This document shows, one piece after another, positions 1 to 42,130 of a stretch of DNA of 42,130 nucleotides. A program made the translations under genes and the position numbers. The DNA is taken from the IMG/VR virus record IMGVR_UViG_2917398303_000001. One strand, given 5' to 3'. This stretch comes from a virus (Duplodnaviria > Heunggongvirae > Uroviricota > Caudoviricetes). A model generated the notes under the pieces. That model saw only the letters and a program-made list of their open reading frames with translations. It searched no databases and was not told the origin of the DNA. The number at the start of each line of letters is the position of its first letter. Positions within the stretch are counted from its first letter, which is position 1.

Positions 1-1254
1 ATGCTGGAACAAATGGGCATTGCCGCGAAGCAAGCCTCGTATAAATTAGCGCAACTCTCCAGCCGCGAAAAAAATCGCGTGCTGGAAAAAATCGCCGATG
101 AACTGGAAGCACAAAGCGAAATCATCCTCAACGCTAACGCCCAGGATGTTGCTGACGCGCGTGCTAATGGCCTCAGCGAAGCGATGCTTGACCGTCTGGC
201 ACTGACGCCCGCACGGCTGAAAGGCATTGCCGATGATGTGCGCCAGGTGTGTAACCTCGCCGATCCGGTGGGGCAGGTAGTCGATGGCGGCGTGCTGGAC
301 AGCGGCTTGCGTCTGGAGCGTCGTCGCGTGCCGCTGGGGGTGATTGGCGTGATTTATGAAGCGCGCCCGAACGTGACGGTCGATGTTGCTTCGCTATGCC
401 TGAAAACGGGTAACGCGGTGATCCTGCGTGGCGGCAAAGAAACCTGTCGCACTAACGCTGCAACGGTGGCGGTGATTCAGGACGCCCTGAAATCCTGCGG
501 TTTACCGGCAGGAGCAGTACAGGCAATTGATAATCCTGACCGCGCGTTGGTCAGTGAAATGCTGCGTATGGATAAATACATCGACATGCTGATCCCGCGC
601 GGCGGCGCTGGTCTGCATAAGCTATGCCGCGAACAGTCGACAATCCCGGTGATCACAGGCGGTATAGGCGTATGCCATATTTACGTTGATGAAAGTACAG
701 AGATCGCTGAAGCATTGAAAGTGATCGTCAACGCGAAAACTCAGCGTCCGAGCACGTGTAATACGGTAGAAACGTTGCTGGTGAATAAAAACATCGCTGA
801 TAGCTTCCTGCCCGCATTAAGCAAACAAATGGCGGAAAGCAGCGTGACATTACACGCAGATGCTGCCGCACTGGCGCAGTTGCAGGCTGGACCCGCGAAG
901 GTGGTGGCTGTTAAAGCCGAAGAGTATGACGATGAATTTCTGTCATTAGATTTGAACGTCAAAATCGTCAGCGATCTTGACGATGCCATCGCCCATATTC
1001 GTGAACACGGCACACAACACTCCGATGCGATCCTGACCCGCGATATGCGCAACGCCCAGCGTTTTGTTAACGAAGTGGATTCCTCCGCTGTTTACGTTAA
1101 CGCCTCTACGCGTTTTACCGACGGCGGCCAGTTTGGACTGGGTGCAGAAGTGGCGGTAAGCACACAAAAACTCCACGCGCGTGGCCCAATGGGGCTGGAA
1201 GCACTGACCACTTACAAGTGGATCGGCATTGGTGATTACACCATTCGTGCGTAA
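1..1254 (+). CDS. proA: gamma-glutamyl phosphate reductase (proline biosynthesis)
   Basis: Full 417-aa ORF from ATG at 1; translation recognised as ProA (aldehyde dehydrogenase fold). Host gene flanking the prophage. Confidence 0.93.
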
Positions 1255-1368
1255 ATAAAAACGGGTGATGCAAAAGTAGCCATTTGATTCACAAGGCCAT
1301 TGACGCATCGCCCGGTTAGTTTTAACCTTGTCCACCGTGATTCACGTTCGTGAACATGTCCTTTCAGG

Positions 1369-1444
1369 GCCGATATAGCTCAGTTGGTAGAGCAGCGCAT
1401 TCGTAATGCGAAGGTCGTAGGTTCGACTCCTATTATCGGCACCA
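1369..1444 (+). tRNA. thrW: tRNA-Thr (anticodon CGU), prophage integration target
   Basis: 76-nt sequence GCCGATATAGCTCAGTTGG...GGTTCGACTCCTATTATCGGCACCA with D-loop, anticodon loop containing CGT, T-loop GGTTCGA and 3' CCA; integrase gene starts 15 nt downstream. Confidence 0.9.
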
Positions 1445-1458
1445 TTTAAATCAATAAG

Positions 1459-2622
1459 TTACACATCATTAGTACCTTCCTTATTTTTTGACTGGGACAA
1501 ATTTGGGACCGATGGGTTCAGAATCGAGTCTATTTGCCGTGCGTGTTCGGTAAGGTGATTAGGCGCGAGGTGAGCATATCGACGAACCATTTCGATAGAC
1601 TCCCAGCCACCCATTTCCTGTAACACTGACAACGGGACTCCGGCTTGAACCAGCCAACTTGCCCAGGTGTGTCTCAAGTCGTGAAATCTGAAATCATCAA
1701 TACCAGCTCGTCTCAGCGCCGCTTTCCAGGCTGTGTTTGCGTCATACCGCATCTTCCTTACTGTTGGCGCTTTCGTTCCGTCTGGTTTGGTACAGCTTTC
1801 CTTATACACAAATACCCAACGGTGATGATTCCCTATTTGTTTTTTCAATACGCGACATGCAGTATCATTCAGCGCAACGCCAATTGCGCGGTTTGATTTA
1901 CTCTCTTCCGGGTTTATCCATGCCACCCGGCGCTGCATGTCTATTTGTTGCCATTCAAGGTTGATGATGTTCGAGCGTCTTAAACCTGTTGCCAGTGCAA
2001 ATTCAACAACAGACTTTAATGGCTCCGGACATTCATCAATCAGCCTTTGTGCTTCATGAGGCTCCAGCCAGCGGATCCGTTTATTCTTTGGTTGAGGCAC
2101 TTTAATAATTGGTGCCTTATCCAGCATTTTCCATTCACGCTCTGCGGCTCTTAGCAGGGCCTTTATAAATGAAAGATGCGTTGCCTTCGTTGCAACGGAC
2201 GCTGGTTTTGGCGTGTATTCTGGAACAGGTTTCCCTTTTTTTCTGCATGCTTCTGCCCTGAGTTTCCAGTTTTCCTCATGACGCCGGTTCGTCATTTTCT
2301 GAATTGCTGAATAAATTTTTGATTCAGTAATGTCTCTTAGTTGCATCCCTGCGAAATGTTGAAGCCAGAATCCGATCCGGCTTTTGTCATCGTCCAGTGA
2401 TTTTTTATGTGCTTTCTCTTCAAGCCACCTGACACACGCTTCCTCGAACGTCATATCAGGTATTTCACCAAGTTTGCTGACCCGCCATGCTTCAGCCTTT
2501 AGCTTGTCATGGAGCTCTGTTGCCTGCCTTTTGTCCTTTGTTCCAAGAGACTGTTTAAATCTTTTACCGTTCGGCAATGTGAAACTGGCGTACCATATTT
2601 CACTTCTGCGGAAGAGTGACAT
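1459..2622 (-). CDS. int: tyrosine-type phage integrase (P4-like family)
   Basis: 387-aa ORF next to the tRNA; C-terminal catalytic motifs ([15 protein letters not shown] ... VRRYAHL) typical of tyrosine recombinases; RBS AGAGGA upstream of the ATG. Confidence 0.9.
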
Positions 2623-2849
2623 TTTCTTTCCTCTGTTATGCCATCACCCGCGCTCACCTTGATAGTATGCAGCGGAGACTGAAGCGCCGCAATGCAGGCT
2701 TGTCGCGTTGTGAGGTAAGGAGATTTTGGTTTAGTGGGGTCTTTGCGTGTTGCCTGTAGGCGGCCTGTTCGTATCCAGTTGGTAGCGGTAGGTCTGGATA
2801 TCTTGAGAAACTGACAGGCCTCATCGAGTGTGAGACTGTATGATTCCAT
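2499..2849 (-). CDS. xis: excisionase-like DNA-binding protein (AlpA/Xis family)
   Basis: ORF upstream of int; ATG at 2849 preceded by AGAGGT RBS; N-terminus [31 protein letters not shown] has a helix-turn-helix typical of AlpA-type excisionases. The 3' end overlaps the int start by 124 nt, so the true C-terminus is uncertain. Confidence 0.5.
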
Positions 2850-3099
2850 GGTTACCTCTGCTTTTTGAACGCATGTCACGTAACTTCTTAATGTGTTCTG
2901 CCGTTTCGATCTCTTCTGCTATCCGATCTGCATCAGCTTTATTCACAGGTTCAAAGTCATGATTAAAGCGGAACATGCTGGCGATACATGTTCTGCCTTT
3001 TCGGATGTAGTGAACTTTGTTGTGAGTGGAACGCAGGATTTTGCAGGGAGTGCCGTGGTGGTCGACGTACCAGGTGTTAGGGTAAATCACTCTGAACAT
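2821..3099 (-). CDS. hypothetical early protein (92 aa)
   Basis: ATG-initiated ORF in the compact minus-strand early operon with short overlaps to its neighbours; no recognisable domain. Confidence 0.4.
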   Translation of the reverse strand: MFRVIYPNTWYVDHHGTPCKILRSTHNKVHYIRKGRTCIASMFRFNHDFEPVNKADADRIAEEIETAEHIKKLRDMRSKSRGNHGIIQSHTR

Positions 3100-3409
3100 T
3101 CTTGACCTTGTGTTGTGCGGATTGATATTCAGTGCTGATATTCACCTTTATAGCGAACACCTTTACCGGTTTATCGCCAAAGTGTGGATGTGTGATTGTC
3201 TTCACTTCATATCCGTCATACGGAACATCAATTCTGCGACTGGAATCGTCGCGCTTCGGATATCCTTTCGTGATGATCAGACTGCCATACTCGCGGTTAA
3301 CGAGGCGCTTTTTCCAGTAGTCATTACACAGGCGATACTCTTCCGTTTTCTCTCCGCGAATCATGGCATCGAAGTATTCACTTTTAACAGCAAGTTGCAG
3401 GTTAGCCAT
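3077..3409 (-). CDS. ASCH/DUF3850-like protein
   Basis: 110-aa ORF (ATG at 3409, overlapping the stop of the upstream gene); size and sequence pattern resemble ASCH-like small proteins common in prophage early regions. Assignment from memory only. Confidence 0.45.
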   Translation of the reverse strand: MANLQLAVKSEYFDAMIRGEKTEEYRLCNDYWKKRLVNREYGSLIITKGYPKRDDSSRRIDVPYDGYEVKTITHPHFGDKPVKVFAIKVNISTEYQSAQHKVKNVQSDLP

Positions 3410-3630
3410 CACTTAATCCCCCTTTGTTTGCGGATAAGCTCCAGATCTTGCTGGCAACTGGCGCAAGTCCGACAACCCTGAACGGCCAGTCGTCTTCGTT
3501 CATCTATGGGATCGCCACACTCACAACAATGAGTGGCAGATATAGCCTGGTGGTTCAGGCGGCGCATTTTTATTGCTGTGTTGCGCTGTAATTCTTCAAT
3601 TTCTGATGCTGAATCAATTATGTCCGCCAT
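3409..3630 (-). CDS. DksA/TraR-family C4-type zinc-finger protein
   Basis: 73-aa ORF with CxxC-x17-CxxC motif (CCECGDPIDERRRLAVQGCRTCASCQ) characteristic of TraR/DksA C4 zinc fingers. Confidence 0.7.
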   Translation of the reverse strand: MADIIDSASEIEELQRNTAIKMRRLNHQAISATHCCECGDPIDERRRLAVQGCRTCASCQQDLELIRKQRGIK

Positions 3631-3728
3631 CTTTCATTAATCCCTGAATTGTTGGTTAATACGCTTGAGGGTGAATGCGAATAATAAAAAAGGAGCCTGT
3701 AGCTCCCTGATGATTTTGCTTTTCATGT

Positions 3729-3944
3729 TCACCGTTCCTTAAAGACGCCGTTTAACATGCCGATCGCCAGGCTTAAATGAGTCGGTGTGAATCCCATCAT
3801 CGTTACCGTTTTGCGGTGCTTTTTCAGAACGCTACGGCAAATGTCATCGACGTTTTTATCCGGAAACTGCTGTCTGGCTTTTTTGATTTCAGAATTAGCC
3901 TGACGGGCAATGCTGCGAAGGGCGTTTTCTTGCTGATGTGTCAT
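3729..3944 (-). CDS. hypothetical protein (71 aa from internal ATG)
   Basis: Open frame; ATG at 3944 chosen over the upstream start of the 104-aa track ORF; no domain recognised. Confidence 0.3.
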   Translation of the reverse strand: MTHQQENALRSIARQANSEIKKARQQFPDKNVDDICRSVLKKHRKTVTMMGFTPTHLSLAIGMLNGVFKER

Positions 3945-4020
3945 TGAACAAGTCCCATGTCGGCAAGCATAAGCACACAGAATATGAAGCCCGCTGCCAG
4001 AAAAATGCATTCCGTGGTTG

Positions 4021-4578
4021 TCATGCAGCCTCCCGACGGGCAAGAATCCTTGAGCCGAACGCCATCAACTCGCCACGATCAACGGTCGTAAAGTGGCAGT
4101 GTGTACGGGGGTATGGGTGCCAGATAATGAGCATCGAGCCTTTATTATTTCCACTCACGGGTTTCCCGGTGAGTGGGTTAATAAATGCCAGTCGTCCTGC
4201 CGTGATGAATCTGACCTCACTGGCGGTTTGTATCGCTTCATGAAACCATCCGACAGACGTGTCAGCAGGTAATAACATTACACATCCCACACTACTGAAT
4301 TTGTTTTCAGTGGCTGCCTTTTTCACAAAAGGGGAAATATTGCTGTATGGTGGATTCAGCCAGACATAACCAGAGGCATATCCCATTGCTTCAGGCCATG
4401 AAGTGGTTAATGTGTTCTGCTCCTGTGAGATAAAAAGCCGACATAGCCGGTTTTTTTCGTTGGCTGCAGCATCAAGTTGAAAAACGAACTCTGCATTCAG
4501 CGCAGCAAAAATCTCTGGTGGTGTGCGCCAGCTGTCGCGATGTTCGGCAGGAGTATTGCTTCCGGTGAAATCAGTCAT
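4021..4578 (-). CDS. phage N6-adenine DNA methyltransferase (orphan)
   Basis: 185-aa ORF containing the NPPY catalytic motif (WLNPPYSN) of N6-adenine methyltransferases; no restriction partner nearby. Confidence 0.75.
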   Translation of the reverse strand: MTDFTGSNTPAEHRDSWRTPPEIFAALNAEFVFQLDAAANEKNRLCRLFISQEQNTLTTSWPEAMGYASGYVWLNPPYSNISPFVKKAATENKFSSVGCVMLLPADTSVGWFHEAIQTASEVRFITAGRLAFINPLTGKPVSGNNKGSMLIIWHPYPRTHCHFTTVDRGELMAFGSRILARREAA

Positions 4579-4739
4579 ACAGCCCCCCGTTTATTATTTA
4601 TCGCCTCAGCCAGCCGCTGTGCTTTCAGTGGATTTCGGATAACAGAAAGGCCGGGAAATACCCAGCCTCGCTTTGTAACGGAGTAGACGAAAGTGATCGC
4701 GCCTACCCGGATATTATCGTGAGGATGCTTCATCGCCAT
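4575..4739 (-). CDS. small early protein (lambda orf60a-like, 54 aa)
   Basis: Hand-translated ORF below the track length cutoff: [54 protein letters not shown]; its stop overlaps the methyltransferase ATG (ATGA), and it sits just downstream of exo as in lambda. Confidence 0.4.
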
Positions 4740-5410
4740 TGCTCCCCAAATACAAAACCAATTTCAGCCAGTGCCTCGTCCATTTTTTCGATGAATTCCG
4801 GCACCATCTCGTCAAAACTCGCCATGTACTTTTCATCCCGCTCAACCACGACATAATGCAGGCCTTCACGCTTCATACGCGGGTTATAGTTGGCAAAGTA
4901 CCAGGCATCTTTTCGCGTCACCCACATGCTGTACTGCACCTGGGCCATGTAAGCCGACTTTATGGCCTCGAAACCACCGAGCCGGAACTTCATGAAATCC
5001 CGGGAGGTAAACGGGCATTTCAGCTCAAGGCCATTGCCGTCACTGCATAAACCATCGGGAGAGCAGGCGGTGCGCATACTTTCGTCGCGATAGATGATCG
5101 GGGATTCAATAACATTCACGCCGGAAGTGAACTCAAACAGGGTTCTGGCGTCGTTCTCGTACTGTTTTCCCCAGGCCAGTGCTTTAGCGTTAACTTCCAG
5201 AGCCACACCGGTGCAAACCTCGGCAAGCAGGGTGTGGAAGTAGGACATTTTCATGTCAGGCCACTTCTTTCCGGAGCGGGGTTTTGCTATCACGTTGTGA
5301 ACTTCTGAAGCTGTGATGACGCCGAGGCGTAATTTGTGCCACGCATCATCCCCCTGCTCGACAGCTCTCACGTCGATCCCGGTACGCTGCAGGATAATGT
5401 CTGGTGTCAT
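4730..5410 (-). CDS. exo: lambda exonuclease (Red alpha)
   Basis: 226-aa ORF, near-identical over its length to lambda Exo ([40 protein letters not shown]...). Confidence 0.97.
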
Positions 5411-6192
5411 GCTGCCACCTTCTGCTCAGTGGCTTTTTGTTTCAGGAATCCAAGAGCTTTCACTGCTTCGGCCTGTGTCAATTCTGACGATGCACGAATG
5501 TCGCGGCGAAATATCTGGGAACAGAGCGGCAATAAGTCGCCATCCCATGTTTTATCCAGGGCGATCAGCAGAGTGTTAATCTCCTGCATGGTTTCATCGT
5601 TAACCGGAGTGATGTCGCGTTCCGGCTGACGTTCTGCAGTGTATGCGGTATTTTCGACAATGCGCTCGGCTTCATCCTTGTCATAGATACCCGCAAATCC
5701 GAAGGCCAGACGGGCACACTGAATCATGGCTTTATGCCGTAACATCCGTTTGGGATGCGACTGCCACGGCCCCGTGATTTCTCTGCCTTCGCGGGTTTTG
5801 AATGGTTCGCGGCGGCATTCATCCATCCACTCGGTAACGCAGATCGGATGATTACGGTCCTTGCGGTAAATCCGGCATGTACAGAATTCGTTGTCCTGCT
5901 CAAAGTCCATGCCATCAAACTGCTGGTTTTCATTGATGATGCGGGACCAGCCATCAACGCCCACCACCGGAACGATGCCGTTCTGCTTATCAGGAAAGGC
6001 GTAAATTTCTTTCGTCCACGGATTAAGACCGTACTGGTTGGCGACGATCAGCAATGCGATGAACTGCGCATCGCTGGCATCACCTTTAAATGCCGTCTGG
6101 CGAAGAGTGGTGATCAGTTCCTGTGGGTCGACAGAATCCATGCCGACACGTTCAGCCAGCTTCCCTGCCAGCGTTGCGAGTGCAGTACTCAT
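5407..6192 (-). CDS. bet: Red beta single-strand annealing protein
   Basis: 261-aa ORF matching lambda Bet ([72 protein letters not shown]...); overlaps the exo start. Confidence 0.97.
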
Positions 6193-6197
6193 TCGTT

Positions 6198-6494
6198 TTA
6201 TACCTCTGAATCAATATCAACCTGGTGGTGAGCAATGGTTTCAACCAAGTACCGGATGTGTTCTGCCATGCGCTCCTGAAACTCAACATCGTCATCAAAT
6301 GCACGAGAAATGGCTTTTTTGCTGACCCCGTGGCGTTGCAAATGATCGATGCATAGCGATTCAAACAGGTGCTGGGGCAGGCCTTTTTCCATGTCGTCTG
6401 CCAGTTCTGCCTCTTTCTCTTCACGGGCGATCTGCTGGTAGTGACGCGCCCAGCTCTGAGCCTCAAGACGATCCTGAATGTAATAAGCGTTCAT
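6198..6494 (-). CDS. gam: Gam, RecBCD inhibitor (98-aa form)
   Basis: [59 protein letters not shown]... matches lambda Gam. Confidence 0.93.
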
Positions 6495-6569
6495 GGCTGA
6501 ACTCCTGAAAATGGCTGTGAAAATATCGCCCGCGAAATGCCAGGCTGATTAGGAAAACAGGAAAGGGGA

Positions 6570-6860
6570 TTAGTGATTCAGGCCGTTACCGCGTCCGTCG
6601 AGAAAAACTTCCACGAGCAAATCACGGGTATAAGTGCGCTCGATGCCGCGATGCAGATAAAGCCGTCCGCGTAAATTAGCTGAGGCAGTCCAGGTACCAT
6701 CTTTGTGTTTGACCAGCATTCCTGGCATGACCGCACCGCGATTAACGGTCTGCGTTCCGTAATGTTGATGAACCATAAAAACTCCTGCCCGTAAGCTGGG
6801 CTGCTGAACATATAGAGACTTCTGCGCGTATTCAGGCGGTGGATGGCCGCCGGTTGTCAT
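6570..6860 (-). CDS. hypothetical early-left protein (96 aa)
   Basis: ATG-initiated ORF with RBS, first gene downstream of the putative leftward early control region; occupies the kil/cIII position of lambda but has no recognisable similarity. Confidence 0.45.
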
Positions 6861-7221
6861 AACTAAGCCGCCTCGTTGAAGCGACTGAGGTATGAAGTGT
6901 TGAGTTGAGTTGATTTCAGCTGGTCACACCGACGTTCACGCGTCCGCTTCACCCCTCGCACTCCCCGGAGCCTGCTGAAATTCAAGCTGCGGATCTAAGC
7001 GGTCATCGCAACGGTGAATCAGGTGGTTGCCGTATCGTTGTGTTGTTGCGATATGGTGATAATAGCTATTGCTATTGGTGATATCAATACTTATTGCTAT
7101 TGGTTGATGTGTTTTGATATTAAATGTTTGATAGCAAAAAGAATTAATTTTGTGACTTGCATTGCACAGCAATAACTGAAGCGAGGTTGTGGTGTTTTTT
7201 AGGACGATATGCGTGATGAGG
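6861..7221. promoter_or_regulatory. noncoding early-left control region with repeated TATTGCTATTGG motifs (candidate OL/pL)
   Basis: About 360 bp with no plausible ORF; direct repeats ATTGCTATTGG at about 7066 and 7093, with related TTGCTATTG motifs recurring in the cI-cro intergenic region. Confidence 0.35.
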
Positions 7222-7256
7222 GGAGGCAAAAGAAAACCCGGCACGGAGGCCGGGTT
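7222..7256 (-). terminator. intrinsic terminator closing the cI-proximal module
   Basis: 8-bp stem AACCCGGC / GCCGGGTT (7235-7242 and 7249-7256) with a 6-nt loop, followed on the minus strand by UUUCUUUUG; stem starts at the stop codon of the 7255..7638 gene. Confidence 0.65.
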
Positions 7257-7638
7257 AACTTTTATCTTTTCTACTGGCAGCAGGGAATAATCCCCTGATA
7301 ACACCAAGAAAAGCAGCGAATACATTAAGAGTAACAGCTGTTGTTACAGCCAAAACTACCTTATCGGAAAAAACCTTTATCCCAATGATAGAAAACCAGC
7401 CTTGAAAGAAAAGAAACAAAGCCCATCCGTAAAGTGATTTTTTTACGACACGGTACGCTTTTTCCGCCAATATCTCACGAAGTTGCCTGTTTGACTTGGC
7501 GTCTGCCGCTTTTTGAGCATTGAGGTCGTCACCTCTGGATATTCTTTCTGTAATTGGCGGCTCATCTTCGGCACTTGATACTGTCGATGAGCCTACATTT
7601 GTGCCACTGGGTATAGATATGCTATCAAACGACTTCAT
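7255..7638 (-). CDS. small membrane protein, candidate toxin/effector (PanT-like)
   Basis: 127-aa ORF whose ATG overlaps the stop of the upstream gene (TAATG); hydrophilic N-terminal 70 aa, then two predicted TM helices (LYGWALFLFFQGWFSIIGIKVF; VVLAVTTAVTLNVFAAFLGVIRGLF); AT-rich codon usage. Confidence 0.5.
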   Translation of the reverse strand: MKSFDSISIPSGTNVGSSTVSSAEDEPPITERISRGDDLNAQKAADAKSNRQLREILAEKAYRVVKKSLYGWALFLFFQGWFSIIGIKVFSDKVVLAVTTAVTLNVFAAFLGVIRGLFPAASRKDKS

Positions 7639-8108
7639 TAGTGAATATGCTTCGCCATATCCTCATGAGAAATGGGGCCACCATCTGCACTTCCCTTGCT
7701 CCATGCTGTACCAGGCGCATGTGTTAAGTTAGACAGTTCGGTACCTGAAAATTTCCCATATACTTCGATGATTTTATTGATAAGAGCTTGAGCTTCTTGA
7801 TCATCTTTTTGAATTGTAGGGGTGATTCTTTTTAATTCGCCATCACACTCTAAGATGACGCTAATCTTTTCAGTGATTTCGTTTGCTCCATACTTCTTCA
7901 ACATATGATAAAGCGGTGGAATAACAGGCCCGAATTTCCATCTGGCGAAAAGATCATCAAAAAGCGGTGTGTTGTCGCGTAACTTTAAATGCCATGATTG
8001 AGTATAAAAAAGAAGCTTCTGGAGCTTCATTGGAGTCAGATTCTTTAACTTACCCTTTAAAGCCTTTTCAATGAAGGCATTAGCAACCGCTGCAGCTGAG
8101 TAAGCCAT
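7638..8108 (-). CDS. Panacea-domain (DUF4065) protein, candidate antitoxin (PanA/SocA-like)
   Basis: 156-aa ORF with strong RBS AAGGAGGG; N-terminal region AAAVANAFIEKA...LKNLTPMKLQKLLFYTQSWHLKL...GPVIPPLY matches the conserved core of DUF4065/Panacea proteins as I recall it. Confidence 0.55.
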   Translation of the reverse strand: MAYSAAAVANAFIEKALKGKLKNLTPMKLQKLLFYTQSWHLKLRDNTPLFDDLFARWKFGPVIPPLYHMLKKYGANEITEKISVILECDGELKRITPTIQKDDQEAQALINKIIEVYGKFSGTELSNLTHAPGTAWSKGSADGGPISHEDMAKHIH

Positions 8109-8397
8109 GTTATGCCCTCCTTAACTGTATAAATAACCAGTTGTATAATGCTTGCATTTTACCTGAAAGGTAACTGTTAGTACATATTAATAACTTTATG
8201 TACATCCGTCACTTACAAAACGATAGGATTTATTGCTGTTTATCCTTATTAGGTAGCATATTATTCTGGTAAGGGGTGCTGGAAAGTTGTTTACTATATA
8301 TAGTGGTAGGGTGGCATAATTCAATACAACATAAAGTGTCATGGCGAGAGCTCTGGCTATCGCCATCATTAATATTGTCTATTATGTAGACATGGGA

Positions 8398-9090
8398 TTA
8401 ACCATGTTTCCTATACGTCTGCGGCATGCTCCCAATAACCTTACCGAAGATGAATACCCGGTTCATCTCGTCTTTCTCGATCGGGTCCCACGGTGAGTAG
8501 CTTTTGTTATCAGAGATGACCAGTAGCTTATCCTTCATCATTTGCAGGCGCTTTACATGGGCTGTGTCGTCATACAGAAACGCATAGATACCATCACCGT
8601 CGAAAGATTTAACCGTGATATCAACGAACAGCAGATCACCTGGTTCGATAGTTCCTGACATGCTGTCACCACGCACGTTAATGATGCGGATATTTTCCGC
8701 CTTCCTGCCATCGAACATGTGACGAGCATCGTCAAACGAGTACTCAACCGAGCGTAGGACTTCTACAAACTCACGGTTGATGACACCCGGCCCGGCACTG
8801 ACTTCTATATCAAGAACGTCAATCTTGAAGTATTTGGAATGGTTGACAGCAGGCTTCCCTGATTGTTGACCGTCATTTCTCATCGGGCCTATGCCTGATG
8901 AGAGCCACTCTGTTCGAACACCCAATGCATTAGCTATTTCAACAATTTTTGTTGAGCCGCGCGCGTTGCCGCTTGTCAGTCTCCAGATTGTGGGTTGAGC
9001 TACGCCAGACGCCTTTGCAAGAGCGCCTTGAGACATTCCAGATTGTTCCATCGCTAGGTTTAAGCGATCAGCAAGAGTTTCTTTTTTCAT
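8398..9090 (-). CDS. cI: CI-like prophage repressor (HTH plus S24 LexA-like peptidase domain)
   Basis: 231 aa from ATG at 9090 (the track ORF begins at an upstream TTG); N-terminal HTH (MSQGALAKASGVAQPTIWRL) and C-terminal S24 autopeptidase motifs (NVRGDSMSGTIEPGDLLFVD ... HVKRL); divergently oriented to cro. Confidence 0.85.
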   Translation of the reverse strand: MKKETLADRLNLAMEQSGMSQGALAKASGVAQPTIWRLTSGNARGSTKIVEIANALGVRTEWLSSGIGPMRNDGQQSGKPAVNHSKYFKIDVLDIEVSAGPGVINREFVEVLRSVEYSFDDARHMFDGRKAENIRIINVRGDSMSGTIEPGDLLFVDITVKSFDGDGIYAFLYDDTAHVKRLQMMKDKLLVISDNKSYSPWDPIEKDEMNRVFIFGKVIGSMPQTYRKHG

Positions 9091-9197
9091 AAGTTTTAAT
9101 TTATACGCTTGCGTATTGATGGTCAAAACACGTTTTGCTATTGCTTGGATTAATACGCATTGCTATTATCCATTCATTGCAATACCAATAGGAATTG
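9091..9197. promoter_or_regulatory. cI-cro intergenic operator/promoter region (OR-like)
   Basis: Divergent-gene spacer containing the perfect palindrome ATACGC-TT-GCGTAT (9103-9116), a related half-site AATACGCATTGC, and TTGCTATTG motifs. Confidence 0.6.
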
Positions 9198-9428
9198 ATG
9201 ATGACAAATCAAACCATTCAACTCGCAATCAGTATTACAGGTAGTCAAAAACGACTGGCAGATCTATGCGGTGTAGCCCAACCCACTGTTTGGCGTTGGC
9301 TACACGGTGGCGGAATTGATGCCCGCTATGTAATGAAAATTGTCTCAGCCACTGGTGGAAAGATTAAACCAGCAGATATTCGTCCCGACCTCGCACCATT
9401 GTTTAACGCGAGTAATTCTGCCGCCTAA
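9198..9428 (+). CDS. cro: Cro/YdaS-like HTH regulator
   Basis: About 76-aa ORF divergent from cI; HTH QKRLADLCGVAQPTVWRWL; ATG at 9198 follows AGGA. Confidence 0.75.
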   Translation: MMTNQTIQLAISITGSQKRLADLCGVAQPTVWRWLHGGGIDARYVMKIVSATGGKIKPADIRPDLAPLFNASNSAA

Positions 9429-9452
9429 ACTGCGGCGTTAACTGATAAGGCA

Positions 9453-9998
9453 ATGACTATGCAACCACTTACATACCAACAGACTAGCGGATTTAGCCCG
9501 ACTGCGGTGATAAATCGTTCTCAAACAAAACAGGTGCCAGGCCACGAAAAAATCCGTGATGCCGTTCGCGCCTGGTCGGCTGCAGATAATCAGGATGTTG
9601 TTGCCGCACTCATTGTGAATGAGTATCGGGAGCAGGGCGGCGGCACCATCGATTTCCCTGATGATGTCAGCCGTGCACGCCAGAAGCTGTTCCGCTTCCT
9701 CGATAACAAATTCGATTCTGAAAAATACCGAAATAACGTGCGTGAACTGACCCCGGCAATTCTGGCGGTACTACCGCTGGAATATCGCGGTTACCTGGTT
9801 AAGCAGGATAGCTTCATGGCTCGGCTGGCTGAAATGGAAAAGGAACTCAGTGAAGCAAAACAGGCTGTCATTCTCAACGCGCCACGCCACCAGAAACTGA
9901 AGGAGATGAGTGAAGGCATTGTGTCGATGTTTCGTGTGGACCCGGATCTGGCTGGTCCATTGATGGCGATGGTCACCACCATGCTGGGGGCGATATGA
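9453..9998 (+). CDS. YdaT-family regulator (likely CII functional analogue)
   Basis: 181-aa ORF directly after cro where lambda has cII; recalled resemblance to Rac YdaT-type proteins (EYREQGGG ... PAILAVLP). Confidence 0.45.
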   Translation: MTMQPLTYQQTSGFSPTAVINRSQTKQVPGHEKIRDAVRAWSAADNQDVVAALIVNEYREQGGGTIDFPDDVSRARQKLFRFLDNKFDSEKYRNNVRELTPAILAVLPLEYRGYLVKQDSFMARLAEMEKELSEAKQAVILNAPRHQKLKEMSEGIVSMFRVDPDLAGPLMAMVTTMLGAI

Positions 9999-10084
9999 CA
10001 GGTTCAGAAATGGCGAAAGCCGGTCTGCTGGAACAGAACCGACTTTCAGGTGCAAATCGTAACGCACTCATTGCGGGAGGAATT

Positions 10085-11014
10085 ATGGCAAACACTGCTG
10101 AGATATTCAATTTTCCAGTGCCGGATGTGGCACAAAAGGAGCCGCGCGTGGCAGATCTCGATGATGGTTATACGCGCATTGCAAATGAGTTGCTGGAAGC
10201 TGTGATGCTGGCCGGATTAACACAGCACCAGCTTCTGGTCTTCCTGGCTGTCATGCGCAAAACATATGGCTTTAATAAAAAACTGGATTGGGTGAGCAAC
10301 GAGCAACTTTCCGAGTTGACCGGGATATTGCCGCACAAGTGTTCTGCTGCAAAAAGTGTTCTGGTAAAGCGTGGGATTTTTATTCAGAGCGGGCGGAATA
10401 TCGGCATCAATAATGTGGTCAGTGAATGGTCAACATTACCCGAATCAGGTAAGAAAAATAAAGTTTACCTGAAAGAGGTAAATTTACCTGAATCAGGTAA
10501 GAAAAGTTTACCTAAATCAGGTAAAGGCGTTTACCCGAATCAGGTAAACACAAAAGACAAACTAACAAAAGACAATATAAAACCTTTTTCGTCCGAGAAT
10601 TCTGGCGAATCCTCTGACCAGCCAGAAAACGATCTTCCTGTGGAGAAACCGAATGCTGCAATTCAGAGCGGCAGCAAGTGGGGGACAGCAGAAGACCTGA
10701 CCGCCGCAGAGTGGATGTTTGACATGGTGAAGACCATCGCGCCATCAGCCAGAAAACCGAATTTTGCAGGGTGGGCTAACGATATCCGCCTGATGCGTGA
10801 ACGTGACGGACGTAACCACCGCGACATGTGCGTGCTGTTCCGCTGGGCATGCCAGGACAACTTCTGGTCCGGTAACGTGCTGAGTCCGGCCAAACTCCGC
10901 GACAAGTGGACCCAGCTCGAAATCAACCGAAACAAGCAACAGGCTGGCGTGACAGCCGGCAAGCCAAAACTCGACCTGACGAACACTGACTGGATTTACG
11001 GGGTGGAGCTATGA
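10085..11014 (+). CDS. O: replication initiator O (non-lambda N-terminal ori-binding domain, lambda-type C-terminal domain)
   Basis: ATG at 10085 after GGGAGG RBS (MANTAEIFNF...); C-terminal 110 aa match lambda O; iterons lie inside the gene. Confidence 0.9.
   Translation: MANTAEIFNFPVPDVAQKEPRVADLDDGYTRIANELLEAVMLAGLTQHQLLVFLAVMRKTYGFNKKLDWVSNEQLSELTGILPHKCSAAKSVLVKRGIFIQSGRNIGINNVVSEWSTLPESGKKNKVYLKEVNLPESGKKSLPKSGKGVYPNQVNTKDKLTKDNIKPFSSENSGESSDQPENDLPVEKPNAAIQSGSKWGTAEDLTAAEWMFDMVKTIAPSARKPNFAGWANDIRLMRERDGRNHRDMCVLFRWACQDNFWSGNVLSPAKLRDKWTQLEINRNKQQAGVTAGKPKLDLTNTDWIYGVEL
10436..10590 (+). repeat. replication origin: five 17-18-bp iterons (TTTACCYGAATCAGGTAA) followed by an AT-rich stretch
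   Basis: Direct repeats at 10436-10452, 10464-10481 (degenerate), 10483-10500, 10507-10524 and 10530-10547, then ACACAAAAGACAAACTAACAAAAGACAATATAAAACC; same architecture as ori-lambda inside O. Confidence 0.8.
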
Positions 11015-11712
11015 AAAACATCGCCGCACAGATGGTTAATTTTGACCGTGAGCAGATGCGCCGGATCGCCAATAACATGCCGGAACAGTACGACGAAAAG
11101 CCGCAGGTACAGCAGGTAGCGCAGATTATCAATGGTGTGTTCAGCCAGTTACTGGCAACTTTCCCGGCGAGCCTGGCTAACCGGGACCAGAATGAACTGA
11201 ACGAAATCCGCCGCCAGTGGGTTCTGGCTTTCCGGGAAAATGGGATCACCACGATGGAACAGGTTAACGCTGGAATGCGCGTAGCCCGTCGGCAGAATCG
11301 ACCATTCCTGCCATCACCCGGGCAGTTTGTCGCCTGGTGCCGGGAAGAAGCATCCGTTATTGCCGGACTGCCAAACGCCAGCGAGCTGGTTGATATGGTT
11401 TACGAGTATTGCCGGAAGCGTGGACTGTATCCAGATGCAGAGTCTTATCCGTGGAAATCAAACGCGCACTACTGGCTGGTTACCAATCTGTACCAGAACA
11501 TGCGGGCCAATGCGTTGACTGACGCGGAATTACGGCGCAAGGCTGCCGATGAACTGTCCTGTATGACCGCGCGAATTAACCGTGGTGAGGCTATACCTGA
11601 ACCAGTAAAACAACTTCCTGTCATGGGCGGTAGACCTCTAAATCGTGCACAGGCTCTGGCGAAGATCGCAGAAATCAAAGCTAAGTTCGGACTGAAAGGA
11701 GCCAGTGTATGA
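11011..11712 (+). CDS. P: replication protein P (DnaB helicase loader)
   Basis: 233-aa ORF near-identical to lambda P (MKNIAAQMVNFDREQMRRIANNMPEQYDEKPQVQQVAQIINGVF...); start overlaps the O stop. Confidence 0.97.
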   Translation: MKNIAAQMVNFDREQMRRIANNMPEQYDEKPQVQQVAQIINGVFSQLLATFPASLANRDQNELNEIRRQWVLAFRENGITTMEQVNAGMRVARRQNRPFLPSPGQFVAWCREEASVIAGLPNASELVDMVYEYCRKRGLYPDAESYPWKSNAHYWLVTNLYQNMRANALTDAELRRKAADELSCMTARINRGEAIPEPVKQLPVMGGRPLNRAQALAKIAEIKAKFGLKGASV

Positions 11713-12002
11713 CGGGAAAAGAAGCAATTATTCATTACCTGGGGACGCATAAGAGCTTCTGTGCGCAGGACGTTGCTGCGGTAACAGGCGCAACAGTAAC
11801 CAGCATAAATCAGGCTGCGGCTAAAATGGCGCGGACAGGAATCTTAGTCATTGATGGTAAGGTCTGGCGAACGGTGTATTACCGGTTCGCTACCAGGGAA
11901 GAACGGGAAGGAAAGGTGAGCACGAATCTGATTTTCAAGGAGTGTCGCCAGAGTGCCGCGATGAAGCGGGTGTTGGCATTTTATCGCGGCAATTTTCAAT
12001 AG
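11709..12002 (+). CDS. ren: Ren (rex-exclusion resistance)
   Basis: 97-aa ORF matching lambda Ren (MTGKEAIIHYLGTH...GKVWRTVYYRFATREEREGK...). Confidence 0.9.
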   Translation: MTGKEAIIHYLGTHKSFCAQDVAAVTGATVTSINQAAAKMARTGILVIDGKVWRTVYYRFATREEREGKVSTNLIFKECRQSAAMKRVLAFYRGNFQ

Positions 12003-12039
12003 ACTATGTACATAAAAATATCATTTTTTTAATACATGT

Positions 12040-12231
12040 CTAATTATTGGACGAAATTGGTTTTTGCTTTGGTTTAGTTAGCCTAGCAATCAAGCCAGAG
12101 GCAATAATGATGATCCAAGCAATTTGATGCAATGCTACTCCAATATAAGAACCTTTATAGATAATAAAGGCATAGATCGCTAGAAACGAAATAAATATCC
12201 ATAACGAAAGTTGATAAATTTTGGCGCGCAT
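12040..12231 (-). CDS. small hydrophobic protein (63 aa, 2 predicted TM helices)
   Basis: ATG at 12231; two hydrophobic segments; lies in an AT-rich island; no RBS or homology verified. Confidence 0.3.
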   Translation of the reverse strand: MRAKIYQLSLWIFISFLAIYAFIIYKGSYIGVALHQIAWIIIIASGLIARLTKPKQKPISSNN

Positions 12232-12487
12232 ATTTAATCCAATCAATCAGAAAGACGAGTAATCATAGAGGTACTATCACCCGGGTAACTATTGCTATTA
12301 TGAACGGATAGGATAGAGGCTTCAATAACATATGCATCAAGTATGATGGAATATGTAGATGAAAATGACTTGTGTCAAATTTGTGGAAATGAGTACCATG
12401 TTTCTCTGAAATTGATGTCGTTAATGGCTAGTGATAGTGAACTTTTTTACTTTATAATTCCTTTGGTTATAACAATAAGGTAAATTT

Positions 12488-13048
12488 ATGAAGAAGATAA
12501 TATTATTAGCCATGATTATTGGTTCTTTAACAGGTTGCGCTAGTGTGCCACCATTGAATTTTTCAACACCTAACGTGGGAGTTAGCCAGAAAAAAATAGA
12601 TGCTGAAATTAAGTCATTAACGGTATCACTTGCTCGTCCAGATGAGCAGAAAGGGGATATCACTGCTGGTATGGAGGCTATAACTCCAATTTGGCGTGAA
12701 TCTTTGCAGGAAGCACTCGACCGAATGACTATTTTTCGTGATAGTTCACCAAATACGGTTAGCTTAAATGTTAAAGTGTTGGCTCTTGACGTTCCTGCTT
12801 TTGGTGTTTCAATGACAACTAAAGCAATTGCAAGGTATGAAATAATCAACCGTGCGAATGGTGATATTATATATACGCAGGATATTGAGTCTACCGGTAC
12901 TGTTCCAGCCAGTTACGCATTCTACGGTATTGTTCGAGCACGCGAATCTGTTAATCGCGCGGTGCAAAACAACATAACGCAGTTCTTGCAAGCATTAGAA
13001 AGTGTTGATCTTTCTCGTCCAATGTTTCCTGTTAGGGTAGCTAAATGA
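12488..13048 (+). CDS. lipoprotein (186 aa), unknown function
   Basis: Signal peptide with lipobox MKKIILLAMIIGSLTGC; AT-rich codon usage unlike flanking phage genes. Confidence 0.7.
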   Translation: MKKIILLAMIIGSLTGCASVPPLNFSTPNVGVSQKKIDAEIKSLTVSLARPDEQKGDITAGMEAITPIWRESLQEALDRMTIFRDSSPNTVSLNVKVLALDVPAFGVSMTTKAIARYEIINRANGDIIYTQDIESTGTVPASYAFYGIVRARESVNRAVQNNITQFLQALESVDLSRPMFPVRVAK

Positions 13049-13497
13049 AGCGATTATTCGTAATTGCTCCACTCTTAGTGTTGGTTGGATGCGCACAAAA
13101 TATATCGCCAAATAGTTATTCTGTTGGCTCTGTGGGCATGGTTAATCGAACTATCGCTGGTACAGTTATTAGTGCCAGGGGGGTTGATATCAGTGGGACT
13201 TCCGCGTTAGGCGGGACTGCTGGGGCTGCCGTGGGGGCAACCGCTGGTTCTGCGCTTGGTGGGGGAGTTCGTTCTAATATCGTTGGTGCCGTTGGTGGTG
13301 CAGTCATTGGTGGTATTGCCGGGGCAGCAATCGAATCTTCAGCAACAAAACAAACAGGCATGGAATATGTTGTCGAAACTGAGAATGGGAATTTAATGAC
13401 CATTGTTCAAGGCAAAGAGCCGTTATTTACTCAAGGAAGTAAGGTCCTTGTTTTATACGGAAACCCTTCTCGCATAATAACAGACCCGCGTCACTAA
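13045..13497 (+). CDS. SlyB-like glycine-zipper outer-membrane lipoprotein
   Basis: Lipobox LLVLVGC; central Gly/Ala-zipper (GGTAGAAVGATAGSALGGGVRSNIVGAVGGAVIGGIAGAAI); C-terminal segment resembles E. coli SlyB; overlaps the upstream lipoprotein stop. Confidence 0.7.
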   Translation: MKRLFVIAPLLVLVGCAQNISPNSYSVGSVGMVNRTIAGTVISARGVDISGTSALGGTAGAAVGATAGSALGGGVRSNIVGAVGGAVIGGIAGAAIESSATKQTGMEYVVETENGNLMTIVQGKEPLFTQGSKVLVLYGNPSRIITDPRH

Positions 13498-13687
13498 CAT
13501 ACCTTTTGATTTTGTAAAATCAATTCGTAATAATAAAGTCATCGGAGCTTGAACAACTCCGGTGACTTCTGCGCTAAACGGGGACGTTTATGCGCGCATA
13601 CAATCCAAACTCTCTTCTACCGTCACAGATGCAGAAATGCACCTGTGGTTCTTTGCATCCAACGTTTGACCTCTGCGGAGGTGAAGC

Positions 13688-14143
13688 GTGAACCTCCCAC
13701 AAGACGGCATCAAATTACATCGCGGCAACTTCACCGCTATCGGCCAGCAGATCCAGCCTTATCTGGAGGACGGAAAATGCTTTCGCATGGTGCTTAAACC
13801 GTGGCGTGAGAAACGCAGTCTTTCCCAGAATGCACTCAGCCACATGTGGTACAGCGAAATCAGTGAATACCTCATCAGCAGGGGGAAATCGTTCGCTACT
13901 GCAGTATGGGTAAAAGATGCACTCAAACACACATACCTCGGTTATGAAACCAAGGACCTGGTTGATGTCGTAACCGGCGAAATCACTACGATCCAGTCGT
14001 TACGCCATACCTCCGATCTTGATACCGGAGAGATGTATGTCTTCCTGTGTAAGGTTGAAGCCTGGGCGATGAATATTGGCTGCCACCTGACTATTCCGCA
14101 GAGCTGCGAGTTCCAGCTGCTGCGCGACAAGCAGGAGGCGTAA
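13688..14143 (+). CDS. YbcN-like protein (DLP12-type nin region)
   Basis: 151-aa ORF with GTG start after GAGGTG RBS; recalled near-identity to DLP12 YbcN. Confidence 0.75.
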
Positions 14144-14313
14144 TGGCTACACCGCTTATTCGTGTCATGAACGGACACATCTACAGAGTACCAAATCGTC
14201 GTAAGCGTAAGCCTGAGCTGAAACCATCCGAAATACCAACACTGCTCGGGTATACCGCCAGCCTGGTTGATAAAAAATGGTTGCGACTGGCAGCAAGGAG
14301 GAGTCATGGCTGA
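14143..14313 (+). CDS. ninE: NinE-like small basic protein (56 aa)
   Basis: Hand-translated ORF below track cutoff: [56 protein letters not shown]; ATG overlaps the preceding stop. Confidence 0.55.
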   Translation: MATPLIRVMNGHIYRVPNRRKRKPELKPSEIPTLLGYTASLVDKKWLRLAARRSHG

Positions 14314-14596
14314 TTTGAGAAAAGCAGCGTGTGGTCGGGAATGCCAGGTAAGAATCCCTGGCGTATGTAATGGCAACCCTGAAACGTCTGTACTGGCACA
14401 TATCCGGCTGGCTGGATTGTGCGGCACCGGTATTAAACCGCCAGACCTGATTGCCACCATTGCATGTTCTGCCTGTCACGATGAGATCGACCGTCGCACG
14501 AATTTTGTTGACGCTGGATATGCAAAAGAATGCGCGCTGGAAGGTATGGCGAGAACGCAGGTTATCTGGCTGAAAGAAGGGGTAATCAAGGCGTGA
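14306..14596 (+). CDS. YbcO-like (DUF1364) protein
   Basis: 96 aa from ATG at 14306 after AGGAGGA RBS; Cys-rich ([13 protein letters not shown]...CSACH); sits before rusA as in DLP12. Confidence 0.8.
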
Positions 14597-14955
14597 ATAC
14601 TTACTACATCACACTACCCTGGCCGCCGAGCAATAACCGCTACTACCGCCATAATCGCGGGCGCACGCACATCAGCGCAGAGGGGCAGGTATACCGCGAT
14701 AACGTCGCCCGAATCATCAAAGGCTCCATGCTGGATATCGGTCTGGCTATGCCAGTGAAAATCCGTATTGAGTGCCACATGCCGGATCGCCGTCGCCGTG
14801 ACCTGGATAATCTGCAAAAAGCAGCTTTTGACGCACTCACCAAAGCAGGTTTCTGGCTGGATGATGCTCAGGTCGTTGATTATCGCGTTGTGAAAATGCC
14901 CGTTACCAAGGGTGGAAAGCTGGAACTGATCATCACCGAACTGGGGGATGAATGA
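14593..14955 (+). CDS. rusA: Holliday-junction resolvase RusA
   Basis: 120 aa from GTG at 14593, which overlaps the ybcO stop; sequence [25 protein letters not shown]...[28 protein letters not shown] matches RusA. Confidence 0.9.
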
Positions 14956-15035
14956 TGTGTGAGTCATATATGGCAGAACTCCTTCGCTACCGCTGGGTGC
15001 GCCTGCGCTTATATCGTTTCCCGGTTCTGTTTTGA
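14952..15035 (+). CDS. very small ORF (27 aa) in the ylcG position
   Basis: [27 protein letters not shown]; ATG overlaps the rusA stop; identity to YlcG not verified. Confidence 0.25.
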
Positions 15036-15171
15036 CCGATTACCGGATACTGAAGAATTACGCCAAAACACTGGCAGAGACAATTGTATGAAGCCAGAGA
15101 TAACGATCGGTTGATGCCGTTTTATTGTTTTTTGCTGCCAATTGGCGTGCTGGTGTAAATGGAGAGCGAGA

Positions 15172-15924
15172 ATGAATCTTGAGGCCTTACCAAAATATTA
15201 CTCCCCAAAATCTCCAAAATTGAGCGATGACGCACCGGCGACAGACTCAGGTGGTTTATCAATTACGGATGTGATGGCTGCGCAGGGGATGGTGCAGTCG
15301 AAAGCACCGCTTGGGTTTGCCTTATTCCTGGCAAAAGTTGGTGTTCAGGACCCTCAGTTTGCGATTGAAGGTCTGCTCAATTACGCGATGGCACTGGATA
15401 ACCCGACATTGAATAAATTGAGTGCAGAAACACGGTTACAGATTATTCCTTACCTCGTGAATTTTGCCTTTGCTGATTATTCCAGGTCTGCGGCAAGTAA
15501 GGCTCGCTGTGAGCATTGTGCTGGTACGGGATTTCATAATGTATTGCGCGAAGTGGTGAAACATTCCAGAAGCGGGGAATCCGTTATCAAGGAAGAGTGG
15601 GTGAAGGAACTATGTCAGCATTGTCATGGTAAGGGAGAAGTCAGCACAGCGTGCAGAGGGTGTAAGGGTAAAGGTATTGTCCTGGATGAAAAAAGGACCC
15701 GGCTTCATGGCACGCCTGTTTATAAGATTTGTGGGCGTTGCAATGGAAACCGGTTTAGCCGTTTACCAACCACACTGGCGCGGCATCATGTCCAGAAACT
15801 GGTACCGGACCTGACGGATTATCAGTGGTACAAGGGGTATGCTGATGTTATTGATAAACTGGTTACAAAGTGCTGGCAGGAAGAAGCATATGCAGAAGCA
15901 CAGTTGAGAAAAGTGACAAGATAA
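15172..15924 (+). CDS. late-gene antiterminator Q (DLP12/phage 82 type)
   Basis: 250 aa from ATG at 15172; multiple CxxC zinc motifs (CEHCAGTG, CQHCHGKG, CRGCKGKG, CGRCNGN); followed by a promoter and early terminator as expected for PR'/qut/tR'. Confidence 0.8.
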   Translation: MNLEALPKYYSPKSPKLSDDAPATDSGGLSITDVMAAQGMVQSKAPLGFALFLAKVGVQDPQFAIEGLLNYAMALDNPTLNKLSAETRLQIIPYLVNFAFADYSRSAASKARCEHCAGTGFHNVLREVVKHSRSGESVIKEEWVKELCQHCHGKGEVSTACRGCKGKGIVLDEKRTRLHGTPVYKICGRCNGNRFSRLPTTLARHHVQKLVPDLTDYQWYKGYADVIDKLVTKCWQEEAYAEAQLRKVTR

Positions 15925-15955
15925 ATAATTTTCGCCGAAGATATCGACATGATGC

Positions 15956-15990
15956 TTGCATTTTTCAAAAAATATGGATAGGATTTTCTC
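15956..15990 (+). promoter_or_regulatory. candidate late promoter PR' (Q-dependent)
   Basis: TTGCAT (15956-15961), 17-nt spacer, TAGGAT (15979-15984), immediately downstream of Q and upstream of a terminator. Confidence 0.45.
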
Positions 15991-16031
15991 AACGATGGGC
16001 TTTGTATGTCCGGTGTTGAGAAAAAGTAGAA

Positions 16032-16058
16032 AACCCGCTAATGAGCGGGTTTTTGTGT
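16032..16058 (+). terminator. tR'-like intrinsic terminator
   Basis: Stem ACCCGC / GCGGGT with loop TAATGA, then TTTTTGTGTTTT. Confidence 0.7.
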
Positions 16059-16292
16059 TTTAAATGGGGAGGTGGCTGGATGTCTAAAATAAACATTGCT
16101 TCCAAGTGTACAACTATGCGTTAATGGCTGCGTCGGTTTGAAGAACAGACGATATACGAAGTAGTTTACTAAAGCAGTTCTCATTTCAGGTGTTATTCAC
16201 TTATTCCTTCTTTGAGTCTCTCCAATTAAGTACGAAGTCGTTTCTGTTATACAAATCATTTATGCCGAAAGGCTCAAGTTAAGGAATGTAGA

Positions 16293-16508
16293 ATGTCAAA
16301 TAAAATGACTGGTTTAGTAAAATGGTTTAACGCTGATAAAGGTTTTGGCTTTATTTCTCCTGTTGATGGTAGTAAAGATGTGTTTGTGCATTTTTCTGCA
16401 ATTCAGAATGATAATTATCGAACCTTATTTGAAGGCCAAAAGGTTACCTTCTCTGTAGAGAGTGGTGCTAAAGGTCCTGCAGCAGCAAATGTCATTATTA
16501 CTGATTAA
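16293..16508 (+). CDS. CspA-family cold-shock protein
   Basis: 71-aa ORF with RNP motifs ([12 protein letters not shown]; VFVHFSAI); about 230-nt upstream leader, as is usual for csp genes. Confidence 0.9.
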
Positions 16509-16708
16509 AATTCATAGCTTGTCTGTATACGATAACGAAGAAGGCTGATGCCTGAGTAGAGATGCAGATAGAGTTGTGGGTATTGAATCCCATTTTGTGG
16601 TGAAGTGCAGGTTTGCTGCATGAATAGTTTTACAGTAGAAGCTAACTGCTGGCATAGCAATACAAAGTGCGTAAGTGGGTAACTACCACAAAAAGCACCA
16701 CAATCTCA

Positions 16709-16731
16709 AACCCGCGCAGGCGGGTTTTTTA
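16709..16731 (+). terminator. intrinsic terminator downstream of csp
   Basis: Stem CCCGC / GCGGG with loop GCAG, followed by TTTTTT. Confidence 0.6.
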
Positions 16732-16789
16732 TTATCTGATTTAAATATATTATTAAAATATAAAAACTCTTTGTAAGTAATCAAAACAC

Positions 16790-16960
16790 TCAGGCAACAG
16801 CTTTAAGATTTGTTTGGAATACTTTGTTGCAATGAGGGCAGATCAAAAGGGCACCTTTTTGTACTCTAGAAAAACTGTGTTCTGATTCTTGGGTACAGTG
16901 TGGGCAGGAACATTTTACGAGATAATTACGGCGTGATTTTGAGTCTTTACGTTCTGACAT
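16790..16960 (-). CDS. small zinc-ribbon protein (56 aa)
   Basis: Hand-translated: MSERKDSKSRRNYLVKCSCPHCTQESEHSFSRVQKGALLICPHCNKVFQTNLKAVA, with two CxxC pairs; below track cutoff. Confidence 0.35.
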   Translation of the reverse strand: MSERKDSKSRRNYLVKCSCPHCTQESEHSFSRVQKGALLICPHCNKVFQTNLKAVA

Positions 16961-17181
16961 AGGCTTTTCCTGTATAAATGGCCGTATACATTACACTAAA
17001 TAGAAAAATATATCCCGCATTATTATTTAATAGATGGTTTTTCTTTTAAAATATTTAACCACATTATTTTAATTTTCTGTTTTTTGAGCGTCGTTGAGAA
17101 CAACGTTTGCTGTAAAAACTAACCCGTAGACTCCGATCTTTTCAAACATATTGCACCATCCGTGTACATCGGGGTGAGGAT

Positions 17182-17397
17182 ATGAAATCAATGGATAAGT
17201 TAACAACAGGTGTCGCCTATGGCACCTCTGCAGGCAGTGCTGGCTACTGGTTTTTACAGTTGCTCGATAAAGTCACGCCATCACAGTGGGCGGCAATAGG
17301 TGTGCTGGGTAGTCTGGTATTTGGCCTGCTGACGTACCTGACAAACCTTTATTTCAAGATTAAAGAAGATAAGCGTAAGGCTGCGAGAGGTGAATAA
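17182..17397 (+). CDS. S: class II holin (phage 21 S-type pinholin) with dual-start motif
   Basis: 71 aa, MKSMDK dual-start, two TM helices, charged C-terminus; matches S21. Confidence 0.9.
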
Positions 17398-17894
17398 TGT
17401 CGCCATCATTACGCAAGGCTGTTGCAGCTGCTATTGGTGGTGGGGCTGTTGCCATAGCGTCTGTGCTCATCACTGGTCCGAGTGGTGACGATGGTCTGGA
17501 AGGTGTCAGCTACATACCATATAAAGATATCGTTGGCGTATGGACTGTATGTTACGGGCACACCGGAAAAGACATTATGCTCGGTAAAACGTATACCGAA
17601 GCAGAATGCAAAGCCCTCCTGAATAAAGACCTTGCCACTGTCGCCAGACAAATTAACCCGTACATCAAAGTCGATATACCGGAAACAACGCGCGGCGCTC
17701 TTTACTCGTTCGTCTATAACGTGGGCGCAGGCAATTTCAGAACATCTACTCTTCTTCGCAAAATAAACCAGGGCGATATCAAGGGCGCATGTGACCAGCT
17801 ACGTCGCTGGACATACGCTGGCGGTAAGCAATGGAAAGGCCTGATGACTCGTCGTGAGATTGAGCGTGAGGTCTGTTTGTGGGGGCAACAATGA
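17397..17894 (+). CDS. R: SAR endolysin (phage lysozyme, T4-lysozyme-like fold)
   Basis: 165 aa; N-terminal Gly/Ala-rich signal-anchor-release segment ([20 protein letters not shown]) then lysozyme domain; start overlaps the holin stop. Confidence 0.9.
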
Positions 17895-18328
17895 GCAGAG
17901 TCACCGCGATTATCTCCGCTCTGGTTATCTGCATCATCGTCTGTCTGTCATGGGCTGTTAATCATTACCGTGATAACGCCATCACCTACAAAAAGCAGCG
18001 TGATAAGGCCGCATCCATTATCGCTGACATGCAGAAGCGTCAACGTGATGTAGCAGAACTCGACGCCAGATATACAAAGGAGCTTGCTGATGCTAACGCG
18101 ACTATCGAAAGTCTTCGTGCTGATGTTTCTGCTGGGCGTAAGCGCCTGCAAGTCGCCGCCACCTGTGCAAAGTCAACGACCGGAGCCAGCGGCATGGGCG
18201 ATGGAGAAAGCCCAAGACTTACAGCAGATGCTGAACTCAATTATTACCGTCTCCGAAGTGGAATCGACAAGATAACCGCGCAGGTTAACTACCTGCAGGA
18301 GTACATCAGGACGCAATGCCTGAAATAA
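17891..18328 (+). CDS. Rz: i-spanin Rz
   Basis: ATG at 17891; N-terminal TM helix then coiled coil; contains the embedded Rz1 frame. Confidence 0.85.
18084..18275 (+). CDS. Rz1: o-spanin Rz1 (lipoprotein embedded in the +1 frame of Rz)
   Basis: 63-aa ORF entirely within Rz; lipobox LLGVSAC; proline-rich mature region. Confidence 0.75.
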
Positions 18329-18360
18329 TTTTTTTGCAAATCACAAAGTCAATTTAATGA

Positions 18361-18385
18361 GCCTCGCGATGCGGGGCTTTTTTAT
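18361..18385 (+). terminator. intrinsic terminator after the lysis cassette
   Basis: Stem GCCUCGC / GCGGGGC (one G-U pair), loop GAU, then UUUUUUAU. Confidence 0.6.
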
Positions 18386-18530
18386 GTCCGCAGTAAACGC
18401 GCTTCACACGCGCGACTTATGAACACAGAACCTTTCAGGATGACCCTTGAGGATGCCGGTTTGGTGATCGGTGCCTTTCTGTGGGCCGGAATCCTGTGTG
18501 ACAAGGTTCATCACTAAAAGGTGAACACTG

Positions 18531-19073
18531 ATGAATTATCCAACTATCGTTAACGGCATCGATTTCCGAGATCTGATTTTTGTGGCAAACAACGATCCGG
18601 TTACAGATTCTTTTATGGTGGCAAAAGCATTTGGAAAGCTGCCGAAGAACGTAGTTCGTGACATTGAACGAACCATAGAAGCTTGCCCTCCTGAGTTTGA
18701 TACAAAGCTCAACTTTGAGCTTTGCTATAAAAACAATGAGTTACAGAATGGTAAGCCGCAAAAATTCTACCGTCTCCGCAAGGATGGGTTGATGCTTTTG
18801 GTTATGTCCTACACCAAAAAAGAAGCAATGCGTATCAAAATTGCTTACATCAACGCATTCAACTGGATGTACGCCATGCTTCAGGTTGGTCATCGTCAAT
18901 TTGAAGAAGAGCGAAACGCCGTAATGCTGGAGTACATGAAAGAAAAGGATGTCGCCAGCATGTCTGGCCGTCTGCTCAATCGCTGGGGAAAAATTAAGAA
19001 GCCTCAGCTAATGGCGAGAATTGAACGCCTTGAACAGCACGGGCAAACCGTAATCCCCGGACTCACTAATTAA
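18531..19073 (+). CDS. Rha-family phage regulatory protein
   Basis: 180-aa ORF with AAAGGTGA RBS; N-terminal region (VTDSFMVAKAFGKLPKNVVRDIERTIE) resembles the Rha domain. Confidence 0.55.
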   Translation: MNYPTIVNGIDFRDLIFVANNDPVTDSFMVAKAFGKLPKNVVRDIERTIEACPPEFDTKLNFELCYKNNELQNGKPQKFYRLRKDGLMLLVMSYTKKEAMRIKIAYINAFNWMYAMLQVGHRQFEEERNAVMLEYMKEKDVASMSGRLLNRWGKIKKPQLMARIERLEQHGQTVIPGLTN

Positions 19074-19551
19074 CGGCAGTACCACGAAACAACCCAAGCC
19101 AGAAAGTGGGGAAATAACACTGGCAGCCACTGAAAGATGAACCTCCAGCCTTATGGCAAAAAAGATTCTTTGTGGTGGCGGACTGATGGAAAGACATCGG
19201 TTATTGCAGAGACCATTCAATGAGTGGTCTCGACAATGGCTTATACCCTACACGGGATAACTTAACTGATATCCCTTTTAACGGATAAAGGTATTCAAGC
19301 CTGACACATCATGCGCTGTATCGTCGCTGTATTCCCGCATTAACCATGACCGTAGCCCGACGGGGAACTCCTTCTGCGCGAGTGTGCGGGAATAATCAAA
19401 AACGATGCACACCGGGTTTTTACCGCGTTTATGATTCGCGGGGTTGTCCCTCATGCTCGCCAGTCCTGTGCGGGGGTGGAAGAAACAGGACGTGTATTCA
19501 GGTCTGTGCGACCGTGGTCGCACGCATTTCTTTTATTGCTTTGAGGTAGAT

Positions 19552-19761
19552 ATGTCAGTTGCTGTTTTCGAGGCACTCAATGCACGTATTAACCAACTTG
19601 AAAGTAAGCTGAAGGAATACGATCAGCGACAGGCTGAGGCAGATGAGAAGACTCAGAACGAACTTTTCCTGGAGTTTCTTGCCATCGTTCACGAACTGAT
19701 GCCGTTAGTTAATCAGGCGCTGATGACAGGGCTGAAGGATGGAGATTTACACAGTAGGTAA
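19552..19761 (+). CDS. hypothetical coiled-coil protein (69 aa)
   Basis: ATG at 19552 after GAGGTAG RBS; last gene before cos. Confidence 0.4.
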   Translation: MSVAVFEALNARINQLESKLKEYDQRQAEADEKTQNELFLEFLAIVHELMPLVNQALMTGLKDGDLHSR

Positions 19762-19810
19762 ACCTGATCTTCTGTCCTACGGGTCCTTTCCGGCAATCCA
19801 GAACGTTACG

Positions 19811-19822
19811 GGGCGGAAGGCG
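19811..19822. other. cosN: 12-nt cohesive-end site (GGGCGGAAGGCG), flanked by lambda-like cosQ and cosB
   Basis: Flanking sequence (GTTACG | 12-mer | CGCGGGTTTTCGCTATTTATGAAAATTTTCCGG...) matches the lambda cos context, immediately upstream of nu1. Confidence 0.65.
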
Positions 19823-19999
19823 CGCGGGTTTTCGCTATTTATGAAAATTTTCCGGTTTAAGGCGTTTCCGTTCTTCTTCGCCGTAACTTAATGTTTTTAT
19901 TTAAAACACCCTCTGAAAAGAAAGGAAACGACAGGTGCTGAAAACGGGCTTTTTGGCCTCTGTCGTTTCCTTTCTCTGTTTTTGTCCGTGGAATGAACA

Positions 20000-20519
20000 A
20001 TGGAAGTCAACAAAAAGCAGCTGGCTGACATTTTCGGTGCGAGTATCCGTACCATTCAGAACTGGCAGGAGCAGGGAATGCCCGTTCTGCGGGGTGGTGG
20101 CAAGGGTAATGAGGTGCTTTATGACTCTGCCGCCGCCATAAAATGGTATGCCGAAAGGGATGCTGAAATTGAGAACGAAAAGCTGCGCCGGGAGGTTGAA
20201 GAACTGCGACAGGCCAGCGAGACAGATCTCCAGCCAGGCACTATTGAGTACGAACGCCATCGACTTACGCGTGCGCAGGCCGACGCACAGGAGCTGAAGA
20301 ATGCCAGAGACTCCGCTGAAGTGGTGGAAACCGCATTCTGTACTTTCGTGCTGTCGCGGATCGCAGGTGAAATTGCCAGTATTCTCGACGGGATCCCCCT
20401 GTCGGTGCAGCGGCGTTTTCCGGAACTGGAAAACCGACATGTTGATTTCCTGAAACGGGATATCATCAAAGCCATGAACAAAGCAGCCGCGCTGGATGAT
20501 CTGATACCGGGGTTGCTGA

Positions 20520-20545
<26 letters not shown>
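20000..20545 (+). CDS. nu1: terminase small subunit Nu1
   Basis: 181-aa ORF near-identical to lambda Nu1 (MEVNKKQLADIFGASIRTIQNWQEQGMPVLRGGGKGNEVLYDSAAAIKWY...). Confidence 0.97.
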
Positions 20546-24226
<3,681 letters not shown>

Positions 24227-24246
<20 letters not shown>

Positions 24247-25546
24247 TCTCCCGCATATTGCCAGTATGGCCTTTAATGAGCCGCTGATGCTTGAACCCGC
24301 CTATGCGCGGGTTTTCTTTTGTGCGCTTGCAGGCCAGCTTGGGATCAGCCGCCTGACGGATGCGGTGTCCGGCGACAGCCTGACTGCCGGAGAGGCACCC
24401 GCGACGCTGGCGTTATCCGGTGATGATGGCGGGCCACGACAGGCCCGCAGTTATCAGGTCATGAACGGCATCGCCGTGCTGCCGGTGTCCGGCACGCTGG
24501 TCAGCCGGACGCGGGCGCTGCAGCCGTATTCGGGGATGACCGGTTACAACGGCATTATCGCCCGTCTGCAACAGGCTGCCAGCGATCCGATGGTGGACGG
24601 CATTCTGCTCGATATGGACACGCCCGGCGGGATGGTGGCGGGGGCATTTGACTGCGCTGACATCATCGCCCGTGTGCGTGACATAAAACCGGTATGGGCG
24701 CTGGCCAACGACATGAACTGCAGTGCAGGTCAGCTGCTTGCCAGTGCCGCCTCCCGGCGTCTGGTCACGCAGACCGCCCGGACAGGCTCCATCGGCGTCA
24801 TGATGGCTCACAGTAATTACGGTGCAGCCCTGGAGAAACAGGGCGTGGAAATCACGCTGATTTACAGCGGCAGCCATAAGGTGGATGGCAACCCCTACAG
24901 CCATCTTCCGGATGACGTCCGGGAGACACTGCAGTCCCGGATGGACGCAACCCGCCAGATGTTTGCGCAGAAGGTGTCGGCATATACCGGCCTGTCTGTG
25001 CAGGCTGTGCTGGATACCGAGGCTGCAGTGTACAGCGGTCAGGAGGCCATTGATGCCGGACTGGCTGATGAACTTGTTAACAGCACCGATGCGATCACCG
25101 TCATGCGTGATGCACTGGATGCACGTAAATCCCGTCTCTCAGGAGGGCGAATGACCAAAGAGACTCAATCAACAACTGTTTCAGCCACTGCTTCGCAGGC
25201 TGACGTTACTGACGTGATGCCCGCGACGGAGGGCGAAAACGCCAGCGCGGCGCAGCCGGACGTGAATGCGCAGATCACCGCAGCGGTTGCGGCAGAAAAC
25301 AGCCGCATTATGGGGATCCTCAACTGTGAGGAGGCTCACGGACGCGAAGAACAGGCTCGCGTGCTGGCAGAAACCCCCGGTATGACCGTGGAAACGGCCC
25401 GCCGAATTCTGGCCGCAGCACCACAGAGTGCACAGGCGCGCAGTGACACTGCGCTGGATCGTCTGATGCAGGGTGCACCGGCACCGCTGGCTGCAGGTAA
25501 CCCGGCATCTGATGCCGTTAACGATTTGCTGAACACACCAGTGTAA
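24227..25546 (+). CDS. C: head protease / minor capsid protein C
   Basis: 439 aa from GTG at 24227 (the track ORF starts further upstream); matches lambda gpC; overlaps the B 3' end. Confidence 0.92.
24941..25546 (+). CDS. nu3: scaffolding protein Nu3 (in-frame internal start within C)
   Basis: Internal ATG at 24941 (MDATRQMFAQKV...) in the C frame, the same nested arrangement as lambda C/Nu3. Confidence 0.65.
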   Translation: MDATRQMFAQKVSAYTGLSVQAVLDTEAAVYSGQEAIDAGLADELVNSTDAITVMRDALDARKSRLSGGRMTKETQSTTVSATASQADVTDVMPATEGENASAAQPDVNAQITAAVAAENSRIMGILNCEEAHGREEQARVLAETPGMTVETARRILAAAPQSAQARSDTALDRLMQGAPAPLAAGNPASDAVNDLLNTPV

Positions 25547-25555
25547 GGGATGTTT

Positions 25556-25888
25556 ATGACGAGCAAAGAAACCTTTACCCATTACCAGCCGCTGGGCAAC
25601 AGTGACCCGGCTCATACCGCAACCGCGCCCGGCGGATTGAGTGCGAAAGCACCTGCAATGACCCCGCTGATGCTGGACACCTCCACCCGTAAGCTGGTTG
25701 CGTGGGATGGCACCACCGACGGTGCTGCTGTTGGCATTCTTGCGGTTGCTGCTGACCAGACCAGCACCACGCTGACGTTCTACAAGTCCGGCACGTTTCG
25801 TTATGAGGATGTGCTCTGGCCGGAGGCTGCCAGCGACGAGACGAAAAAACGGACCGCGTTTGCCGGAACGGCAATCAGCATCGTTTAA
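25556..25888 (+). CDS. D: head decoration protein D
   Basis: 110 aa ([12 protein letters not shown]...) matching lambda gpD; the second ATG has the better RBS spacing. Confidence 0.95.
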
Positions 25889-25909
25889 CTTTACCCTTCA
25901 TCACTAAAG

Positions 25910-25931
25910 GCCGCCTGTGCGGCTTTTTTTT
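25910..25931 (+). terminator. hairpin plus U-tract between D and E
   Basis: Stem GCCGC / GCGGC with loop CTGT, followed by TTTTTTTT. Confidence 0.5.
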
Positions 25932-25944
25932 ACGGGATTTTTTT

Positions 25945-26970
25945 ATGTCGATGTACACAACCGCCCAGCTGCTGGCGGCAAATGAGCAGAAATTTAAGTT
26001 TGATCCGCTGTTTCTGCGTCTCTTTTTCCGTGAAAGCTATCCCTTCACCACGGAGAAAGTCTATCTCTCACAAATTCCGGGACTGGTAAACATGGCGCTG
26101 TACGTTTCGCCGATTGTTTCCGGTGAGGTTATCCGCTCCCGTGGCGGCTCCACCTCTGAATTTACGCCGGGATATGTCAAGCCGAAGCATGAGGTGAATC
26201 CGCAGATGACCCTGCGTCGCCTGCCGGATGAAGATCCGCAGAATCTGGCGGACCCGGCTTACCGCCGCCGTCGCATCATTATGCAGAACATGCGTGACGA
26301 AGAGCTGGCCATTGCCCAGGTCGAAGAGATGCAGGCAGTTTCTGCCGTGCTTAAGGGCAAATACACCATGACCGGTGAAGCCTTCGATCCGGTTGAGGTG
26401 GATATGGGCCGCAGTGCGGCGAATAACATCACGCAGTCCGGCGGCACGGAGTGGAGCAAGCGTGACAAGTCCACGTATGACCCGACCGACGATATCGAAG
26501 CCTACGCGCTGAACGCCAGCGGTGTGGTGAATATCATCGTGTTCGATCCGAAAGGCTGGGCGCTGTTCCGTTCCTTCAAAGCCGTCAAGGAGAAGCTGGA
26601 TACCCGCCGCGGCTCTAATTCCGAGCTGGAGACAGCGGTAAAAGACCTGGGCGAAGCGGTGTCCTATAAGGGGATGTATGGCGATGTGGCGATCGTCGTG
26701 TATTCCGGACAGTACGTGGAAAACGACGTCAAAAAGAACTTCCTGCCGGACAACACGATGGTGCTGGGGAACACTCAGGCACGCGGTCTGCGCACCTATG
26801 GCTGCATTCAGGATGCGGACGCACAGCGCGAAGGCATTAACGCCTCTGCCCGCTACCCGAAAAACTGGGTGACCACCGGCGATCCGGCGCGTGAGTTCAC
26901 CATGATTCAGTCAGCACCGCTGATGCTGCTGGCTGACCCTGATGCGTTCGTGTCCGTACAACTGGCGTAA
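25945..26970 (+). CDS. E: major capsid protein E
   Basis: 341-aa ORF near-identical to lambda gpE. Confidence 0.97.
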   Translation: MSMYTTAQLLAANEQKFKFDPLFLRLFFRESYPFTTEKVYLSQIPGLVNMALYVSPIVSGEVIRSRGGSTSEFTPGYVKPKHEVNPQMTLRRLPDEDPQNLADPAYRRRRIIMQNMRDEELAIAQVEEMQAVSAVLKGKYTMTGEAFDPVEVDMGRSAANNITQSGGTEWSKRDKSTYDPTDDIEAYALNASGVVNIIVFDPKGWALFRSFKAVKEKLDTRRGSNSELETAVKDLGEAVSYKGMYGDVAIVVYSGQYVENDVKKNFLPDNTMVLGNTQARGLRTYGCIQDADAQREGINASARYPKNWVTTGDPAREFTMIQSAPLMLLADPDAFVSVQLA

Positions 26971-27011
26971 TCGTGGCCCTTCGGGGCCATTTTCTCTCTG
27001 TGGAGGAGTCC

Positions 27012-27410
27012 ATGACGAAAGATGAACTGATTGCCCGTCTCCGGTCGTTGGGTGAGCAACTGAACCGTGATGTCAGCCTGACGGGGACGAAAGAAGAATT
27101 GGCGCTCCGTGTGGCAGAGCTGGAAGAAGAGCTTGATGACACGGATGACACTGCCGGTCAGGACACCCCTCTCAGCCCGGAAAATGTGCTGACCGGGCAT
27201 GAAAATGAGGCTGTATCAGCGCAGCCGGATACCGTGATTCAGGATGCGGCTGATCTGGTCACGGTCGTGGCACTGGTGACGCTGCACACCGATGCACTTC
27301 ACGCCACGCGGGATGAAACTGTGGCATTTGTGCTGCCGGGAACGGCGTTTCGTGTCTCTGCCGGTGTGGCAGCCGAAATGACAGAACGTGGCCTGGCCAG
27401 AATGCAATAA
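27012..27410 (+). CDS. FI: DNA packaging protein FI
   Basis: 132 aa from ATG at 27012 after GGAGGA; matches lambda gpFI. Confidence 0.93.
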   Translation: MTKDELIARLRSLGEQLNRDVSLTGTKEELALRVAELEEELDDTDDTAGQDTPLSPENVLTGHENEAVSAQPDTVIQDAADLVTVVALVTLHTDALHATRDETVAFVLPGTAFRVSAGVAAEMTERGLARMQ

Positions 27411-27421
27411 CGGGAGGCGCT

Positions 27422-27775
27422 GTGGCTGATTTCGATAACCTGTTCGATGCTGCCATTGCCCGCGCCGATGAAACGATACGCGGGTACATGGGAACGTCAG
27501 CCACCATGACATCCGGTGAGCAGTCCGGTGCGGTGATACGTGGTGTTTTTGATGACCCTGAAAATATCAGCTATGCCGGACAGGGCGTGCGCGTTGAAGG
27601 CTCCAGCCCGTCCCTGTTTGTCCGGACTGATGAGGTGCGGCAGCTGCGGCGTGGAGACACGCTGACCATCGGTGAGGAAAACTTCTGGGTAGATCGGGTT
27701 TCGCCGGATGATGGTGGAAGCTGTCATCTCTGGCTTGGACGGGGCGTACCGCCTGCCGTTAACCGTCGCCGCTGA
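27422..27775 (+). CDS. FII: head-tail connector protein FII
   Basis: 117-aa ORF with GTG start; matches lambda gpFII. Confidence 0.93.
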   Translation: MADFDNLFDAAIARADETIRGYMGTSATMTSGEQSGAVIRGVFDDPENISYAGQGVRVEGSSPSLFVRTDEVRQLRRGDTLTIGEENFWVDRVSPDDGGSCHLWLGRGVPPAVNRRR

Positions 27776-27786
27776 AAGGGGGATGT

Positions 27787-28365
27787 ATGGCCATAAAAGG
27801 TCTTGAGCAGGCCGTTGAAAACCTCAGCCGTATCAGCAAAACGGCGGTGCCTGGTGCCGCCGCAATGGCTATTAACCGCGTTGCTTCATCCGCGATATCG
27901 CAGTCGGCGTCACAGGTTGCCCGTGAGACAAAGGTACGCCGGAAACTGGTAAAGGAAAGGGCCAGGCTGAAAAGGGCCACGGTCAAAAATCCGCAGGCCA
28001 GAATCAAAGTTAACCGGGGGGATTTGCCCGTAATCAAGCTGGGTAATGCGCGGGTTGTCCTGTCCCGCCGCAGGCGTCGTAAAAAGGGGCAGCGTTCATC
28101 CCTGAAAGGTGGCGGCAGCGTGCTTGTGGTGGGTAACCGTCGTATTCCCGGCGCGTTTGTTCAGCAACTGAAAAATGGCCGGTGGCATGTCATGCAGCGT
28201 GTGGCCGGGAAAAATCGTTACCCCATTGATGTGGTGAAAATTCCGATGGCGGTGCCGCTTACCACGGCATTTAAACAGAATATTGAACGGATACGGCGTG
28301 AACGTCTTCCGAAAGAGCTGGGCTATGCGCTGCAGCATCAACTGAGAATGGTAATAAAGCGATGA
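27787..28365 (+). CDS. Z: tail completion protein Z
   Basis: 192-aa ORF matching lambda gpZ. Confidence 0.95.
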   Translation: MAIKGLEQAVENLSRISKTAVPGAAAMAINRVASSAISQSASQVARETKVRRKLVKERARLKRATVKNPQARIKVNRGDLPVIKLGNARVVLSRRRRRKKGQRSSLKGGGSVLVVGNRRIPGAFVQQLKNGRWHVMQRVAGKNRYPIDVVKIPMAVPLTTAFKQNIERIRRERLPKELGYALQHQLRMVIKR

Positions 28366-28757
28366 AACATACTGAACTCCGTGCAGCCGTACTGGATGCA
28401 CTGGAGAAGCATGACACCGGGGCGACGCTTTTTGATGGTCGCCCCGCTGTTTTTGATGAGGCGGATTTTCCGGCAATTGCCGTTTATCTCACTGGCGCTG
28501 AATACACGGGCGAAGAGCTGGACAGCGATACCTGGCAGGCTGAGCTGCATATCGAAGTTTTCCTGCCTGCTCAGGTGCCGGATTCAGAGCTGGATTCGTG
28601 GATGGAGTCCCGGATTTATCCGGTGATGAGCGATATTCCGGCACTGTCAGACTTGATCACCAGTATGGTGGCCAGTGGCTATGACTACCGACGCGACGAT
28701 GATGCGGGCCTGTGGAGTTCAGCCGATCTGACTTATGTCATTACCTATGAAATGTGA
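28362..28757 (+). CDS. U: tail terminator protein U
   Basis: 131-aa ORF matching lambda gpU. Confidence 0.95.
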
Positions 28758-28764
28758 GGACGAT

Positions 28765-29505
28765 ATGCCTGTACCAAATCCTACAATGCCGGTGAAAGGG
28801 GCCGGGACCACACTGTGGGTTTATAAGGGGAACGGTGACCCTTATGCGAACCCGCTTTCAGACGTTGACTGGTCGCGTCTGGCAAAAGTTAAAGACCTGA
28901 CGCCCGGCGAACTGACCGCTGAGTCCTATGACGACAGTTATCTCGATGATGAAGATGCGGACTGGACTGCGACCGGGCAGGGGCAGAAATCAGCCGGAGA
29001 TACCAGCTTCACGCTGGCGTGGATGCCCGGAGAGCAGGGGCAGCAGGCGCTGCTGGCGTGGTTTAATGAAGGTGATACCCGTGCCTATAAAATCCGCTTC
29101 CCGAACGGCACGGTCGATGTGTTCCGTGGCTGGGTCAGCAGTATCGGTAAAGCGGTGACGGCGAAGGAAGTGATCACCCGCACGGTGAAGGTCACCAATG
29201 TGGGACGCCCGTCGATGGCAGAAGATCGCAGCACGGTAACAGCGGCCACCGGCATGACGGTAACGCCAGCCAGTGCTTCCGTAGTGAAAGGGCAGAGCAC
29301 CACGCTGACCGTGGCATTCCAGCCGGAAGGCGCAACCGACAAGAGCTTCCGTGCGGTGTCTGCGGATAAAACAAAAGCCACCGTGTCGGTCAGTGGTATG
29401 ACCATCACCGTGAACGGCGTTGCTGCAGGCAAGGTCAACATTCCGGTGGTATCCGGTAATGGTGAGTTTGCTGCGGTTGCAGAAATCACCGTCACCGCCA
29501 GTTAA
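28765..29505 (+). CDS. V: major tail tube protein V
   Basis: 246 aa from ATG at 28765 ([14 protein letters not shown]...); matches lambda gpV, including the C-terminal Ig-like domain. Confidence 0.95.
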
Positions 29506-29520
29506 TCCGGAGAGTCAGCG

Positions 29521-29943
29521 ATGTTCCTGAAAACCGAATCATTTGAACATAACGGCGTGACCGTCACGCTTTCTGAACTGTCAGCCCTGCAGCGTATTGA
29601 GCATCTCGCCCTGATGAAACGGCAGGCAGAACTGGCGGAGTCAGACAGCAACCGGAAGTTTACTGTGGAAGACGCCATCAGAACCGGCGCTTTTGTGGTG
29701 GCGATGTCCCTGTGGCATAACCATCCGAAGAAGACGCAGATGCCGTCCATGAATGAAGCCGTTAAACAGATTGAGCAGGAAGTGCTTACCACCTGGCCTA
29801 CAGAGGCAATTTCTCATGCTGAAAACGTGGTGTACCGGCTGTCCGGTATGTATGAGTTTGTGGTGAATAATGCCCCTGAACAGACAGAGGACGCCGGGCC
29901 TGCAGAGCCTGTTTCTGCGGGAAAGTGTTCGACGGTGAGCTGA
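29521..29943 (+). CDS. G: tail assembly chaperone G
   Basis: 140-aa ORF matching lambda gpG. Confidence 0.95.
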   Translation: MFLKTESFEHNGVTVTLSELSALQRIEHLALMKRQAELAESDSNRKFTVEDAIRTGAFVVAMSLWHNHPKKTQMPSMNEAVKQIEQEVLTTWPTEAISHAENVVYRLSGMYEFVVNNAPEQTEDAGPAEPVSAGKCSTVS

Positions 29944-30359
29944 GTTTTGCCCTGAAACTGGCGCGAGAGATGGGGCGACCCGACTGGCGCGCCATGCTTG
30001 CCGGGATGTCATCCACGGAGTATGCCGACTGGCACCGCTTTTACAGTACCCATTATTTTCATGATGTTCTGCTGGATATGCACTTTTCCGGGCTGACATA
30101 CACCGTGCTCAGCCTGTTTTTCAGCGATCCGGATATGCATCCGCTGGATTTCAGTCTGCTGAACCGGCGCGAGGCTGACGAAGAGCCTGAAGATGATGTG
30201 CTGATGCAGAAAGCGGCAGGGCTTGCCGGAGGCGTCCGCTTTGACCCGGACGGGAATGAAGTTATCCCCGCATCCCCGGATATGGCGGGCATGACGGAGG
30301 ATGACGTAATGCTGATGACAGTATCAGAAGGGATCGCAGGAGGAGTCCGGTATGGCTGA
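29521..30359 (+). CDS. T: tail assembly chaperone G-T fusion via -1 programmed ribosomal frameshift
   Basis: Slippery heptamer GGGAAAG at 29919-29925 near the end of G; T frame open from 29925 to 30359, as in lambda G/GT. Confidence 0.8.
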
Positions 30360-32912
30360 ACCGGTAGGCGATCTGGTCGTTGATTTAAGTCTGGATGCGG
30401 CCAGATTTGACGAGCAGATGGCCAGAGTCAGGCGTCATTTTTCCGGTACGGAAAGTGATGCGAAAAAACAGCGGCAGTCGTTGAACAGTCGCTGAGCCGA
30501 CAGGCGCTGGCTGCACAGAAAGCGGGGATTTCCGTCGGGCAGTATAAAGCCGCCATGCGTATGCTGCCTGCACAGTTCACCGACGTGGCCACGCAGCTTG
30601 CAGGCGGGCAAAGTCCGTGGCTGATCCTGCTGCAACAGGGTGGTCAGGTGAAGGACTCCTTCGGCGGGATGATCCCCATGTTCAGGGGGCTTGCCGGTGC
30701 GATCACCCTGCCGATGGTCGGGGCCACCTCGCTGGCGGTGGCGACAGGTGCGCTGGCGTATGCCTGGTATCAGGGCAACTCAACCCTGTCCGATTTCAAC
30801 AAAACGCTGGTCCTTTCCGGTAATCAGTCGGGTCTGACGGCAGATCGTATGCTGGTCCTGTCCAGAGCCGGGCAGGCCGCAGGGCTGACGTTTAACCAGA
30901 CCAGCGAGTCACTCAGCGCACTGGTTAAGGCGGGGGTAAGCGGCGAGGCTCAGATTGCGTCCATCAGCCAGAGTGTGGCGCGTTTCTCCTCTGCATCCGG
31001 TGTGGAGGTGGACAAGGTCGCTGAAGCCTTCGGGAAGCTGACCACTGACCCGACGTCGGGGCTGACAGCGATGGCGCGCCAGTTCCATAACGTGACGGCG
31101 GAGCAGATTGCGTATGTTGCTCAGTTGCAGCGTTCCGGCGATGAAGCCGGGGCATTGCAGGCGGCGAACGAGGCCGCAACGAAAGGGTTTGATGACCAGA
31201 CCCGCCGCCTGAAAGAGAACATGGGCACGCTGGAAACCTGGGCAGGCAGGACAGCACGGGCATTCAAATCCATGTGGGATGCTGTGCTGGATATTGGTCG
31301 TCCTGATACCGCTCAGGAGATGCTGATTAAGGCAGAGGCTGCGTTTAAGAAAGCGGACGACATCTGGAATCTGCGCAAGGATGATTATTTTGTTAACGAT
31401 GAAGCGCGGGCACGTTACTGGGATGATCGTGAAAAGGCCCGTCTTGCGCTTGAAGCCGCGAGAAAGAAGGCTGAACAGCAGAGTCAACAGGACAAAAATG
31501 CGCAGCAGCAGAGCGATACCGAAGCGTCACGGCTGAAATATACCGAAGAGGCGCAGAAGGCTTACGAACGGCTGCAGACGCCGCTGGAGAAATATACCGC
31601 CCGTCAGGAAGAACTGAATAAGGCACTGAAAGACGGAAAAATCCTGCAGGCAGATTACAACACGCTGATGGCAGCGGCGAAAAAGGATTATGAAGCGACG
31701 CTGAAAAAGCCGAAACAGTCCGGCGTGAAGGTGTCTGCGGGCGATCGTCAGGAAGACAGTGCTCATGCTGCCCTGCTGACGCTTCAGGCAGAACTCCGGA
31801 CACTGGAGAAGCATGCCGGAGCGAATGAGAAAATCAGCCAGCAGCGCCGGGATTTGTGGAAGGCAGAAAGTCAGTTCGCGGTACTGGAGGAGGCGGCACA
31901 ACGTCGCCAGCTGTCCGCACAGGAGAAATCCCTGCTGGCGCATAAAGATGAGACGCTGGAGTACAAACGCCAGCTGGCTGCACTTGGTGACAAGGTTACG
32001 TATCAGGAGCGCCTGAACGCGCTGGCGCAGCAGGCGGATAAATTCGCACAGCAGCAACGGGCAAAACGGGCCGCCATTGAGGCGAAAAACCGGGGGCTGA
32101 CTGACCGGCAGGCAGCGCGGGACGCCACGGAACAGCGCCTGAAGGAGCAGTATGGCGATAATCCTCTGGCGCTGAATAACGTCATGTCAGAGCAGAAAAA
32201 GACCTGGGCAACTGAAGACCAGCTTCGTGGGAGCTGGATGGCTGGCCTGAAGTCCGGCTGGAGCGAGTGGAAAGAGAGTGCCACAGACAGTATGTCGCAG
32301 GTTAAAAGTGCTGCTACGCAGACCTTTGATGGTATTGCGCAGAATATGGCGGCGATGCTGACCGGCAGTGAACAGAACTGGCGCAGCTTCACCCGTTCCG
32401 TGCTGTCCATGATGACAGAAATTCTGCTTAAGCAGGCAATGGTGGGAATTGTCGGGAGTATCGGCAGCGCCATTGGCGGTGCTGCCGGTGGTGGCGCATC
32501 AGCGTCAGGCGGTACAGCCATTCAGGCTGCTGCGGCAAAATTCCATTTTGCGACTGGGGGATTTACGGGAACCGGCGGCAAATATGAGCCTGCGGGGATT
32601 GTTCACCGTGGTGAATTTGTCTTCACGAAGGAGGCAACCAGCCGGATTGGCGTGGGGAATCTCTACCGGCTGATGCGCGGCTATGCCACCGGTGGTTATG
32701 TCGGTACACCGGGCAGCCTGGCGGACAGCCGGTCGCAAGCGTCCGGGAAGTTTGAGCAGAATAACCATGTGGTGATTAATAATGACGGCACGAACGGTCA
32801 GATAGGTCCGGCTGCTCTGAAGGCGGTGTATGACATGGCCCGCAAGGGTGCCCGTGATGAAATTCAGACACAGATGCGTGATGGTGGCCTGTTCTCCGGA
32901 GGTGGACGATGA
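30352..32912 (+). pseudogene. H: tail tape measure protein H, reading frame interrupted near codon 40 (apparent 1-nt deletion in an A-run)
   Basis: ATG at 30352 overlaps the T stop and opens a 47-codon ORF ending at 30495; the rest of H continues in the -1 frame as the 785-aa ORF 30555..32912; the frames switch at the run of six A at 30463-30468. Confidence 0.75.
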
Positions 32913-33238
32913 AAACCTTCCGCTGGAAAGTGAAACCGGGTATGGATGTGGCTTCGGCTCCTTCCGTCAGGGAGGTGCGCTTTGGTGATGGTTACTCCCA
33001 GCGCGCGCCTGCCGGGCTGAATGCCAACCTGAAAACGTACAGCGTGACACTTTCTGTTTCCCGTGAGGAAGCCACGGCGCTGGAGTCATTTCTGGCAGAG
33101 CACGGGGGCTGGAAAGCCTTTCTGTGGACACCGCCTTATGGCTACCGGCAGATAAAGGTGACCTGCGCAAAGTGGACTGTGCGGGTCAGTATGTTGCGCG
33201 CTGAGTTCAGCGCAGAGTTTAAACAGGTGGTGAACTGA
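32909..33238 (+). CDS. M: tail tip protein M
   Basis: 109-aa ORF matching lambda gpM. Confidence 0.95.
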   Translation: MKTFRWKVKPGMDVASAPSVREVRFGDGYSQRAPAGLNANLKTYSVTLSVSREEATALESFLAEHGGWKAFLWTPPYGYRQIKVTCAKWTVRVSMLRAEFSAEFKQVVN

Positions 33239-33936
33239 TGCAGGATATCCGGCAGGAAACACTGAATGAATGCACCCGTGCGGAGCAGTCGGCCAGCGTG
33301 GTGCTCTGGGAAATCGATCTGACAGAGGTCGGTGGAGAACGTTATTTTTTCTGTAATGAGCAGAACGAAAAAGGTGAGCCGGTCACCTGGCAGGGGCGGC
33401 AGTATCAGGCGTATCCCATTCAGGGAAGCGGTTTTGAACTGAATGGCAAAGGCACCAGTACGCGCCCCACGCTGACGGTTTCTAACCTGTACGGTATGGT
33501 CACCGGTATGGCGGAGGATTTGCAGAGTCTGGTCGGCGGAACGGTGGTCCGGCGTAAGGTTTACGCCCGTTTTCTGGATGCGGTGAACTTCGTCAACGGA
33601 AACAGTGACGCCGATCCGGAGCAGGAGGTGATCAGCCGCTGGCGCATCGAGCAGTGCAGCGAACTGAGCGCGGTCAGTGCCTCTTTTGTACTGTCCACGC
33701 CGACGGAAACGGATGGTGCTGTTTTCCCGGGGCGCATCATGCTGGCCAACACCTGCACCTGGACCTATCGCGGTGATGAGTGCGGTTATAACGGTCCGGC
33801 TGTCGCGGATGAATATGACCAGCCGACGTCCGATATCACGAAGGATAAATGCAGCAAATGCCTGAGTGGTTGTAAGTTTCGCAATAACGTCGGCAACTTT
33901 GGCGGCTTCCTTTCCATTAACAAACTTTCGCAGTAA
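33238..33936 (+). CDS. L: tail tip protein L
   Basis: 232-aa ORF matching lambda gpL. Confidence 0.95.
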   Translation: MQDIRQETLNECTRAEQSASVVLWEIDLTEVGGERYFFCNEQNEKGEPVTWQGRQYQAYPIQGSGFELNGKGTSTRPTLTVSNLYGMVTGMAEDLQSLVGGTVVRRKVYARFLDAVNFVNGNSDADPEQEVISRWRIEQCSELSAVSASFVLSTPTETDGAVFPGRIMLANTCTWTYRGDECGYNGPAVADEYDQPTSDITKDKCSKCLSGCKFRNNVGNFGGFLSINKLSQ

Positions 33937-33941
33937 ATCCC

Positions 33942-34685
33942 ATGACACAGACAGAATCAGCGATTCTGGCGCACGCCCGACGATGTGCGCCAGCGGAGTC
34001 GTGCGGCTTCGTGGTGAGAACGCCGGAGGGGGAAAGATATTTTCCCTGCGTGAATATCTCCGGTGAGCCGGAGGATTATTTCCGGATGTCGCCGGAGGAC
34101 TGGCTGCAGGCAGAAATGCGGGGTGAGATTGTGGCGCTGGTCCACAGCCACCCCGGTGGTCTGCCCTGGCTGAGTGAGGCCGACCGGCGGCTGCAGGTGC
34201 AGAGTGATTTGCCGTGGTGGCTGGTCTGCCGGGGGGCGATTCATAAGTTCCGCTGTGTGCCGCATCTCACCGGGCGGCTCTTTGAGCACGGGGTGACGGA
34301 CTGTTACACGCTGTTCCGGGATGCTTACCATCTGGCGGGGATTGAGATGCCGGATTTTCATCGTGAGGATGACTGGTGGCGTAACGGTCAGAATCTCTAT
34401 CTGGATAATCTGGAGGCCACAGGGCTGTATCAGGTGCCGTTGTCAGCGGCGCAGCCGGGCGATGTGCTGCTGTGCTGTTTTGGTTCATCTGTGCCGAATC
34501 ATGCCGCCATTTACTGTGGTGACGGCGAGCTGCTGCACCATATTCCTGAACAACTGAGCAAACGAGAGAGGTATACCGACAAATGGCAGCGACGCACACA
34601 CTCCCTCTGGCGTCACCGGGCATGGCACGCATCTGCCTTTACGGGGATTTACAACGATTTGGCCGCCGCATCGACCTTCGTGTGA
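33942..34685 (+). CDS. K: tail tip assembly protein K (JAB/MPN plus NlpC/P60-like)
   Basis: 247-aa ORF starting 6 nt after L; contains the JAMM motif (ALVHSHPGG); the classical lambda annotation starts at the internal Met at 34086. Confidence 0.9.
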   Translation: MTQTESAILAHARRCAPAESCGFVVRTPEGERYFPCVNISGEPEDYFRMSPEDWLQAEMRGEIVALVHSHPGGLPWLSEADRRLQVQSDLPWWLVCRGAIHKFRCVPHLTGRLFEHGVTDCYTLFRDAYHLAGIEMPDFHREDDWWRNGQNLYLDNLEATGLYQVPLSAAQPGDVLLCCFGSSVPNHAAIYCGDGELLHHIPEQLSKRERYTDKWQRRTHSLWRHRAWHASAFTGIYNDLAAASTFV

Positions 34686-35254
34686 AAACGGGGGCCGAAG
34701 CCATCCGGGCGCTGGCCACACAGCTCCCTGCGTTTCGTCAGAAACTGAGCGACGGCTGGTATCAGGTGCGTATTGCCGGGCAGGATGTCAGCACGTCCGG
34801 ATTAACGGCGCAGTTACATGAGGCTCTGCCTGATGGCGCTGTGATTCATATTGTTCCCAGAGTCGCCGGGGCCAAGTCAGGTGGTGTATTCCAGATTGTC
34901 CTGGGAGCAGCCGCCATTGCCGGATCATTCTTTACCGCCGGAGCCACCCTTGCAGCATGGGGGGCTGCCATTGGTGCCGGTGGTATGACCGGCATTCTGT
35001 TTTCTCTCGGTGCCAGTATGGTGCTCGGCGGTGTGGCTCAGATGCTGGCACCGAAAGCCAGAACTCCCCGCACACAGACAACGGATAACGGTAAGCAGAA
35101 CACCTATTTCTCCTCACTGGATAACATGGTTGCCCAGGGCAATGTTATGCCTGTTCTGTATGGTGAAATGCGCGTGGGGTCACGTGTGGTATCTCAGGAG
35201 ATCAGCACGGCAGATGAAGGGGACGGTGGTCAGGTTGTGGTGATTGGTCGATGA
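34583..35254 (+). CDS. I: tail tip assembly protein I
   Basis: 223-aa ORF matching lambda gpI; overlaps the K 3' end by 103 nt as in lambda. Confidence 0.95.
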   Translation: MAATHTLPLASPGMARICLYGDLQRFGRRIDLRVKTGAEAIRALATQLPAFRQKLSDGWYQVRIAGQDVSTSGLTAQLHEALPDGAVIHIVPRVAGAKSGGVFQIVLGAAAIAGSFFTAGATLAAWGAAIGAGGMTGILFSLGASMVLGGVAQMLAPKARTPRTQTTDNGKQNTYFSSLDNMVAQGNVMPVLYGEMRVGSRVVSQEISTADEGDGGQVVVIGR

Positions 35255-35314
35255 TGCAAAATATTTTATGTGAAACCGCCTGCGGGCGGTTTTGTCGTTT
35301 ATGGAGCATGACGA

Positions 35315-38300
35315 ATGGGTAAAGGCAGCAGTAAGGGACATACCCCGCGCGAAGCAAAGGACAATCTGAAGTCCACGCAGTTGCTGAGTGTGATCGATGC
35401 CATCAGCGAAGGGCCGATTGAAGGTCCGGTGGATGGATTAAAAAGCGTGCTGCTGAACAGTACACCGGTGCTGGACAGTGAGGGGAATACCAACATCTCC
35501 GGTGTCACGGTGGTATTCCGGGCAGGTGAGCAGGAACAGACACAGCCGGAGGGATTTGAATCCTCCGGATCCGAGACGGTGCTGGGTACGGAAGTGAAAT
35601 ACGACACGCCGATCACCCGGACCATCACGTCTGCAAACATCGACCGTCTGCGCTTTACCTTCGGTGTGCAGGCACTGGTGGAAACCACCTCAAAGGGTGA
35701 CAGGAATCCGTCGGAAGTCCGCCTGCTGGTTCAGATCCAGCGTAATGGTGGCTGGGTGACGGAAAAAGACATCACCATTAAGGGCAAAACCACCTCGCAG
35801 TATCTGGCCTCGGTGGTGGTGGGTAACCTGCCGCCGCGCCCGTTCAATATACGGATGCGCAGGATGACGCCGGACAGCACCACAGACCAGCTGCAGAACA
35901 AAACGCTCTGGTCGTCATACACCGAAATCATCGATGTGAAACAGTGCTACCCGAACACGGCACTGGTCGGCGTGCAGGTGGATTCGGAGCAGTTCGGCAG
36001 CCAGCAGGTGAGCCGTAATTATCATCTGCGCGGGCGCATTCTGCAGGTGCCGTCGAACTATAACCCGCAGACGCGGCAATACAGCGGTATCTGGGACGGA
36101 ACGTTTAAGCCAGCATACAGCAACAACATGGCATGGTGCCTGTGGGATATGCTGACCCATCCGCGCTACGGCATGGGGAAACGTCTTGGTGCGGCGGATG
36201 TGGACAAATGGGCGCTGTATGTCATCGGCCAGCATTGCGATCAGTCGGTGCCGGACGGTTTTGGCGGCACGGAGCCGCGCATCACCTGTAATGCGTACCT
36301 GACCACACAGCGTAAGGCGTGGGATGTTCTCAGTGATTTCTGCTCGGCGATGCGCTGTATGCCGGTATGGAACGGGCAGACGCTGACGTTCGTGCAGGAC
36401 CGACCGTCGGATAAGGTGTGGACCTATAACCGCAGTAATGTGGTGATGCCGGATGATGGCGCGCCGTTCCGCTACAGCTTCAGCGCCCTGAAGGACCGCC
36501 ATAATGCCGTTGAGGTGAACTGGATTGACCCGAATAACGGCTGGGAGACGGCGACAGAGCTTGTGGAGGACACGCAGGCCATTCTCCGTTACGGTCGTAA
36601 CGTCACGAAGATGGATGCTTTTGGCTGTACCAGCCGGGGGCAGGCACACCGCGCCGGGCTGTGGCTGATTAAAACGGAGCTGCTGGAAACGCAGACCGTG
36701 GACTTCAGCGTGGGTGCAGAAGGGCTTCGCCATGTACCGGGCGATGTCATTGAAATCTGTGATGATGACTATGCGGGTATCAGCATCGGCGGGCGCGTGC
36801 TGGCGGTGAACAGCCAGACCCGGACGCTGACGCTCGACCGTGAAATCACGCTGCCATCCTCCGGCACCACGCTGATAAGCCTGGTTGACGGACAGGGGAA
36901 TCCGGTCAGCGTGGAGGTCCAGTCCGTCACCGACGGCGTGAAGGTGAAAGTGAGCCGGGTTCCTGACGGCGTTGCCGAGTACAGCGTGTGGGGGCTGAAG
37001 CTGCCGACGCTGCGCCAGCGCCTGTTCCGCTGTGTGAGTATCCGTGAGAACGATGACGGTACGTATGCCATCACTGCCGTGCAGCATGTGCCGGAGAAAG
37101 AAGCCATCGTGGATAACGGGGCGCACTTTGACGGTGACCAGAGCGGCACGGTGAATGGTGTCACGCCGCCAGCGGTGCAGCACCTGACCGCAGAAGTCAC
37201 CGCAGACAGCGGGGAATATCAGGTGCTGGCGCGCTGGGACACGCCGAAGGTGGTGAAGGGCGTGAGCTTCCTGCTTCGCCTGACCGTGGCTGCGGATGAT
37301 GGCAGTGAACGGCTGGTCAGCACGGCCCGGACGACGGAAACCACATACCGCTTCAGGCAACTGGCGCTGGGAAATTACAGGCTGGCAGTCCGGGCGGCAA
37401 ATGCCTGGGGGCAGCAGGGCGATCCGGCATCGGTATCGTTCCGGATTGCCGCACCGGCAGCGCCGTCGCGGATTGAGCTGACGCCGGGCTATTTTCAGAT
37501 AACCGCCACGCCCCATCTTGCCGTTTATGATCCGACGGTACAGTTTGAGTTCTGGTTCTCGGAAAAGCGGATTACCGATATCAGGAAGGTTGAAACCAGC
37601 GCGCGTTATCTTGGCACGGCGCTGTACTGGATAGCCGCCAGTATCAATATCAAGCCGGGCCATGATTATTATTTTTATATCCGCAGTGTGAATACTGTTG
37701 GCAAATCGGCATTCGTGGAGGCTGTCGGTCGGGCGAGCGATGATGCGGAAGGTTACCTGGATTTTTTCAAAGGCCAGATAACCGAATCTCATCTCGGCAA
37801 GGAGCTGCTGGAAAAAGTCGAGCTGACGGAGGATAACGCCAGCAAACTGGAGGAGTTTTCGAAAGAGTGGAAAGACGCCAACGATAAATGGAATGCCATG
37901 TGGGGCGTCAAAATTGAGCAGACCGAAGACGGCAGGCATTATGTCGCGGGGCTTGGCCTCAGCATGGAGGATACGGAGGAAGGTAAACTGAGCCAGTTCC
38001 TGGTTGCCGCTAACCGTATCGCGTTTATTGACCCGGCAAACGGGAATGAAACGCCGATGTTTGTGGCGCAGGGCAACCAGATATTCATGAACGAGGTGTT
38101 CCTGAAGTATCTGACGGCGCCAACCATTACCAGCGGCGGTAATCCTCCGGTATTTTCCCTGACACCGGACGGGCGGCTGACGGCGAAAAATGCCGATATC
38201 AGCGGTAACGTGAACGCGAACTCCGGGACGCTCAATAATGTCACGATTAACCAGAACTGTCGGATTATGGGAAAACTGTCTGCCAACCAGATTGAAGGTG

Positions 38301-38713
38301 ATATTGTCAAAACGGTGGGAAAAGCCTTTCCGAGAAATGGCAGTTATGCCAGCGGTACAATAACGGTCACTGTGTACGATGACCAGGCTTTTGACCGTCA
38401 GATAGTAATCCCACCCGTTCTGTTTCGCGGTGGTAAGCATGAAAACTTCAACAGCAACAACCAACAGTCATACTGGTATTCGACCTGTAAGCTGCAGGTA
38501 CTGAAGAACGGACAGGAAATCTTTCAGCAACCCGCGACGGATGTCAGCAGGGTATTTTCATCCGTCATTGATATGCCAGCGGGACACGGCCATGTCACCC
38601 TGACTTTCAATGTTTCTTCATATGGTGCTCATAACTGGACGCCAACGACCAGTATCAGCGACCTTCTTGTTGTCGTGATGAAGAAATCAACAGCCGGTAT
38701 CAGTATCAGTTGA
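35315..38713 (+). CDS. J: central tail fibre / host-specificity protein J
   Basis: 1132-aa ORF; N-terminal about 980 aa match lambda gpJ; the C-terminal about 150 aa look divergent from lambda. Confidence 0.95.
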
Positions 38714-38732
38714 ATTTTATAACCCAAATACG

Positions 38733-38758
38733 GGCGCCAGAAATGGCGCCTTTTTTAT
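38733..38758 (+). terminator. intrinsic terminator after J
   Basis: Stem GGCGCC / GGCGCC with loop AGAAAT, followed by TTTTTTATTT. Confidence 0.7.
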
Positions 38759-38771
38759 TTGTGGAGTGAAT

Positions 38772-40834
38772 ATGGCAGTACAGATTTCAGGCGTGCTGAA
38801 AGACGGTGCAGGAAAACCAATACAGAACTGCACTATTCAGCTCAAAGCAAAGCGTAACAGCACCACGGTACTGGTGAACACGGTGGCCTCTGAAAATCCG
38901 GATGAAGCCGGGCGTACAGCATGGATGTTGAGTACGGTCAGTACAGCGTCATTCTGTTGGTGGAGGGATTCCCGCCGTCACATGCCGGGACCATTACCGT
39001 CTATGAAGGTTCCAGGCCAGGTACGCTGAATGATTTTCTCGGTGCCATGACGGAAGATGATGTCATGCCTGAGGCATTGCGCCGTTTTGAGGAAATATTG
39101 GAAGAAACGGCACGAAACGCTGAAGCTGCCTCTCAGAGCGCAGCGGCGGCAAAGAAATCCGAAACTGCAGCGGCATCATCGAAGAACGCGGCGAAAACGT
39201 CAGAGACGAATTCAGCCAACAGCGAGAAAGCTGCTGCATCTTCTAAAACAGCATCAGAAACAGCAGCAACAGCAGCATCACTTTCAGAGGCTAATGCCCG
39301 GGCGTCAGAGGAGAAATCTGCAGAAAATGCTGACGCAGCACGTCGTGAAGCATTATTAGCGACAACTGCAGCTGAAACTGCCACCACAAAAGCGCAGGAG
39401 GCCGCAGCAGACGCAACAAAGGCCGGGCAGAAAAAGGATGAAGCCGTCGCGGCGGCGACACGTTCGGAAGCGGCGGCAGACCGCGCAGAAGCTGCAGCGG
39501 AAGTGACTGTAAAACCATATGTGAATATAGTTCCGCCGCTGCCTGATGTCTGGATTCCGTTTAATGATTCACTGGATATGATTACGGGCTTTTCGCCGTC
39601 ATATAAAAGGATTGTTATTGGCGATGATGAAATAACAATGCCTGGCGACAAGATTGTAAAGTTTAAACGCGCATCAAAAGCAACTTACATTAATAAATCT
39701 GGTGTGCTGACAGAGGCTGCCATTGACGAGCCACGATTTGAATGTGATGGCCTGCTTATTGAGGGGCAAAGAACGAACTTCTTCCCGAACAGTACAGACC
39801 CTTCGAAGTGGAATAAGTCAACTTCACTGGACGTTACAGAAACAGGCACAGATAGTTTCGGTTTTAATTATGGCCGGTTTGTCGTACAGGATTCGATTGT
39901 TGGCACAAGTAAAGCGCATACCATTATAGGGCTGTATTCAAGTACCGGAGGGGTTGATACTTCAGGTGACGAAAAGTATGTAACTATATCCTGTCGGGTA
40001 AAAAGTGAAGTTGATAATATCGCCGTTCGTATTTTATTTGAACATTATGATGGGGAGGTAAGGACATCAATAGGAGCAGCAAGCCTGAACCTTACCACCC
40101 GCATAATTAGCAAGACAGGCCAGACAAGCCGTGTTACAGCAAGGTCTGTTAAGGAAGATGCAACTGGCTGGATATTTTTTGAGGCTACATTAAAAGCAGA
40201 TACAACAGAAAATACGGTTGGTGGTTTCGTCCAGTATTCTCCGGATACAGGGCAGATGGTGGCATCAGGGGATTGTCTCGATGTAACCACTCCACAGATT
40301 GAGGCTGGTACAGGCGCATCATCTTTTATTGTTACGGGGGCGGCACCGGTAACGCGGGCAAGCGATATAGTTACAGTCCCAATTAAGAATAATCTTTATA
40401 ATCTTCCTTTTACGGTTCTTTGTGAGGTACATAAGAACTGGTATAAAACGCCAAATGCAGCACCGCGTGTTTTTGATACCGGCGGTCATCAAACCGGAGC
40501 GGCTATTATTCTTGGCTTCGGTTCTTCAGCAGATTACGACGGATTTCCTTATTGCGATATTGGTGGGTCTAACAGACGGATAAACGAAAATGCATCACTT
40601 GAAAAAATGGTTATGGGGATGCGTGTAAAGTCTGATCAGTCTACATGCGCAGTAAGTAACGGGCGTATATCCAGCGAAACAAAAACCACATGGTCATATA
40701 TTCAGAACTCCGCAATTATCCGTATTGGAGGCCAGACTACAGCCGGTTTACGCCATTTATTTGGTCATGTCAGGAATTTCAGAATATGGCATAAAGAATT
40801 AACTGATGCGCAAATGGGGGAGAGTATTAAATGA
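38772..40834 (+). pseudogene. stf: side tail fibre Stf: lambda-type N-terminal anchor, Ala-rich coiled coil, non-lambda C-terminal domain; apparent frameshift after codon 46
   Basis: ATG at 38772 opens MAVQISGVLKDGAGKPIQNCTIQLKAKRNSTTVLVNTVASENPDEAGR, then the frame is lost; the continuation MDVEYGQYSVIL... is in the -1 frame (ORF 38921..40834). Confidence 0.7.
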
Positions 40835-41112
40835 AAGATTTAACACTCAAATTTTCCGACAGGGCCGACTTTTCGGCCTTTATGGATAGCACTGGCTATT
40901 ATGATGACGAGTCGATGCAGGATGATATTCTCATTGACGTGATAGGTGACGTGTATAAAGAAACCGGAGAACTGACTGACGATGGCGAGCCGGTATGTGT
41001 TAAGGAAGACGGATATTTTGTAAACGTGCGCATCATTAATGATGTGAAAACACCGTCAATATTCGATGAATACGCGGTTGTTGTTGAGCATCAACTTCGT
41101 GGCTGGATGTGA
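40831..41112 (+). CDS. hypothetical acidic protein (93 aa) translationally coupled to stf
   Basis: ATG overlaps the stf stop (ATGA) with a GGGGGAGAG RBS; strongly acidic; occupies the Tfa position but is half the usual Tfa size. Confidence 0.45.
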   Translation: MKDLTLKFSDRADFSAFMDSTGYYDDESMQDDILIDVIGDVYKETGELTDDGEPVCVKEDGYFVNVRIINDVKTPSIFDEYAVVVEHQLRGWM

Positions 41113-41121
41113 GGGAGACAA

Positions 41122-41823
41122 ATGGCTACATCGACAGTAATTCCAGGAGATATCACTACGCTAAAGGGAGATGTCAGTAAAGCTAAGGAAGATATTTCCT
41201 CAATTAGCGGAAAAGTATCAACGCTTCAGACTGATATGGACAGTGCAAAGCAGGATATCAGTACCAGATACACAAAAACTGAAGTGGATAATAAGCTGAA
41301 AAATAAAGTAGAAGTGAATGATCTGGAAAGCGGTCGTTATGGCGGGGATTTTTATCCACTGACAGGTCGTGAAGCGTTTTATTTATGGAATTTGGCTACG
41401 ACTACAGCTGCGGCAAACCTTTATCTTAATCCTGACCCCGCAATTTCGTCTGTATTGCGGTCAACATCGTCTATCCGCTATAAGCATTCAGTAGAGACGA
41501 TAGATTCAGAGCACGCCGATCTCATTCTCAAGATGCGCCCTGTATGGTACAGGTCGCAATGCGAAAATGACAGGCGTGATTGGGGGTTCTATGGATTGAT
41601 TGCCGAGGAAGTAGGAGAAATTGCCCCTCAGTTTGTACACTGGCGACCAGCTAACGAAGATGATGCTCCTGAAGCTATTTCCAGCAATGGCCTTGTTGCC
41701 GAAGGTGTAATGTACGAACGTCTGGTTGTTCCACTGATTCACCATATCCAGAAACTGACTGAAAGAGTTGATGAACTTGAGTCAGAATTAAAGCTGTTAT
41801 CAACTTCCCGAAGCGATATCTGA
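41122..41823 (+). CDS. fibre-like protein with C-terminal intramolecular-chaperone (peptidase S74-like) domain
   Basis: 233-aa ORF with GAGGGAGA RBS; N-terminal coiled coil; C-terminal region (SSIRYKHSVETI ... WGFYGLIAEEVGEIAPQFV ... GLVAEGVMYERLVVPLIHHIQKLTERVDELE) resembles the S74 auto-cleaving chaperone domain of tail fibres and tailspikes. Confidence 0.5.
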   Translation: MATSTVIPGDITTLKGDVSKAKEDISSISGKVSTLQTDMDSAKQDISTRYTKTEVDNKLKNKVEVNDLESGRYGGDFYPLTGREAFYLWNLATTTAAANLYLNPDPAISSVLRSTSSIRYKHSVETIDSEHADLILKMRPVWYRSQCENDRRDWGFYGLIAEEVGEIAPQFVHWRPANEDDAPEAISSNGLVAEGVMYERLVVPLIHHIQKLTERVDELESELKLLSTSRSDI

Positions 41824-41836
41824 TAAAGGAGGAGTA

Positions 41837-42130
41837 ATGGATATAAGCCCCTTACTTCATGCACTTTGTGCTGTGGCTGCGCAGATACTGGTTGGTCTTT
41901 TTACCGGAAACTGGGTTTACGGAGCGATAGCCGGCTGTACGTTCTTCATTGCGCGTGAACACACCCAGGCAGAATATCGCTGGATTGAAATGTTCGGGCA
42001 TGGCAAGCGGATTAACATGCCGTGGTGGGGCGGTTTTGATCCACGCGCGTGGGATGTAGCAAGCCTGATGGATTTTGCTGTGCCGGTGGTGGCGTGTCTG
42101 CTGGTCTGGGTATTTATCCGTTCAACATAA
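41837..42130 (+). CDS. small integral membrane protein (97 aa)
   Basis: Strong RBS AAGGAGGAG; hydrophobic segments at both ends (LLHALCAVAAQILVGLF ; FAVPVVACLLVWVFI); function unknown; its stop is the last base of the window. Confidence 0.45.
   Translation: MDISPLLHALCAVAAQILVGLFTGNWVYGAIAGCTFFIAREHTQAEYRWIEMFGHGKRINMPWWGGFDPRAWDVASLMDFAVPVVACLLVWVFIRST

Follow-up and report, generated by a model that had tools for sequence, protein, structure and literature searches.

The window analysed here is a 42,130-nt stretch of Caudoviricetes DNA (IMG/VR record IMGVR_UViG_2917398303_000001). Positions 6861-7254 of it are the early-left control region (OL/pL) of a lambdoid prophage of Bievrevirus type, an element of an ordinary kind (Table 1). 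The first-pass annotation had seen no credible gene in this region, and our searches agree, as none of the overlapping ORFs of at least 30 aa had a Pfam or PHROGs match. The gene-free stretch probably extends further than had been proposed, down to 6777, since the start of Kil is likelier to lie at 6776 than at the ATG at 6860 that opens the longest Kil ORF (96 aa). The ATG at 6776, with its Shine-Dalgarno arrangement AGGAG-5 nt-ATG, is the most likely start; the 68-aa Kil of phage 4A7 in RefSeq has a matching start, and the ATG at 6860 lies inside the conserved helix of hairpin 1. Starting Kil at 6776 gives a leader of ∼276 nt. A leader peptide (MTTGGHPPP) from the ATG at 6860 was rejected, because its frame and length vary among phages in which the RNA hairpins are kept. 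A prophage site in icd, as in NC-SV, was also rejected; the prophage adjoins tRNA-Thr and a proA-like gene.

Table 1. Features of the early-left control region and its surroundings, with positions in the window.
Feature	Position	Strand	Details
Intrinsic terminator of the cI / Panacea-antitoxin / 127-aa operon	7228-7256	-	8 pairs, 6 GC, loop 6, tail TTCTTTTG
13-bp palindrome ATTGC-ACA-GCAAT	7161-7173		In spacer between terminator and OL; read from sequence
IHF-consensus match TATCAAACATTTA	7121-7133	-	∼70-80 bp upstream of predicted pL start; exact WATCAANNNNTTR match
OL2, predicted operator AATACTTATTGCTATT	7086-7101		Overlaps pL -35 hexamer
OL1, predicted operator AATAGC-TATT-GCTATT	7061-7076		Perfect palindrome, 0 mismatches; overlaps pL spacer and -10
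Promoter pL	7059-7087	-	-35 TTGATA (7087-7082), 17-nt spacer, -10 TATTAT (7064-7059); 10/12 matches
Predicted 5' end of pL transcript, AUCGCAACAACACAACGAUACGG	7028-7052	-	Resembles 5' ends in phi80, HK225, HK639, CobraSix, S9-5 and phiEt88
Group-specific leader segment	6897-7027	-	∼130 nt; no ORF support, put or Rfam match, or above-chance fold
Hairpin 1	6857-6895	-	Conserved base CAUAC/GUAUG, covarying apical stem, loop UUCAACGAG
Hairpin 2, GGCGG-CCAUCCA-CCGCC	6835-6851	-	No T-run here
kil (FtsZ inhibitor), first early-left gene	6570-6776	-	PHROG 294, E = 1e-38
OR region, four operator-like sites	9102-9196		9102-9117, 9127-9142, 9152-9167, 9181-9196; between cI and cro
ORF with Arg-rich stretch KRTRERR	6863-6985	-	40 aa, TTG start; no Pfam/PHROGs match; superficially like N RNA-binding motif; judged not a gene
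ORF	6936-7325	-	129 aa; crosses a terminator and a promoter; no Pfam/PHROGs match
ORF	7014-7175	+	53 aa; no Pfam/PHROGs match
ORF	7189-7290	+	33 aa; no Pfam/PHROGs match

The terminator hairpin that bounds the region on the cI side (7256-7235) has its T-run on the minus strand and is terminator-like on the plus strand as well. Weak Rfam matches around 7228-7256 were all to terminator hairpins of unrelated sRNAs. The palindrome in the adjoining spacer reads ATCGC-ATA-GCGAT in relatives, from which the window differs by symmetric changes. Closer to the promoter, the consensus match at 7121-7133 may mark an IHF site; matches of the WATCAANNNNTTR type number three in the window against 1.6 expected, and lambda pL has an IHF site upstream. 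A weak third operator-like site (7128-7143, 13/16 by eye) overlaps this match. Known prophage sRNAs were also considered as occupants of the region, and none maps here: AgvB and AsxR are found by pR', the Pas sRNAs by the lysis genes and svsR where cI ends at its 3' side.

The direct repeats that had been placed at about 7066 and 7093 are real, with ATTGCTATTGG standing at 7068-7078 and 7093-7103. Exact TTGCTATTG occurs three times in 42 kb (7069, 7094 and 9135) against 0.47 expected, and none of 100 shuffles held three or more copies. These motifs form part of 16-bp operators of the type AATAGC-N4-GCTATT. With at most one mismatch allowed, the operator pattern AATASSNNNNSSTATT has seven matches in the window, where 0.84 would be expected and none of 100 shuffles gave as many. 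Six lie in two clusters, OL (7061-7101, two sites) and OR (9102-9196, four sites). Our motif search therefore bears out the proposal that similar motifs between cI and cro represent OL/OR operator sets, as the TTGCTATTG motifs recur only there. The two clusters flank the repressor gene and their sites are partly palindromic, as befits lambdoid CI operators. The cI product carries HTH (HTH_3) and Peptidase_S24 domains, and by analogy with lambda we infer that in the lysogen this S24-type CI occupies the 16-bp operators and so silences pL. On the rightward side, the cro product is YdaS-like and that of the next gene YdaT/CII-like; the pR -10 (TATTAT, by eye) lies at 9164-9169, and pRM (TTGACC-17-TAAATT, 9126-9098) would give a leaderless cI mRNA from the ATG at 9090.

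The early-left promoter is a strong sigma-70 match that points away from cI and toward the recombination genes, and both OL1 and OL2 overlap it. Its sequence predicts a transcription start at the A at 7052 on the minus strand. When prophages that differ in immunity type are compared, homology begins exactly at this predicted +1 (ATCGCAAC), and one immunity class has the first 35 nt of the leader replaced.

The leader that follows is a three-part mosaic, comprising a 5' end of ∼25 nt of the phi80 type, ∼130 nt of group-specific sequence and a two-hairpin RNA module (6895-6835). Of 5426 complete E. coli genomes, 2210 (41%) carry the group-specific segment at 95% identity or more, and the same leader occurs in 16 sequenced phage records of the phage collection, which we count as a sign of viability. 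Across the leader core (7017-6915, 103 nt), pi is 0.021, compared with 0.048-0.078 at codon position 3 in kil, gam, bet and exo. This low diversity hints at some function that our preferred explanation does not name, and could also reflect the recent spread of one module by recombination. Searches found no distant homologue of the leader in the phage collection and none outside E. coli phages. A genome scan using Kil did reach other species, but with a different leader: the pL-leader-kil layout without N is also found in Citrobacter, Kluyvera, Enterobacter and Silvania genomes, where the leaders are other sequences, also structured. Among relatives, the leader tolerates indels independently of any reading frame, and C-rich, G-poor stretches lie on either side of its G-rich core.

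RNA structure prediction gave a divided answer. Compared with shuffled sequences, the 148 nt after the start (z = -0.29) and a 195-nt stretch of the leader (z = -0.82) fold no better than chance, and no compensatory pairs were found in the group-specific leader among 26 aligned sequences, which are too similar to one another. Within the helices proposed by RNAalifold, single substitutions preserve and disrupt the pairing at roughly similar rates, in 11 and 6 cases respectively (our own count). The fold of 6826-6900 is above chance (z = -3.66). The possibility that the region is simply a long 5' UTR without structure, which would have spoken against the first-pass reading, thus describes only its 5' part; the 3' part is a well-supported conserved hairpin structure.

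In the two-hairpin module we see a genuine RNA structure under conservation, which is a modest new detail. In its alignment 96.8% of cells are paired and seven pairs are changed on both sides, a result reached by none of 500 shuffles, while slid controls gave at most 0.10 against 0.366 for the module. A covariance model (R2) scores the window at 90.1 bits (6831-6896, minus strand) and finds one copy per phage. The window fits the module signature, namely a CAUAC...GUAUG basal helix, a covarying apical stem and the loop UUCAnnGAG, followed by GGCGG-CCAUCCA-CCGCC. The module is not in Rfam. Its conservation extends, with covariation, across genera, and in every case it stands upstream of the kil region; its possible roles include processing, stability and control of the expression of toxic Kil. 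In phi80, HK639, HK225, HK022 and other phages, it comes directly after tL1, which itself follows N or put. A GC-rich hairpin with a T-run stands right before the CAUAC hairpin 1 in phi80, HK225, HK639, CobraSix, S9-5, KO-TP1, ENT1 and HK022. This terminator is absent from the window, where CAACACTT takes its place, and from the window's 80 relatives from viral contigs. Hairpin 2 is followed by a T-run in HK639 and CobraSix, and is annotated as a terminator in HK639.

Beyond the leader lie kil, gam, bet and exo, in that order. The minus strand from 7052 to 4740 has no strong terminator-like site, only two weak ones being listed (6627-6611 and 6545-6528). The first terminator-like hairpin of note after the leader module is at 4669-4647, after exo, and is identical to the lambda hairpin whose position we take to be that of tL3; a strong one follows at 3708-3690. 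Both are upstream of xis and int, and probably limit read-through toward these genes. From pR to the Q gene the window has only weak terminator-like sites.

As the first-pass annotation had stated, neither homology nor family matches reveal an N gene from cI to the recombination genes. The lack of ORF space is a stronger argument here than the sequence search, since N diverges quickly. Careful annotations of sister phages list no N, and manually annotated Perceval has Q but no N in the portion from int to the right end. A search for paired nut sites (boxA plus boxB hairpin) found no leader element that recurs in the pR operon. The leader has only a poor boxA-like CGCTTAGA (by eye), and the gap between cro and the next gene (ydaT) is 24 nt, which leaves no room for nutR or putR.

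Two ways in which a known type of antitermination might nonetheless be hidden in the leader were weighed. The Arg-rich frame within 6863-6985 (GTG AAG CGG ACG CGT GAA CGT CGG, or MKRTRERR...) could encode a very small antiterminator of N type, or what is left of one, with a hairpin in the leader as its target. It occupies exactly the position of N in lambda and phi80, has a GGAG 7 nt upstream of the GTG, and is open into kil in most relatives; the Perceval annotation gives kil 139 aa, with a start that lies upstream of this GTG. By our own reading, KRTRERRCDQ resembles TRRRERRAEKQ of lambda N, and the two have GAACGTCG in common, in frame. However, variable sites number 7, 3 and 5 at its codon positions 1, 2 and 3, whereas 21 of 23 in kil are at position 3, and the frame is shifted by a 5-nt CAACT duplication in the window and by a 1-nt insertion at another locus. 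Neither Pfam nor PHROGs recognises it. Among 5.8 billion database proteins, just three predictions extend past what the frame has in common with the 96-aa Kil ORF, and no protein joins the Arg-rich stretch to a different C-terminus. Stretches just as rich in Arg are found in thirteen further overlapping ORFs of the window that are not genes, and downstream the frame crosses the RNA hairpins, where its peptide reading is not conserved. A 28-aa peptide would, moreover, be without those parts of N that bind NusA and the polymerase. On the indels, the codon-position pattern, the missing protein family and the background of Arg-rich ORFs we rejected the frame as a gene, and consider an N-like function for it highly improbable. 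The other candidate, a put-like RNA as in HK022, had been suggested in the first-pass annotation and fared worse still. The leader does lie right after pL in a phage without N, and the string ACGGCAA occurs both in it and in put (own reading). Yet a covariance model (R1) built from seven put RNAs, which scored its controls HK022 putL, HK639 putL and HK022 putR at 95.1, 90.9 and 48.8 bits, found nothing in the leader (6777-7052) at E ≤ 10 with filters off. No put-type two-stem fold was predicted in the leader, and Rfam scans of 6000-10000, and of 6760-7270 at E ≤ 10, returned only sub-threshold chance matches and terminator hairpins. We are close to certain that the leader is not a diverged member of the HK022/HK639 put family.

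The remaining option that had been offered, no antitermination at all, fits best, because the strong terminator that stands before the module in relatives with N or put is missing here. Reading leftward on the minus strand, the arrangement appears to be the cI-operon terminator, a spacer with the IHF-like site, OL2 and OL1 over pL, a probably untranslated leader, and kil-gam-bet-exo. In the lysogen, CI on the 16-bp operators would keep pL off, by analogy with lambda. Upon induction, RNA polymerase would start at ∼7052, and transcription would most likely reach kil and the recombination genes without an antitermination device. On balance we favour this account, in which the phage can probably do without N since it lacks the terminator, with nothing standing in for N, and the leader reads into kil-exo. 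It is possible that the leader or kil holds a Rho-dependent stop, given the C-rich, G-poor stretches in the leader; in phi80, Rho-dependent tL1B is annotated ∼120 nt downstream of the module copy. The terminator-like hairpins upstream of xis and int weigh against this account, as they leave unexplained how the excision genes are expressed without antitermination.

Those same hairpins, at 4669-4647 and 3708-3690, are what a new cis-acting RNA, unrelated to put, would have to read through if the segment at ∼7027-6897 modified RNA polymerase or recruited host Nus factors. Such an RNA would sit right after the pL +1, where putL of HK022 acts (PMC9378689), and its single copy is no objection, as HK639 has one put element, in the left operon only. 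Polymorphism below that of third codon positions, very high conservation in E. coli and the presence of terminator-like hairpins between exo and xis/int, the post-exo one being that of lambda, all argue in its favour. On the other hand, the 148 nt after +1 have the chance-level fold described above, the RNAalifold helices contain no compensatory change, one immunity class swaps the first 35 nt, and frame-independent indels are tolerated. The segment has no homologue outside E. coli phages, and recombination could account for its low diversity. We regard a new antiterminator RNA as unlikely, and give the same low weight to the broader idea that the segment is a cis-acting termination-resistance or other early-left control RNA, of which the hairpin module may be part. 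A somewhat different reading holds that leader and module are a regulatory 5' UTR that throttles toxic Kil and Red, through Rho attenuation, RNase processing or translation control, instead of favouring read-through. The first gene, kil, encodes an FtsZ inhibitor, and the covarying module always precedes the kil region. In phi80 the module starts the region annotated as 't-L1 regulatory signal terminator', with tL1B further on; the flanking C-rich stretches, and the pre-kil leaders of other species, which differ but are structured, also suit this reading. However, nothing points directly to Rho sites, RNase III cleavage or sRNA pairing, hairpin 2 is without the T-run that turns it into a terminator in HK639 and CobraSix, and the Kil Shine-Dalgarno is not obviously sequestered. 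We think regulation of this kind rather unlikely as the main explanation. It overlaps the preferred explanation, that the terminator is simply missing, rather than excluding it.

The region resembles lambda OL/pL in that the operon on the cI side ends in a terminator, the operators are tandem, 16-17 bp long, ∼25 bp apart and overlap a sigma-70 pL, the same operator type is also found at OR, and a possible IHF site lies upstream. The leader is long in both (∼222 nt in lambda, ∼276 nt here). The Red genes lie downstream, with exo-orf60a ∼98% identical to lambda. It differs in the operator sequence and in having no N gene or nutL boxA/boxB. Lambda has N, sieB, ral, ea10 and cIII between leader and kil, whereas here kil comes directly after the leader. 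Its counterparts of cro and cII are YdaS/YdaT genes like those of Rac. The window resembles phi80 in the initial ∼25 nt of its pL transcript, and has in common with it the two-hairpin module, which in phi80 opens the annotated t-L1 region, and a kil homologue downstream. Between pL and the module, however, phi80 has nutL, a 98-aa N and the intrinsic terminator tL1A, where the window has no terminator but 130 nt of unrelated noncoding sequence.

HK022 and HK639 are likewise lambdoid phages without N in which the left operon begins with a noncoding RNA right after pL. HK639, with its single put element in the left operon, carries hairpins 1 and 2, and HK022 carries hairpin 1. A put RNA measures ∼70 nt and has two stems and a conserved sequence core. 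In HK022, putL acts right after the pL start, in cis on RNA polymerase, and put suppresses terminators via the beta' zinc-binding domain of the enzyme (PMC9378689). The window has no sequence or structure match to put, and lacks a counterpart of the strong terminators that the put phages keep downstream of it. An early operon made N-independent by missing terminators is familiar from the nin5 variants of lambda. For the N-less phage LLS, put-type RNA antitermination was suggested by its authors as a possibility (PMC12315714). In comparison with both, the layout described here is natural: it turns up in sequenced phages and across complete E. coli genomes (41% of them), and not only as a laboratory deletion.

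About two-fifths of complete E. coli genomes carry a prophage of this family, yet current annotation leaves the control region blank. Recognition of an early-left operon without N, nut or put, apparently just without tL1, helps to correct gene calls, most clearly the Kil start, and this tL1-less layout would explain how toxic kil comes directly under repressor control. It also provides two testable pieces of RNA, the conserved 130-nt leader core and the covarying two-hairpin motif, which recurs in lambdoid phages of several genera, whether they use N, use put or have no N. Should the leader core turn out to be an antiterminator, it would represent a second class of polymerase-modifying phage RNA.

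The early-left control region at 6861-7254 (minus strand, between the cI-operon terminator and kil) contains no ORF with family support in Pfam or PHROGs, in keeping with the first-pass annotation, which had called it noncoding. The direct repeats reported there correspond to ATTGCTATTGG at 7068-7078 and 7093-7103, and the motif said to recur between cI and cro, TTGCTATTG, occurs exactly three times in the 42 kb (7069, 7094 and 9135) against 0.47 expected. These repeats are portions of 16-bp operators of the form AATA-SS-N4-SS-TATT. With up to one mismatch, this pattern has seven matches in the whole window (0.84 expected; 0 of 100 shuffles), six of which cluster at OL and OR as predicted binding sites, bearing out the proposed operator sets. 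OL1 is a perfect palindrome (AATAGC-TATT-GCTATT) covering the spacer and -10 of pL, and OL2 covers its -35. On the OR side, the promoter found by the scan would give a leaderless cI mRNA from ATG 9090, as is likewise the case in lambda. An exact match to the IHF consensus lies ∼70-80 bp upstream of the pL start, but is statistically unremarkable. The spacer upstream of OL also holds a palindrome, ATTGC-ACA-GCAAT (7161-7173), that reads ATCGC-ATA-GCGAT in relatives, so that the two arms have changed symmetrically in the window; it may serve as a protein-binding site or form a small hairpin.

Coordinates of features in the prophage and of module copies in comparison records
Feature	Position	Strand	Remarks
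int	1459-2622	minus	
Dam-type methylase, exo, bet, gam, kil	after int, before the noncoding region	minus	
Strong intrinsic-terminator-like site	3708-3690	minus	8 pairs, then TTTTTTATTATT
Terminator-like hairpin	4669-4647	minus	just after exo, inside orf60a homologue
pL	7087-7059	minus	TTGATA-17-TATTAT, 10/12 matches (promoter scan)
OL operator sites	7061-7076, 7086-7101		pattern with at most one mismatch
127-aa protein and SocA/Panacea antitoxin	7255-8108	minus	
cI (S24-type)	8398-9090	minus	
Promoter on OR side	9126-9098		TTGACC-17-TAAATT (promoter scan)
OR operator sites	9102-9117, 9127-9142, 9152-9167, 9181-9196		pattern with at most one mismatch
YdaS-like cro, YdaT/CII-like gene, O, P, nin-type genes	right of cI	plus	
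Q-like antiterminator	15142-15924	plus	260 aa
Lysis genes, lambda-type terminase	beyond Q-like gene	plus	
Module copies	L085 2502-2561, L084 2482-2541, L086 2502-2562, L087 2372-2431, L003 4439-4490 (minus)		

The region belongs to a lambdoid prophage adjoining tRNA-Thr(CGU) (1369-1444) and a proA-like gene, whose nearest sequenced phages are PhiR30_1, Lambda_4C10, 4A7, 1W, 3W and Perceval (genus Bievrevirus; ∼95-97% identity across the region). Because int abuts this tRNA gene, downstream of a 417-aa ORF of the aldehyde dehydrogenase family (proA-like; window 1-1458), the arrangement points to a thrW-type integration site rather than icd as in NC-SV or e14. Between cI and OL, where lambda has rexAB, there are instead an antitoxin with a SocA/Panacea domain (156 aa; Pfam E = 7e-21) and a 127-aa protein that is hydrophobic at its C-terminus. 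This insert probably has a toxin-antitoxin or defence role, and in sister phages the position is taken by other genes. The 290-bp gap between the Panacea gene and cI (8109-8397) is without a supported gene, and a plus-strand promoter-like site (TTAACT-17-TATAAT, 8121-8149) would read antisense into cI.

The promoter scan predicted that pL starts at an A at 7052. Among 80 related loci from viral contigs there are three immunity classes with differing operators; in two of them homology begins exactly at ATCGCAAC, the predicted +1, which supports this start, and in the third it begins 35 nt further on. The first ∼25 nt of the leader, AUCGCAACAACACAACGAUACGG, resemble those that open the pL transcripts of phi80, HK225, HK639, CobraSix, S9-5 and phiEt88, a set of phages that use N, put or an unknown system.

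The sole ORF between pL and kil is a 40-codon TTG frame (6863-6985) with an Arg-rich stretch, KRTRERR, that resembles the RNA-binding motif of lambda N, sharing GAACGTCG in frame. Given this likeness, the frame was put to several tests as a candidate N. It is shifted by a 5-nt CAACT duplication in the window and by a 1-nt insertion at another locus; its variable sites number 7, 3 and 5 at codon positions 1, 2 and 3, compared with 21 of 23 at position 3 in kil; and 13 further ORFs of the window that do not coincide with any identified gene have stretches just as rich in Arg. Pfam and PHROGs gave no match to it. In a search of 5.8 billion proteins, only three predictions extended past the part common to the 96-aa Kil ORF; none of the proteins found had a different C-terminus. 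The hand-annotated Perceval record, in its part from int to the right end, lists Q and no N. In the pR operon no second copy of the leader elements was found, and the 24 nt between cro and the following gene leave no space for nutR or putR. An N gene is not supported, and the earlier statement that N is missing stands.

An RNA antiterminator of the put type, as in HK022, had been offered as an example of N-independent antitermination. A covariance model was built from seven such RNAs (HK022 putL and putR, HK639 putL, and homologues in CobraSix, S9-5, phiEt88 and UPF_BP1) and run with filters off; controls scored 95.1, 90.9 and 48.8 bits, and the leader gave no match at E ≤ 10, nor any in Rfam. 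For LLS, another N-less lambdoid phage, its authors go no further than to suggest that put-type antitermination is possible (PMC12315714). A novel cis-acting RNA would have its natural seat in the ∼130-nt leader segment 7027-6897, which was found solely in this E. coli phage group and is present at ≥95% identity in 2,210 of 5,426 complete E. coli genomes. Its core (7017-6915) has a nucleotide diversity of 0.021, compared at the same loci with 0.048-0.078 at third codon positions of kil, gam, bet and exo and 0.013-0.022 at first and second positions of gam, bet and exo. The predicted fold of the segment is, however, no more stable than that of shuffled sequence (z = -0.29), and its RNAalifold helices show no compensatory changes, so that there is a hint of constraint while structure and coding capacity are without support; we consider such an RNA improbable. 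The CAACT tandem duplication (6905-6914) lies where the leader is rich in C and A. Only one of 30 sampled E. coli leader matches aligns across it, the others ending at query position 117, and it appears to be missing in all but one of the 2,210 genomes.

Further downstream is a two-hairpin module (6895-6835, minus strand) common to phi80, HK225, HK639, CobraSix, S9-5, KO-TP1 and ENT1 (hairpin 1 only in HK022), present in lambdoid phages of Escherichia, Enterobacter, Salmonella and Klebsiella, and found by its covariance model once per phage. Every version folds alike (z -1.9 to -4.5). In a nine-sequence alignment, 96.8% of cells were paired and seven pairs had changed on both sides; the covariation score of 0.366 fell to ≤0.10 once partners were slid, and 0 of 500 shuffles reached the observed values. 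The longest kil ORF (6570-6860, 96 aa) begins at ATG 6860, inside the basal helix, and the ‘peptide’ from this ATG varies in frame and length between phages. As this start falls in a conserved helix and its peptide is not conserved, the true kil start is most likely ATG 6776, which follows a good Shine-Dalgarno sequence (AGGAG), gives a 68-aa Kil and corresponds to the start in the 4A7 RefSeq annotation; the 96-aa ORF is probably over-extended. The Perceval annotation stretches kil further still, to 139 aa. The covarying module, which is absent from Rfam, and the corrected kil start are modest but solid by-products of this analysis.

What precedes the module sets this phage group apart. Everywhere else, the module directly follows an intrinsic terminator, and in all N- or put-carrying relatives this is a strong one, located after the N gene or after genes downstream of put. 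It is formed by a GC-rich hairpin and 5-7 T residues; the phi80 annotation names it tL1A, that of HK639 ‘terminator’. At this place the window and its relatives read ...CAACACTT, with no hairpin and T-run. Hairpin 2 has no T-run behind it in the window, unlike its counterparts in HK639 and CobraSix. An older phi80 record marks a t-L1 signal from inside the module onward. Rho may act in the leader, which has C-rich stretches; in phi80, a Rho-dependent tL1B is annotated. A terminator scan of the minus strand from 7052 to the end of exo returned two weak candidates only. Between pR and Q, too, the sites listed are weak. The hairpin just after exo is identical to that of lambda (surroundings ∼98% identical over ∼170 nt) and lies about where tL3 maps in lambda. 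In the leftward operon of this N-less phage, the strong site beyond it comes before xis and int, between an orf61-like gene and a dksA/traR-type zinc-finger gene.

Known prophage sRNAs are placed elsewhere than the pL leader in the literature searched: svsR of the related prophage NC-SV at the 3′ end of cI (PMC12803456), AgvB and AsxR at the pR′ moron site, and Pas near the lysis genes. That literature also yielded no description of this N-less form of the lambdoid OL/pL region. The N-less succession pL-leader-kil is also seen, with another leader, in prophages of Citrobacter, Kluyvera, Enterobacter and Silvania, and two enterobacterial prophages with this layout share the operator type of the window; the architecture is thus common. 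In records L092, L095, L096 and L098 (Citrobacter and Kluyvera prophages) and L097 (a metagenome-derived contig), at ∼2250-2500 in each, pL is followed by a 170-190-nt leader and kil, without N; these leaders have conserved hairpins, CGCCAGCCUGGCG and CCGUGA...UCACGG, the latter with compensatory changes. The leader is shorter (∼80 nt) in L093 and L094, from Silvania and Enterobacter.

Of the first-pass interpretation, then, the operators and the absence of N are retained, the put-like RNA is set aside, and its other option, no antitermination, is favoured. Most likely, CI would repress pL via OL1 and OL2, and after induction transcription would begin at ∼7052 and continue directly into kil-gam-bet-exo after 276 nt of untranslated leader. 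Antitermination would not be needed on this transcript, since neither the antiterminator nor the first terminator it would act on is present in the lineage. As an element, the feature is of an ordinary kind: the lambdoid OL/pL region in N-less form.

Follow-up and report, generated by a model that had tools for sequence, protein, structure and literature searches.

The question posed by the locus

What does a lambdoid prophage carry next to its repressor gene, and on what cue is the cargo brought into play? The question is raised by a 42,130-nucleotide viral sequence (Caudoviricetes; IMG/VR record IMGVR_UViG_2917398303_000001), analysed at full length and here called the window, whose host element is a lambdoid prophage integrated at tRNA-Thr. 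On its minus strand, between the cI repressor gene and a strong terminator, lie two overlapping genes, 7638..8108 (156 aa) and 7255..7638 (127 aa), which share 1 nt in the stop/start sequence TAATG (7640-7636). An earlier note, made from the letters of the sequence, had picked out this overlapping pair and read it as a candidate toxin-antitoxin module, a Panacea (DUF4065) protein coupled to a membrane protein with two transmembrane (TM) segments, in the position where lambda has rexAB. That much of it has held; other parts call for amendment, and the element of the cI-panA spacer that we find most informative was not in it.

A lambda-like immunity region

The gene upstream of the pair (8398..9090, minus strand) encodes a cI-type prophage repressor with a helix-turn-helix domain and an S24 self-cleaving peptidase domain (Pfam Peptidase_S24 1.5e-18, HTH_3 1.5e-06; phrog_4 1.3e-69). 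Its mechanically called open reading frame reaches a TTG at 9126; the homologue in prophage L001 is given 230 aa by the PGAP annotation. Between cI and cro is an oR-like operator region (9119..9195) with a 49-nt repeat and the motifs ATTGCTATTGGT / ACCAATAGGAAT. On the other side, oL operators that have repeats in common with oR accompany a pL-like promoter on the minus strand (7053..7104; TTGATA 7087-7082, TATTAT 7064-7059; 10/12 in a promoter scan), the 49-nt copy at 7053-7101 being 73% identical to that on the oR side. Operator repeats (ATTGCTATTGGT and the 49-nt element) at 7053-7104 and 9119-9195 thus flank the module in lambda fashion, and since the gene pair sits between oL and oR, the lambda rexAB slot is occupied, as the earlier note had it.

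Transcription of the immunity operon would end at an intrinsic terminator on the minus strand (7225..7256; stem 7235-7256, then a U-tract) with a folding energy of -20.8 kcal/mol and z = -4.5 against shuffled sequences. It is the equivalent of lambda tIMM, so that, as with rexAB, position between cI and oL/pL is combined with termination before pL. No terminator was found between cI and the first gene of the pair, a palindrome at 8341-8360 being without a U-tract. The missing N antiterminator, on which the earlier note had also remarked, is borne out: no N-like open reading frame lies from the pL-like promoter (7087->7059) to a Kil-like gene, and N is absent from the PGAP annotation of the near-identical prophages L001 and L002. 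Rfam searches of the whole window at gathering threshold, and of 6500-8450 at E<=1, gave no match of relevance, put- and nut-like families included.

A putative Panacea antitoxin

The upstream gene, panA, with a Shine-Dalgarno sequence AAGGAGGG read at 8115..8122 on the minus strand, encodes a putative stand-alone Panacea-domain antitoxin. Its product matches Pfam PF13274 (SocA_Panacea) at E=7.3e-21 and 75.6 bits (cut-off 25.7) over profile positions 1-112 of 113, nearly the full length, is identical to WP_135490831.1 of Escherichia sp. E4694, and is modelled by AlphaFold2 as a single compact alpha/beta domain (pLDDT 96.4). Of 36 loci that match panA, nearly all have a GGAGG-type site just 5' of the point that aligns with its start. 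Neither protein of the pair has a sequence match among solved structures; a Foldseek search of the PanA model returned nothing under E=0.1 from the PDB, and from BFVD unnamed viral proteins only.

Caulobacter SocAB, a type VI toxin-antitoxin system, also has a Panacea domain, in SocA. There, however, the toxin SocB is a DnaN-binding protein and not a membrane protein, and SocA is a ClpXP adaptor, whereas other PanAs are independent of ClpXP and Lon. PanA of the window scores 92.9 bits against the NCBIfam SocA equivalog NF047745, under its 190-bit cut-off, and is not accompanied by a SocB-type toxin. That score, together with the published finding that PanA neutralisation requires neither ClpXP nor Lon, led us to reject a SocA-like protease-adaptor mechanism.

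A predicted small membrane toxin and its family

The downstream gene, panT (7255..7638, minus strand; phrog_33656 4.9e-42), is predicted to encode a small membrane toxin of the T3 family. From an N-terminus that is acidic and disordered the protein passes into a basic amphipathic helix, and then into a 2-TM hairpin that bears the invariant motif TLNVFAAFLGVIRGLFP. The hydrophobic stretch covers residues ~71-119 (Kyte-Doolittle means of 1.6-2.1 in a 19-residue window), and the AlphaFold2 model has residues 1-28 disordered, a helix at 37-85, a loop and a second helix at 92-117, a helical hairpin in keeping with the two membrane segments that had been foreseen. Lack of a Panacea match or of membrane segments had been named beforehand as telling against the toxin-antitoxin reading; both were found. 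A tblastn search of a plasmid collection with PanT gave no match.

PanT relatives were gathered as 65 homologue clusters and 317 representatives. A panA gene lies directly 5' of the toxin gene at 24/24 GTDB species loci, on 53/53 IMG/VR contigs and in all E. coli variants, with a gap between the two genes of -4 to +32 nt across related loci. Three of the loci (L018, L016 and L019) are themselves T3 pairs in Dataset S1 of Kurata 2022, with identical gene spacings (-4, +8 and +15); the PanT homologues given there as T3, at the spacing that we measured, come from Phaseolibacter flectens ATCC 12775, Tatumella morbirosei LMG 23360 and T. saanichensis NML 06-3099; and Pseudomonas orientalis and P. 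lactis, species also represented among our loci, have T3 pairs in it. On these grounds the window PanT is placed in toxin cluster T3, by way of other listed T3 members and not by alignment to WP_000019185.1. With a Panacea domain in the antitoxin, an adjacent and co-oriented gene pair across genomes, and a toxin that cross-reference to listed members puts in a described PanT cluster, the module belongs to the already described PanAT family rather than to a kind of its own.

T3 includes an experimentally validated member, the PanT of E. coli STEC O31, which depolarises the membrane, makes cells permeable to SYTOX and is neutralised by its own PanA (Kurata et al. 2022, PMC8832971). That pair (PanA WP_000287252.1, PanT WP_000019185.1) resembles the present one in having a stand-alone Panacea antitoxin 5' of a small toxin whose N-terminal region is charged and whose C-terminal part holds TM segments, in its toxin cluster (by cross-reference) and in its host genus, Escherichia. 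It differs in being at another locus, flagged NotPhage, with its genes 22 nt apart where those of the window overlap by 1 nt, and no regulation has been described for it. A second point of reference is PanAT of Bartonella apis/choladocola (T12, the same as NetFlax D11; PMC8832971, PMC10440598), whose depolarising toxin has an unstructured N-terminal region, a short helix and then TM segments. There Panacea binds the N-terminal part of the toxin directly, and mutagenesis backs the N-terminal region and the pre-TM helix as the contact (PMC10440598); we take it as the model for PanA-PanT contact here, though the Bartonella toxin is in a separate cluster, whose homology to T3 is described as no more than possible, and is, as far as reported, not linked to a prophage repressor.

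Might the pair not be a toxin and antitoxin at all, the membrane protein being harmless in its native host and PanA its partner in some other role? Several predicted PanT candidates did prove non-toxic in E. coli (Kurata 2022 SI Table S1). However, the E. coli member of the same toxin cluster is both toxic and neutralised, and strict pairing, gene overlap and purifying selection on both panA and panT (pN 0.16-0.39 vs pS 0.73-0.89) make such an alternative very improbable.

An exchangeable cassette

That the pair is AT-rich acquired cargo had been suspected from its composition, and the comparison of backbones agrees: the module has 41% GC against 51.5% for the whole window, and two prophages with the same backbone and other cargo, L037 and L038, allow its ends to be placed. 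Homology with them stops exactly at 7255/7256 and at 8396-8399, which defines a swapped-in cassette (7257..8397, minus strand) that comprises a spacer with a promoter, panA and panT and is bounded exactly by the cI stop codon and the terminator. The strong terminator that the earlier note had assigned to the pair is there as described, but it belongs to the backbone and not to the cassette, because it lies inside the segment common to the window, L037 and L038.

In this backbone the cassette stands where other prophages have different cargo. Identical backbones bear PanAT, a PADLOC candidate defence gene (PDC-S42, matched at 3e-86) or small unknown genes, and Stx2a-converting phages of O103, O111 and O145 have a restriction-modification system together with PanAT at the same place. 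The cI-N region is a known hotspot that holds rexAB and bstA (PMC8585504), and the present locus shows cleanly how one cassette is exchanged for another there, between cI and pL of lambdoid prophages. On the evidence so far we consider it probable that the PanAT family is represented here by a type II toxin-antitoxin cassette, with a T3-class membrane toxin, in the variable cI-to-oL/pL cargo slot of a lambdoid prophage.

Is the cassette a Rex system by another name? The likeness to lambda RexAB that had been drawn survives as regards the slot, 3' of cI within the immunity region and with a terminator ahead of oL/pL, and there is in both a cytosolic partner and a membrane effector, Rex action being loss of membrane potential. 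It fails as regards homology, a Pfam scan at E<=1 having returned no family but Panacea for panA and none at all for panT, and as regards the logic of the partners, since RexA activates RexB whereas PanA would neutralise PanT. RexB is, besides, a larger polytopic membrane protein, while PanT of the window is a 2-TM hairpin, and we know of no LexA box for rexAB. BstA of the Salmonella prophage BTP1 is likewise accessory cargo directly 3' of the repressor gene with its own terminator, and shows the slot to be a defence hotspot; it is, however, one large protein associated with DNA, comes with an aba self-immunity DNA element, and has neither sequence nor mechanism in common with PanAT (PMC8585504).

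A predicted LexA box ahead of panA

The spacer between cI and panA (8109..8397, minus strand), which the earlier note had seen as an AT-rich stretch that could hold a promoter, has 289 bp and 35% GC, is part of the cassette, and does contain a putative promoter; its most informative feature, a predicted LexA box, had been missed. Conservation of its panA-proximal ~130 nt extends to panAT modules located elsewhere in their genomes, L009 aligning to 7282-8237 and L014 to 8156-8243. Within this part a sigma-70 promoter for panA is inferred on the minus strand at 8156..8184 (-35 TGTACT, 8184-8179; 17-nt spacer; -10 TAAAAT, 8161-8156), and within the putative promoter is a conserved inverted repeat, GTTACC-N5-GGTAAA (8174-8158). 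The position of the block is kept in the window, L003, L011 and L014, and it aligns with TTGACT...CATAGT in L018 and with TATAAT in L017 and L036. With a weak -35 (3/6) it agrees with consensus at 8/12 positions, which is why the automatic scan did not list it. A promoter-like site on the plus strand overlies the LexA box; as other loci do not conserve its -10, we mention it in passing only.

The predicted LexA (SOS) box, AACTGTATAAATAACCAGTT (8123..8142; 23.9 bits), comes after the conserved block that resembles a promoter and before the ribosome-binding site of panA, 14 nt 5' of the ATG. It has the form CTG-N10-CAG (consensus TACTGTATATATATACAGTA) in a promoter region, and no other site of the 42-kb window scores as high; shuffled sequences yield 0.19 sites at >=14 bits. 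With a PSSM made solely from K-12 boxes, six in number and each verified in place, it reaches 20.3 bits, against 10.8 for the next-best site of the window, and it is identical to the K-12 dinI box at 18/20 positions.

Nor is it confined to this prophage. LexA boxes stand 5' of panA in 9/19 non-redundant lineages, against 0.017 expected by chance, and on 41/53 viral contigs; two further lineages have dinI, with LexA boxes, directly 5' of panA, and in Pantoea a divergent umuD-like gene is linked to the module. Such boxes are distributed over Escherichia, Serratia, Pantoea, Erwinia, Dryocola, Phaseolibacter, Pseudomonas and Stutzerimonas, so the site is kept upstream of orthologues in other species, as would be looked for in a LexA regulon member. 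In the Pseudomonas loci the box is in a divergent intergenic region, and its target could alternatively be the neighbouring S24 repressor gene. Since ~40% of the lineages are without a box, SOS control would be common in the family and not universal. Neither LexA nor SOS is mentioned in the Panacea papers Kurata 2022 (PMC8832971) and PMC10440598, and the predicted LexA site of PanAT is apparently the one new point here, not yet reported.

Two proposed inputs and a possible membrane switch

How might the parts work together? PanT would enter the inner membrane by its C-terminal helical hairpin, with both termini inside, and there dissipate membrane potential and permeabilise the membrane as does its same-cluster relative of STEC O31. 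PanA, soluble and of a single domain, would neutralise it by direct binding, the likeliest target being the N-terminal region, on the cytoplasmic side, together with the amphipathic helix ahead of TM1 (an interface expected at PanT residues ~24-70), while translational coupling through the 1-nt overlap may keep PanA and PanT in step. For these steps we draw on family membership and published experiments on relatives; for the transcription inputs, on reading of the sequence and comparative conservation. One input would be pRM read-through, expected because no terminator separates cI from panA. The other would be the cassette's own promoter, repressed by LexA and with a predicted start near 8149, from which expression should rise upon LexA cleavage by RecA*; what the predicted box implies is induction by SOS and not mere expression alongside cI in the lysogen, and LexA cleavage would coincide with cI cleavage and the collapse of pRM. 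The likeliest role, we infer, is that of an abortive switch, triggered by damage or infection and halting the cell by depolarisation, the possible outcomes being exclusion of competing phages or SOS-linked growth arrest.

For the phage-exclusion role that the earlier note had put forward, what can be pointed to is position and analogy: the best PADLOC match of the module, to PDC-M19A, is non-significant at E=0.048, and Panacea is not mentioned in a defence screen of the E. coli pangenome. In its strongest form exclusion would be constitutive in the lysogen, the pair being transcribed with cI from pRM, PanA sensing an incoming phage and freeing the membrane effector, and the LexA box being irrelevant or non-functional. 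[quoted passage not shown] It is nevertheless hard to square pRM as sole source with a cassette that brings its own 289 bp and a top-scoring LexA box kept across genera; the module also occurs outside cI operons (beside dinI, after Q and on integrative conjugative elements (ICEs)); and homology to RexA/RexB and a match to any defence model are lacking. We think it rather unlikely.

We give the same low credence to another reading, that the module is no phage defence and serves SOS-induced dormancy or addiction, either by depolarisation and tolerance upon damage or by killing of cells that lose the prophage. TisB and DinQ of E. coli (with IstR-1 and AgrB, respectively) are small depolarising inner-membrane toxins made from LexA-repressed promoters; they belong to type I, with RNA antitoxins and peptides of <30 aa, whereas here a protein antitoxin accompanies a 127-aa toxin, which would make PanAT their protein-antitoxin analogue. 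Recurrent LexA boxes 5' of panA and linkage to dinI and umuD-like genes are what this reading would lead one to expect, and the depolarisation by the toxin's validated relative was likened to the effect of HokB by its authors (PMC8832971). Yet the family was met, in the samples here, in 53 predicted viral contigs (IMG/VR) and in records of Stx2a-converting phages, all annotated loci being prophages or an integrative conjugative element, the slots that it occupies are known for defence cargo, and a prophage that is integrated gains little from addiction.

Might the prophage instead be helping its own lytic cycle, with SOS-induced PanT blocking superinfection or tuning the timing of lysis, and PanA as a timer or a means of self-immunity during pRM shut-off? 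A promoter under LexA control would become active at the very moment of cI cleavage, the PanT hairpin is holin-like in size and topology, and one Serratia locus has the module directly after the Q antiterminator, a site of late and lysis cargo. Against this, the window carries its own lysis region 3' of Q, the module resides on ICEs and beside umuDC-like genes, where a lytic cycle is absent, and PanT has no similarity to Pfam holin families, for which reason its identification as a holin was rejected. We regard such a role as improbable.

Meaning for the PanAT family

The 2023 NetFlax paper left the cues of PanAT systems still to be found. A LexA box that recurs across genera supplies a concrete and cheap hypothesis for the PanAT trigger, DNA damage or RecA activation, and connects PanAT with the classic membrane toxins of the SOS response. 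We would go a step further, tentatively and accepting that the step may well prove wrong, and suggest that T3-type PanAT is a prophage-borne branch of the SOS regulon, in which LexA cleavage is the cue that arms Panacea and, in the cI slot, the LexA-repressed promoter succeeds the collapsed pRM. If so, PanA would stay supplied and the induced prophage be spared self-abortion, or else a depolarising effector would be raised against competitors during induction; either way the prophage would have a Rex-like membrane switch that is tied to RecA* and not to lysogenic transcription alone.

A member of a published toxin-antitoxin family

The two minus-strand ORFs, panA (7638..8108; 156 aa) and panT (7255..7638; 127 aa), overlap by one base within TAATG, exactly as the earlier note described them. 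Its assignment of the upstream product to Panacea/DUF4065 is borne out by the profile search, in which Pfam SocA_Panacea (PF13274) is covered over its whole length (E=7.3e-21), and the AlphaFold2 (AF2) model of PanA, of very high confidence (pLDDT 96.4), is a single domain without an HTH. Comparison with four diverged relatives puts pN far under a saturated pS for both panA and panT, and therefore both are real genes. SocAB identity was rejected since PanA scores under the cut-off of the NCBIfam SocA equivalog model.

PanT matches phrog_33656 and has no family match in Pfam, NCBIfam or PADLOC; PGAP annotation already calls its partner a Panacea domain-containing protein. Residues 1-28 form a disordered, acidic N-terminus in the hydropathy and charge profile and in the AF2 model alike; in the model a basic amphipathic stretch continues into TM1 as one helix (37-85), followed by the short loop KVFSDK and TM2 (92-117). 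The soluble N-terminal half and two C-terminal TM helices that had been read from the sequence are thus what hydropathy, charge and model agree on, and positive charges at both ends suggest that both termini are cytoplasmic.

A word-seeded search gave 65 homologue clusters, and a profile search 317 matches (E<=1e-3) among 1.84 billion representatives. The invariant core in their alignments is made up of TM2, TLNVFAAFLGVIRGLFP, and an R-LR...KAY helix, and panA lies immediately 5' of panT on the same strand in 24/24 species genomes, in 53/53 IMG/VR contigs and in each of the E. coli variants. Kurata et al. (2022) validated nine PanAT pairs, including one of E. coli STEC O31 whose toxin, of cluster T3, depolarised and permeabilised the membrane (PMC8832971). 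Their Dataset S1 also lists as T3 the pairs of Phaseolibacter flectens, Tatumella morbirosei and T. saanichensis (gene spacings -4, +8 and +15), and those of Pseudomonas orientalis and P. lactis (PMC8832971). Because these loci are retrieved homologues of the window's PanT, with equal spacings at three of them (L018, L016, L019), the 127-aa protein is, as judged by sequence, a T3 PanT, placed through other listed T3 members. In published pairs PanA neutralises its toxin directly, with no need for ClpXP or Lon; where the toxin is that of the neighbouring T12/D11, its N-terminal region and pre-TM helix take part (PMC10440598). The toxin-antitoxin reading was correct, by family membership, and since the family is published and the pair already annotated as belonging to it, this is a member of an experimentally grounded family and not a new system.

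An exchangeable cassette in the immunity region

The window is a lambdoid prophage adjoining proBA, at a tRNA-Thr (1369-1441) that marks the integration site. A 49-nt repeat with ATTGCTATTGGT motifs is present at both 7053-7104 and 9119-9195, and the promoter scan has a pL-like promoter running from 7087 to 7059. These operator repeats and the promoter put panAT within the immunity region, between a putative oL and a putative oR and 3' of cI (8398-9090; HTH and S24 domains), the place of rexAB in lambda. The Rex analogy stands for position and for layout, a cytosolic partner with a membrane effector, but fails for homology and for direction of control. The absence of N where lambda has it holds, with no N-like ORF from pL to the Kil/FtsZ-inhibitor-like gene (6570-6776, though its start may be at 6860). 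The leader separating the two, about 275 nt without an ORF (6780-7050), has no Rfam match. Elsewhere in the prophage a cspA thermoregulator RNA (RF01766, 155.9 bits; 16132-16524) lies 3' of a Q-like antiterminator gene.

The cI-N interval is a published mosaic hotspot that holds rexAB and bstA (PMC8585504). By megablast the flanks occur in 2043 of 5426 complete E. coli genomes and the full segment in only 11. Two sister prophages, one with an identical cI protein, have the same backbone with different cargo in the cI-pL slot: in L037 (1664-2605) a protein of 313 aa with matches to PADLOC candidate PDC-S42 (3.2e-86) and to NCBIfam LAPAL_fam, and in L038 (1732-2451) two small proteins, of 87 aa and a 147-aa coiled-coil. 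As homology to both ends at 7255/7256 and 8396-8399, the exchanged unit is placed by alignment at 7257-8397, in keeping with the acquired cargo that had been suspected. The module is AT-rich as claimed (41% GC against 51.5% for the window, with 35% in the spacer, 8109-8397). The intrinsic terminator (7235-7256) is as strong as had been stated (dG -20.8 kcal/mol, z = -4.5) but, from these breakpoints, it is part of the backbone, and it is the 289-bp spacer that is part of the cassette.

A 44.8-kb circular record deposited as plasmid pCE-O153H30-A (NZ_CP172337.1; L002) is essentially this lambdoid phage; its panAT cassette is 99.3% identical to the window's, and it encodes Avs2 as well. The record could represent the phage in excised or circular form, or stem from faulty assembly.

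A predicted LexA box 5' of panA

Alignment of the DNA 5' of panA across many loci reveals a conserved promoter-like block followed by a CTG-N10-CAG palindrome. In the window these correspond to a putative minus-strand promoter (8184-8156; TGTACT, 17-nt spacer, TAAAAT) and a predicted box for LexA, the SOS repressor, at 8123-8142 (AACTGTATAAATAACCAGTT; 23.9 bits), the best site of the 42-kb window; shuffles yield 0.19 sites at >=14 bits. Six of the boxes behind this PSSM (dinI, recA, two of lexA, sulA, umuD) were looked up in MG1655 and confirmed in place (6/6); with these six alone the site scores 20.3 bits and the window's second best 10.8. It is identical to the dinI box at 18 of 20 positions, lies 14 nt 5' of the panA ATG, abuts the Shine-Dalgarno and spans about +8 to +27 relative to the predicted start.

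In 9 of 19 non-redundant lineages the 300 nt 5' of panA contain a box scoring >=15 bits (composition-preserving shuffles, mean 0.017), and two further lineages have boxes 5' of a dinI gene immediately preceding panA; among viral contigs the count is 41 of 53. Some 40% of lineages, often those directly in a cI operon, have none. The words LexA and SOS are absent from the Panacea papers PMC8832971 and PMC10440598 and no other report was found; the predicted box is the new element of this locus and the added value here.

Between the putative -35 and -10 lies a conserved inverted repeat, GTTACC-N5-GGTAAA (8158-8174), seen also in E. coli dinI-linked modules and Dryocola, with a Serratia analogue, ATACCA-N3-TGGTAT; PanA has no DNA-binding domain. 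On the plus strand a promoter-like TTAACT-17-TATAAT (8121-8149; 10/12) overlaps the box, heading antisense towards the 3' end of cI. Other panAT loci do not share its -10, and it may be a by-product of the AT-rich palindrome, though it might conceivably be a LexA-controlled promoter antisense to cI.

Other landing sites

The window's arrangement, 3' of cI, is associated with two or more immunity specificities, since L002 diverges from window 8954 onward. Stx2a-converting phages of O103, O111 and O145 have, in this slot too, the order cI, methylase, restriction enzyme, panA, panT, and no LexA box; the enzymes are Eco57I-like and BsuBI/PstI-like in E. coli O103:H2 12009 (L008:5977-10242) and 23 Stx2-converting phage records. 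Two Tatumella species have the module directly 3' of an S24+HTH repressor; in Dryocola and Erwinia one or two small genes come between repressor and module, and further repressor-linked cases are IMG/VR contigs (L049, L052, L054, L063). Other prophages have dinI-panA-panT at the tail-fibre or attachment end, and a Serratia prophage has the module 3' of a Q antiterminator.

In Pantoea it adjoins a divergent umuD-like gene. L015 and L020 each have another strong LexA box (23.7-24.7 bits), farther 5' at about -340 from panA, and L020 (3098-4782) appears to have panAT beside an SOS mutagenesis operon, given a divergent umuD-like S24 gene with a 420-aa ORF after it. In many Pseudomonas fluorescens-group prophages the neighbour is a divergent S24+HTH repressor gene; the gap of about 200 nt contains a LexA box (L023-L031, L033, L065-L091) that could serve either the repressor gene or panA. 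The module is also found on an integrative conjugative element. On such an element in E. coli RM11911 (L012:2156-2929) panA is annotated as 257 aa, including a 97-aa N-terminal extension, and no toxin ORF was detected 3' of it; this may be the L010 module in decayed or rearranged form. Such varied settings mark panAT as a mobile unit complete in itself, for which the rexAB slot is one landing site among several.

Mechanism and role

From family membership and published relatives, PanT would be a membrane-depolarising toxin restrained by direct PanA binding. The sequence further points to translational coupling of the two genes and to their transcription by read-through from pRM, the cI promoter, as the terminator scan found none between cI and panA; an internal, LexA-repressed promoter would be a second input. 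What, then, is the pair for? Its position and the cargo around it argue for phage exclusion or abortive infection, and the SOS wiring with the dinI and umuD links for a damage-coupled function, both as inferred roles; the two are compatible and not mutually exclusive. It is an attractive idea that the LexA promoter offsets the collapse of pRM at induction.

Follow-up and report, generated by a model that had tools for sequence, protein, structure and literature searches.

A SlyB-type lipoprotein and its unnamed partner are encoded by a mobile two-gene cassette in a lambdoid prophage, with a possible role in envelope protection of the lysogen

An AT-rich insert in a lambda-like Escherichia coli prophage carries two lipoprotein genes, ORF1 and ORF2, whose conserved pairing across many bacteria, with repeated capture by prophages, is newly recognised here. 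The insert was analysed in a 42,130-nucleotide stretch of viral DNA (IMG/VR record IMGVR_UViG_2917398303_000001), which we call the window. We propose that it is a horizontally acquired, autonomous two-gene outer-membrane cassette, in which a SlyB-type ring formed by ORF2, together with its ORF1 partner, would protect the envelope of the lysogen, a reading to which we give roughly even chances. No description of a prophage-borne SlyB relative or of the ORF1-ORF2 pair was found in the literature, which agrees with the remark in the preliminary description of this DNA that no SlyB paralogue was known to have been characterised as a superinfection-exclusion or serum-resistance factor.

To delimit the insert, matches to the backbone of other lambdoid phages and of E. 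coli prophages were followed from both sides; they end at about position 11977 and restart at about 13501-13505, with the left break in phage homology lying 78 nt into the query, within the 3' end of ren. The GC content is 0.397 in the insert (11978-13500), compared with 0.515 in the window, and the segment 12003-13687, with 0.404, falls in the 2nd percentile among all segments of equal length. The third codon positions follow the same trend, with a GC of 0.30 in ORF1 and 0.35 in ORF2, against 0.53-0.63 in O, P and ninB. In related phages the genes on either side of the insert are neighbours. This, together with its deviant composition, is characteristic of a moron, and by these signs the lambdoid prophage acquired it horizontally. 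An AT-rich moron island between ren and the nin region had been described before, and both the interruption of the backbone and the difference in GC (0.40 versus 0.515) bear this out, but the extent then given to it, 12003-13687, holds only in part, as 13498-13687 is conserved backbone upstream of ninB and lies outside the island (Table 1). The whole insert is present with at least 99% identity in 280 of 5426 complete E. coli genomes (~5%), in a single copy per genome and without exception on the chromosome. Many of the genomes that bear it are from clinical isolates.

Table 1. Features of the insert and its two genes, with positions in the window
Feature	Position	Strand	Basis or remark
Foreign AT-rich insert (moron)	~11978-13500		From ren to the conserved region upstream of ninB/ybcN; ~1.5 kb
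63-aa open frame with two hydrophobic segments, doubtful gene	12040-12231	-	ORF listing, hydropathy
Promoter-like site GTGATA-16-TATAAT	12431-12458	+	30 nt upstream of ORF1; consensus scan, 10/12 matches, weak
ORF1, predicted outer-membrane lipoprotein, 186 aa, unnamed family	12488-13048	+	LptE/PqiC/PelC-like fold
ORF1 signal peptide and lipobox L-T-G-C17	12488-12538	+	Read from the sequence
ORF2, SlyB-family glycine-zipper lipoprotein, predicted outer-membrane, 150 aa	13045-13497	+	phmmer, profile, AF2 model; PHROG 13877 (function unknown)
ORF2 signal peptide and lipobox L-V-G-C16	13045-13092	+	Read from the sequence
ORF2 Gly/Ala-rich helical hairpin, residues ~55-100, putative two-helix membrane insertion	13207-13344	+	AF2 model, SlyB alignment

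The two genes overlap by four nucleotides (ATGA, 13045-13048), with the start of ORF2 placed on the stop codon of ORF1, and an overlap or near-abutment is also found in K. oxytoca, Edaphovirga and other loci. In all copies examined both frames are intact and the overlap is retained. Each protein starts with a basic n-region and a hydrophobic core, followed by a lipobox, which reads MKKIILLAMIIGSLTG-C17-A in ORF1 (Cys17 codon at 12536-12538) and MKRLFVIAPLLVLVG-C16-A in ORF2. All 66 close and 53 distant homologues of ORF1 retain C17, and all 60 homologues of ORF2 retain C16, which together with the ATGA overlap substantiates the earlier assignment of two overlapping lipoprotein genes. The nature of the +2 residue is the classical sorting rule for lipoproteins, and since this residue is Ala in both proteins, sorting to the outer membrane is expected for both. 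We consider the outer membrane their probable location.

The relation of ORF2 to SlyB was established by three direct comparisons. With phmmer, residues 2-149 of ORF2 align with residues 3-155 of SlyB (PDB 7ojf_A, E=1.6e-14); the profile of the ORF2 family retrieves SlyB as its sole PDB match (9.3e-15); and SlyB 7ojf_A is the sole significant PDB match of the AF2 model in Foldseek (E=1.6e-9, probability 1.0, TM 0.63/0.67). PDB 7OJF is the SlyB13-BamA complex. The AF2 model, which is of moderate confidence (pLDDT 73.8), has two helices (residues 55-71 and 75-100) between flanking strands, and these align with the glycine-zipper helices of SlyB, with invariant G/A positions. Sequence and model thus agree with the SlyB likeness noted earlier for the 150-aa protein, and ORF2 is a SlyB homologue over its full length. 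The HMM check for a glycine zipper that had been suggested gave a mixed result: PF05433 and PF13488 do match residues 55-103, but with scores under the Pfam gathering cut-off (21.1 versus 24.2 bits and 16.9 versus 25 bits, respectively), and NCBIfam and PADLOC returned nothing above threshold for ORF2. Many close homologues of ORF2 carry PF13488 or PF05433, and the result is a borderline score, not an absence of the domain; the kinship with SlyB therefore rests on the direct comparison with SlyB. The identity between the two proteins is ~35%, and ORF2 is a SlyB paralogue, not an orthologue. For comparison, the Yersinia SlyB orthologue and paralogues show 62-75% identity. We rejected the possibility that ORF2 is the canonical slyB orthologue of the PhoPQ regulon, given the low identity, the location in a prophage between ren and ninB, and the absence of a PhoP box (see below).

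ORF1 has a beta-alpha-beta-beta-beta-alpha fold, and belongs to the LptE/PqiC/PelC-type class of alpha/beta lipoproteins. This type of fold is characteristic of lipoproteins with a role as plug, cap or ring of other outer-membrane assemblies, or as binders of glycolipids of the envelope. The family has conserved motifs of its own, namely PPLNFSxPNVG, which is highly conserved and directly follows C17, and RARESxNRAVQNNI. Scans of ORF1 against Pfam, NCBIfam and PADLOC gave nothing above threshold, and the Pfam scan of 52 distant relatives returned no named family either, so the 186-aa protein remains, as first described, outside the known families. The ORF1 family profile has zero matches in the PDB, the fold search against viral structures (BFVD) gave no meaningful match (TM at most 0.37), and in PHROG ORF1 and ORF2 match only families of unknown function (12521 and 13877). 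The long homologues of ORF1 differ only in unrelated C-terminal extensions, and none is a fusion with SlyB. In NCBI and UniRef the protein is labelled as UDP-N-acetylglucosamine acyltransferase (LpxA). We rejected this name, as there is no hexapeptide or LpxA family match, and a lipoprotein signal peptide followed by the above fold is not the left-handed beta-helix of a cytoplasmic hexapeptide protein; the label is a propagated misannotation. The YajG family, which is the name given to one homologue, was likewise rejected, as no YajG model in NCBIfam or Pfam matches at E values up to 0.1.

The distribution of the pair was surveyed in 76 loci on contigs selected as one genome per species. A homologue of ORF2 lies immediately 3' of the ORF1 homologue in ~69 of these loci, and paired loci occur in five lineages: Gamma-, Beta- and Alphaproteobacteria, Chthoniobacteraceae and Desulfobulbaceae. 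Its members are most numerous in Xanthomonadales and Burkholderiales. The pairwise identities of ORF1 correlate with those of ORF2 (r=0.85, 85 unique pairs), and both are high across classes, with 60-84% for ORF1 (from E. coli to Xanthomonadales and Burkholderiales) and 51-75% for ORF2, which points to a conserved target or to an assembly that is complete in itself. Among hundreds of diverged homologues, the pattern of sequence conservation makes it evident that both genes are under purifying selection. A minority of ORF1 homologues has no SlyB-like partner (in Photorhabdus, Budvicia, some metagenome-assembled genomes and phage loci L117-L120), indicating that ORF1 can act without a dedicated ORF2.

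Most copies of the pair are found in ordinary and variable chromosomal contexts. ORF clustering of the loci revealed no third conserved gene beside the pair, and in a Pfam census of 150 flanking genes none of the 168 families was present in more than 3; the same two analyses found no LptD, PqiAB, PelB or curli genes near the cassette. One locus lies ~4 kb from PAAR-Tle1 genes, and in others toxin-antitoxin genes and transposases are in the vicinity. At least three prophage backbones have captured the pair, at differing positions: between ren and ninB in E. coli lambdoids, between the tape-measure gene and minor-tail genes in enterobacterial viral contigs, and between the primase and the portal/protease/capsid genes in Xanthomonas-type prophages. 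Isolated phages with the cassette amount to one in 50,697, PhiR30_1, which has the whole insert at 99% identity or more, and there is no close homologue among 72,556 plasmids. The constant pairing, the lack of a conserved neighbour and the multiple captures by prophages indicate that the pair is a self-contained, mobile two-lipoprotein cassette.

The promoter-like site listed in Table 1 is one of a number in the region that is not above that of shuffled sequences in the consensus scan. A similar layout, TGATAG followed by a TA-rich stretch, is present upstream of the homologues in Edaphovirga and phage locus L105, and an alignment of the upstream regions of five loci shows this layout to be loosely common, with no convincing conserved operator. 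No PhoP box with two or fewer mismatches was detected in 12247-12487, upstream of ORF1, and regulation is therefore unlike that of canonical slyB. A strong cluster of hairpins, which has no canonical U-tract, lies directly downstream of the cassette. We infer that the cassette would be expressed in lysogens. The antisense frame, proposed in the preliminary description as a possible two-TM protein, found no support as a gene. It is 63 aa long from its ATG, or 68 aa from a TTG at 12246, and exact look-up and tblastn found it, with at least 99% identity, nowhere but in the E. coli island, with no homologue outside and no family match in Pfam, NCBIfam, PHROG or PADLOC. PGAP (NCBI) does not call it, although some other annotators do, and a coding role is doubtful as nothing beyond the frame being open speaks for it.

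The role of SlyB-type glycine-zipper lipoproteins as outer-membrane scaffolds induced by stress came to light only recently: upon membrane damage the SlyB hairpin forms rings of 11-13 subunits, which fence nanodomains of lipid and outer-membrane proteins, and SlyB contributes to envelope stress tolerance, polymyxin resistance and virulence (bioRxiv 10.64898/2025.12.22.696046, 10.64898/2026.06.08.730324). In the mechanism that we propose, the cassette would be transcribed in the lysogen from its own promoter, and ORF1 would be produced from the same message as ORF2 by translational coupling. The lipid-anchored ORF2 would insert its glycine-zipper helical hairpin in the outer membrane and build rings of the SlyB type, for which ORF1 would serve as dedicated partner, by assisting their assembly, by capping them or as their cargo. 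The two proteins would jointly form a stress-buffering structure in the outer membrane, raising the robustness of the envelope, for example against cation depletion, detergents or bile, antimicrobial peptides and serum, in a lysogenic conversion that would benefit both host and prophage.

A role in superinfection exclusion, in which the SlyB-like ring, aided by ORF1, would encircle or cap the outer-membrane proteins that serve as receptor or injection portal, seems unlikely. SlyB rings can enclose an outer-membrane protein, as in the SlyB13-BamA structure, the cassette occurs in at least three unrelated prophage types, and Cor and Llp are established phage lipoproteins that block receptors. 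However, the preliminary description's link to factors of the Cor, Llp and Bor type found no backing in sequence (PHROG), in viral folds (BFVD) or in PADLOC, with no similarity to these or to any viral protein of known function, and just a single isolated phage has the cassette. Factors specific for a receptor evolve fast, whereas the pair is very conserved across classes that differ in their receptor repertoire and is mostly chromosomal, in unrelated contexts, a pattern better explained by an envelope function that needs no other genes, or by a target that is itself very conserved. Immunity against envelope-targeting weapons of competitors (bacteriocins, or T6SS/X-T4SS effectors directed at the periplasm or outer membrane), in which case the pair would have spread as an orphan protective cassette, is improbable. 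Immunity proteins are commonly periplasm-facing lipoproteins, and the richness of the family in Xanthomonadales and Burkholderiales and the loci near PAAR-Tle1, toxin-antitoxin and transposase genes would fit; against this, no effector gene is conserved beside the pair, the conservation is far above that usual for immunity proteins, and ORF2 is clearly homologous to SlyB, that is, to a structural membrane protein.

Two further readings concern the architecture of a possible complex. ORF1 and ORF2 could build one hetero-oligomeric outer-membrane ring, with a glycine-zipper helical palisade of ORF2 and, as its cap or lining, a ring of ORF1 subunits with the LptE fold. This ring would be the two-gene counterpart of the TraT architecture and represent an unrecognised, widespread class of alpha-helical outer-membrane complexes, which prophages would have co-opted repeatedly for the exclusion of phages or conjugative DNA or for complement resistance. 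We consider this picture as a whole quite unlikely. TraT, the surface-exclusion and complement-resistance protein of the F plasmid, is a single chain with an LptE-like core and a two-helix membrane hairpin, which assembles in a decameric outer-membrane ring. That the cassette is in function a TraT-like machine divided over two genes, with ORF1 as the core and ORF2 as the helical ring, whose function would be to exclude conjugation or phages at the surface or to confer resistance to complement, is very unlikely, because neither protein is related to TraT in sequence, many other lipoproteins match the ORF1 fold at higher Z, ORF2, like SlyB, ends in a beta domain of its own, and the topologies do not agree, the TraT core being extracellular and the SlyB soluble domain periplasmic. 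The least probable alternative is that the insert is functionless passenger DNA, with genes that are unexpressed or useless in E. coli. The weak promoter prediction and the near identity of the 280 E. coli copies, which may reflect few clonal lineages, would be compatible with it, but the frames are intact in all copies examined, with the start/stop overlap kept, purifying selection is evident among the diverged homologues, and several prophages acquired the cassette independently, which suggests selection.

The protective cassette with a SlyB-type ring is the reading that we prefer. In one clade of SlyB proteins the gene is nearly always accompanied by that of a dedicated partner lipoprotein, whose unnamed family has no Pfam entry, and the pair moves as a unit among chromosomes and prophages of distantly related Proteobacteria. 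Should the two proteins form a complex, this would be a new accessory module of the outer membrane, and would provide a handle on the nucleation, capping and targeting of SlyB-like rings. For phage biology, a cassette that fortifies the envelope, or excludes, would join the known genes of lysogenic conversion. The analysis of ORF1 also corrects the acyltransferase label, which is widely propagated.

Compared with SlyB, the PhoPQ-regulated outer-membrane lipoprotein of E. coli and Salmonella (PDB 7OJF/7OJG), ORF2 is of the same length and agrees in its lipobox, in the strand at the N-terminus, in the glycine-zipper helical hairpin and in the beta domain at the C-terminus. In contrast, its gene is prophage-borne and not beside slyA, it is divergent in sequence, with no PhoP box upstream, and it has a translationally coupled partner lipoprotein, which canonical slyB lacks. 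ORF1 has its fold in common with LptE, PqiC (DUF330, XCC0632), PelC and CsgG-N, but no Pfam, NCBIfam or PDB profile match to them. TraT differs from the pair in being one surface-exposed polypeptide, with no sequence similarity, and its structural match to ORF2 is not significant. The E. coli glycine-zipper lipoproteins YfgH, OsmB and YiaD resemble ORF2 in the 2-TM glycine-zipper motif and in a proposed outer-membrane-stabilising role, with YfgH giving a weak local match only; yfgH-yfgI was considered as a parallel pair and rejected, since YfgI, a DUF5384 protein of coiled-coil type, has no relation to ORF1. Cor (phi80/N15/HK022), Llp (T5) and Bor (lambda) are produced from the prophage or at an early stage of infection, and the cassette shares with them the logic of a moron that encodes small accessory lipoproteins. 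These are, however, single genes of narrow distribution, whereas the cassette consists of two genes and is mostly chromosomal and broadly conserved.

The main new result of this analysis is that two lipoprotein genes lying between ren and ninB, ORF1 (unnamed family) and ORF2 (SlyB-like, with glycine zipper), form a conserved two-gene cassette. Scanning one genome per species, we found ORF1 relatives at 76 loci, in Gammaproteobacteria (Klebsiella oxytoca, Serratia, Edaphovirga, Xanthomonas, Stenotrophomonas and Luteimonas), Betaproteobacteria (Bordetella, Comamonas, Cupriavidus, Massilia and others), Alphaproteobacteria, Chthoniobacteraceae and one Desulfobulbaceae metagenome-assembled genome. 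At about 69 of the 76, a same-strand ORF2 homologue, detected by tblastn, begins a few to about 100 nt from where ORF1 ends, and the gene callers' tables for Bordetella and K. oxytoca give the same overlap of the two genes as in the window. The pairwise identities of ORF1 and ORF2 co-vary (r = 0.85, 85 unique pairs), and the two genes are inherited and transferred jointly. No third conserved gene accompanies them: all-against-all clustering of flanking ORFs returned only these two families and their antisense shadow ORFs, and in 38 diverse loci the 150 genes immediately beside the pair contained 168 Pfam families, each in at most 3 loci. ORF1 relatives without a SlyB-like gene occur in Photorhabdus, Budvicia, a few metagenome-assembled genomes and the phage loci L117-L120.

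In IMG/VR, 38 viral contigs carry an ORF1 relative, comprising 22 E. coli contigs with this island and 16 diverged ones. ORF1 is complete and 99-100% identical in 21 of the 22, while L121 contains its 3' end only. Among the diverged contigs, L105-L107 (GC 0.52-0.53; 72-73% identical) have the pair between the tape-measure gene and the minor-tail/J genes, whereas L110 (GC 0.66), near-identical to a Xanthomonas melonis locus, has it between the primase and the portal/protease/major-capsid genes. These sites, together with the ren/ninB site in E. coli, indicate that prophages acquired the cassette independently at least three times. In L117, a low-GC prophage contig (GC 0.39), a lone ORF1 relative adjoins a ninB homologue; behind this ORF1 relative (60% identical; region 8001-8851) comes, in place of a SlyB-like gene, a 95-aa signal-peptide protein that may be an alternative partner of ORF1.

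Features of the prophage and its AT-rich insertions (window positions)
Feature	Position	Strand	Remarks
tRNA-Thr(CGT) gene	1369-1444		directly adjoins 387-aa ORF
387-aa ORF	1459-2622	minus	presumed integrase; prophage left end
Foreign insert	about 11978-13500		basis: backbone homology gap
Small ORF, 63 aa	12040-12231	antisense	two hydrophobic stretches
Sigma-70-like site, GTGATA-16-TATAAT	12431-12458		candidate; 30 nt upstream of ORF1
ORF1, 186 aa	12488-13048	plus	lipoprotein
ORF2, 150 aa	13045-13497	plus	SlyB-like lipoprotein
Hairpin stretch	13498-13600		12-bp stem at 13536-13568
Second AT-rich moron	15950-17150		downstream of Q antiterminator gene
cspA 5'-UTR thermoregulator, complete	16132-16524		Rfam RF01766, 155.9 bits
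Cold-shock protein gene, 71 aa	16293-16508 (CDS)		within second moron
Zinc-ribbon-like ORF, 56 aa	16790-16960	minus	

The window is a complete lambda-like prophage adjoining a tRNA-Thr gene, probably on its attachment-site side, with an integrase, cI/cro/cII-like genes, O, P and ren, then ninB (ybcN), ninE, ybcO, rusA and Q, and finally lysis and lambda-type head and tail genes. Across the region of interest the window shares 99% identity with PhiR30_1 (PV340558), an inducible ECOR phage. Matches to the backbone of other lambdoid phages and E. coli prophages end at ~11977, within the 3' end of ren, and restart at ~13501, which delimits a foreign insert. The preliminary description had placed an AT-rich island at 12003-13687; its low GC and foreign nature hold, but its limits move, the final 190 nt being conserved backbone upstream of ninB. 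At 0.404, the GC content of that interval lies at the 2nd percentile among equal-sized windows (whole window: 0.515), and third-codon-position GC is 0.30 in ORF1 and 0.35 in ORF2, compared with 0.53-0.63 in O, P and ninB. Of 5426 complete E. coli genomes, 280 harbour the whole insert at ≥99% identity, each on the chromosome and in a single copy. Among 50,697 isolated phages PhiR30_1 is its only carrier, and a search of 72,556 plasmids gave no close homologue. In one E. coli genome (NZ_CP101257.1, search match H31) an IS2 insertion splits the island match in two, and that strain can therefore dispense with the island.

The two overlapping lipoprotein genes of the preliminary description are confirmed, the stop of ORF1 and the start codon of ORF2 sharing an ATGA. 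Read directly from the sequence, the N-termini are MKKIILLAMIIGSLTG-C17-AS for ORF1 and MKRLFVIAPLLVLVG-C16-AQ for ORF2, and the lipobox cysteine is invariant in 66 aligned homologues and 53 distant relatives of ORF1, and in 60 aligned homologues of ORF2. By the classical +2 rule, alanine at this position sorts a lipoprotein to the outer membrane, which is thus the predicted location of both proteins.

ORF1 had been assigned to no known family, and family HMM searches agree: Pfam and NCBIfam give no match, and the only hit is a PHROG (phage protein family) of unknown function. The family is large, with 512 matches at 90% clustering in one search and 460 clusters at 50% identity in an exhaustive one. 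Pfam matched none of 52 distant members, nor did the family profile match any PDB entry. Placement comes from the fold: ORF1 is a secreted lipoprotein whose confident model (pLDDT 85.7, pTM 0.78; beta-alpha-beta-beta-beta-alpha) is LptE-like. Lipoproteins of this fold plug, cap or ring outer-membrane assemblies or bind envelope glycolipids, as one TraT paper states for the LptE-like core. Two conserved motifs are specific to the family, PPLNFSxPNVG immediately behind the lipid anchor and RARESxNRAVQNNI within the final helix. Most public copies, in NCBI and UniRef (e.g. homologues P0001, P0003, P0021 and P0041), are labelled "UDP-N-acetylglucosamine acyltransferase" and one homologue "YajG family lipoprotein". 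Neither name is supported, Pfam and NCBIfam giving no match, and the former is a propagated misannotation, because the family consists of signal-peptide lipoproteins with an LptE-like fold.

The proposed resemblance of ORF2 to SlyB is confirmed. ORF2 matches SlyB (7OJF/7OJG) end to end (E = 1.6e-14, phmmer against all PDB chains), and SlyB is the sole PDB match of the 60-member family profile (9.3e-15). The AlphaFold model (pLDDT 73.8) combines two long helices rich in Gly and Ala (residues 55-71 and 75-100) with a beta strand and a C-terminal beta domain. In the PDB it matches significantly only the SlyB chain of the SlyB13-BamA complex (E = 1.6e-9, TM 0.63/0.67). The suggested glycine-zipper search did find the Pfam domains, with scores slightly below the cut-offs. 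ORF2 shares about 35% identity with E. coli SlyB, far less than the Yersinia SlyB orthologue and paralogues (62-75%), and a site search found no PhoP box upstream of the operon; ORF2 is therefore a distant SlyB paralogue rather than a second copy of slyB.

The 63-aa ORF proposed on the opposite strand is an open frame with two hydrophobic stretches, but it is confined to this E. coli island, matches no family (Pfam, NCBIfam, PHROG, PADLOC defence models) and is left uncalled by PGAP, although certain other annotation pipelines include it. The copies differ hardly at all, so that conservation is uninformative on its coding status; it lies outside the conserved cassette.

The sigma-70-like site upstream of ORF1 is a good one, but shuffles of the region contain just as many such sites. 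A TGATAG...TA-rich arrangement that is loosely similar lies ahead of the homologues in Edaphovirga and phage L105; the (G)TGATAG(G/T)(A/G)...TA-rich stretch (window 12429-12458, L105 ~7960-7990, locus L010 ~5950-5985), compared in a shallow five-sequence alignment, may represent a promoter or regulator site shared by these loci. Over about 100 nt downstream of ORF2 the sequence folds into three strong hairpins (-36 kcal/mol, z = -5.66; none of 200 shuffles was equally stable). They lack a canonical U-tract, and the 12-bp stem of one of them has none after it. This stretch, which may be a terminator or an antitermination-related element, is mostly conserved lambdoid backbone upstream of ninB, and in phage 82 (search match H7) the annotation of the corresponding region includes a regulator-binding site and promoter signals. 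Further downstream, the second moron carries a cold-shock gene preceded by the cspA thermoregulator. In K. oxytoca the lipoprotein pair likewise adjoins a cold-shock-domain gene, which we regard as coincidence, and Yersinia slyB paralogue 2 adjoins cspA/cspG.

SlyB assembles into disc-like rings of 11-13 subunits, whose glycine-zipper hairpins surround phospholipid/LPS patches or outer-membrane proteins upon outer-leaflet damage, and it helps cells to tolerate detergent/EDTA and polymyxin and plays a part in virulence (bioRxiv 10.64898/2025.12.22.696046; 10.64898/2026.06.08.730324). The most economical reading is that ORF2 would form SlyB-like rings with ORF1 as a dedicated partner, produced stoichiometrically via translational coupling, and that the cassette would serve the prophage in lysogenic conversion, hardening the host envelope. 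The strict pairing, co-divergence, lack of any other conserved neighbour and very high conservation across classes speak less for a receptor-specific role than for an envelope function that is self-contained or universally targeted.

Receptor masking or superinfection exclusion is plausible, given that outer-membrane proteins can sit inside SlyB rings (7OJF is SlyB13-BamA) and that phages repeatedly acquire the pair; against it, PADLOC gave zero defence-model matches, and the early analogy with Cor, Llp and Bor does not extend to kinship, no similarity to these or any viral protein being detected. Against immunity to envelope toxins, neither the flanking-gene clustering nor the Pfam census revealed an effector linked to the pair. 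Intact, conserved reading frames and repeated capture make functionless passenger DNA unlikely. A mobile cassette pairing an LptE-fold lipoprotein with a SlyB-like protein seems undescribed; we found no account of such a pairing in the literature.

Follow-up and report, generated by a model that had tools for sequence, protein, structure and literature searches.

The lysis cassette described here most likely (probability of roughly 93%) consists of the late-operon lysis genes of a lambdoid prophage, which would act through the phage 21-type pinholin, SAR-endolysin and spanin pathway. The cassette is intact but ordinary, and the combination of S21-type lysis genes with lambda-type structural genes is already known, for example in the classical phage 434. 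The window, i.e., the whole stretch of 42,130 nucleotides that was analysed, holds a lambdoid prophage that is nearly complete and has inserted at tRNA-Thr(CGT) beside proA (Table 1). Four intact and tightly packed lysis ORFs, S, R, Rz and Rz1, were located on the plus strand within positions 17182-18328. The stop codon of S overlaps the ATG of R (TAATG), and the stop codon of R overlaps the start of Rz (ATGA). All four proteins matched their expected Pfam families, with scores far over both the curated cut-offs and chance. A sequence-only reading had proposed a four-gene lysis cassette in this region, and each ORF was found at the coordinates that it had given. In NCBIfam, no family was retrieved for S or Rz1, and the matches of R and Rz were sub-threshold only.

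The analysis found no evidence against the pinholin, SAR-endolysin and spanin reading, and the appropriate annotation is antiholin/pinholin for S, SAR endolysin for R, i-spanin for Rz and o-spanin for Rz1. In isolated phages the same cassette is annotated as holin, endolysin, Rz and Rz1. The pinholin/SAR pathway, the embedded Rz/Rz1 arrangement and lambdoid mosaicism are all established; the cassette therefore matters little beyond its correct annotation. A modest value lies in the indication that the lysis cassette is not a single unit of exchange, as the holin and endolysin appear to travel together while the periplasmic region of the spanins appears to be swapped separately.

Table 1. Positions of the features in and around the lysis cassette of the window.
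Feature	Position	Strand	Evidence or remark
proA	1-1254		
tRNA-Thr(CGT)	1369-1444		
Integrase	1459-2622	-	
Late-gene antiterminator Q, Q82/QuuQ-type	15172-15924	+	Pfam PF03589 Antiterm, E=4e-53
Candidate late promoter pR'	15944-15973	+	Consensus scan, 9/12
Strong intrinsic terminator, candidate tR'	16029-16054	+	11-bp stem and T-run; assigned by position
cspB-like cold-shock region, insertion between Q and S	16132-16727	+	CDS 16293-16508, Pfam CSD
cspA-type 5' thermoregulator of the cspB-like gene	16132-16524		Rfam RF01766, 155.9 bits
Own terminator of the cspB-like gene	16708-16727		
ynfU-like small zinc-ribbon gene	16790-16960	-	Pfam PF23499 YnfU, E=4e-31; ynfU in SF-468
Two adjacent Shine-Dalgarno-like elements, GGGGT and GAGGA	17171-17180	+	Read from sequence
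S, 71 aa, begins MKSMDK	17182-17397	+	Pfam PF04971; identity to phage 21/434 S
S, putative 68-aa product from Met4	17191-17397	+	MKSM start; hydropathy profile as S21
R, 165 aa, predicted SAR endolysin, T4-lysozyme-type muramidase	17397-17894	+	Pfam PF00959
Rz, 145 aa, i-spanin	17891-18328	+	Pfam PF03245
Rz1, 61 aa, lipoprotein o-spanin, +1 frame, wholly within Rz	18090-18275	+	Pfam PF06085
Intrinsic terminator-like hairpin directly after Rz	18359-18379	+	9-bp stem, 6 GC pairs, then TTTTTT
Rha/ORF11CD3 gene	18531-19073		As in Shigella phage POCJ13
cos and lambda-type head/tail genes Nu1 to J	19811-38247	+	12-nt overhang 19811-19822; blastn, tblastn

The holin and the endolysin

The phage 21 holin S21-68 makes small (∼2 nm) heptameric holes, which depolarise the membrane while folded proteins are held back (PMC9636201, PMC7312051). 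The present S matched the Pfam family PF04971 'Bacteriophage P21 holin S' with 121 bits (cut-off 26, E=2e-35), and the match extended over profile positions 1-63 of 64. Its alignment to phage 21 S gave 61 identical residues out of 71 (86%), and the S proteins of phage 434 and of approximately 40 further phage records are 100% identical to it. The ten substitutions relative to phage 21 S include W27L and Q30K, which lie in or next to the aromatic patch and loop, and the phage 21 gene is only 72-85% identical at the nucleotide level. In common with phage 21 (OL657228, 39866-40578), the cassette has the MKSM dual start, a class II holin of 71 residues and two TMDs, the second of which contains G40/S44/G48, a 165-residue SAR lysozyme with E35/D44/T50, genes that overlap at their stop and start codons, and a location following Q. 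Between pR' and S, phage 21 carries tRNA genes, whereas cspB and ynfU are found here. The formation of heptameric pinholes by the present S is a prediction transferred by homology only.

The dual-start motif MKSMDK was found at 17182-17199, providing Met1 and Met4 as alternative starts, with the longer form gaining the extra basic residue Lys2. Both Shine-Dalgarno-like elements upstream match in position the two ribosome-binding sites annotated for S71/S68 in phage 434. By analogy with S21-71, the 71-residue product from Met1 would be the antiholin. The 68-residue product from Met4 would likewise be the pinholin, after S21-68, whose functional roles are described in the phage 21 literature (PMC9636201; bioRxiv 10.1101/2021.04.20.440580). 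RNA folding of the region around the dual start (17150-17235) detected no significant structure; its energy of -18.2 kcal/mol corresponded to z = +0.9, and 164 of 200 shuffled sequences folded at least as well. We therefore claim no regulatory hairpin at this position.

Hydropathy was calculated as the mean Kyte-Doolittle (KD) value, and the TM and SAR calls were made from hydropathy together with homology. In S, TMD2 covers approximately residues 36-57 (17287-17352) and includes G40, S44 and G48; with a KD of 1.72 over residues 36-54, it is a strong TM segment. TMD1, at approximately residues 7-28 (17200-17265), is 55% Gly/Ala/Ser/Thr and its KD of 0.70 lies under the standard TM threshold, a profile that matches the TMD1 of phage 21 S (KD 0.52). 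On activation, the TMD1 of the pinholin exits the bilayer (bioRxiv 10.1101/2021.04.20.440580; PMC9636201). A weakly hydrophobic TMD1 combined with a stable TMD2 is thus the pattern expected of a pinholin. The sequence-only reading had called S a pinholin type with an MKSM dual start, which the motif, the identity to S21 and the Pfam match bear out. It had further ascribed two TM helices to S; this description holds for a stable TMD2 accompanied by a releasable TMD1, but not for TMD1 as a segment that reaches the threshold by itself.

SAR endolysins are recognised by a weakly hydrophobic TMD that basic residues precede and by the catalytic motif E-X8-D-X5-T (PMC9239132). The present R shows these published sequence features. 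Its SAR segment spans residues 8-27 (17418-17477) directly after the basic residues R6 and K7, with a KD of 2.09 and 63% Gly/Ala/Ser/Thr over residues 8-26, and the catalytic triad E35-X8-D44-X5-T50 is intact. R matched the PF00959 phage lysozyme family with 159 bits. It is identical to R21 at 158 of 165 positions (96%, E=7e-108), a protein whose structure was solved at full length in the inactive state (PDB 3HDE) and in the active form (PDB 3HDF). In its N-terminus only two substitutions relative to R21 were observed, P2S and I18V, of which I18V is the sole one inside the SAR segment. R is also 97% identical to the phage 434 endolysin and ∼97% identical to E. coli RrrD (PDB 4ZPU, E=1e-108).

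The hydropathy profile and the 96% identity to R21 together underlie the assignment of R as a SAR endolysin. The defining test of this class is Sec-dependent export without cleavage, with release on depolarisation or by the pinholin (PMC9239132). From its identity to R21, which has been solved in both conformations, we infer that R would be exported by Sec uncleaved and released from the membrane. A Gly/Ala-rich SAR N-terminus in place of the lambda R protein had been proposed from the sequence, together with an alignment to S21/R21 as a check and an endolysin devoid of a SAR segment as the finding that would count against it. The alignments agreed with the proposal, and hydropathy analysis located the segment.

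A canonical lambda-type system, with a large-hole holin and a soluble cytoplasmic endolysin, would agree with three features that are as in lambda: the S-R-Rz/Rz1 order, the structural genes, and the location of the cassette after Q and before cos. However, lambda S is a 107-residue protein with three TMDs, whereas the present S has 71 residues and a class II pattern. The present R belongs to the GH24 lysozymes and its N-terminus is hydrophobic, whereas the lambda R control showed no hydrophobic window (maximum KD 0.04). No blastn match to lambda was obtained for the S and R genes. The 33% identity of S to lambda S on forced global alignment and the 27% identity of R to lambda R on global alignment are spurious values between unrelated proteins. 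A lambda-type holin and endolysin are thus refuted by the sequence, and this reading retains next to no probability.

The embedded spanins and the mosaic junctions

Embedded spanin architecture was defined as in PMC6139136, and each of its features was observed in the present pair: Rz has a TMD and a periplasmic domain, Rz1 has a lipobox, and the Rz1 gene lies inside Rz in the +1 frame. The full embedding of Rz1, which the sequence-only reading had stated, is evident from the coordinates of the two genes. The Pfam scores were 125 bits for Rz against PF03245 and 72.6 bits for Rz1 against PF06085 (Rz1 lipoprotein precursor). The N-terminal TMD of Rz (residues 4-22, 17900-17956) has a KD of 2.63 and is followed by a periplasmic helical domain, and on these sequence features Rz is predicted to be a type II inner-membrane protein. 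Rz1 carries the lipobox VSAC, with the codon of Cys20 at 18147-18149, and its mature part is Pro-rich. The Rz1 ORF extends from 0.45 to 0.88 of the Rz length, which is close to the typical range of embedded spanins, where the o-spanin starts at 0.4-0.5 and ends at 0.9-1.0 of the i-spanin length (PMC6139136).

Lambda spanins share with the present pair the +1-frame embedded Rz1, with these same relative start and end points (0.45 and 0.88), the N-terminal Rz TMD, the lipobox, the Pro-rich mature Rz1 and two periplasmic Rz cysteines. They differ in that the present Rz is 8 residues shorter and the present Rz1 has PPP in place of the penta-proline and no equivalent of C29. Alignment to the phage 21 Rz and Rz1 did not reveal close identity. 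For Rz the identity was 62% to phage 21, 60% to phage 434 and 63% to lambda, compared with 96% to PhiR49_1; for Rz1 it was 37%, 37% and 38% to phage 21, phage 434 and lambda, respectively. The Rz/Rz1 pair of phage 21 is itself lambda-type and nearly identical to that of lambda. The Rz1 ORF of the window is nearly unchanged in PhiR49_1, Stx2a_F349 and E. coli CRE10, and is annotated as Rz1 in AP012530. Judged from these alignments, the present Rz/Rz1 is an allele known from Stx phages and PhiR49_1 and is not phage 21-type. The label 'phage 21-type', which had been given to the whole cassette, is therefore correct for S and R and has to be withdrawn for the spanins.

A sliding-window nucleotide comparison, together with blastn, placed the junctions between these alleles inside Rz, at ∼17880-17990 and at 18149. 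The region 17100-17880, which contains S and R, is 100% identical to the prophage of E. coli SF-468, which occupies the same proA/tRNA-Thr site. The similarity to SF-468 stops at 18149, exactly at the Rz1 lipobox Cys codon. The similarity to phage 21, phage 434 and lambda is high only across the part of Rz that codes for the TMD, to ∼17985. That of phage 21 then falls sharply, remains partial (65-78%) to ∼18149 and is at background level thereafter. From ∼17970 to the end of the cassette, the sequence is 97-100% identical to the allele of PhiR49_1, Stx2a_F349 (1717 group) and E. coli CRE10. On this comparison, recombination between known alleles gave rise to the cassette, in which a holin/endolysin unit is joined to a spanin unit. 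As the spanins are not phage 21-type, the 'lysis module' did not move as one unit.

One and the same stretch of DNA encodes the C-terminal half of Rz and all of mature Rz1, which interact with each other, and the two were therefore inherited together. This region behaves as an exchange unit of its own. A mid-gene switch of allele, from a lambda/21-like N-terminus to a different C-terminal half, together with a mature Rz1 lacking the counterpart of lambda Rz1 C29, might be taken to indicate a mismatched and non-functional spanin pair, in which case lysis would halt at the outer membrane. Several observations make such a failure very improbable. Isolated, plaque-forming phages (PhiR49_1, ev099 and the Stx2 phages 1717 and 2851) carry both of these Rz and Rz1 alleles side by side at 96-100% identity, and the shared DNA keeps the two interacting regions together. 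Furthermore, Rz retains the periplasmic residues Cys92 and Cys143, which align with lambda C99 and C152. The requirement of a periplasmic Cys for intermolecular disulfides is in this way provided by Rz, as mature Rz1 has none. In lambda, a single disulfide of either Rz C152 or Rz1 C29 suffices for spanin function (PMC6139136). Since the present Rz retains C143 at the position of C152, the Cys-less mature Rz1 is of no concern.

The 1.3-kb cassette is widespread, matching 5227 of 5426 complete E. coli genomes, with a median of 3 copies per genome, and 368 phage records. The query coverage was at least 80% in 716 of the complete genomes. The exact mosaic was found in no complete E. coli genome at ≥99% over the full length, and each of its pieces is a known allele.

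Prophage context and integrity

The early region of the prophage contains exo/bet/gam, a LexA-like repressor and the O/P replication genes. As a separate observation, the host proA is unlike that of any complete E. coli genome. Exact-pattern scans of a collection of species-representative genomes gave no match to a 57-mer across the Rz junction or to a 32-mer of proA. The start of Q was taken from a 250-residue homologue annotated in E. coli SF-468, and Q is probably the regulator of the lysis cassette, which lies downstream of it. The promoter scan after Q returned a 9/12 match that was no better than in shuffled sequence, and the candidate pR' was placed by position only. The gene order Q-cspB-S is also found in the phages 2H10, PhiR63_1 and HannyBb. 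PhiR49_1 and ev099 share the present spanin allele, but have ompD upstream instead of cspB. Past the Rha/ORF11CD3 gene, the order continues with cos and then Nu1.

The mechanism that we propose follows what has been described for phage 21 and lambda (PMC9636201, PMC7312051, PMC9239132, PMC6139136). Since all of its steps are carried over from orthologues, they are known for the present alleles by homology alone. RNA polymerase modified by Q would start from pR' and read across the cspB insertion into S-R-Rz/Rz1. R would be exported by Sec, and its SAR segment would hold it in the inner membrane, tethered and inactive. Meanwhile, S68 would build up, held back by S71, in which the extra Lys2 would slow the exit of TMD1. 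Once TMD1 of S68 leaves the bilayer, TMD2 would suddenly form small heptameric pinholes, leading to collapse of the proton motive force. Depolarisation would free the SAR segment, allowing R to refold and cut the peptidoglycan, after which the Rz-Rz1 complex would fuse the inner and outer membranes.

Two single-base deletions relative to lambda and phage 21 were observed among the tail genes. One reduces A7 to A6 at ∼30462-30468 in H (tape-measure), and the other reduces TT to T at ∼38914 in stf (side tail fibre); both cause a frameshift. As a result of these frameshifts, the prophage may be unable to make infectious particles despite its intact lysis genes. They raise the possibility that a defective prophage retains the cassette as a relic, silent or put to use by the host, like essD-rrrD-rzpD of DLP12 in E. 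coli K-12. Likewise, NCBI names homologues essD/rrrD in thousands of E. coli genomes, many of them in cryptic prophages.

Although the DLP12 cassette (essD-rrrD-rzpD/rzoD) encodes the closely similar RrrD, DLP12 is a decayed cryptic prophage, whereas the present prophage is essentially complete. The four lysis ORFs, the integrase, the repressor, the replication genes, Q and all head and tail genes other than H and stf are full length. Sequencing errors could account for both frameshifts, each of which falls in a run of one base (an A7 homopolymer and a TT doublet); laboratory lambda, too, has a frameshifted stf and remains viable. A relic is accordingly an unlikely, though conceivable, state of the cassette, and the question bears on whether the cassette is used and not on what the cassette is.

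If the frameshifts are real, a more specific possibility is a tail-defective prophage in an atypical Escherichia-like host, in which the cassette has been selected for a host function. In that event, an intact Q-controlled cassette would serve, for example, altruistic lysis or the release of vesicles, DNA or toxins, and not phage release. Intact ORFs are, however, equally expected for a prophage that was recently inactivated or mis-sequenced, and we consider selection for a host function very improbable.

Lambda-type structural genes and cross-phage assortment

The reference genomes compared were phage 21 (OL657228), lambda (NC_001416) and the right end of phage 434 (OL657227). Positions 19823-38247 of the window aligned to lambda 13-18437 with 96.7% nucleotide identity over 18,427 nt (blastn). 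By tblastn, each of the 20 lambda proteins Nu1 to J had a counterpart in the window, with identities of 89-100%, mostly 97.5-100%, with the lowest values for M (89%), J (90%) and FI (92%). The head genes of phage 21 are only 66-71% identical to the present ones at the nucleotide level, and its tail genes are 95% identical. The lambda-type structural background described in the sequence-only reading is thereby confirmed. The lambda cosN 12-mer was absent from the window even when one mismatch was allowed, and the cos overhang is a variant 12-nt sequence unlike that of lambda.

Lambdoid phages are textbook mosaics, in which lysis and structural modules are exchanged. Phage 434 and the environmental lambda-like phages ev099, 2G7b, 4A7, 1W/3W and PhiR49_1 combine an S21-type holin and a SAR endolysin with lambda-type structural genes, the latter at 95-96% nucleotide identity to the present ones. 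In 434, 4A7 and 1W, Rz/Rz1 is lambda-type and the similarity to the present cassette ends inside Rz. The independent exchange of the lysis module is supported by phage 434, since its identical S stands beside lambda-type structural genes. The sequence-only reading had regarded this exchange as confirmed by the window itself; the comparative data favour it, but a single genome cannot confirm it, and the module is not one unit.

Further evidence was obtained from 78 viral contigs with exactly the same cos, in which the upstream lysis genes were typed; many of these loci are truncated, and the assortment counts are therefore small. S21-type S was paired with R21-type R in all nine cases and lambda S with lambda R in all three (9/9 and 3/3). 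This co-assortment fits a functional coupling of holin type to endolysin type. Rz1 assorted freely. Next to S21-type S/R it was of the type found in the window in four cases, SF-468-type in three and lambda-type in one, and next to lambda S/R the window type was again found in three. The observed pattern supports the independent exchange of the lysis and structural modules and shows a spanin unit that is separately mobile.

Reading frames of the tail genes

Features discussed here and their coordinates.
Feature	Window position	Strand	Remark
Host region with proA	1-1460		
127-aa ORF	7255-7638	-	
Panacea (SocA-like antitoxin) domain gene	7638-8108	-	
Gene at cII position	9453-9998	+	
Two genes inserted between Q and S	16132-16960		second is ynfU (zinc ribbon), reverse strand
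Rz-cos interval genes	18419-19073		
32-aa ORF	18419-18517		hydrophobic core; before Rha/ORF11CD3 gene
Rha/ORF11CD3 regulatory-type gene	18531-19073		between Rz and cos
cos 12-nt overhang	19811-19822		GGGCGGAAGGCG
Tape-measure gene H	30352-32912		frameshift at about 30462-30468
Side tail fibre gene stf	38772-40834		single-base deletion at about 38914

The frame of two tail genes was found to be interrupted. In H, the window carries a run of six A residues where both lambda and phage 21 have seven; the residues matching lambda H 1-39 are therefore in a different frame from those matching 37-853, and a stop codon follows soon after the frameshift. The missing A reflects either a genuine mutation that inactivates H or a sequencing error in the homopolymer. 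In stf, a single T replaces the TT of lambda and phage 21, which separates the first 48 codons from the remaining 637 aa. Taken with the frameshift in H, this deletion suggests that, provided the sequence is correct, the prophage may be defective in its tail.

The cos site and its upstream interval

The cos overhang differs from that of lambda (GGGCGGCGACCT), in contrast to the flanking cosB/Nu1 region, which resembles that of lambda. The same overhang was observed in the prophage of E. coli SF-468 and in 78 IMG/VR contigs, which identifies it as a natural variant in common circulation rather than a mistake in the sequence. Between Rz and cos, the Rha/ORF11CD3 gene occupies the site at which lambda and phage 21 carry bor, and it is preceded by a short ORF for which no family match was found. 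Over this stretch (18419-19073), identity with Shigella phage POCJ13 is 95%.

Accessory genes in the early and late regions

The Panacea gene is directly followed and overlapped by the 127-aa ORF, to which no Pfam family was assigned. Both are flanked by the recombination genes on one side and the repressor on the other; the two may constitute a toxin-antitoxin or defence pair within the immunity region. The early right operon is not lambda-like at this point, since SF-468 annotates the match of the gene at the cII position as a "toxin YdaT domain-containing protein". Of the insertions between Q and S, the cspB-like cold-shock gene has its own terminator and a 5' UTR that comprises a full cspA thermoregulator (Rfam, 155.9 bits).

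Host lineage

Exact-pattern scans of species-representative genomes gave no match. The window proA reached a best identity of 96.8% among 5426 complete E. coli genomes, and differed from that of SF-468 at 64 of 1254 nt; the host may belong to an atypical or non-coli Escherichia lineage.

Follow-up and report, generated by a model that had tools for sequence, protein, structure and literature searches.

What occupies the stretch between the Rha-like gene and cos in the late operon of this lambdoid prophage? In the 42,130 nucleotides of viral DNA analyzed here (the window), PHROG assignments identify genes for Q, holin, endolysin, Rz, Rha, TerS and TerL, all on the + strand and in the late operon order Q (15142-15924), S, R, Rz, Rha, gap, cos, Nu1 and A. 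The stop codon of the Rha-like gene ends at 19073, and the first ORF with a good start after it opens at 19552, behind a GAGG Shine-Dalgarno sequence (19544-19547). The earlier note had described about 470 bp between the Rha-like gene and cos as free of any convincing ORF, and we indeed found no conserved ORF within 19074-19551. It missed the main content of this region, a covarying element of ca. 180 nt at 19312-19491 and a stable covarying hairpin at 19203-19237. Rather than being a spacer, the gap consists of several conserved non-coding modules that belong to the lambdoid late operon, arranged one after another, and it is best explained as an untranslated region joining the lysis genes of this operon to its packaging genes. 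Parts of 19074-19552 match 421 phage records that are mostly unannotated under the match, and a distant-mode search with the gap matched 503 phage records.

On its right side, the gap is bordered by an ORF of 69 aa (19552-19761, + strand), the last one before cos, that shows a weak match to PHROG 2571 (function unknown; a profile of 291 positions). By eye, its first ca. 57 residues resemble the start of a longer ORF at a related locus (L032), which follows the same palindrome as described below and comprises ca. 287 aa if MKELQ is its start, suggesting that the 69-aa ORF is probably a truncated remnant. It is followed on the same strand by a cosQ-like sequence and a predicted 12-nt cohesive end (together 19779-19822; cohesive end GGGCGGAAGGCG, 19811-19822) that were recognized by homology to lambda: positions 19779-19810 align with the final 32 bases of the lambda genome (...ACGGGTCCTTTCCGGTGATCCGACAGGTTACG), and the nick positions in the window are given from this homology only. 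A lambda-type cos is also present at L032.

A conserved, folded and non-coding element

The core of the gap is a conserved, non-coding element of ca. 180 nt (19312-19491) that folds on the + strand into six helices, as delineated by a covariance model and by covariation. It consists of a long irregular 5' hairpin formed by P1 (19318-19324/19402-19408), an internal loop, P2 (19330-19340/19384-19394), P3 (19351-19355/19374-19378) and P4 (19356-19358/19363-19365), a variable and poorly conserved middle part with P5 (19414-19416/19448-19450 enclosing 19423-19427/19437-19441), and a 3' hairpin P6 (19463-19469/19485-19491) with a conserved purine-rich loop (..GGUGGAAGAA). P5 is the weaker helix and was obtained with RNAalifold from 11 diverse sequences. 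Single-stranded stretches are conserved between P2 and P1 (AUAAUCAAAAACGAU) and in the loop of P6 (GGAAGAAA).

Covariance model R1 scores 228 bits at the core and has no second match in the window. In a MAFFT alignment of 57 distinct sequences, 97.4% of the cells are paired compared to 31-62% with slid partners, and the covariation score observed in this alignment, which was not fitted to the model, was reached by none of 500 shuffles. Similarly, a set of 35 distinct sequences including lambda, DLP12 of E. coli K-12, 933W-type phages and Salmonella phages ES18 and S135 gave 96.6% paired cells (30-61% with slid partners) and compensatory changes at 10 pairs, a number found in 0/500 shuffles by a measure with a false-positive rate of 0-1% in trials, and to be compared with 1-7 compensatory pairs in the slid-partner controls. 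The sequences are closely related (Escherichia and a few Salmonella phages), so that independent compensatory events are few, and alignment A4 was fitted to the model. In a plain MAFFT alignment, the Salmonella type carries three pairs of P2 and five of the six pairs of P6 altered on both sides. The excess of G.U cells (198, at 14 pairs) over A.C cells (17, at 6 pairs) points to the + strand as the folded strand, and folding gave a z-score of -3.4 for this strand and of -2.2 for the other. Hairpins of single-stranded DNA also tolerate G.T wobbles, and this strand bias therefore cannot strictly tell RNA from single-stranded DNA. With compensatory changes above both the shuffles and the slid-partner controls, as generally expected of conserved structured RNA motifs, 19312-19491 is very probably a conserved structured RNA element of the + strand.

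The earlier note had named a minus-strand ORF of 81 aa as the only one of the region. This ORF (19278-19523) is the longest, but others are present, including ORFs of 67 aa on the + strand (19346-19549) and of 70 aa on the - strand (19008-19220) besides several shorter ones. Its dismissal as unconvincing was well placed: of 64 distinct homologous sequences, only 6 can be read through the 185-nt core in this frame without meeting a stop. The possibility that the region encodes one or more small proteins, either from this frame or from the 67-aa ORF that corresponds to ORF C87 of Stx2 phage II, could draw on several ORF calls of annotation pipelines (mEp460_059, Chlobot CDS 86/87, Stx2II_p167 on the plus strand and a 60-aa hypothetical protein of PGAP), on the plus frame being open across the core in 28/64 variants and on a partial match of PHROG 6954 ('Rz-like spanin', a label that the over-annotated ORF C87 also carries) to the first 28 residues of the 67-aa ORF, the sole PHROG match in the region. 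However, stops interrupt every frame in 33 of the 64 cores, indels of a single base are found within the core, and the ATG of the plus ORF is lost in many variants (CCATG to CAGAG). Mean column entropies by codon position (0.32/0.31/0.20 for the plus and 0.32/0.20/0.31 for the minus frame) reveal no excess of variation at third positions in either frame, neither ORF has a match in Pfam, and the minus frame has none among the PHROGs. Annotators have also picked differing frames and strands. Conserved protein homologues of the minus-strand ORF, which the earlier note had considered as evidence against its view, exist formally in that pipelines call ORFs here, but these are translations of conserved DNA and not conserved proteins. 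We therefore reject coding on both strands and regard a small protein as hardly credible.

A match to the core was detected in 3852 of 5426 complete E. coli genomes (71%), with up to six copies per genome. In phage lambda, it is located at 46868-47035 between bor and lambdap78, in DLP12 of E. coli K-12 between borD and ybcV (579009-579185), and in the 933W-type phage Stx2 II between bor and the terminase gene, and it is also found in Salmonella phages ES18 and S135, Stx phages and mEp460. A strict pattern for the 3' part, too narrow for the Salmonella type, matched only Escherichia records in a scan of the genome collection with the exception of three short records of unrelated name (a Nanosynbacter MAG, a Thiomicrorhabdus contig and a soil Proteobacteria MAG) that we take to be contamination or misbinning. 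The analogous scan with an S135-type pattern gave mostly chance matches and only seven real, near-identical copies. Across loci, the core always points in the direction of the lysis cassette and precedes cos or terminase as its neighbors change: Rz is found upstream on the same strand at 96 of 115 loci, the closest gene upstream is Rz, bor, Rha or some other small gene, and the closest one downstream varies among five unrelated genes that may be on either strand. The element carries no annotation or is labelled inconsistently, as small hypothetical ORFs of one strand or the other and even as "Rz-like spanin", and we found no publication on it in the literature on lambdoid late transcripts, lambda transcriptomes or the neighboring genes.

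No features of an independent transcription unit are conserved. The -10 hexamer of the single weak promoter-like site (19406-19435) falls into a stretch of variable sequence among phages, and a sigma-70 promoter for an independent transcript was rejected since none is conserved. In only 6 of 50 downstream contexts is P6 followed by a terminator-like hairpin with a T tract, and a terminator-like site follows the element at only 6 of 112 loci, so that a general terminator, absent in most contexts, was rejected as well; the element does not qualify as an independent sRNA gene with its own conserved promoter and terminator. In the whole window, a scan with the 4227 covariance models of Rfam 15 at gathering score detected only cspA (16132-16524) and a tRNA (1369-1441), and permissive scans (E up to 10) detected nothing in the core and, near or in the gap, only sub-threshold matches to Proteo-phage-1 (19093-19128), IS009 (19131-19229) and PhrS (19506-19570). 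None of 20 related loci including lambda, ES18, HK620 and DLP12 of K-12 has an Rfam match at the element. We further dropped a tRNA-like structure, a ribozyme and a retron ncRNA as candidates, with no Rfam match and no reverse transcriptase among the recurrent neighbors.

Flanking modules and the terminal palindrome

The stretch right after the Rha-like stop codon (M1, 19066-19200, + strand) is conserved, non-coding and homologous to the region upstream of hkbM in phage HK620, and it is also common to Chlobot and POCJ13. Part of it (19066-19119) has a homologue in ES18 and S135, where it directly adjoins the core element. Positions 19093-19128 of M1 (CCCAAG ... GAAAUAACACUGGCAGCC) resemble the unpaired flanks of Proteo-phage-1 RNA (RF03044; CCccaG ... 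gaAAaAACaCCGGCAGCC), but M1 has only 6 + 6 nt where the model has its two internal hairpins (28 + 26 positions). The assignment was rejected at 16.8 bits compared to a gathering threshold of 42 (E = 0.95-4), and this threshold was reached by none of 20 related loci. The resemblance concerns M1 and not the core element.

M1 is followed by H0 (19203-19237, + strand; inverted repeat I2), a long, imperfect hairpin with a conserved CA/GA internal mismatch and two arms of 17 positions of which 15 are paired. Its RNA fold is very stable (-24.2 kcal/mol, z = -7.4), and three sequence variants are related by compensatory changes (ATTG..CAAT versus ATTA..TAAT; AGAGACC/GGTCTC versus AAGCCC/GGGCTT) with T.G wobbles on the + strand. 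H0 carries no T tract, and in HK620, ES18 and JLK-2012, copies of it directly follow stop codons that belong to different genes. The linker between H0 and the core (M2, 19238-19311, + strand) was recognized by an identity of >95% across 23 distinct sequences, which is too little variation for a structure test, and 19222-19289 is 94-100% identical in the P22-like phages HK620, CUS-3 and SEN22 that have no core element.

The feature originally flagged at this locus, a perfect 8-bp inverted repeat followed by a T-rich stretch, is found as reported at 19506-19523 on the + strand (GTGCGACC-GT-GGTCGCAC, then GCATTTCTTTTATTGCTTTGAGG; inverted repeat I7, 100% complementary with a 2-nt spacer), but it is only the last, terminator-like hairpin of a conserved RNA-like element. 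As RNA, it would fold into a stem of 7-8 bp with a 4-nt loop (-13.2 kcal/mol), and the exact 18-mer occurs once in the window. It is followed by the T-rich tail GCATTTCTTTTATTGCT (19524-19540), and a terminator scan detected 8 pairs, a loop of 4 and the tail CATTTCTTTT. The stem within 19505-19540 has the properties of an intrinsic terminator (GC-rich, at least 5 bp, loop of 3-8 nt), with 5/8 pairs being G-C, and the tail CAUUUCUUUUAUU is interrupted though it passes the scan's threshold of at least 5 T in 8 nt. Among 2000 dinucleotide shuffles of 19080-19551, a perfect 8-bp repeat with a loop of 2-8 nt arose in 3.9%, a share that drops to 0.45% if a T tract is required as well. In phage 2B8, the stem shows a compensatory change from G-C to A-T (GTGCAACC..GGTTGCAC).

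Of the two suggestions made for this site, a terminator or a protein-binding palindrome, the former is supported at this locus by its formal terminator properties and by the compensated stem of 2B8. Its 16 nt recur in at least 14 unrelated contexts among phage contigs, some of them inside ORFs where they encode ATVVA, and grouping all copies by their flanks revealed that most context families have no T tract: a comparable T-rich tail is present in five of the seven listed sequence contexts but in few of the context families. Neither the GenBank phage set nor the E. coli genomes contain a match to the commonest context. At L032, L265 and L275, the palindrome flanks the element on both sides, and at L032 it is also found at a truncation point. 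Its proposed tie to the last gene before cos thus does not hold given that the same 16 nt are found in many unrelated places. E. coli REP/BIME sequences and the intergenic hairpins of phage T4 are repeated intergenic stabilizer hairpins, and the palindrome shares with REP/BIME that it recurs at many places between genes and at gene ends throughout one set of genomes and with intrinsic terminators the GC-rich hairpin and T-rich tail. It differs from REP in that its sequence is unrelated to the REP consensus and that no transposase or binding protein is associated, and from terminators and stabilizer hairpins in that copies elsewhere mostly lack the T tract and partially fall into ORFs. Judged from these sequence comparisons, it plausibly acts as an intrinsic terminator at this locus and otherwise behaves as a dispersed junction hairpin; with its recurrence mostly without T tract, a recognized palindrome or junction hairpin fits at least as well as a plain terminator.

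Possible roles at the lysis-packaging junction

The absence of a conserved promoter or terminator of its own suggests that the core would be transcribed within the Q-antiterminated message from pR' or by read-through from upstream morons such as Rha. We infer that it is transcribed within the late mRNA and affects its processing or stability, and our preferred if tentative reading, which may well be right, is that the core is a cis-acting processing or stability module of the Q-antiterminated late transcript. The modules of the gap would then act as RNA on the late (+) strand, where the core would form a folded, nuclease-recognized or nuclease-resistant segment on a very long mRNA that separates its lysis gene part from its packaging and head part and sets their relative stability. 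H0 (19203-19237) and the palindrome (19506-19523) would serve as end-protecting structures, and the palindrome with its T tract would halt polymerases unmodified by Q before they reach cos and the terminase genes.

Known RNase III sites such as R0.3 to R18.5 of phage T7 and those of sib and the N leader in phage lambda are irregular hairpins of a lower stem, an internal loop and an upper stem, with stacked helices of about two turns, in the untranslated junctions of long phage transcripts. The hairpin that remains at the 3' end after cleavage determines how stable the RNA upstream of it is. The core resembles them in its position between gene blocks and in the succession of P1 (7 bp), an internal loop (5 nt / 7 nt) and P2 (11 bp), a shape that is not diagnostic and a likeness that comes from the predicted fold, but it shares no sequence similarity with these sites and is larger and multi-domain (P3-P6). 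To our knowledge, conserved loop sequences are no feature of RNase III sites. Another comparison is offered by putL and putR of phage HK022, untranslated, cis-acting antitermination RNAs of ca. 70 nt that fold into two stem-loops just downstream of the early promoters. The core is similar to them, as compared by description and Rfam scan, in being a folded and presumably cis-acting segment of a lambdoid transcript, but this prophage differs from the HK022 put system in that it has a Q protein for late antitermination. Lambda bor and lambdap78 are both listed as non-essential for plaque formation (table in PMC10695390), and any role of the core is therefore probably modulatory.

The core might alternatively work in trans, as a stable ncRNA cut from the late transcript between H0 and the 3' hairpin that serves as a base-pairing sRNA, a protein sponge or decoy, or an anti-defense RNA during lytic growth. 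It is a discrete, strongly folded unit with conserved single-stranded stretches, its conservation is independent of the flanking genes, and the very stable flanking hairpins could shield the ends of such a molecule. Lambdoid prophages are also rich in sRNAs (PMC4104026; bioRxiv 10.64898/2026.05.13.724894), and the core resembles AgvB (RF02702), AsxR (RF02703), PasA-D, STnc100, DicF and IsrK in being non-coding and at conserved positions in lambdoid prophages of E. coli and Salmonella. However, AgvB, AsxR and their relatives occupy a moron site downstream of PR' and Pas genes lie beside the holin/lysozyme operon (PMC4104026; bioRxiv 10.64898/2026.05.13.724894), unlike the core at the lysis/packaging junction that matches no Rfam model, and the known prophage sRNAs (AgvB, AsxR, Pas, STnc100) were rejected as candidates based on their different location and the lack of any match. 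The mostly paired ca. 180 nt are also unlike Hfq-dependent prophage sRNAs of 50-100 nt or the anti-sRNAs of 51-60 nt (PMC4104026), and the lack of a conserved promoter and the terminator in only 6/50 contexts further make this reading unlikely. At the level of DNA, the modules and the palindrome could be recombination anchors for the swapping of morons or packaging modules at the lysis/packaging junction, through either homologous or site-directed recombination, with a fold that is incidental or forms in single-stranded DNA. Breakpoints indeed cluster on the left at 19203, 19222, 19284 and 19312 and on the right at 19419, 19450, 19491 and ca. 19522, five upstream and six downstream neighbor classes are combined, tandem second copies with inserted genes in between are present at L265, L328 and L333, the second copy at L032 is truncated, and the palindrome stands on both sides of the element at the three loci mentioned above as well as at the truncation point of L032. 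Exchange between lambda and defective prophages in this area is reported to be the subject of one study (PMC3945230). Yet recombination requires sequence identity and not base pairing, no recombinase gene is consistently adjacent, and the compensatory changes in P2, P3 and P6 together with the bias of G.U over A.C suggest that folding of the + strand is under selection, so that we consider anchoring as the explanation of the element rather unlikely. Roles as recombination anchor and as RNA are not mutually exclusive.

A cis-regulatory leader (a riboswitch, thermosensor or protein-binding operator) controlling translation or transcription of the gene immediately downstream would agree with the conserved loops and junctions, which are typical for ligand- or protein-binding RNAs, with its location a short way before the gene for the small terminase subunit in ES18 and 933W-type phages, and with an alternative fold in the window that pairs the purine-rich loop of P6 with the T tract behind the palindrome. 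Such a role appears improbable in light of a downstream neighbor that differs wholly between phages and is often encoded on the opposite strand (DUF1398 at 33 loci, YlcI at 16), of distances from ca. 10 to >1000 nt to the next + strand start, and of the lack of a conserved expression platform (terminator or Shine-Dalgarno-sequestering helix) and of any Rfam riboswitch match. Even less probable is that the gap is a spacer with the palindrome as its sole functional feature, acting as Rho-independent terminator or protein-binding site ahead of the last gene before cos. Its terminator properties, rarity with T tract in shuffles and covarying stem in 2B8 would be accounted for, and the recurrence of the same 16 nt across many contexts would be in line with a protein that binds this sequence specifically, but the conservation and covariation of 19203-19491 would be left unexplained, and neither the many copies without T tract or inside ORFs nor the scarcity of terminator-like sites after the element (6/112) would be expected.

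Beyond the processing or stability module that we prefer, there is some chance, if a small one, that the core represents an undescribed family of functional phage RNA, lambda included, that is active in lytic growth and has the palindrome GTGCGACC-NN-GGTCGCAC as its cognate recognition or junction signal. Such an RNA might, for example, be self-processing or recruit proteins to set the ratio of lysis to packaging, or it might be a decoy against a host nuclease or defense system.

The genomes of lambda and its relatives belong to those studied most thoroughly, and still the element has no annotation in them or an inconsistent one. It marks an exchange hotspot for morons such as bor, Rha, a lipoprotein gene and DUF1398, making the mechanics of lambdoid mosaicism testable at one defined sequence. 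If the element is a functional RNA, annotation pipelines would gain a model to remove spurious ORFs, and the late operon would have an additional post-transcriptional control point for lysis, the release of Shiga toxin and virion production.

Gene setting and conservation of the late-operon junction

The window is a lambdoid prophage in which a Q-like antiterminator gene (15142-15924), a cspA-type cold-shock moron (16132-16524), a class II holin gene (17182-17397), the endolysin gene (17397-17894), Rz (17879-18328) and a Rha-family gene (18531-19073) are followed, across an ORF-poor gap (19074-19551), by a 69-aa ORF (19552-19761) and the genes of the small (Nu1-type; 20000-20545) and large (20520-22445) terminase subunits, all on the plus strand. 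The gap is an untranslated junction between the lysis and packaging blocks of the late operon. The last 32 bases of lambda align with 19779-19810, which places cosN at ca. 19811-19822 by homology; the 12-nt cohesive end predicted there from alignment with the lambda ends, GGGCGGAAGGCG, differs at five positions from lambda GGGCGGCGACCT, and its cosQ-like and cosB-side flanks are nearly identical to those of lambda. The 69-aa ORF that precedes cos is probably left over from a longer, truncated ORF: by eye it resembles only the first ca. 57 residues of a ca. 287-aa ORF that sits after the same palindrome in phage contig L032, and it weakly matches PHROG 2571, a profile of 291 positions. Between the Q and holin genes, right after the late promoter region, the Rfam cspA thermoregulator is matched over its full length (155.9 bits), which indicates a putative cold-shock-protein moron with a 5' UTR thermosensor. 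A tRNA gene towards the window's left end (1369-1441; 71.8 bits) could be phage-borne or a host tRNA gene at the prophage boundary.

The earlier note had proposed homology and covariance-model searches of this region. By megablast, 19074-19552 matches 421 phage records (Escherichia, Stx-converting, Shigella and Salmonella phages; most without annotation beneath the matching stretch), and a more sensitive search matches 503. No Rfam 15 family matches the element described below. Identity across the gap is modular: on its left side homology breakpoints cluster at 19203, 19222, 19284 and 19312, on its right side at 19419, 19450, 19491 and ca. 19522. Common to every homologue is 19312-19419, joined in most by a hairpin at 19463-19491, and this ca. 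180-nt core is found in lambda (46868-47035, between bor and lambdap78), DLP12 of K-12 (ca. 579009-579185, between borD and ybcV), a 933W-type Stx2 phage II (flanked by bor and the terminase gene), mEp460, Ayreon, 2B8, JLK-2012 and the Salmonella phages ES18, S135 and 29485. At least one copy is present in 3852 of 5426 complete E. coli genomes, some of which have up to six; in a scan of one genome per species, Escherichia species carry the core by a strict pattern from which the Salmonella type is too divergent to be caught.

That the region encodes small proteins is the reading adopted, in effect, by public annotation. For the core it is made very unlikely by stop codons in all six frames of 33 of the 64 distinct 185-nt cores, by single-base indels within core variants, by replacement of the plus ORF's ATG in many of them and by variation that shows no excess at the third codon position, whichever of the two frames is read. 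The earlier note had taken an 81-aa minus-strand ORF to be the only one here, and it overlooked a plus-strand ORF of 67 aa and several others; its doubt about the minus ORF was well placed, as that frame is open in only 6 of the 64 cores (the plus frame in 28) and a Pfam search of the gap ORFs gave no match. PHROG 6954 ("Rz-like spanin") matches the plus ORF over its first 28 residues only, and the same label is attached to an over-annotated ORF in Stx2 phage II (L140, 2493-2738, plus). Annotators disagree on strand and frame, with a 60-aa PGAP hypothetical protein on the minus strand of L263 (1461-1643) and mEp460_059 on the plus strand of L001 (1684-1932); such mutually incompatible calls are likely spurious ones on conserved non-coding DNA.

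Predicted fold and surroundings of the core

From 57 distinct sequences, RNAalifold predicts helices P1 (19318-19324 with 19402-19408), P2 (19330-19340 with 19384-19394), the apical P4 (19356-19358 with 19363-19365) and P6 (19463-19469 with 19485-19491) on the plus strand, to which we added P3 (19351-19355 with 19374-19378); P5, a variable middle hairpin, is weakly supported. In an unfitted MAFFT alignment, 97.4% of cells hold standard pairs (31-62% for slid partners) and the observed covariation score was reached by no shuffle; a covariance model built from this alignment scores 228 bits at 19306-19500, with no second match in the window. When 35 distinct sequences including divergent types were realigned, both sides had changed at ten pairs, a value reached by 0 of 500 shuffles and compared with 1-7 pairs in slid-partner controls. 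We regard the Salmonella type as the most telling evidence for the predicted fold, with P2 changed from UAUUCCCGCA/UGCGGGAAUA to UAUCAUCGCA/UGCAAUGAUA and P6 from GUCCUG/CAGGAC to UCUCGA/UCGAGA, both already seen in the plain alignment. G.U cells outnumber A.C cells by 198 to 17 (at 14 versus 6 pair positions), which marks the plus strand as the one under selection; against shuffles, folding gives z = -3.4 for this strand and z = -2.2 for the other.

For the 115 loci in which the core was located, sequences were turned to the orientation of the element and the ORFs around it were clustered; 96 loci have a same-strand Rz upstream. The nearest upstream gene is Rz in 38 loci, bor (opposite strand) in 32, Rha in 16 and another small gene in 15; downstream it is an opposite-strand DUF1398 gene (33) or ylcI (16), a second-type small terminase gene (19), a TonB-like lipoprotein gene (11) or Nu1 (9). 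The element has thus kept its position and direction in the late operon while its neighbours were exchanged. Some phage contigs carry tandem copies 0.8-1.8 kb apart (L265, 5051-5244 and 6001-6194; L333, 6155-6349 and 7941-8134; L328, 2513-2707 and 4298-4491), and in L032 two genes separate a full copy (12452-12645) from a truncated one (10728-10860). These arrangements look like cassette insertion through recombination between elements.

Flanking hairpins

To the left of the core, 19066-19289 is homologous to an HK620 stretch upstream of hkbM and contains the very stable hairpin H0 (19203-19237; -24.2 kcal/mol, z = -7.4), known in three variants interrelated by compensatory changes. Copies of H0 directly follow the stop codons of various genes in HK620 (L261, 1226-1262 and 1479-1515), ES18 (L262, ca. 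1903-1939) and JLK-2012. Across lambdoid and P22-like phages it has a conserved CA/GA internal mismatch and no T tract. Farther left, 19093-19128 gives a sub-threshold match to Rfam Proteo-phage-1 (16.8 bits versus a gathering score of 42) that covers unpaired flanks only and lacks both hairpins of the model; the stretch may represent a reduced relative of this motif at the same kind of locus.

To the right, the palindrome GTGCGACC-GT-GGTCGCAC is present at 19506-19523 as the earlier note had reported, followed by GCATTTCTTTTATTGC. When the 472-bp region was shuffled 2000 times with dinucleotides preserved, a perfect 8-bp inverted repeat with short loop arose in 3.9% of cases, and one followed by a T tract in 0.45%. 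The suggestion that it is a terminator or binding palindrome stands in part: with 8 pairs around a loop of 4, 5 or more T in 8 and a fold energy of -13.2 kcal/mol it passes a simple terminator scan and may act as a terminator in this window, but most copies among the matches listed have no T tract. The 18-bp palindrome GTGCGACC-NN-GGTCGCAC is a dispersed repeat of phage contigs, and scanning viral contigs for GTGCGACCNNGGTCGCAC gave at least 120 loci. Among the matches listed, copies reach four per 10 kb, occur in both orientations and fall into at least 22 flank classes, at least 14 of them recurring and unrelated; the commonest context is absent from the GenBank phage set and complete E. coli genomes. 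Copies lie in L275 (1338, 6548, 9581, 9801), L032 (10743, 12429, 12649), L265, L289, L311 and L316. Some copies are situated directly 3' of HK97-type major capsid genes and some within small ORFs, where they encode ATVVA. The palindrome comes straight after P6 here, in 2B8, where a compensatory change has turned G-C into A-T, and at a small number of further loci. In L032, L265 and L275, a palindrome pair 220 bp apart encloses an element copy, and the truncated copy of L032 ends in the palindrome. The family behaves like a dispersed junction hairpin or recognition site.

Possible roles of the element

The element is conserved, non-coding, oriented on the plus strand and built of several helices, and its position in the late operon is fixed; that it is a structured plus-strand RNA element seems very probable to us. 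We found no description of it in the literature, and the sRNAs known from lambdoid prophages are unrelated to it and have other locations (PMC4104026; bioRxiv 10.64898/2026.05.13.724894). A processed trans-acting RNA is one alternative. Terminator-like sites of any kind follow the element in only 6 of 50 distinct contexts, which argues against a self-contained, terminator-ended gene, and no conserved promoter of its own was found. The element might instead be a regulatory leader, a reading that the exchange of downstream genes speaks against. A recombination anchor acting at the DNA level would be favored by the clustered homology breakpoints and by element duplications with inserted genes; the excess of G.U over A.C cells weighs against it, as it points to selection on the folded plus strand.

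A mechanism of processing or stability in cis is our tentative preference, at slightly less than even chances. The nearest analogies, functional and not homologous, are the T7-type RNase III junction hairpins, REP-like stabilizer hairpins and the put RNAs of HK022. The element would be transcribed within the Q-antiterminated late mRNA, H0 and the palindrome would serve as end-protecting hairpins, and the palindrome of this window would additionally block polymerases not modified by Q. Since the flanking genes bor and lambdap78 are non-essential in the table of a lambda CRISPRi essentiality map (PMC10695390), any role of the element is probably modulatory. In cis, the element would serve processing or stability where the lysis messages border on the packaging messages.

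Follow-up and report, generated by a model that had tools for sequence, protein, structure and literature searches.

A probable natural cosN allele in a thrW-integrated lambdoid prophage: a variant of the predicted cohesive end beside a lambda-type terminase

Introduction

Can a terminase almost identical to that of phage lambda act on a cos site in which five of the twelve bases of the predicted cohesive end have been exchanged? The question is raised by a lambdoid prophage contained in a stretch of DNA of 42,130 nt (hereafter the window), in which the 12-mer standing where the lambda cohesive end would be expected, GGGCGGAAGGCG (19811-19822), is found in a single copy. An earlier note on this DNA had drawn attention to the apparent mismatch between the enzyme and its site.

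The tolerance of cosN to sequence change has been documented in lambda and its relatives. Differences at bp 7-12 are common among lambda-like phages and have no measurable effect on cos cleavage (Feiss et al. 2015, PMC4669245). Natural variants of this right half include N15 and phiD326, which are altered at bp 9 and 12, and Gifsy-1, which is altered at bp 8, 9 and 11 (PMC4669245). Many right-half mutations of cosN likewise have a minimal phenotype (PMC4669245, citing Xu & Feiss 1991). C11G, for example, has no phenotype, while the symmetric change G2C lowers yield about 10-fold (PMC4669245), an asymmetry between the two halves that depends on nearness to cosB (PMC4669245, citing Hang, Catalano & Feiss 2001). 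With lambda terminase, the yields from cosN-lambda and from cosN-N15 are equal, and the natural variation has been read as a sign that there is no selection on bp 7-12; a 2-bp mismatch between the ends of a chromosome costs about 4-fold in yield (PMC4669245). Elsewhere in the site, cosQ is a highly conserved 7-bp sequence and the CG pairs at the nicks are conserved (PMC4669245). The nuclease centres of the terminase large subunit (TerL) are not highly sequence-specific, and it is assumed that small subunit (TerS) bound at R3 anchors TerL so that it nicks between bp 12 and 13 (Murialdo & Feiss 2022, PMC9026076). The published tolerance data span single changes and the 2-bp N15 allele (PMC4669245), whereas in the prophage described here five of the six right-half bases are replaced.

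The cos site of the prophage

Read directly, positions 19805-19855 of the window are GTTACG / GGGCGGAAGGCG / CGCGGGTTTTCGCTATTTATGAAAATTTTCCGG. The left end of lambda is GGGCGGCGACCT, and the same 12 bases are annotated as 'cos site' in the lambda-derived DE3 prophage. The lambda sequence given in the earlier note is thus correct, and alignment to the lambda left end confirms that the 12-mer of the prophage is a different one. Counted from the top-strand nick, the two sequences differ at bp 7, 8, 9, 10 and 12, the right half reading AAGGCG where lambda has CGACCT. The changes are therefore confined to bp 7-12, as in the right-half variants already described, with the left half and the CG pairs kept. 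By homology, the nicks are predicted to fall at 19810/19811 on the top strand and at 19822/19823 on the bottom strand, and the CG dinucleotides outside both of these positions are retained (ACG/GGGCGGAAGGCG/CGCG). The coordinates of the site and of the genes around it are collected in Table 1.

Table 1. Features of the prophage and of its cos region (positions in the window)
Feature	Position	Strand	Basis
tRNA-Thr(CGT) at thrW	1369-1444		
Integrase	1459-2622	-	
Rha-family regulator with ORF11CD3 domain, between Rz and cos	18531-19073		
ORF without Pfam match, between Rz and cos	19278-19523	-	
ORF without Pfam match, ending 20 bp before cosQ	19444-19761	+	
cosQ, GGGTCCT, packaging-termination signal	19781-19787	+	Alignment to lambda prophage junction
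cosQ-cosN spacer, ending in conserved TTACG; middle (19794-19804) diverged from lambda	19788-19810	+	Alignment
cosN, 16 bp: 12-bp predicted cohesive end plus CG outside each predicted nick	19809-19824		Homology
cosN left half, GGGCGG, unchanged from lambda; functionally constrained half	19811-19816	+	Alignment; constraint per PMC4669245
cosN right half, AAGGCG (lambda CGACCT), variant allele; 5/6 bases differ, C11 alone kept	19817-19822	+	Alignment
cosB R3, AGGCGTTTCCGTTCTT, critical TerS binding site, identical to lambda	19860-19875	+	bp 50-65 from nick; R3 definition from PMC9026076
R3-R2 interval, IHF site I1 in lambda	19876-19918	+	I1 position from PMC4669245, PMC9026076
cosB R2, inverted; reverse complement CTGTCGTTTCCTTTCT, identical to lambda	19919-19934	-	Alignment
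cosB R1, CTGTCGTTTCCTTTCT, identical to lambda	19960-19975	+	Alignment
Nu1, terminase small subunit (TerS), 181 aa, 177/181 identical to lambda	20000-20545	+	Pfam Phage_Nu1, E = 5.5e-101
A (gpA), terminase large subunit (TerL), 641 aa, 638/641 identical to lambda	20520-22445	+	Pfam GpA_ATPase, GpA_nuclease

Rotational symmetry of cosN stands at 8/16 in the prophage as against 10/16 in lambda, the symmetric pair G2/C11 being retained and the G3/C10 and G6/C7 pairs of lambda lost; a modest effect on the rate of cleavage is possible for this reason. The GC content of the 12-mer is 10/12 in both alleles, and the nearest-neighbour duplex dG is -17.8 kcal/mol for the variant and -18.2 kcal/mol for lambda. 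Moreover, the common cosN alleles all hold at least four G or C among the six bases of the right half. This preservation of GC content and duplex energy across alleles suggests that the constraint on bp 7-12 is one of annealing strength and not of base sequence.

Around the 12-mer, little has changed on the cosB side. cosQ lies 23 bp upstream of the predicted top-strand nick, the distance found in lambda, and to the left of cosQ the sequence is unrelated to lambda. The layout of cosB is of the complex kind, with R3 at bp 50-65, an interval for a predicted IHF site, an inverted R2, and R1. The R3-R2 interval has three substitutions relative to lambda (at 19881, 19883 and 19907) and is unchanged in length. 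Over the 177 bp from cosN to the start of Nu1 there are five differences from lambda, none of them in an R element, and only two from the closest carriers of the canonical 12-mer; the distance from cosN to the Nu1 start is again that of lambda. The sequence features by which a lambda-type cos site is recognised (PMC4669245) are all present: the cosQ spacing, cosN with its CG pairs, a complex cosB, and the Nu1 and A genes directly downstream. The proposal of the earlier note that a lambda-type cos site here adjoins a near-lambda terminase is borne out by cosQ, the CG pairs, the R elements and the two terminase proteins.

Comparison with known phages places the site close to lambda in everything other than the right half and the sequence to its left. 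Lambda itself shares the cosQ, the cosQ-cosN spacing, GGGCGG, the CG pairs and R3, R2 and R1, and its terminase subunits are 98-99.5% identical; it differs in the right half, in the diverged spacer and to the left of cosQ. The cosN of N15 and phiD326, GGGCGGCGTCCG, is also a natural variant in the right half only and has G at bp 12 like the prophage, but it has two differences from lambda where the prophage has five. By experiment, lambda TerL uses cosN-N15 as efficiently as cosN-lambda. N15 has a simple cosB, consisting of R3 only, and a TerL that is about 65% identical to that of lambda, whereas the cosB and TerL of the prophage are of lambda's own type. The Salmonella phage Gifsy-1, known here from the descriptions in PMC4669245 and PMC9026076, combines its right-half variation with a tripartite cosB; other bases are involved, and C11 is changed in Gifsy-1 but kept in the prophage. 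The prophage does not belong to the cohesive-end identity group of lambda, 21, 434 and phi80, which have the overhang GGGCGGCGACCT, as it shows five mismatches to it. That its ends would not anneal to lambda arms, as the earlier note had supposed, is a reasonable corollary, the predicted ends agreeing at 7 of 12 bases.

Distribution of the variant allele

The variant is widespread in Escherichia coli. A 44-bp probe over the site matches 3,946 records among complete E. coli genomes, and in 159 of these the best match is at least 99% identical; the variant is thus carried by about 3% of the 5,426 complete genomes and about 4% of the matching records. A direct scan of IMG/VR for the variant returned 78 contigs. 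When any 12-mer was allowed between lambda-type flanks, at least three variant contigs were found among the 120 IMG/VR loci listed, nearly all of the others being canonical. A further 31 contigs with the variant come from metagenomes of human gut and food samples. Among GTDB species-representative genomes there is one true match, in Escherichia sp. E1V33; a second, in a high-GC Solirubrobacterales MAG, has no lambda-like flanks and was dismissed as a chance match. No contig starts or stops at the 12-mer, either among the 78 loci in IMG/VR or among the 31 in metagenomes.

The 59 phage records that match a short probe over the site include only two with the variant, YDC107_1 and PhiR46_1, both deposited as complete genomes. 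The status of PhiR46_1 as a propagated phage is taken from the fields of its GenBank record alone; that record names ECOR13 as host, a strain name unlike the strain number in the name of the phage. Literature searches yielded no usable paper describing PhiR46_1 or the PV3405xx phage series. A full-text search of the literature for the 12-mer returned solely an unrelated paper on Ginkgo, and for this reason the allele appears to be undescribed in searchable papers. It is nevertheless a case in which the type of variation is documented and the allele, though absent from the searchable literature, is abundant in sequence databases.

Two kinds of element carry the variant, namely integrating prophages and N15-like plasmid prophages of about 46 kb with a protelomerase, RepA and SopA/ParB. 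An E. coli 'plasmid' of about 46 kb with variant cosN, NZ_CP101200.1, is an N15-like telomere plasmid prophage, as is phage YDC107_1. The N15-like carriers combine a protelomerase, a CyRepA1-family replication protein and SopA/ParB with a lambda-type Nu1/A head-tail module. Several further plasmid records of 46-68 kb match the 44-bp probe.

It is common for one E. coli genome to have several lambda-type cos sites, and as many as seven occur. Two separate variant cos loci are found in the 56-kb contig IMGVR_UViG_3300045988_113976, and the isolate genome IMG 2778261458 has two contigs, each with a variant cos. The variant allele can thus be present twice in a single contig or a single host.

The terminase genes and the two alleles

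Relative to lambda, gpA of the prophage carries the substitutions N37S, A175V and I459V. Lambda-type TerL proteins, defined as those more than 95% identical to gpA, were compared residue by residue between 33 carriers of the variant 12-mer and 34 carriers of the canonical one. At no position were the two sets fixed for different residues. N37S and I459V segregate among canonical carriers too, while A175V occurs in the TerL of this prophage only. Furthermore, three TerL sequences and five Nu1 sequences occur in identical form with both cosN alleles. Since identical proteins pair with either allele, these comparisons argue against co-evolution of the terminase with the cosN allele and suggest that one enzyme serves both sites. 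The pairing of identical TerL and TerS with either allele is, together with the preserved predicted annealing strength, what is new in this analysis.

A family of cosN alleles and the origin of the right half

The variant is one of several cosN alleles. In a scan of cos loci from which those with T at bp 12 were excluded, the most frequent alleles were GGGCGTCAGGCG (30 loci), the N15 sequence GGGCGGCGTCCG (29 loci), the allele of the study prophage GGGCGGAAGGCG (25 loci) and GGGCGGCGACCG (7 loci), with rarer alleles also present. The GGGCGTCAGGCG allele, from enterobacterial lambda-like cos sites in IMG/VR, shares with the prophage both AGGCG at bp 8-12 and the spacer haplotype ending in ATCCAGAACGTTACG. 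It differs at bp 6 (T) and at bp 7 (C), and it is mostly linked to non-lambda sequence on the cosB side (CGCAGATTCTTGC..., CGCAGTTTTTC...). The T at bp 6 of GGGCGTCAGGCG falls in the supposedly constrained left half, and this allele is seen beside cosB flanks of lambda type and of non-lambda type alike. In the alleles GGGCGACGGACG and GGGCGACGTCCG, bp 6 is A.

The spacer provides a clue to the history of the right half. Among 222 loci, the haplotype ending in ATCCAGAACGTTACG (19794-19810) accompanies GGGCGTCAGGCG at 12 loci, GGGCGGAAGGCG at six and the canonical 12-mer at none; all 18 loci thus have 12-mers of the AGGCG type, and the haplotype is missing from the roughly 114 canonical carriers. 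This exclusive association suggests linkage between the right half of the 12-mer and the right-arm side of cos. Over the 30 bp from cosQ to the nick, the prophage has one difference from the nearest GGGCGTCAGGCG carriers and at least three from every canonical carrier. The variant 12-mer as a whole is found with at least ten different left-spacer haplotypes. As the left 30 bp are closest to GGGCGTCAGGCG carriers while the 177 bp to the right are close to lambda and to canonical carriers, the right half looks like an allele that travels with left-side sequence and was joined to a lambda cosB and terminase by recombination. A series of recent point mutations as the source of the right half is disfavoured by the clustering of the differences and by their linkage to the left spacer. 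A mosaic junction lying exactly at the bottom-strand nick was also considered and set aside; the boundary is located only to the interval that begins at bp 12 and runs rightward as far as the next informative site.

Function of the site and alternative explanations

The reading preferred here, to which we give a probability of roughly 0.85, is that the prophage has a working cos site of the lambda type, with a naturally occurring cosN allele. It is predicted to be functional because every constrained element of the lambda site is intact and all of the changes lie in bp 7-12, exactly the pattern that the published picture would lead one to expect. Nu1 would bind R3, R2 and R1 of the unchanged cosB and so position gpA for two staggered nicks, one in the bottom strand between bp 12 and 13 and the other 12 bp further left in the top strand. 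The expected products would be 12-nt 5' overhangs consisting of GGGCGGAAGGCG and its complement, cleavage at these positions being predicted from homology with lambda. Within the cosB-proximal bp 7-12, TerL would be placed by the anchoring of TerS and not by reading of the bases, leaving the sequence free to vary provided that the two ends of one chromosome are complementary and anneal stably. Since both ends are cut from the same site, they would always be complementary and cyclisation would be unaffected. The allele itself would be an old, recombining polymorphism common to integrating lambdoid prophages and N15-like plasmid prophages.

The paradox of a near-lambda enzyme beside an unlike site is resolved if R3-bound TerS positions TerL for the bottom-strand nick (PMC4669245). 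The difference in sequence to which the earlier note had pointed is real; the surprise attached to it is not, given that bp 7-12 tolerate change (PMC4669245) and that the allele is widespread. With all five changes in the change-tolerant half and a frequency of about 3% in complete E. coli genomes, the variant is an unremarkable natural allele, and variation of its kind is both documented and explained mechanistically. The possibility of a sequencing or assembly artefact, raised in the same note, can be given practically no credence: the identical 44-mer is found in independent assemblies from many laboratories and sources, with exact matches in E. coli genomes, phages, IMG/VR, metagenomes and GTDB genomes, and this recurrence of the 12-mer excludes it. 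It is hardly more credible that the terminase has changed to recognise a new right half. The three substitutions in gpA, of which I459V lies in the nuclease domain, could be taken to point that way, yet two of them are present in canonical carriers, the third is found in a single variant carrier, the study prophage, and the residue-by-residue comparison of 33 with 34 carriers, with its identical TerL and Nu1 proteins on both sides, largely refutes the idea.

It could be argued instead that the prophage is defective and its cos site a mutated remnant without function, as the tape-measure gene carries a frameshift and the exact Rz-to-cos segment is found at full length in 0 of 5,426 complete genomes. 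Decay of this kind is most improbable. The same allele is present in hundreds of independent genomes whose terminase genes are open and identical to those of lambda, and in phage records deposited as complete genomes, and decay would not strike five clustered bases beside 177 bp at 1-3% divergence. There is likewise only a slim chance that the nicks fall elsewhere, giving an overhang whose length or sequence is not that of the 12-mer chosen by homology. Two of lambda's symmetric base pairs are lost from the right half, and the nick positions assigned here are indeed homology-based; the position of the nick, however, is set by its distance from R3 (cited in PMC4669245 and PMC9026076), and neither this distance nor the cosQ spacing nor either flanking CG pair has changed.

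The remaining alternative concerns the persistence of the allele rather than its cutting, and can coexist with the working natural allele preferred above. The right half might be a balanced polymorphism that blocks the cyclisation of chromosomes with mixed cos ends or limits cos-bearing satellites. On this account, which we regard as unlikely, mismatches at 5 of the 12 bases would probably prevent the cyclisation of a chromosome running from a lambda cos to a variant cos or the other way round; polylysogens, mixed concatemers and cos-bearing satellites are possible sources of such chromosomes. The alleles would then be maintained as sticky-end compatibility types, partly isolating co-resident phages from one another or phages from satellites while the packaging specificity of cosB stays the same, and this too we would call doubtful. 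In its favour, discrete alleles (CGACCT, AAGGCG, [T]CAGGCG and CGTCCG) coexist on near-identical cosB and terminase backgrounds, five of six right-half bases differ against a divergence of 1-3% in the 177 bp to the right, single E. coli genomes often have several lambda-type cos sites, and the published cost of a 2-bp mismatch is already about 4-fold in yield (PMC4669245). Against it, the presence of the same variant allele on both contigs of IMG 2778261458 shows that co-resident phages need not differ, the penalty for mismatched ends is transient, and the variation at bp 7-12 has been interpreted as absence of selection (PMC4669245).

Implications

If the site is cut as predicted, the natural tolerance known for lambda terminase would be widened from two or three changes in the right half to five of six, with the enzyme unchanged. 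Such tolerance agrees with the published model in which R3-bound TerS, and not base reading, positions the bottom-strand nick. DNA of phages with the variant allele should not anneal or ligate to lambda arms, and literal searches for the lambda 12-mer miss the cos site in roughly 3-4% of E. coli lambda-type prophages. The practical weight of the finding is small, and a new question would arise only if selection turned out to act on the alleles as compatibility types.

Prophage context

Integration at thrW, also supposed in the earlier note, is supported by the tRNA-Thr(CGT) and the integrase on the minus strand (Table 1); a proA-like ORF precedes the tRNA. Upstream of cos lie holin, lysozyme and Rz genes and a Rha-family gene, while downstream the head/packaging and tail ORFs are of lambda-like size, those for head and packaging being open. 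The segment from Rz through cos to Nu1 (18400-20600) is covered to more than 83% in no complete E. coli genome.

The tape-measure gene, a homologue of lambda H, is split into a 47-aa ORF (30352-30495) and the remaining 785 aa, which start from 30555 in another frame. An A-run at 30463-30468 has six residues in the prophage and seven in the close relative NZ_CP101200.1, a deletion of 1 nt. The split is either a real, tail-defective frameshift or a homopolymer sequencing error; because of this deletion, the study prophage may itself yield no infectious particles. Upstream of cos, positions 19505-19535 (tgtgcgaccgtggtcgcacgcatttctttt) form an apparent GC-rich hairpin followed by a T-run, which by eye resembles an intrinsic terminator on the plus strand.

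Follow-up and report, generated by a model that had tools for sequence, protein, structure and literature searches.

The tape-measure gene H lies between T (tail chaperone) and the tail-tip gene M in a late operon of lambda type. It was studied as part of what we call the window, that is, the whole stretch of 42,130 nucleotides that was analysed; the features discussed here are collected in Table 1. The start of H (...GGT ATG GCT GAA...) overlaps the stop codon of T (TGA, 30357–30359), and its first frame encodes MAEPVGDLVVDLSLDAARFDEQMARVRRHFSGTESDAKKQRQSLNSR before it is terminated. The remainder of the gene is open in the −1 frame up to the stop codon at 32910–32912. The two frames share only a short stretch, and the run of six A (A6) falls within it. 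The initial annotation had described an ATG overlapping the T stop, 47 codons up to a TGA, a −1 frame open from before 30470 to 32912 and a switch of frames at the A6 run. Our coordinates agree with this layout and place the beginning of the open −1 frame at 30459.

We aligned the locus with lambda (J02459), and found that A6 against A7 (GCG AAA AAA ACA) was the sole difference at the A-run. The sequence AAA-AAA-ACA, which the initial annotation had given for lambda H, is therefore correct. A tblastn search with lambda H as the query placed residues 1–39 in frame 1 and residues 37–854 in frame 3, with the junction at the A-run. When one A was inserted, an uninterrupted ORF of 853 aa was restored, which differs from lambda H by 16 substitutions (98% identity). 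Thus, the earlier diagnosis of a lambda-type H split through the loss of one A from A7 was right. Because A6 against A7 is a fixed sequence difference, a chance test is not applicable to it.

The Pfam families TMP_2 (PF06791) and Tape_meas_lam_C (PF09718) were recorded on the 785-aa ORF. A gpH gene is expected to occupy a single uninterrupted frame; in the record it is split at the A6 tract, and this split is probably a sequencing artefact. No protein was called across H by NCBI, which fits a pseudogene annotation. Upstream of H, the GGGAAAG heptamer is the real programmed −1 site of the operon, with the role established for lambda G-T.

Table 1. Features of the H locus and sites of one-base differences in the window.
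Feature	Position	Strand	Remarks
GGGAAAG, lambda G/G-T −1 programmed frameshift heptamer	29919–29925	+	Intact; outside the H defect
T reading frame (tail assembly chaperone, expressed as G-T fusion)	29925–30359	+	Intact; stop overlaps the H start
5' fragment of tape-measure gene H	30352–30495	+	ATG, 47 codons, TGA (30493–30495); residues 1–39 100% identical to lambda H
Overlap in which both H frames are open	30459–30492	+	34 nt; bounded by TGA 30456–30458 (−1 frame) and TGA 30493–30495 (0 frame)
A6 tract	30463–30468	+	A7 in lambda and nearly all homologues; apparent one-base deletion site
Remainder of H, −1 frame	30459–32912	+	Pfam TMP_2 and Tape_meas_lam_C; first in-frame ATG at 30555, giving a 785-aa ORF
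T8 run, D-E intergenic terminator	25924–25931	+	T7 in lambda and 27/29 IMG/VR relatives
Side tail fibre gene (stf homologue)	38772–40834	+	Private TT to T at ~38914–38915 splits the gene; no NCBI protein called
CC/C indel	42019–42020	+	NCBI assembly and a relative read CC; Logan SRR6148338 assembly of the same strain reads C

Integrity of the prophage

The window starts with proA, which is followed by thrW (tRNA-Thr, 1369–1444) and then by an integrase gene. This order indicates a lambdoid prophage with thrW as its integration site. Past the right end of the window, a 53-bp sequence repeats the 3' end of thrW and looks like attR. The exact match of the integrase protein was found in prophages of other strains.

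The late region (19823–38247) is collinear with lambda 13–18437 at 96.7% nucleotide identity and with four gaps only, and its genes stand in the lambda order (nu1-A-W-B-C-D-E-FI-FII-Z-U-V-G-T-H-M-L-K-I-J). The comparison with 20 late proteins of lambda and with some 33 early ones from a related prophage of E. coli SF-468 showed full-length genes in one frame, with H as the lone exception in this set; about 53 genes besides H are thus intact. We found no nonsense mutations, IS insertions or larger deletions in the prophage, and every lesion was a one-base homopolymer change. No abnormal gene sizes were detected in the flanking core genes over 10 kb upstream and 6.6 kb downstream.

The H gene of the window carries 27 private substitutions, of which 22 are synonymous and five are non-synonymous. 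Relative to its nearest relative, 51 synonymous and 12 non-synonymous codons were counted. This pattern shows purifying selection on H up to the present, with no indication that it has been relaxed. Considering this signal and the otherwise undamaged set of prophage genes, a real A6 event would have to be extremely recent. The possibility that H is an old pseudogene was rejected on the balance of its private substitutions.

Occurrence of the six-A allele

We searched for the A6 allele in public sequence data. Among complete E. coli records, an 80-nt query on the run found it in 2 of 3497 (4164 places), the others aligning with a one-base gap; as these counts were taken by identity band, they would miss a record that has A6 together with another substitution close by, since it would fall in the 95–99% band. 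The two records are ESBL 15 and ET474. In both of them the annotation marks many of the phage genes nearby as ‘frameshifted’, a sign of error-prone assemblies. The allele was present in none of 81 phage records (A7 or another sequence in 81), in one IMG/VR contig against A7 in at least 120, and in none of the GTDB species representative genomes. An artefact implies that the allele is absent from homologues sequenced otherwise, and these counts are as such an artefact would have it. We also sought isolates with the same prophage and A7 through exact matches to the 785-aa H fragment and to J, and nothing was found beyond the NCBI and Logan assemblies of this one strain.

The allele nevertheless recurs. 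It is carried by an IMG/VR contig whose H differs in background (42 mismatches in 2204 nt and no gaps elsewhere), and this contig counts against an artefact. The 47-aa peptide that A6 creates was found on 313 contigs in a large protein collection, where some sources call it a tail tape measure protein. In the ten longest places shown, the phage genes were shredded in all. Thus, A6 recurs in public data at the H site, and every example whose surroundings were inspected lies in an error-prone assembly. Because the fragment occurs on so many contigs and the inspected assemblies are error-prone, the A-run of H appears to generate false pseudogenes repeatedly in lambdoid prophages. In the phage records PhiR49_1 and 1H12, H is also annotated in two pieces. 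They have no bearing on a shared mechanism, since their frameshifts lie elsewhere (in a G-run and at an inserted T) and both have A7 at this site.

Sequencing platform and other one-base anomalies

By exact protein matches, that of proA among them, the window was placed on contig PDIB01000028.1 of GCA_004745285.1, to which it is 100% identical over the overlap, with window position 1 at contig position 42094. PDIB00000000 belongs to the Escherichia cryptic clade II strain E4694. The data behind this draft were single-end Ion Torrent reads of 35–400 bp at about 50×, and MIRA and SPAdes were used for the assembly (PMC6639607). The draft is thus the product of a flow-based platform (Ion Torrent or 454), as a homopolymer artefact would require. 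In a second assembly, that of run SRR6148338, Logan contig 9 agrees with window positions 29090–42130 without mismatches and with one gap, and it has A6 too. SRR6148338 looks like the run behind SRX3260358 (strain E4694). The agreement of the NCBI and Logan assemblies on A6 implies that most reads or k-mers carry A6. However, the two assemblies were presumably built from the same reads, and hence would have a systematic base-calling error in common.

On the Ion Torrent PGM, short homopolymers are over-called and long ones are under-called, so that deletions dominate with rising length (PMC3623719). The under-calling of long homopolymers is strongest for adenine runs. The same platform produces ‘high frequency indel’ errors at about one per kb of reference, which are mostly single-base and result in frameshifts in assemblies; the strand-asymmetric ones occur mainly in 2–3-mers, and most of these errors are not reproduced between runs (PMC3623719). 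A change from A7 to A6 is the direction expected of an Ion Torrent error (PMC3623719, PMC12046094). The change in H fits the textbook Ion Torrent case, and the TT to T and CC/C differences fit the ‘high frequency indel’ class.

When the same Listeria strain is assembled with SPAdes from Ion Torrent and from Illumina data, the two assemblies differ on average at 14.5 of the 1748 core loci. If about 0.8% of genes are affected, about 0.5 false frameshifts are expected among the approximately 55 genes of the window, and one or two would be unremarkable. We also tested other 7-base runs within genes. The frame was kept at A7 68–74 in proA, T7 2236 in int, T7 4451 in dam, T7 7438, and A7 22239 in the terminase gene. 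Thus, Ion Torrent did not fail at every long run.

The window was then audited for private indels by alignment with a panel of relatives, all in the same orientation, which covered the 20–42 kb part well. In this part exactly three private indels were found (T7 to T8 at 25924, A7 to A6 in H, and TT to T at ~38915), and all of them are single-base homopolymer changes. With the last one, the stf homologue consists of an N-terminal piece of 47 aa and an ORF of 637 aa. A gap-free match to its single-T allele was sought in E. coli and found in 0 of 2232 records (8070 places), and at the same site the IMG/VR contigs have T in one and TT in at least 120. The CC/C difference at 42020 between the NCBI and Logan assemblies shows directly that one-base indels in the E4694 data are assembler-dependent. 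Both marks of an artefact, i.e., further private one-base homopolymer indels and disagreement between assemblers, were therefore found in these data.

Origin of the split and comparison with known systems

We hold with good confidence that the split H is a consensus sequencing error, that is, a homopolymer under-call, and not biology. The true prophage would have A7 and an intact tape-measure protein of 853 aa. Ion Torrent base-calling would shorten A7 in most reads and so lead to A6 in both E4694 assemblies. The A6 call would then cause the apparent frameshift, and this in turn the pseudogene annotation by NCBI. We infer that the reads mis-call the A-run of H. This explanation is favoured because the draft is from Ion Torrent, because the allele is nearly absent from homologues and because private one-base anomalies lie nearby. 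Per lambdoid H copy, A6 is truly present in at most about 2 of 4164, and both cases resemble errors. The probability that Ion Torrent mis-calls a given A7 in the consensus plausibly lies in the per-cent range, judging from the Listeria comparison and the window itself. Between the two there is a ratio of one to two orders of magnitude, in favour of the artefact.

It may also be explained that replication slippage really deleted one A from A7 very recently and inactivated H, which we regard as rather unlikely. The presence of A6 in both E4694 assemblies and the correct calling of most other long homopolymers in the window count against an artefact and suit a real deletion. Homopolymers are generally true mutational hot spots, A7 tracts among them are real hot spots for slippage during replication, and natural prophages commonly have inactivated tail genes; the stf gene of lambda PaPa has a real one-base frameshift. 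However, A6 is essentially absent from high-quality data, as the two E. coli places at most are both in error-ridden assemblies, and exactly such a one-base deletion is the typical error of Ion Torrent. All the lesions are of the one-base homopolymer kind, without the nonsense mutations, insertions or larger losses noted above, and another such indel (CC/C) demonstrably depends on the assembler. Purifying selection on H up to the present would also leave room for an extremely recent event only. If the deletion were real, the newly defective prophage would make heads but no functional tails, and the stf change might be a second real lesion; such a loss of a tail gene would be ordinary and very recent.

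Finally, A6 could be real and full-length wild-type H could still be made at a low level by slippage, as a leaky natural frameshift. The ribosome might shift by −1 on GCG-AAA-AAA-C, where tRNA-Lys would leave one AAA and pair with another and ACA would be read next, or RNA polymerase might add an extra A. Either route would give exactly the wild-type ...DAKKTAAVV..., with the junction peptide SDAKKTAAVVEQ. Few copies of H are needed per tail, so the phage might then stay partly viable with weak tail building. The A-run lies within the sole 34-nt stretch where both frames are open, a −1 shift works only there, and such a shift would reproduce the wild-type H protein. Lysine codons in A-runs are shift-prone in E. 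coli, for example at the dnaX site A AAA AAG.

However, the two-frame layout is not conserved, and homologues are almost without exception in a single frame with A7. The heptamer G AAA AAA departs from the form X XXY YYZ, and its end is AAA-C in place of the efficient AAG. In the zero frame (G-AAA-AAA-C) the first position is G, which allows perfect re-pairing for the A-site tRNA only. The flanks of the A-run are identical to those of single-frame wild-type lambda, which means that nothing has evolved there to promote shifting. A tract of six A is also below the 8–9 nt or so that are usual for efficient transcriptional slippage. A programmed site would have a stimulatory structure 5–9 nt downstream or an SD-like element upstream, and neither applies to the A-run. 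The hairpin predicted directly after it was rejected as a frameshift stimulator, since it has no spacer and its stability does not exceed that of shuffled sequence (z = −0.91; 37 of 200 shuffles reach it). We consider this explanation to be very improbable.

Thus, among the three outcomes that the initial annotation had left open, the homopolymer sequencing error is the one favoured by the Ion Torrent draft, the rarity of the allele and the nearby one-base anomalies, while much lower probability falls to a defective or cryptic prophage and to slippage-dependent expression. The split of H is most likely a sequencing artefact, and it is ordinary under either reading, artefact or real deletion. 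Caution is required here, as the frameshifts in H and stf are no ground for scoring this prophage as defective or cryptic.

Several known systems can be compared with the H locus. Transcriptional slippage at poly(A) tracts rescues frameshifted genes in insect endosymbionts, IS elements and Thermus dnaX. There too a frameshift in an A-run can be corrected by an extra A in the mRNA, but those tracts are typically at least 9 nt long, whereas the H tract is A6 and unconserved. The lambda G/G-T frameshift (G GGA AAG) likewise changes to the −1 frame, in a tail-assembly gene of the same operon directly upstream. It differs in that G-T is conserved in lambdoid phages with a canonical heptamer, while the change in H comes without conservation, canonical heptamer or significant stimulator. 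The stf frameshift of lambda PaPa (orf-401/orf-314) is a verified laboratory mutation. It is a one-base deletion that splits the side tail fibre gene, as at ~38915 here; however, its position is another one, and the allele here is private and comes from an Ion Torrent draft.

The under-call artefacts of Ion Torrent, 454 and Nanopore data, with their false pseudogenes, share with H the one-base deletion in a long A-run, the private allele and the nearby anomalies. The difference is that most other long runs in the window are correctly called. Lambda gpH itself (853 aa; J02459 10542–13103) has A7 at codons 38–40, whereas the record has A6 and hence a piece of 47 aa plus a remainder. In its position between T and M, its overlap with the T stop and its Pfam families the H of the window is like lambda gpH, to which it is 98% identical once a single A is added.

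One-base length differences outside the tape-measure gene

A private one-base deletion was found to split the side tail fibre gene (stf) homologue as well: the window reads GGGCG-T-ACAGC, whereas lambda and E. coli relatives have TT. The single-T version had a gap-free match in none of 2232 E. coli records, and among IMG/VR contigs a single T occurred at this site in 1, against TT in at least 120. No protein was called at the locus by NCBI. We also found that lom is absent between J and stf in the window; it is present at this position in lambda and E. coli JNE21-009.

Near the right end of the window, two assemblies of the same strain were compared. CC was found in the NCBI assembly, as well as in a relative, and a single C in L129, a contig of the Logan assembly of run SRR6148338. 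This one-base indel is assembler-dependent; the overlapping open reading frame encodes 97 aa with CC and 73 aa in the Logan assembly. A further difference lies in the terminator-like run between D and E, which is T8 in the window and T7 in lambda and 27 of the 29 IMG/VR relatives.

Coordinates of the features discussed (window unless stated)
Feature	Sequence	Position	Detail
GTTGA insertion	window	6899-6903	
Two-gene cassette	window	7255-8108	minus strand
thrW integration site, adjoining proA	window	1369-1450	
T8 run	window	25924-25931	
J end	window	38713	
stf start	window	38772	
stf homologue	window	38772-40834	frameshift at ~38914-38915
97-aa ORF	window	41837-42130	
CC/C site	window	42019-42020	L129 12930
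53-bp repeat	L140, reaching past the right end	20988-21040	~4.2 kb past window end
A6 in H	L008	560-598	
H frameshift	L001 (PhiR49_1)	~3367-3400	
H frameshift	L002 (1H12)	~3306	

Early region and integration site

A two-gene cassette, possibly a toxin-antitoxin system or a defence moron, adjoins the cI-like repressor gene. It encodes a SocA/Panacea-domain protein and a 127-aa hypothetical protein, and the E. coli SF-468 prophage has it too. Between kil and the next gene, GTTGA forms a 5-bp tandem insertion relative to five of seven relatives. The prophage lies at thrW; beyond the window, the tRNA 3' end recurs as a 53-bp repeat that is likely to be attR. The genes for an FMN oxidoreductase, a LysR regulator and an EthD-family protein, located between the tail fibre genes and this repeat, are not phage-like in appearance and may represent either cargo or another island, a second one.

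A6 and split H genes in other sequences

The IMG/VR contig L008 (IMGVR_UViG_2913112809_000002) also carries the A6 tract, in another lambdoid H allele with 42 mismatches over 2204 nt and no other gaps. Here A6 may be either an error that arose independently or a genuine recurrence. In public protein collections, the 47-aa peptide that results when the tract is read as A6 was found on 313 contigs, with variants on about 100 more, and some sources name it tail tape measure protein. This peptide looks like a recurring database artefact, because the surrounding assemblies were error-prone wherever they were inspected.

H is likewise annotated as two pieces in the deposited lambdoid phage genomes PhiR49_1 and 1H12. 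These divisions are caused by frameshifts elsewhere in the gene, at a G-run in one and an inserted T in the other, and both phages carry A7 at the site studied here.

Follow-up and report, generated by a model that had tools for sequence, protein, structure and literature searches.

A lambda-like prophage whose J protein carries a phage 21-type receptor-binding tip

The J protein of a lambda-like prophage resembles lambda J over most of its length and departs strongly from it at the C-terminal tip, and we considered whether such a tip implies a receptor other than the porin LamB. The gene lies in a stretch of viral DNA of 42,130 nucleotides, which is referred to here as the window, and for which a first-pass annotation had proposed that the receptor is ‘probably not LamB’. 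The prophage is integrated at tRNA-Thr(CGT), adjoining proA: the host flank with proA occupies positions 1–1444 and ends in the tRNA gene (1369–1444), directly beside which the integrase gene is found on the minus strand (1459–2622). The best identity of this host flank among 5,380 complete E. coli genomes was 96.7% and none of them reached 99%; it is possible that the host comes from a divergent Escherichia lineage. Gene J, which encodes the tip attachment protein or central tail fibre, is present on the plus strand (35315–38713) as an intact open reading frame of 1132 amino acids, and its residues 1–1131 match the solved lambda J chain 8iyk_J with 2316 bits. All six Pfam domains of the J series are present in the expected order and each scores above its cut-off: FNIII-A_GpJ (residues 86–207), Phage-tail_3 (330–496), Ig_J (610–714), Ig_J_second (716–818), Phage_Tail_Tip (845–972) and, at the tip, the Ig-like receptor-binding domain Ig_GpJ_C (PF12421; residues 1010–1132, positions 38342–38710 on the plus strand; E = 1.9e-37). 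Open reading frames of 109, 232, 247 and 223 amino acids, matching tail-tip genes M, L, K and I in size, lie directly 5′ of J and carry Phage_min_tail, Phage_tail_L, NLPC_P60 and Lambda_tail_I domains (read in identical database contigs), and by both its domain series and its place the gene is a lambda-type J. A long antisense open reading frame (35915–38464, minus strand, 849 amino acids, TTG start) is contained within J; no evidence that it is a gene was found, and the codon composition of J probably accounts for it.

Comparison with lambda J (NC_001416) located the departure precisely. Amino acid identity was 97.6% over residues 1–805, 93% over residues 806–905 and 92.5% over residues 906–972, and fell to approximately 46–47.5% (76 identical residues over 160–164) in residues 973–1132, where three indels separate the two proteins: four residues are absent near lambda positions 1008–1011, five are extra near 1046–1050 and one is absent near 1100. 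At the nucleotide level, identity to lambda in 90-nucleotide windows exceeded 0.9 across most of the gene, and dropped to 0.84 from J nucleotide ~2790, to 0.72 at ~2880 and to 0.51–0.69 from ~2925 (position ~38240) to the stop codon. Counted per 50 nucleotides, mismatches to lambda numbered no more than seven up to J nucleotide ~2850, 10–11 between 2850 and 2950, and 13–34 from there to the stop codon. The gene can accordingly be divided into a lambda-like body (35315–38164, plus strand), which comprises the hub domains, the FNIII and Ig domains, the alpha-helical shaft and most of the central straight fibre; a transition zone (38165–38265, plus strand), in which the mismatches to lambda per 50 nucleotides rise from 5 to 10, 11 and 22 while those to phage 21 decrease from 10 through 8 to 3; and a specificity module of the phage 21 type (38230–38713, plus strand) that encodes residues 973–1132 and the stop codon. 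The first-pass annotation had placed the divergent part at 38230–38713, which corresponds exactly to residues 973–1132 and contains the peptide that it quoted, and had described the remainder of J as lambda-like; both descriptions are borne out (47.5% identity and three indels in the tip, 92–98% identity over residues 1–972), and the alignment of the tip with lambda J and known variants that it had called for revealed no near-identity to lambda throughout. The tip is thus not the lambda allele (76 of 160 residues identical to lambda J 973–1132). Chance or an artefact as the source of the divergence was excluded by the sharp boundary and by the 96–99% likeness of the divergent part to other phages.

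The divergent tip is the allele of phage 21. Aligned with phage 21 J (GenBank OL657228, CPT_21_21), the last 160 residues were identical at 157 positions (98.1%) without a gap, the only differences (window residue first) being M985L, I1032V and H1106N, which places the tip well within the phage 21 type as we delimit it here (at least 95% amino acid identity, ungapped, over the last 160 residues). As the alignment is ungapped, the indel pattern relative to lambda is common to both phages. The tip is closer still to J of phage 1W, from which it differs, again ungapped, at the sole position H1106N (159/160), and phage 4A7 likewise matched at 159/160. In total, 23 sequenced phages matched the 484-nucleotide interval at 96.5–98.6% DNA identity, with phage 21 at 96.5%. 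Codon differences from phage 21 within the module were mostly synonymous (14, versus 3 non-synonymous), a pattern expected of purifying selection that points to conserved function.

These comparisons establish J as a natural recombinant, in which the first ~970 residues are lambda-like and the last ~160, which form the Ig-like receptor-binding domain and the end of the beta-prism fibre before it, are the phage 21 allele. The likeness to phage 21 does not extend into the shaft: phage 21 J is 1160 amino acids long and has there an unrelated segment of ~100 residues with a 28-residue insertion, only 48% identical to window residues 806–905, and the two genes accordingly differ at J nucleotides ~2400–2750, where the window follows lambda. 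Window J, whose shaft is lambda-like and differs from that of phage 21 J, is therefore a three-way mosaic. The same mosaic, with a J of 1132 amino acids made of a lambda-like body and a phage 21-type tip, is found in phages 1W, 3W, 4A7 and Lambda_4C10 (OM475428, OM475430, NC_049946 and LR595861), whose J genes are 96.4% identical in nucleotides to that of the window over the whole gene; these relatives differ in having Asn rather than His at position 1106, in 18 other amino acids of the body and in an intact side tail fibre gene. Over the whole gene, J of the window and of phage 1W differ by 97 synonymous and 19 non-synonymous codons. The boundary agrees with the work of Maddamsetti et al. 2018 (PMC6646904), who described residues 960–1132 of J as a specificity region exchanged by recombination independently of the remaining J, and natural J lineages as marked by indels near residues 1012, 1048–49, 1077–78 and 1107; the module of the window coincides with this region, and three of these four sites are those at which it has its indels relative to lambda. 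It is therefore one more instance of the known exchange and no different in kind: the feature is real and already known, a common allele in a known mosaic arrangement. Phage D2 (OM475427) matched only nucleotides 232–348 of the 484-nucleotide interval (38461–38577), at 97%, and its J is annotated as two pieces, an indication that in some relatives the receptor-binding domain itself has recombined further or been disrupted.

The divergence in sequence is not accompanied by a change of fold. An AlphaFold2 model of residues 996–1132, built on 32 homologues, was all-beta with a mean pLDDT of 89.3. A Foldseek search against the PDB with this model returned as best matches the fibre of the A8 gpJ chimera, free (9wca_F) and bound to OmpC (9wcb_F), with TM scores of 0.90–0.91 and 80% identity, followed by the lambda fibre, free (8xck_F) and bound to LamB (8xcj_F), with TM scores of 0.84–0.85, an rmsd of 2.8–3.0 Å and 45% identity; beyond the A8 and lambda fibres no PDB match exceeded a TM score of 0.45. 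The lambda domain (8xck, 8xcj) thus shares with the modelled tip the Ig-like fold, the Pfam family and the place at the end of the same fibre, and differs in sequence (47.5% identity) and by three indels that lie at, or close to, positions diagnostic of natural J lineages. On this model, the window tip is the same Ig-like receptor-binding domain as that of lambda, and what differs is the allele, with the fold unchanged. A new domain or fold was ruled out by the Pfam Ig_GpJ_C match together with the fold search.

When complete E. coli genomes were searched, the phage 21-type module (at least 95% nucleotide identity) was detected in ~1,080 of 5,426, or approximately one in five, including the type strain ATCC 11775 and Nissle 1917. 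The C-terminus of lambda J (L002:4421–4904) was present in 98 of the 5,426, in all cases at 99% identity or more, and the five carriers among the matches listed were laboratory strains, with B derivatives or DE3 lysogens accounting for four; it is thus lambda's own tip allele that is the rare one in nature. A homologue database search returned mostly gene fragments and served to define allele classes and not a tree. Among sequenced phages, related tip alleles form a graded series by identity to the window tip: 1W and 4A7 (99%), the phage 21 type (98%), the BP-4795 type (89%), the A8 type (81–82%), the VT1-Sakai type (64–66%), Fels-1 (47%), lambda (~46–47.5%) and phage 434, an OmpC user (45%).

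As phage 21 is the nearest characterised relative of the tip, its receptor is the best available guide to that of the window. The native receptor of phage 21 is LamB, and knocking out lamB protected cells from lysis by the ancestral phage (bioRxiv 10.1101/2023.04.13.536812). Coevolution gave rise to phages that lysed the lamB knockout and then failed on a lamB/ompC double mutant (bioRxiv 10.1101/2023.04.13.536812), the latter result identifying OmpC as the new receptor of the evolved phage. In agreement, Table 1 of PMC11336670 gives the ancestor as using LamB only and the first evolved isolate as using LamB and OmpC, with I1025T as its single J mutation. The corresponding codons of the window (I997/V998, in the motif EGDIVKT; 38303–38308, plus strand) are equivalent to I1025/V1026 of phage 21, so that both phages have I/V at the trimer axis and the window, which keeps Ile at 997, is in the unmutated state of the I1025T site. 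By analogy with phage 21 we infer, with somewhat better than even confidence, that the J tip of the window uses LamB, and the proposal of the first-pass annotation that LamB is probably not the receptor finds no support in a tip that shares 157 of 160 residues with a LamB user and has an unmutated I997. Three residues of the window that are unlike phage 21 (M985, I1032 and H1106) count against this assignment. A further point against it concerns the reference itself: the phage 21 stock proven to be LamB-dependent carries G18903A (E1071K) relative to GenBank, and the equivalent window residue, 1043, is Glu as in GenBank. Receptor data for phages 1W, 3W, 4A7, PhiR and Lambda_ev were sought in the literature and none were found; a paper using the PhiR phages holds no receptor data on them, and lambda is the sole lambdoid phage covered in a receptor-screen preprint of 2026.

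The lambda and window alleles have one fold in common, and the differences between them are for the most part substitutions and indels near the distal loops. Were the tip to act in this way, the J trimer would engage a trimeric porin of the outer membrane, its distal loops docking into the extracellular mouth, upon which the tail tip would open as in lambda. The porin would most likely be LamB, as for phage 21, with a specificity probably unchanged from that of lambda despite 52% sequence divergence; by this analogy, the lambda and window tips probably use the same receptor. More generally, since the phage 21 tip is divergent from lambda (~47% identity) and yet uses LamB, divergence from the lambda reference is not in itself grounds for predicting that the J tip of a lambda-like phage has a new receptor, and the opposite case is provided by a tip 82% like that of phage 21 that uses OmpC. 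Receptor prediction for prophages, as in the design of delivery vectors or phage cocktails, consequently needs reference alleles with measured receptors and not distance from lambda.

This OmpC-using tip is the basis of the strongest alternative, namely that the window tip, like the natural A8 gpJ domain, binds OmpC as its primary receptor and that the earlier proposal of a receptor other than LamB was right, which we consider unlikely. Brödel et al. 2024 (PMC11338833) fused natural gpJ C-termini to lambda J, and one of the resulting chimeras, A8, delivered DNA to a lamB/ompC double deletion supplied with OmpC on a plasmid, which wild-type lambda failed to do (PMC11338833); by experiment the receptor of A8 is thus OmpC and not LamB, and its complex with OmpC has been solved (9wcb, gpJ713). 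The A8 sequence, which we took from the PDB alignment, is identical to the window tip at 131 of the last 160 residues (82%), with equal length and no gap, and its fold matches that of the window with a TM score of 0.90 (9wca free, 9wcb OmpC-bound). The A8 tip occurs naturally as an allele of E. coli prophages (160/160 to clusters P0008, P0011 and P0013). As a domain so similar binds OmpC, some doubt over LamB remains, and OmpC use was moreover gained by phage 21 through one mutation in 12 of 12 replicates (bioRxiv 10.1101/2023.04.13.536812). However, an 82% match is not the near-identity that an A8-type tip would display, and the differences are distributed in favour of phage 21: of the 26 positions in residues 996–1132 at which the window differs from A8, 25 have the phage 21 residue in the window, and the one remaining is position 1106, where phage 21 and A8 both have Asn. 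Furthermore, ancestral phage 21 did not infect through OmpC, and the window keeps I997. LamB thus remains the preferred receptor, although phage 21 is one mutation away from OmpC use and the clade is therefore close to the boundary between LamB and OmpC. The OmpC-using EHEC siphophage phi330 was also considered as a match and was rejected as a different tip type; its authors reported that its receptor-binding domain is 35–40% pairwise identical to those of lambda and phage 434.

A second alternative centres on residue H1106 (codon CAT, 38630–38632, plus strand), which lies in the loop that joins the two final strands of the domain, within a long non-strand segment of the AlphaFold2 model (1104–1116). 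This alternative holds that the rare change N1106H, possibly together with M985 and I1032, shifts or widens the specificity of the tip, for example to LamB and OmpC or to a divergent Escherichia LamB variant, and we regard it as improbable, more so than primary use of OmpC. The residue is unusual. Phage 21, 1W and E. coli ATCC 11775 encode Asn (AAT) at position 1106, and Asn likewise occupies it in all 24 of the database cluster representatives in which the surrounding motif is present, none of which has His. A 61-nucleotide query centred on the H1106 codon had no exact match among the 1,082 module-carrying complete E. coli genomes; the best matches had one mismatch, which in ATCC 11775, the one genome aligned, was at codon 1106. 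Scans of species-representative genomes with exact 40-mers for the His and Asn versions returned no match to either. In the pairwise alignment H1106 lies opposite lambda D1107, a natural hot spot and one of two residues always required when lambda gains OmpF use in the laboratory (PMC6646904), so that the predicted loop of H1106 is aligned with the D1107 loop. In addition, the proA-thrW host flank is at most 96.7% identical to any complete E. coli genome. Against this, N1106H is a single substitution of hypothetical effect, whereas lambda needs four mutations for a new receptor (PMC6646904), and the equivalence of H1106 and D1107 is uncertain because it rests on an alignment of low local similarity beside an indel. 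The exact J protein was found in two assemblies, one from NCBI (GCA_004745285.1) and one from a read set (SRR6148338), which may come from the same isolate, and N1106H could be without consequence, or could stem from sequencing or assembly and be common to two records of one isolate. The narrower claim that N1106H adjusts the tip to a LamB variant present in a divergent Escherichia host, or adds a second porin such as OmpC, is a shade less probable again. If true, it would represent a natural single-residue change of host range at the loop equivalent to the lambda hot spot D1107.

The region downstream of J bears on the last alternative. Between J and the side tail fibre gene stf (38714–38771) the window, unlike lambda, contains no lom gene; an intrinsic terminator (38732–38761, plus strand), with an 8-bp GC-rich stem (hairpin 38732–38751) followed by a T-run, leads directly to the start of stf. 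Phage 21 has the same organization, without lom and with the same element annotated as a terminator in its record. As delimited by alignment with phage 21 and phage 1W, stf (38772–40834, plus strand) is frameshifted by the deletion of one nucleotide between 38914 and 38915 relative to these two phages, which splits the gene into open reading frames in different frames (38766–39029 and 38921–40834, the latter of 637 amino acids). The first ~50 stf codons are consequently out of frame with the 637-amino acid reading frame, in which the Pfam phage_tail_N domain is matched only from profile position 51. The same deletion is present in the NCBI contig that carries the identical J, and with stf frameshifted, adsorption would depend solely on J, as it does in laboratory lambda, where stf is interrupted by a frameshift other than this one. 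That the frameshift instead marks a defective prophage, whose J tip is free of selection and uninformative on current receptor use, is very improbable given the intact 1132-amino acid J, the preponderance of synonymous differences (97 versus 19 relative to 1W over the whole gene, 14 versus 3 relative to phage 21 in the module) and the full infectivity of laboratory lambda without a functional stf (PMC11338833).

Located 3′ of stf is an open reading frame of 233 amino acids (41122–41823), for which phage 21 has no annotated counterpart at the corresponding place. Its N-terminal half is coiled-coil-like and its C-terminal part matches Peptidase_S74 (E = 1e-6), a domain that functions as an intramolecular chaperone of tail fibres and spikes.
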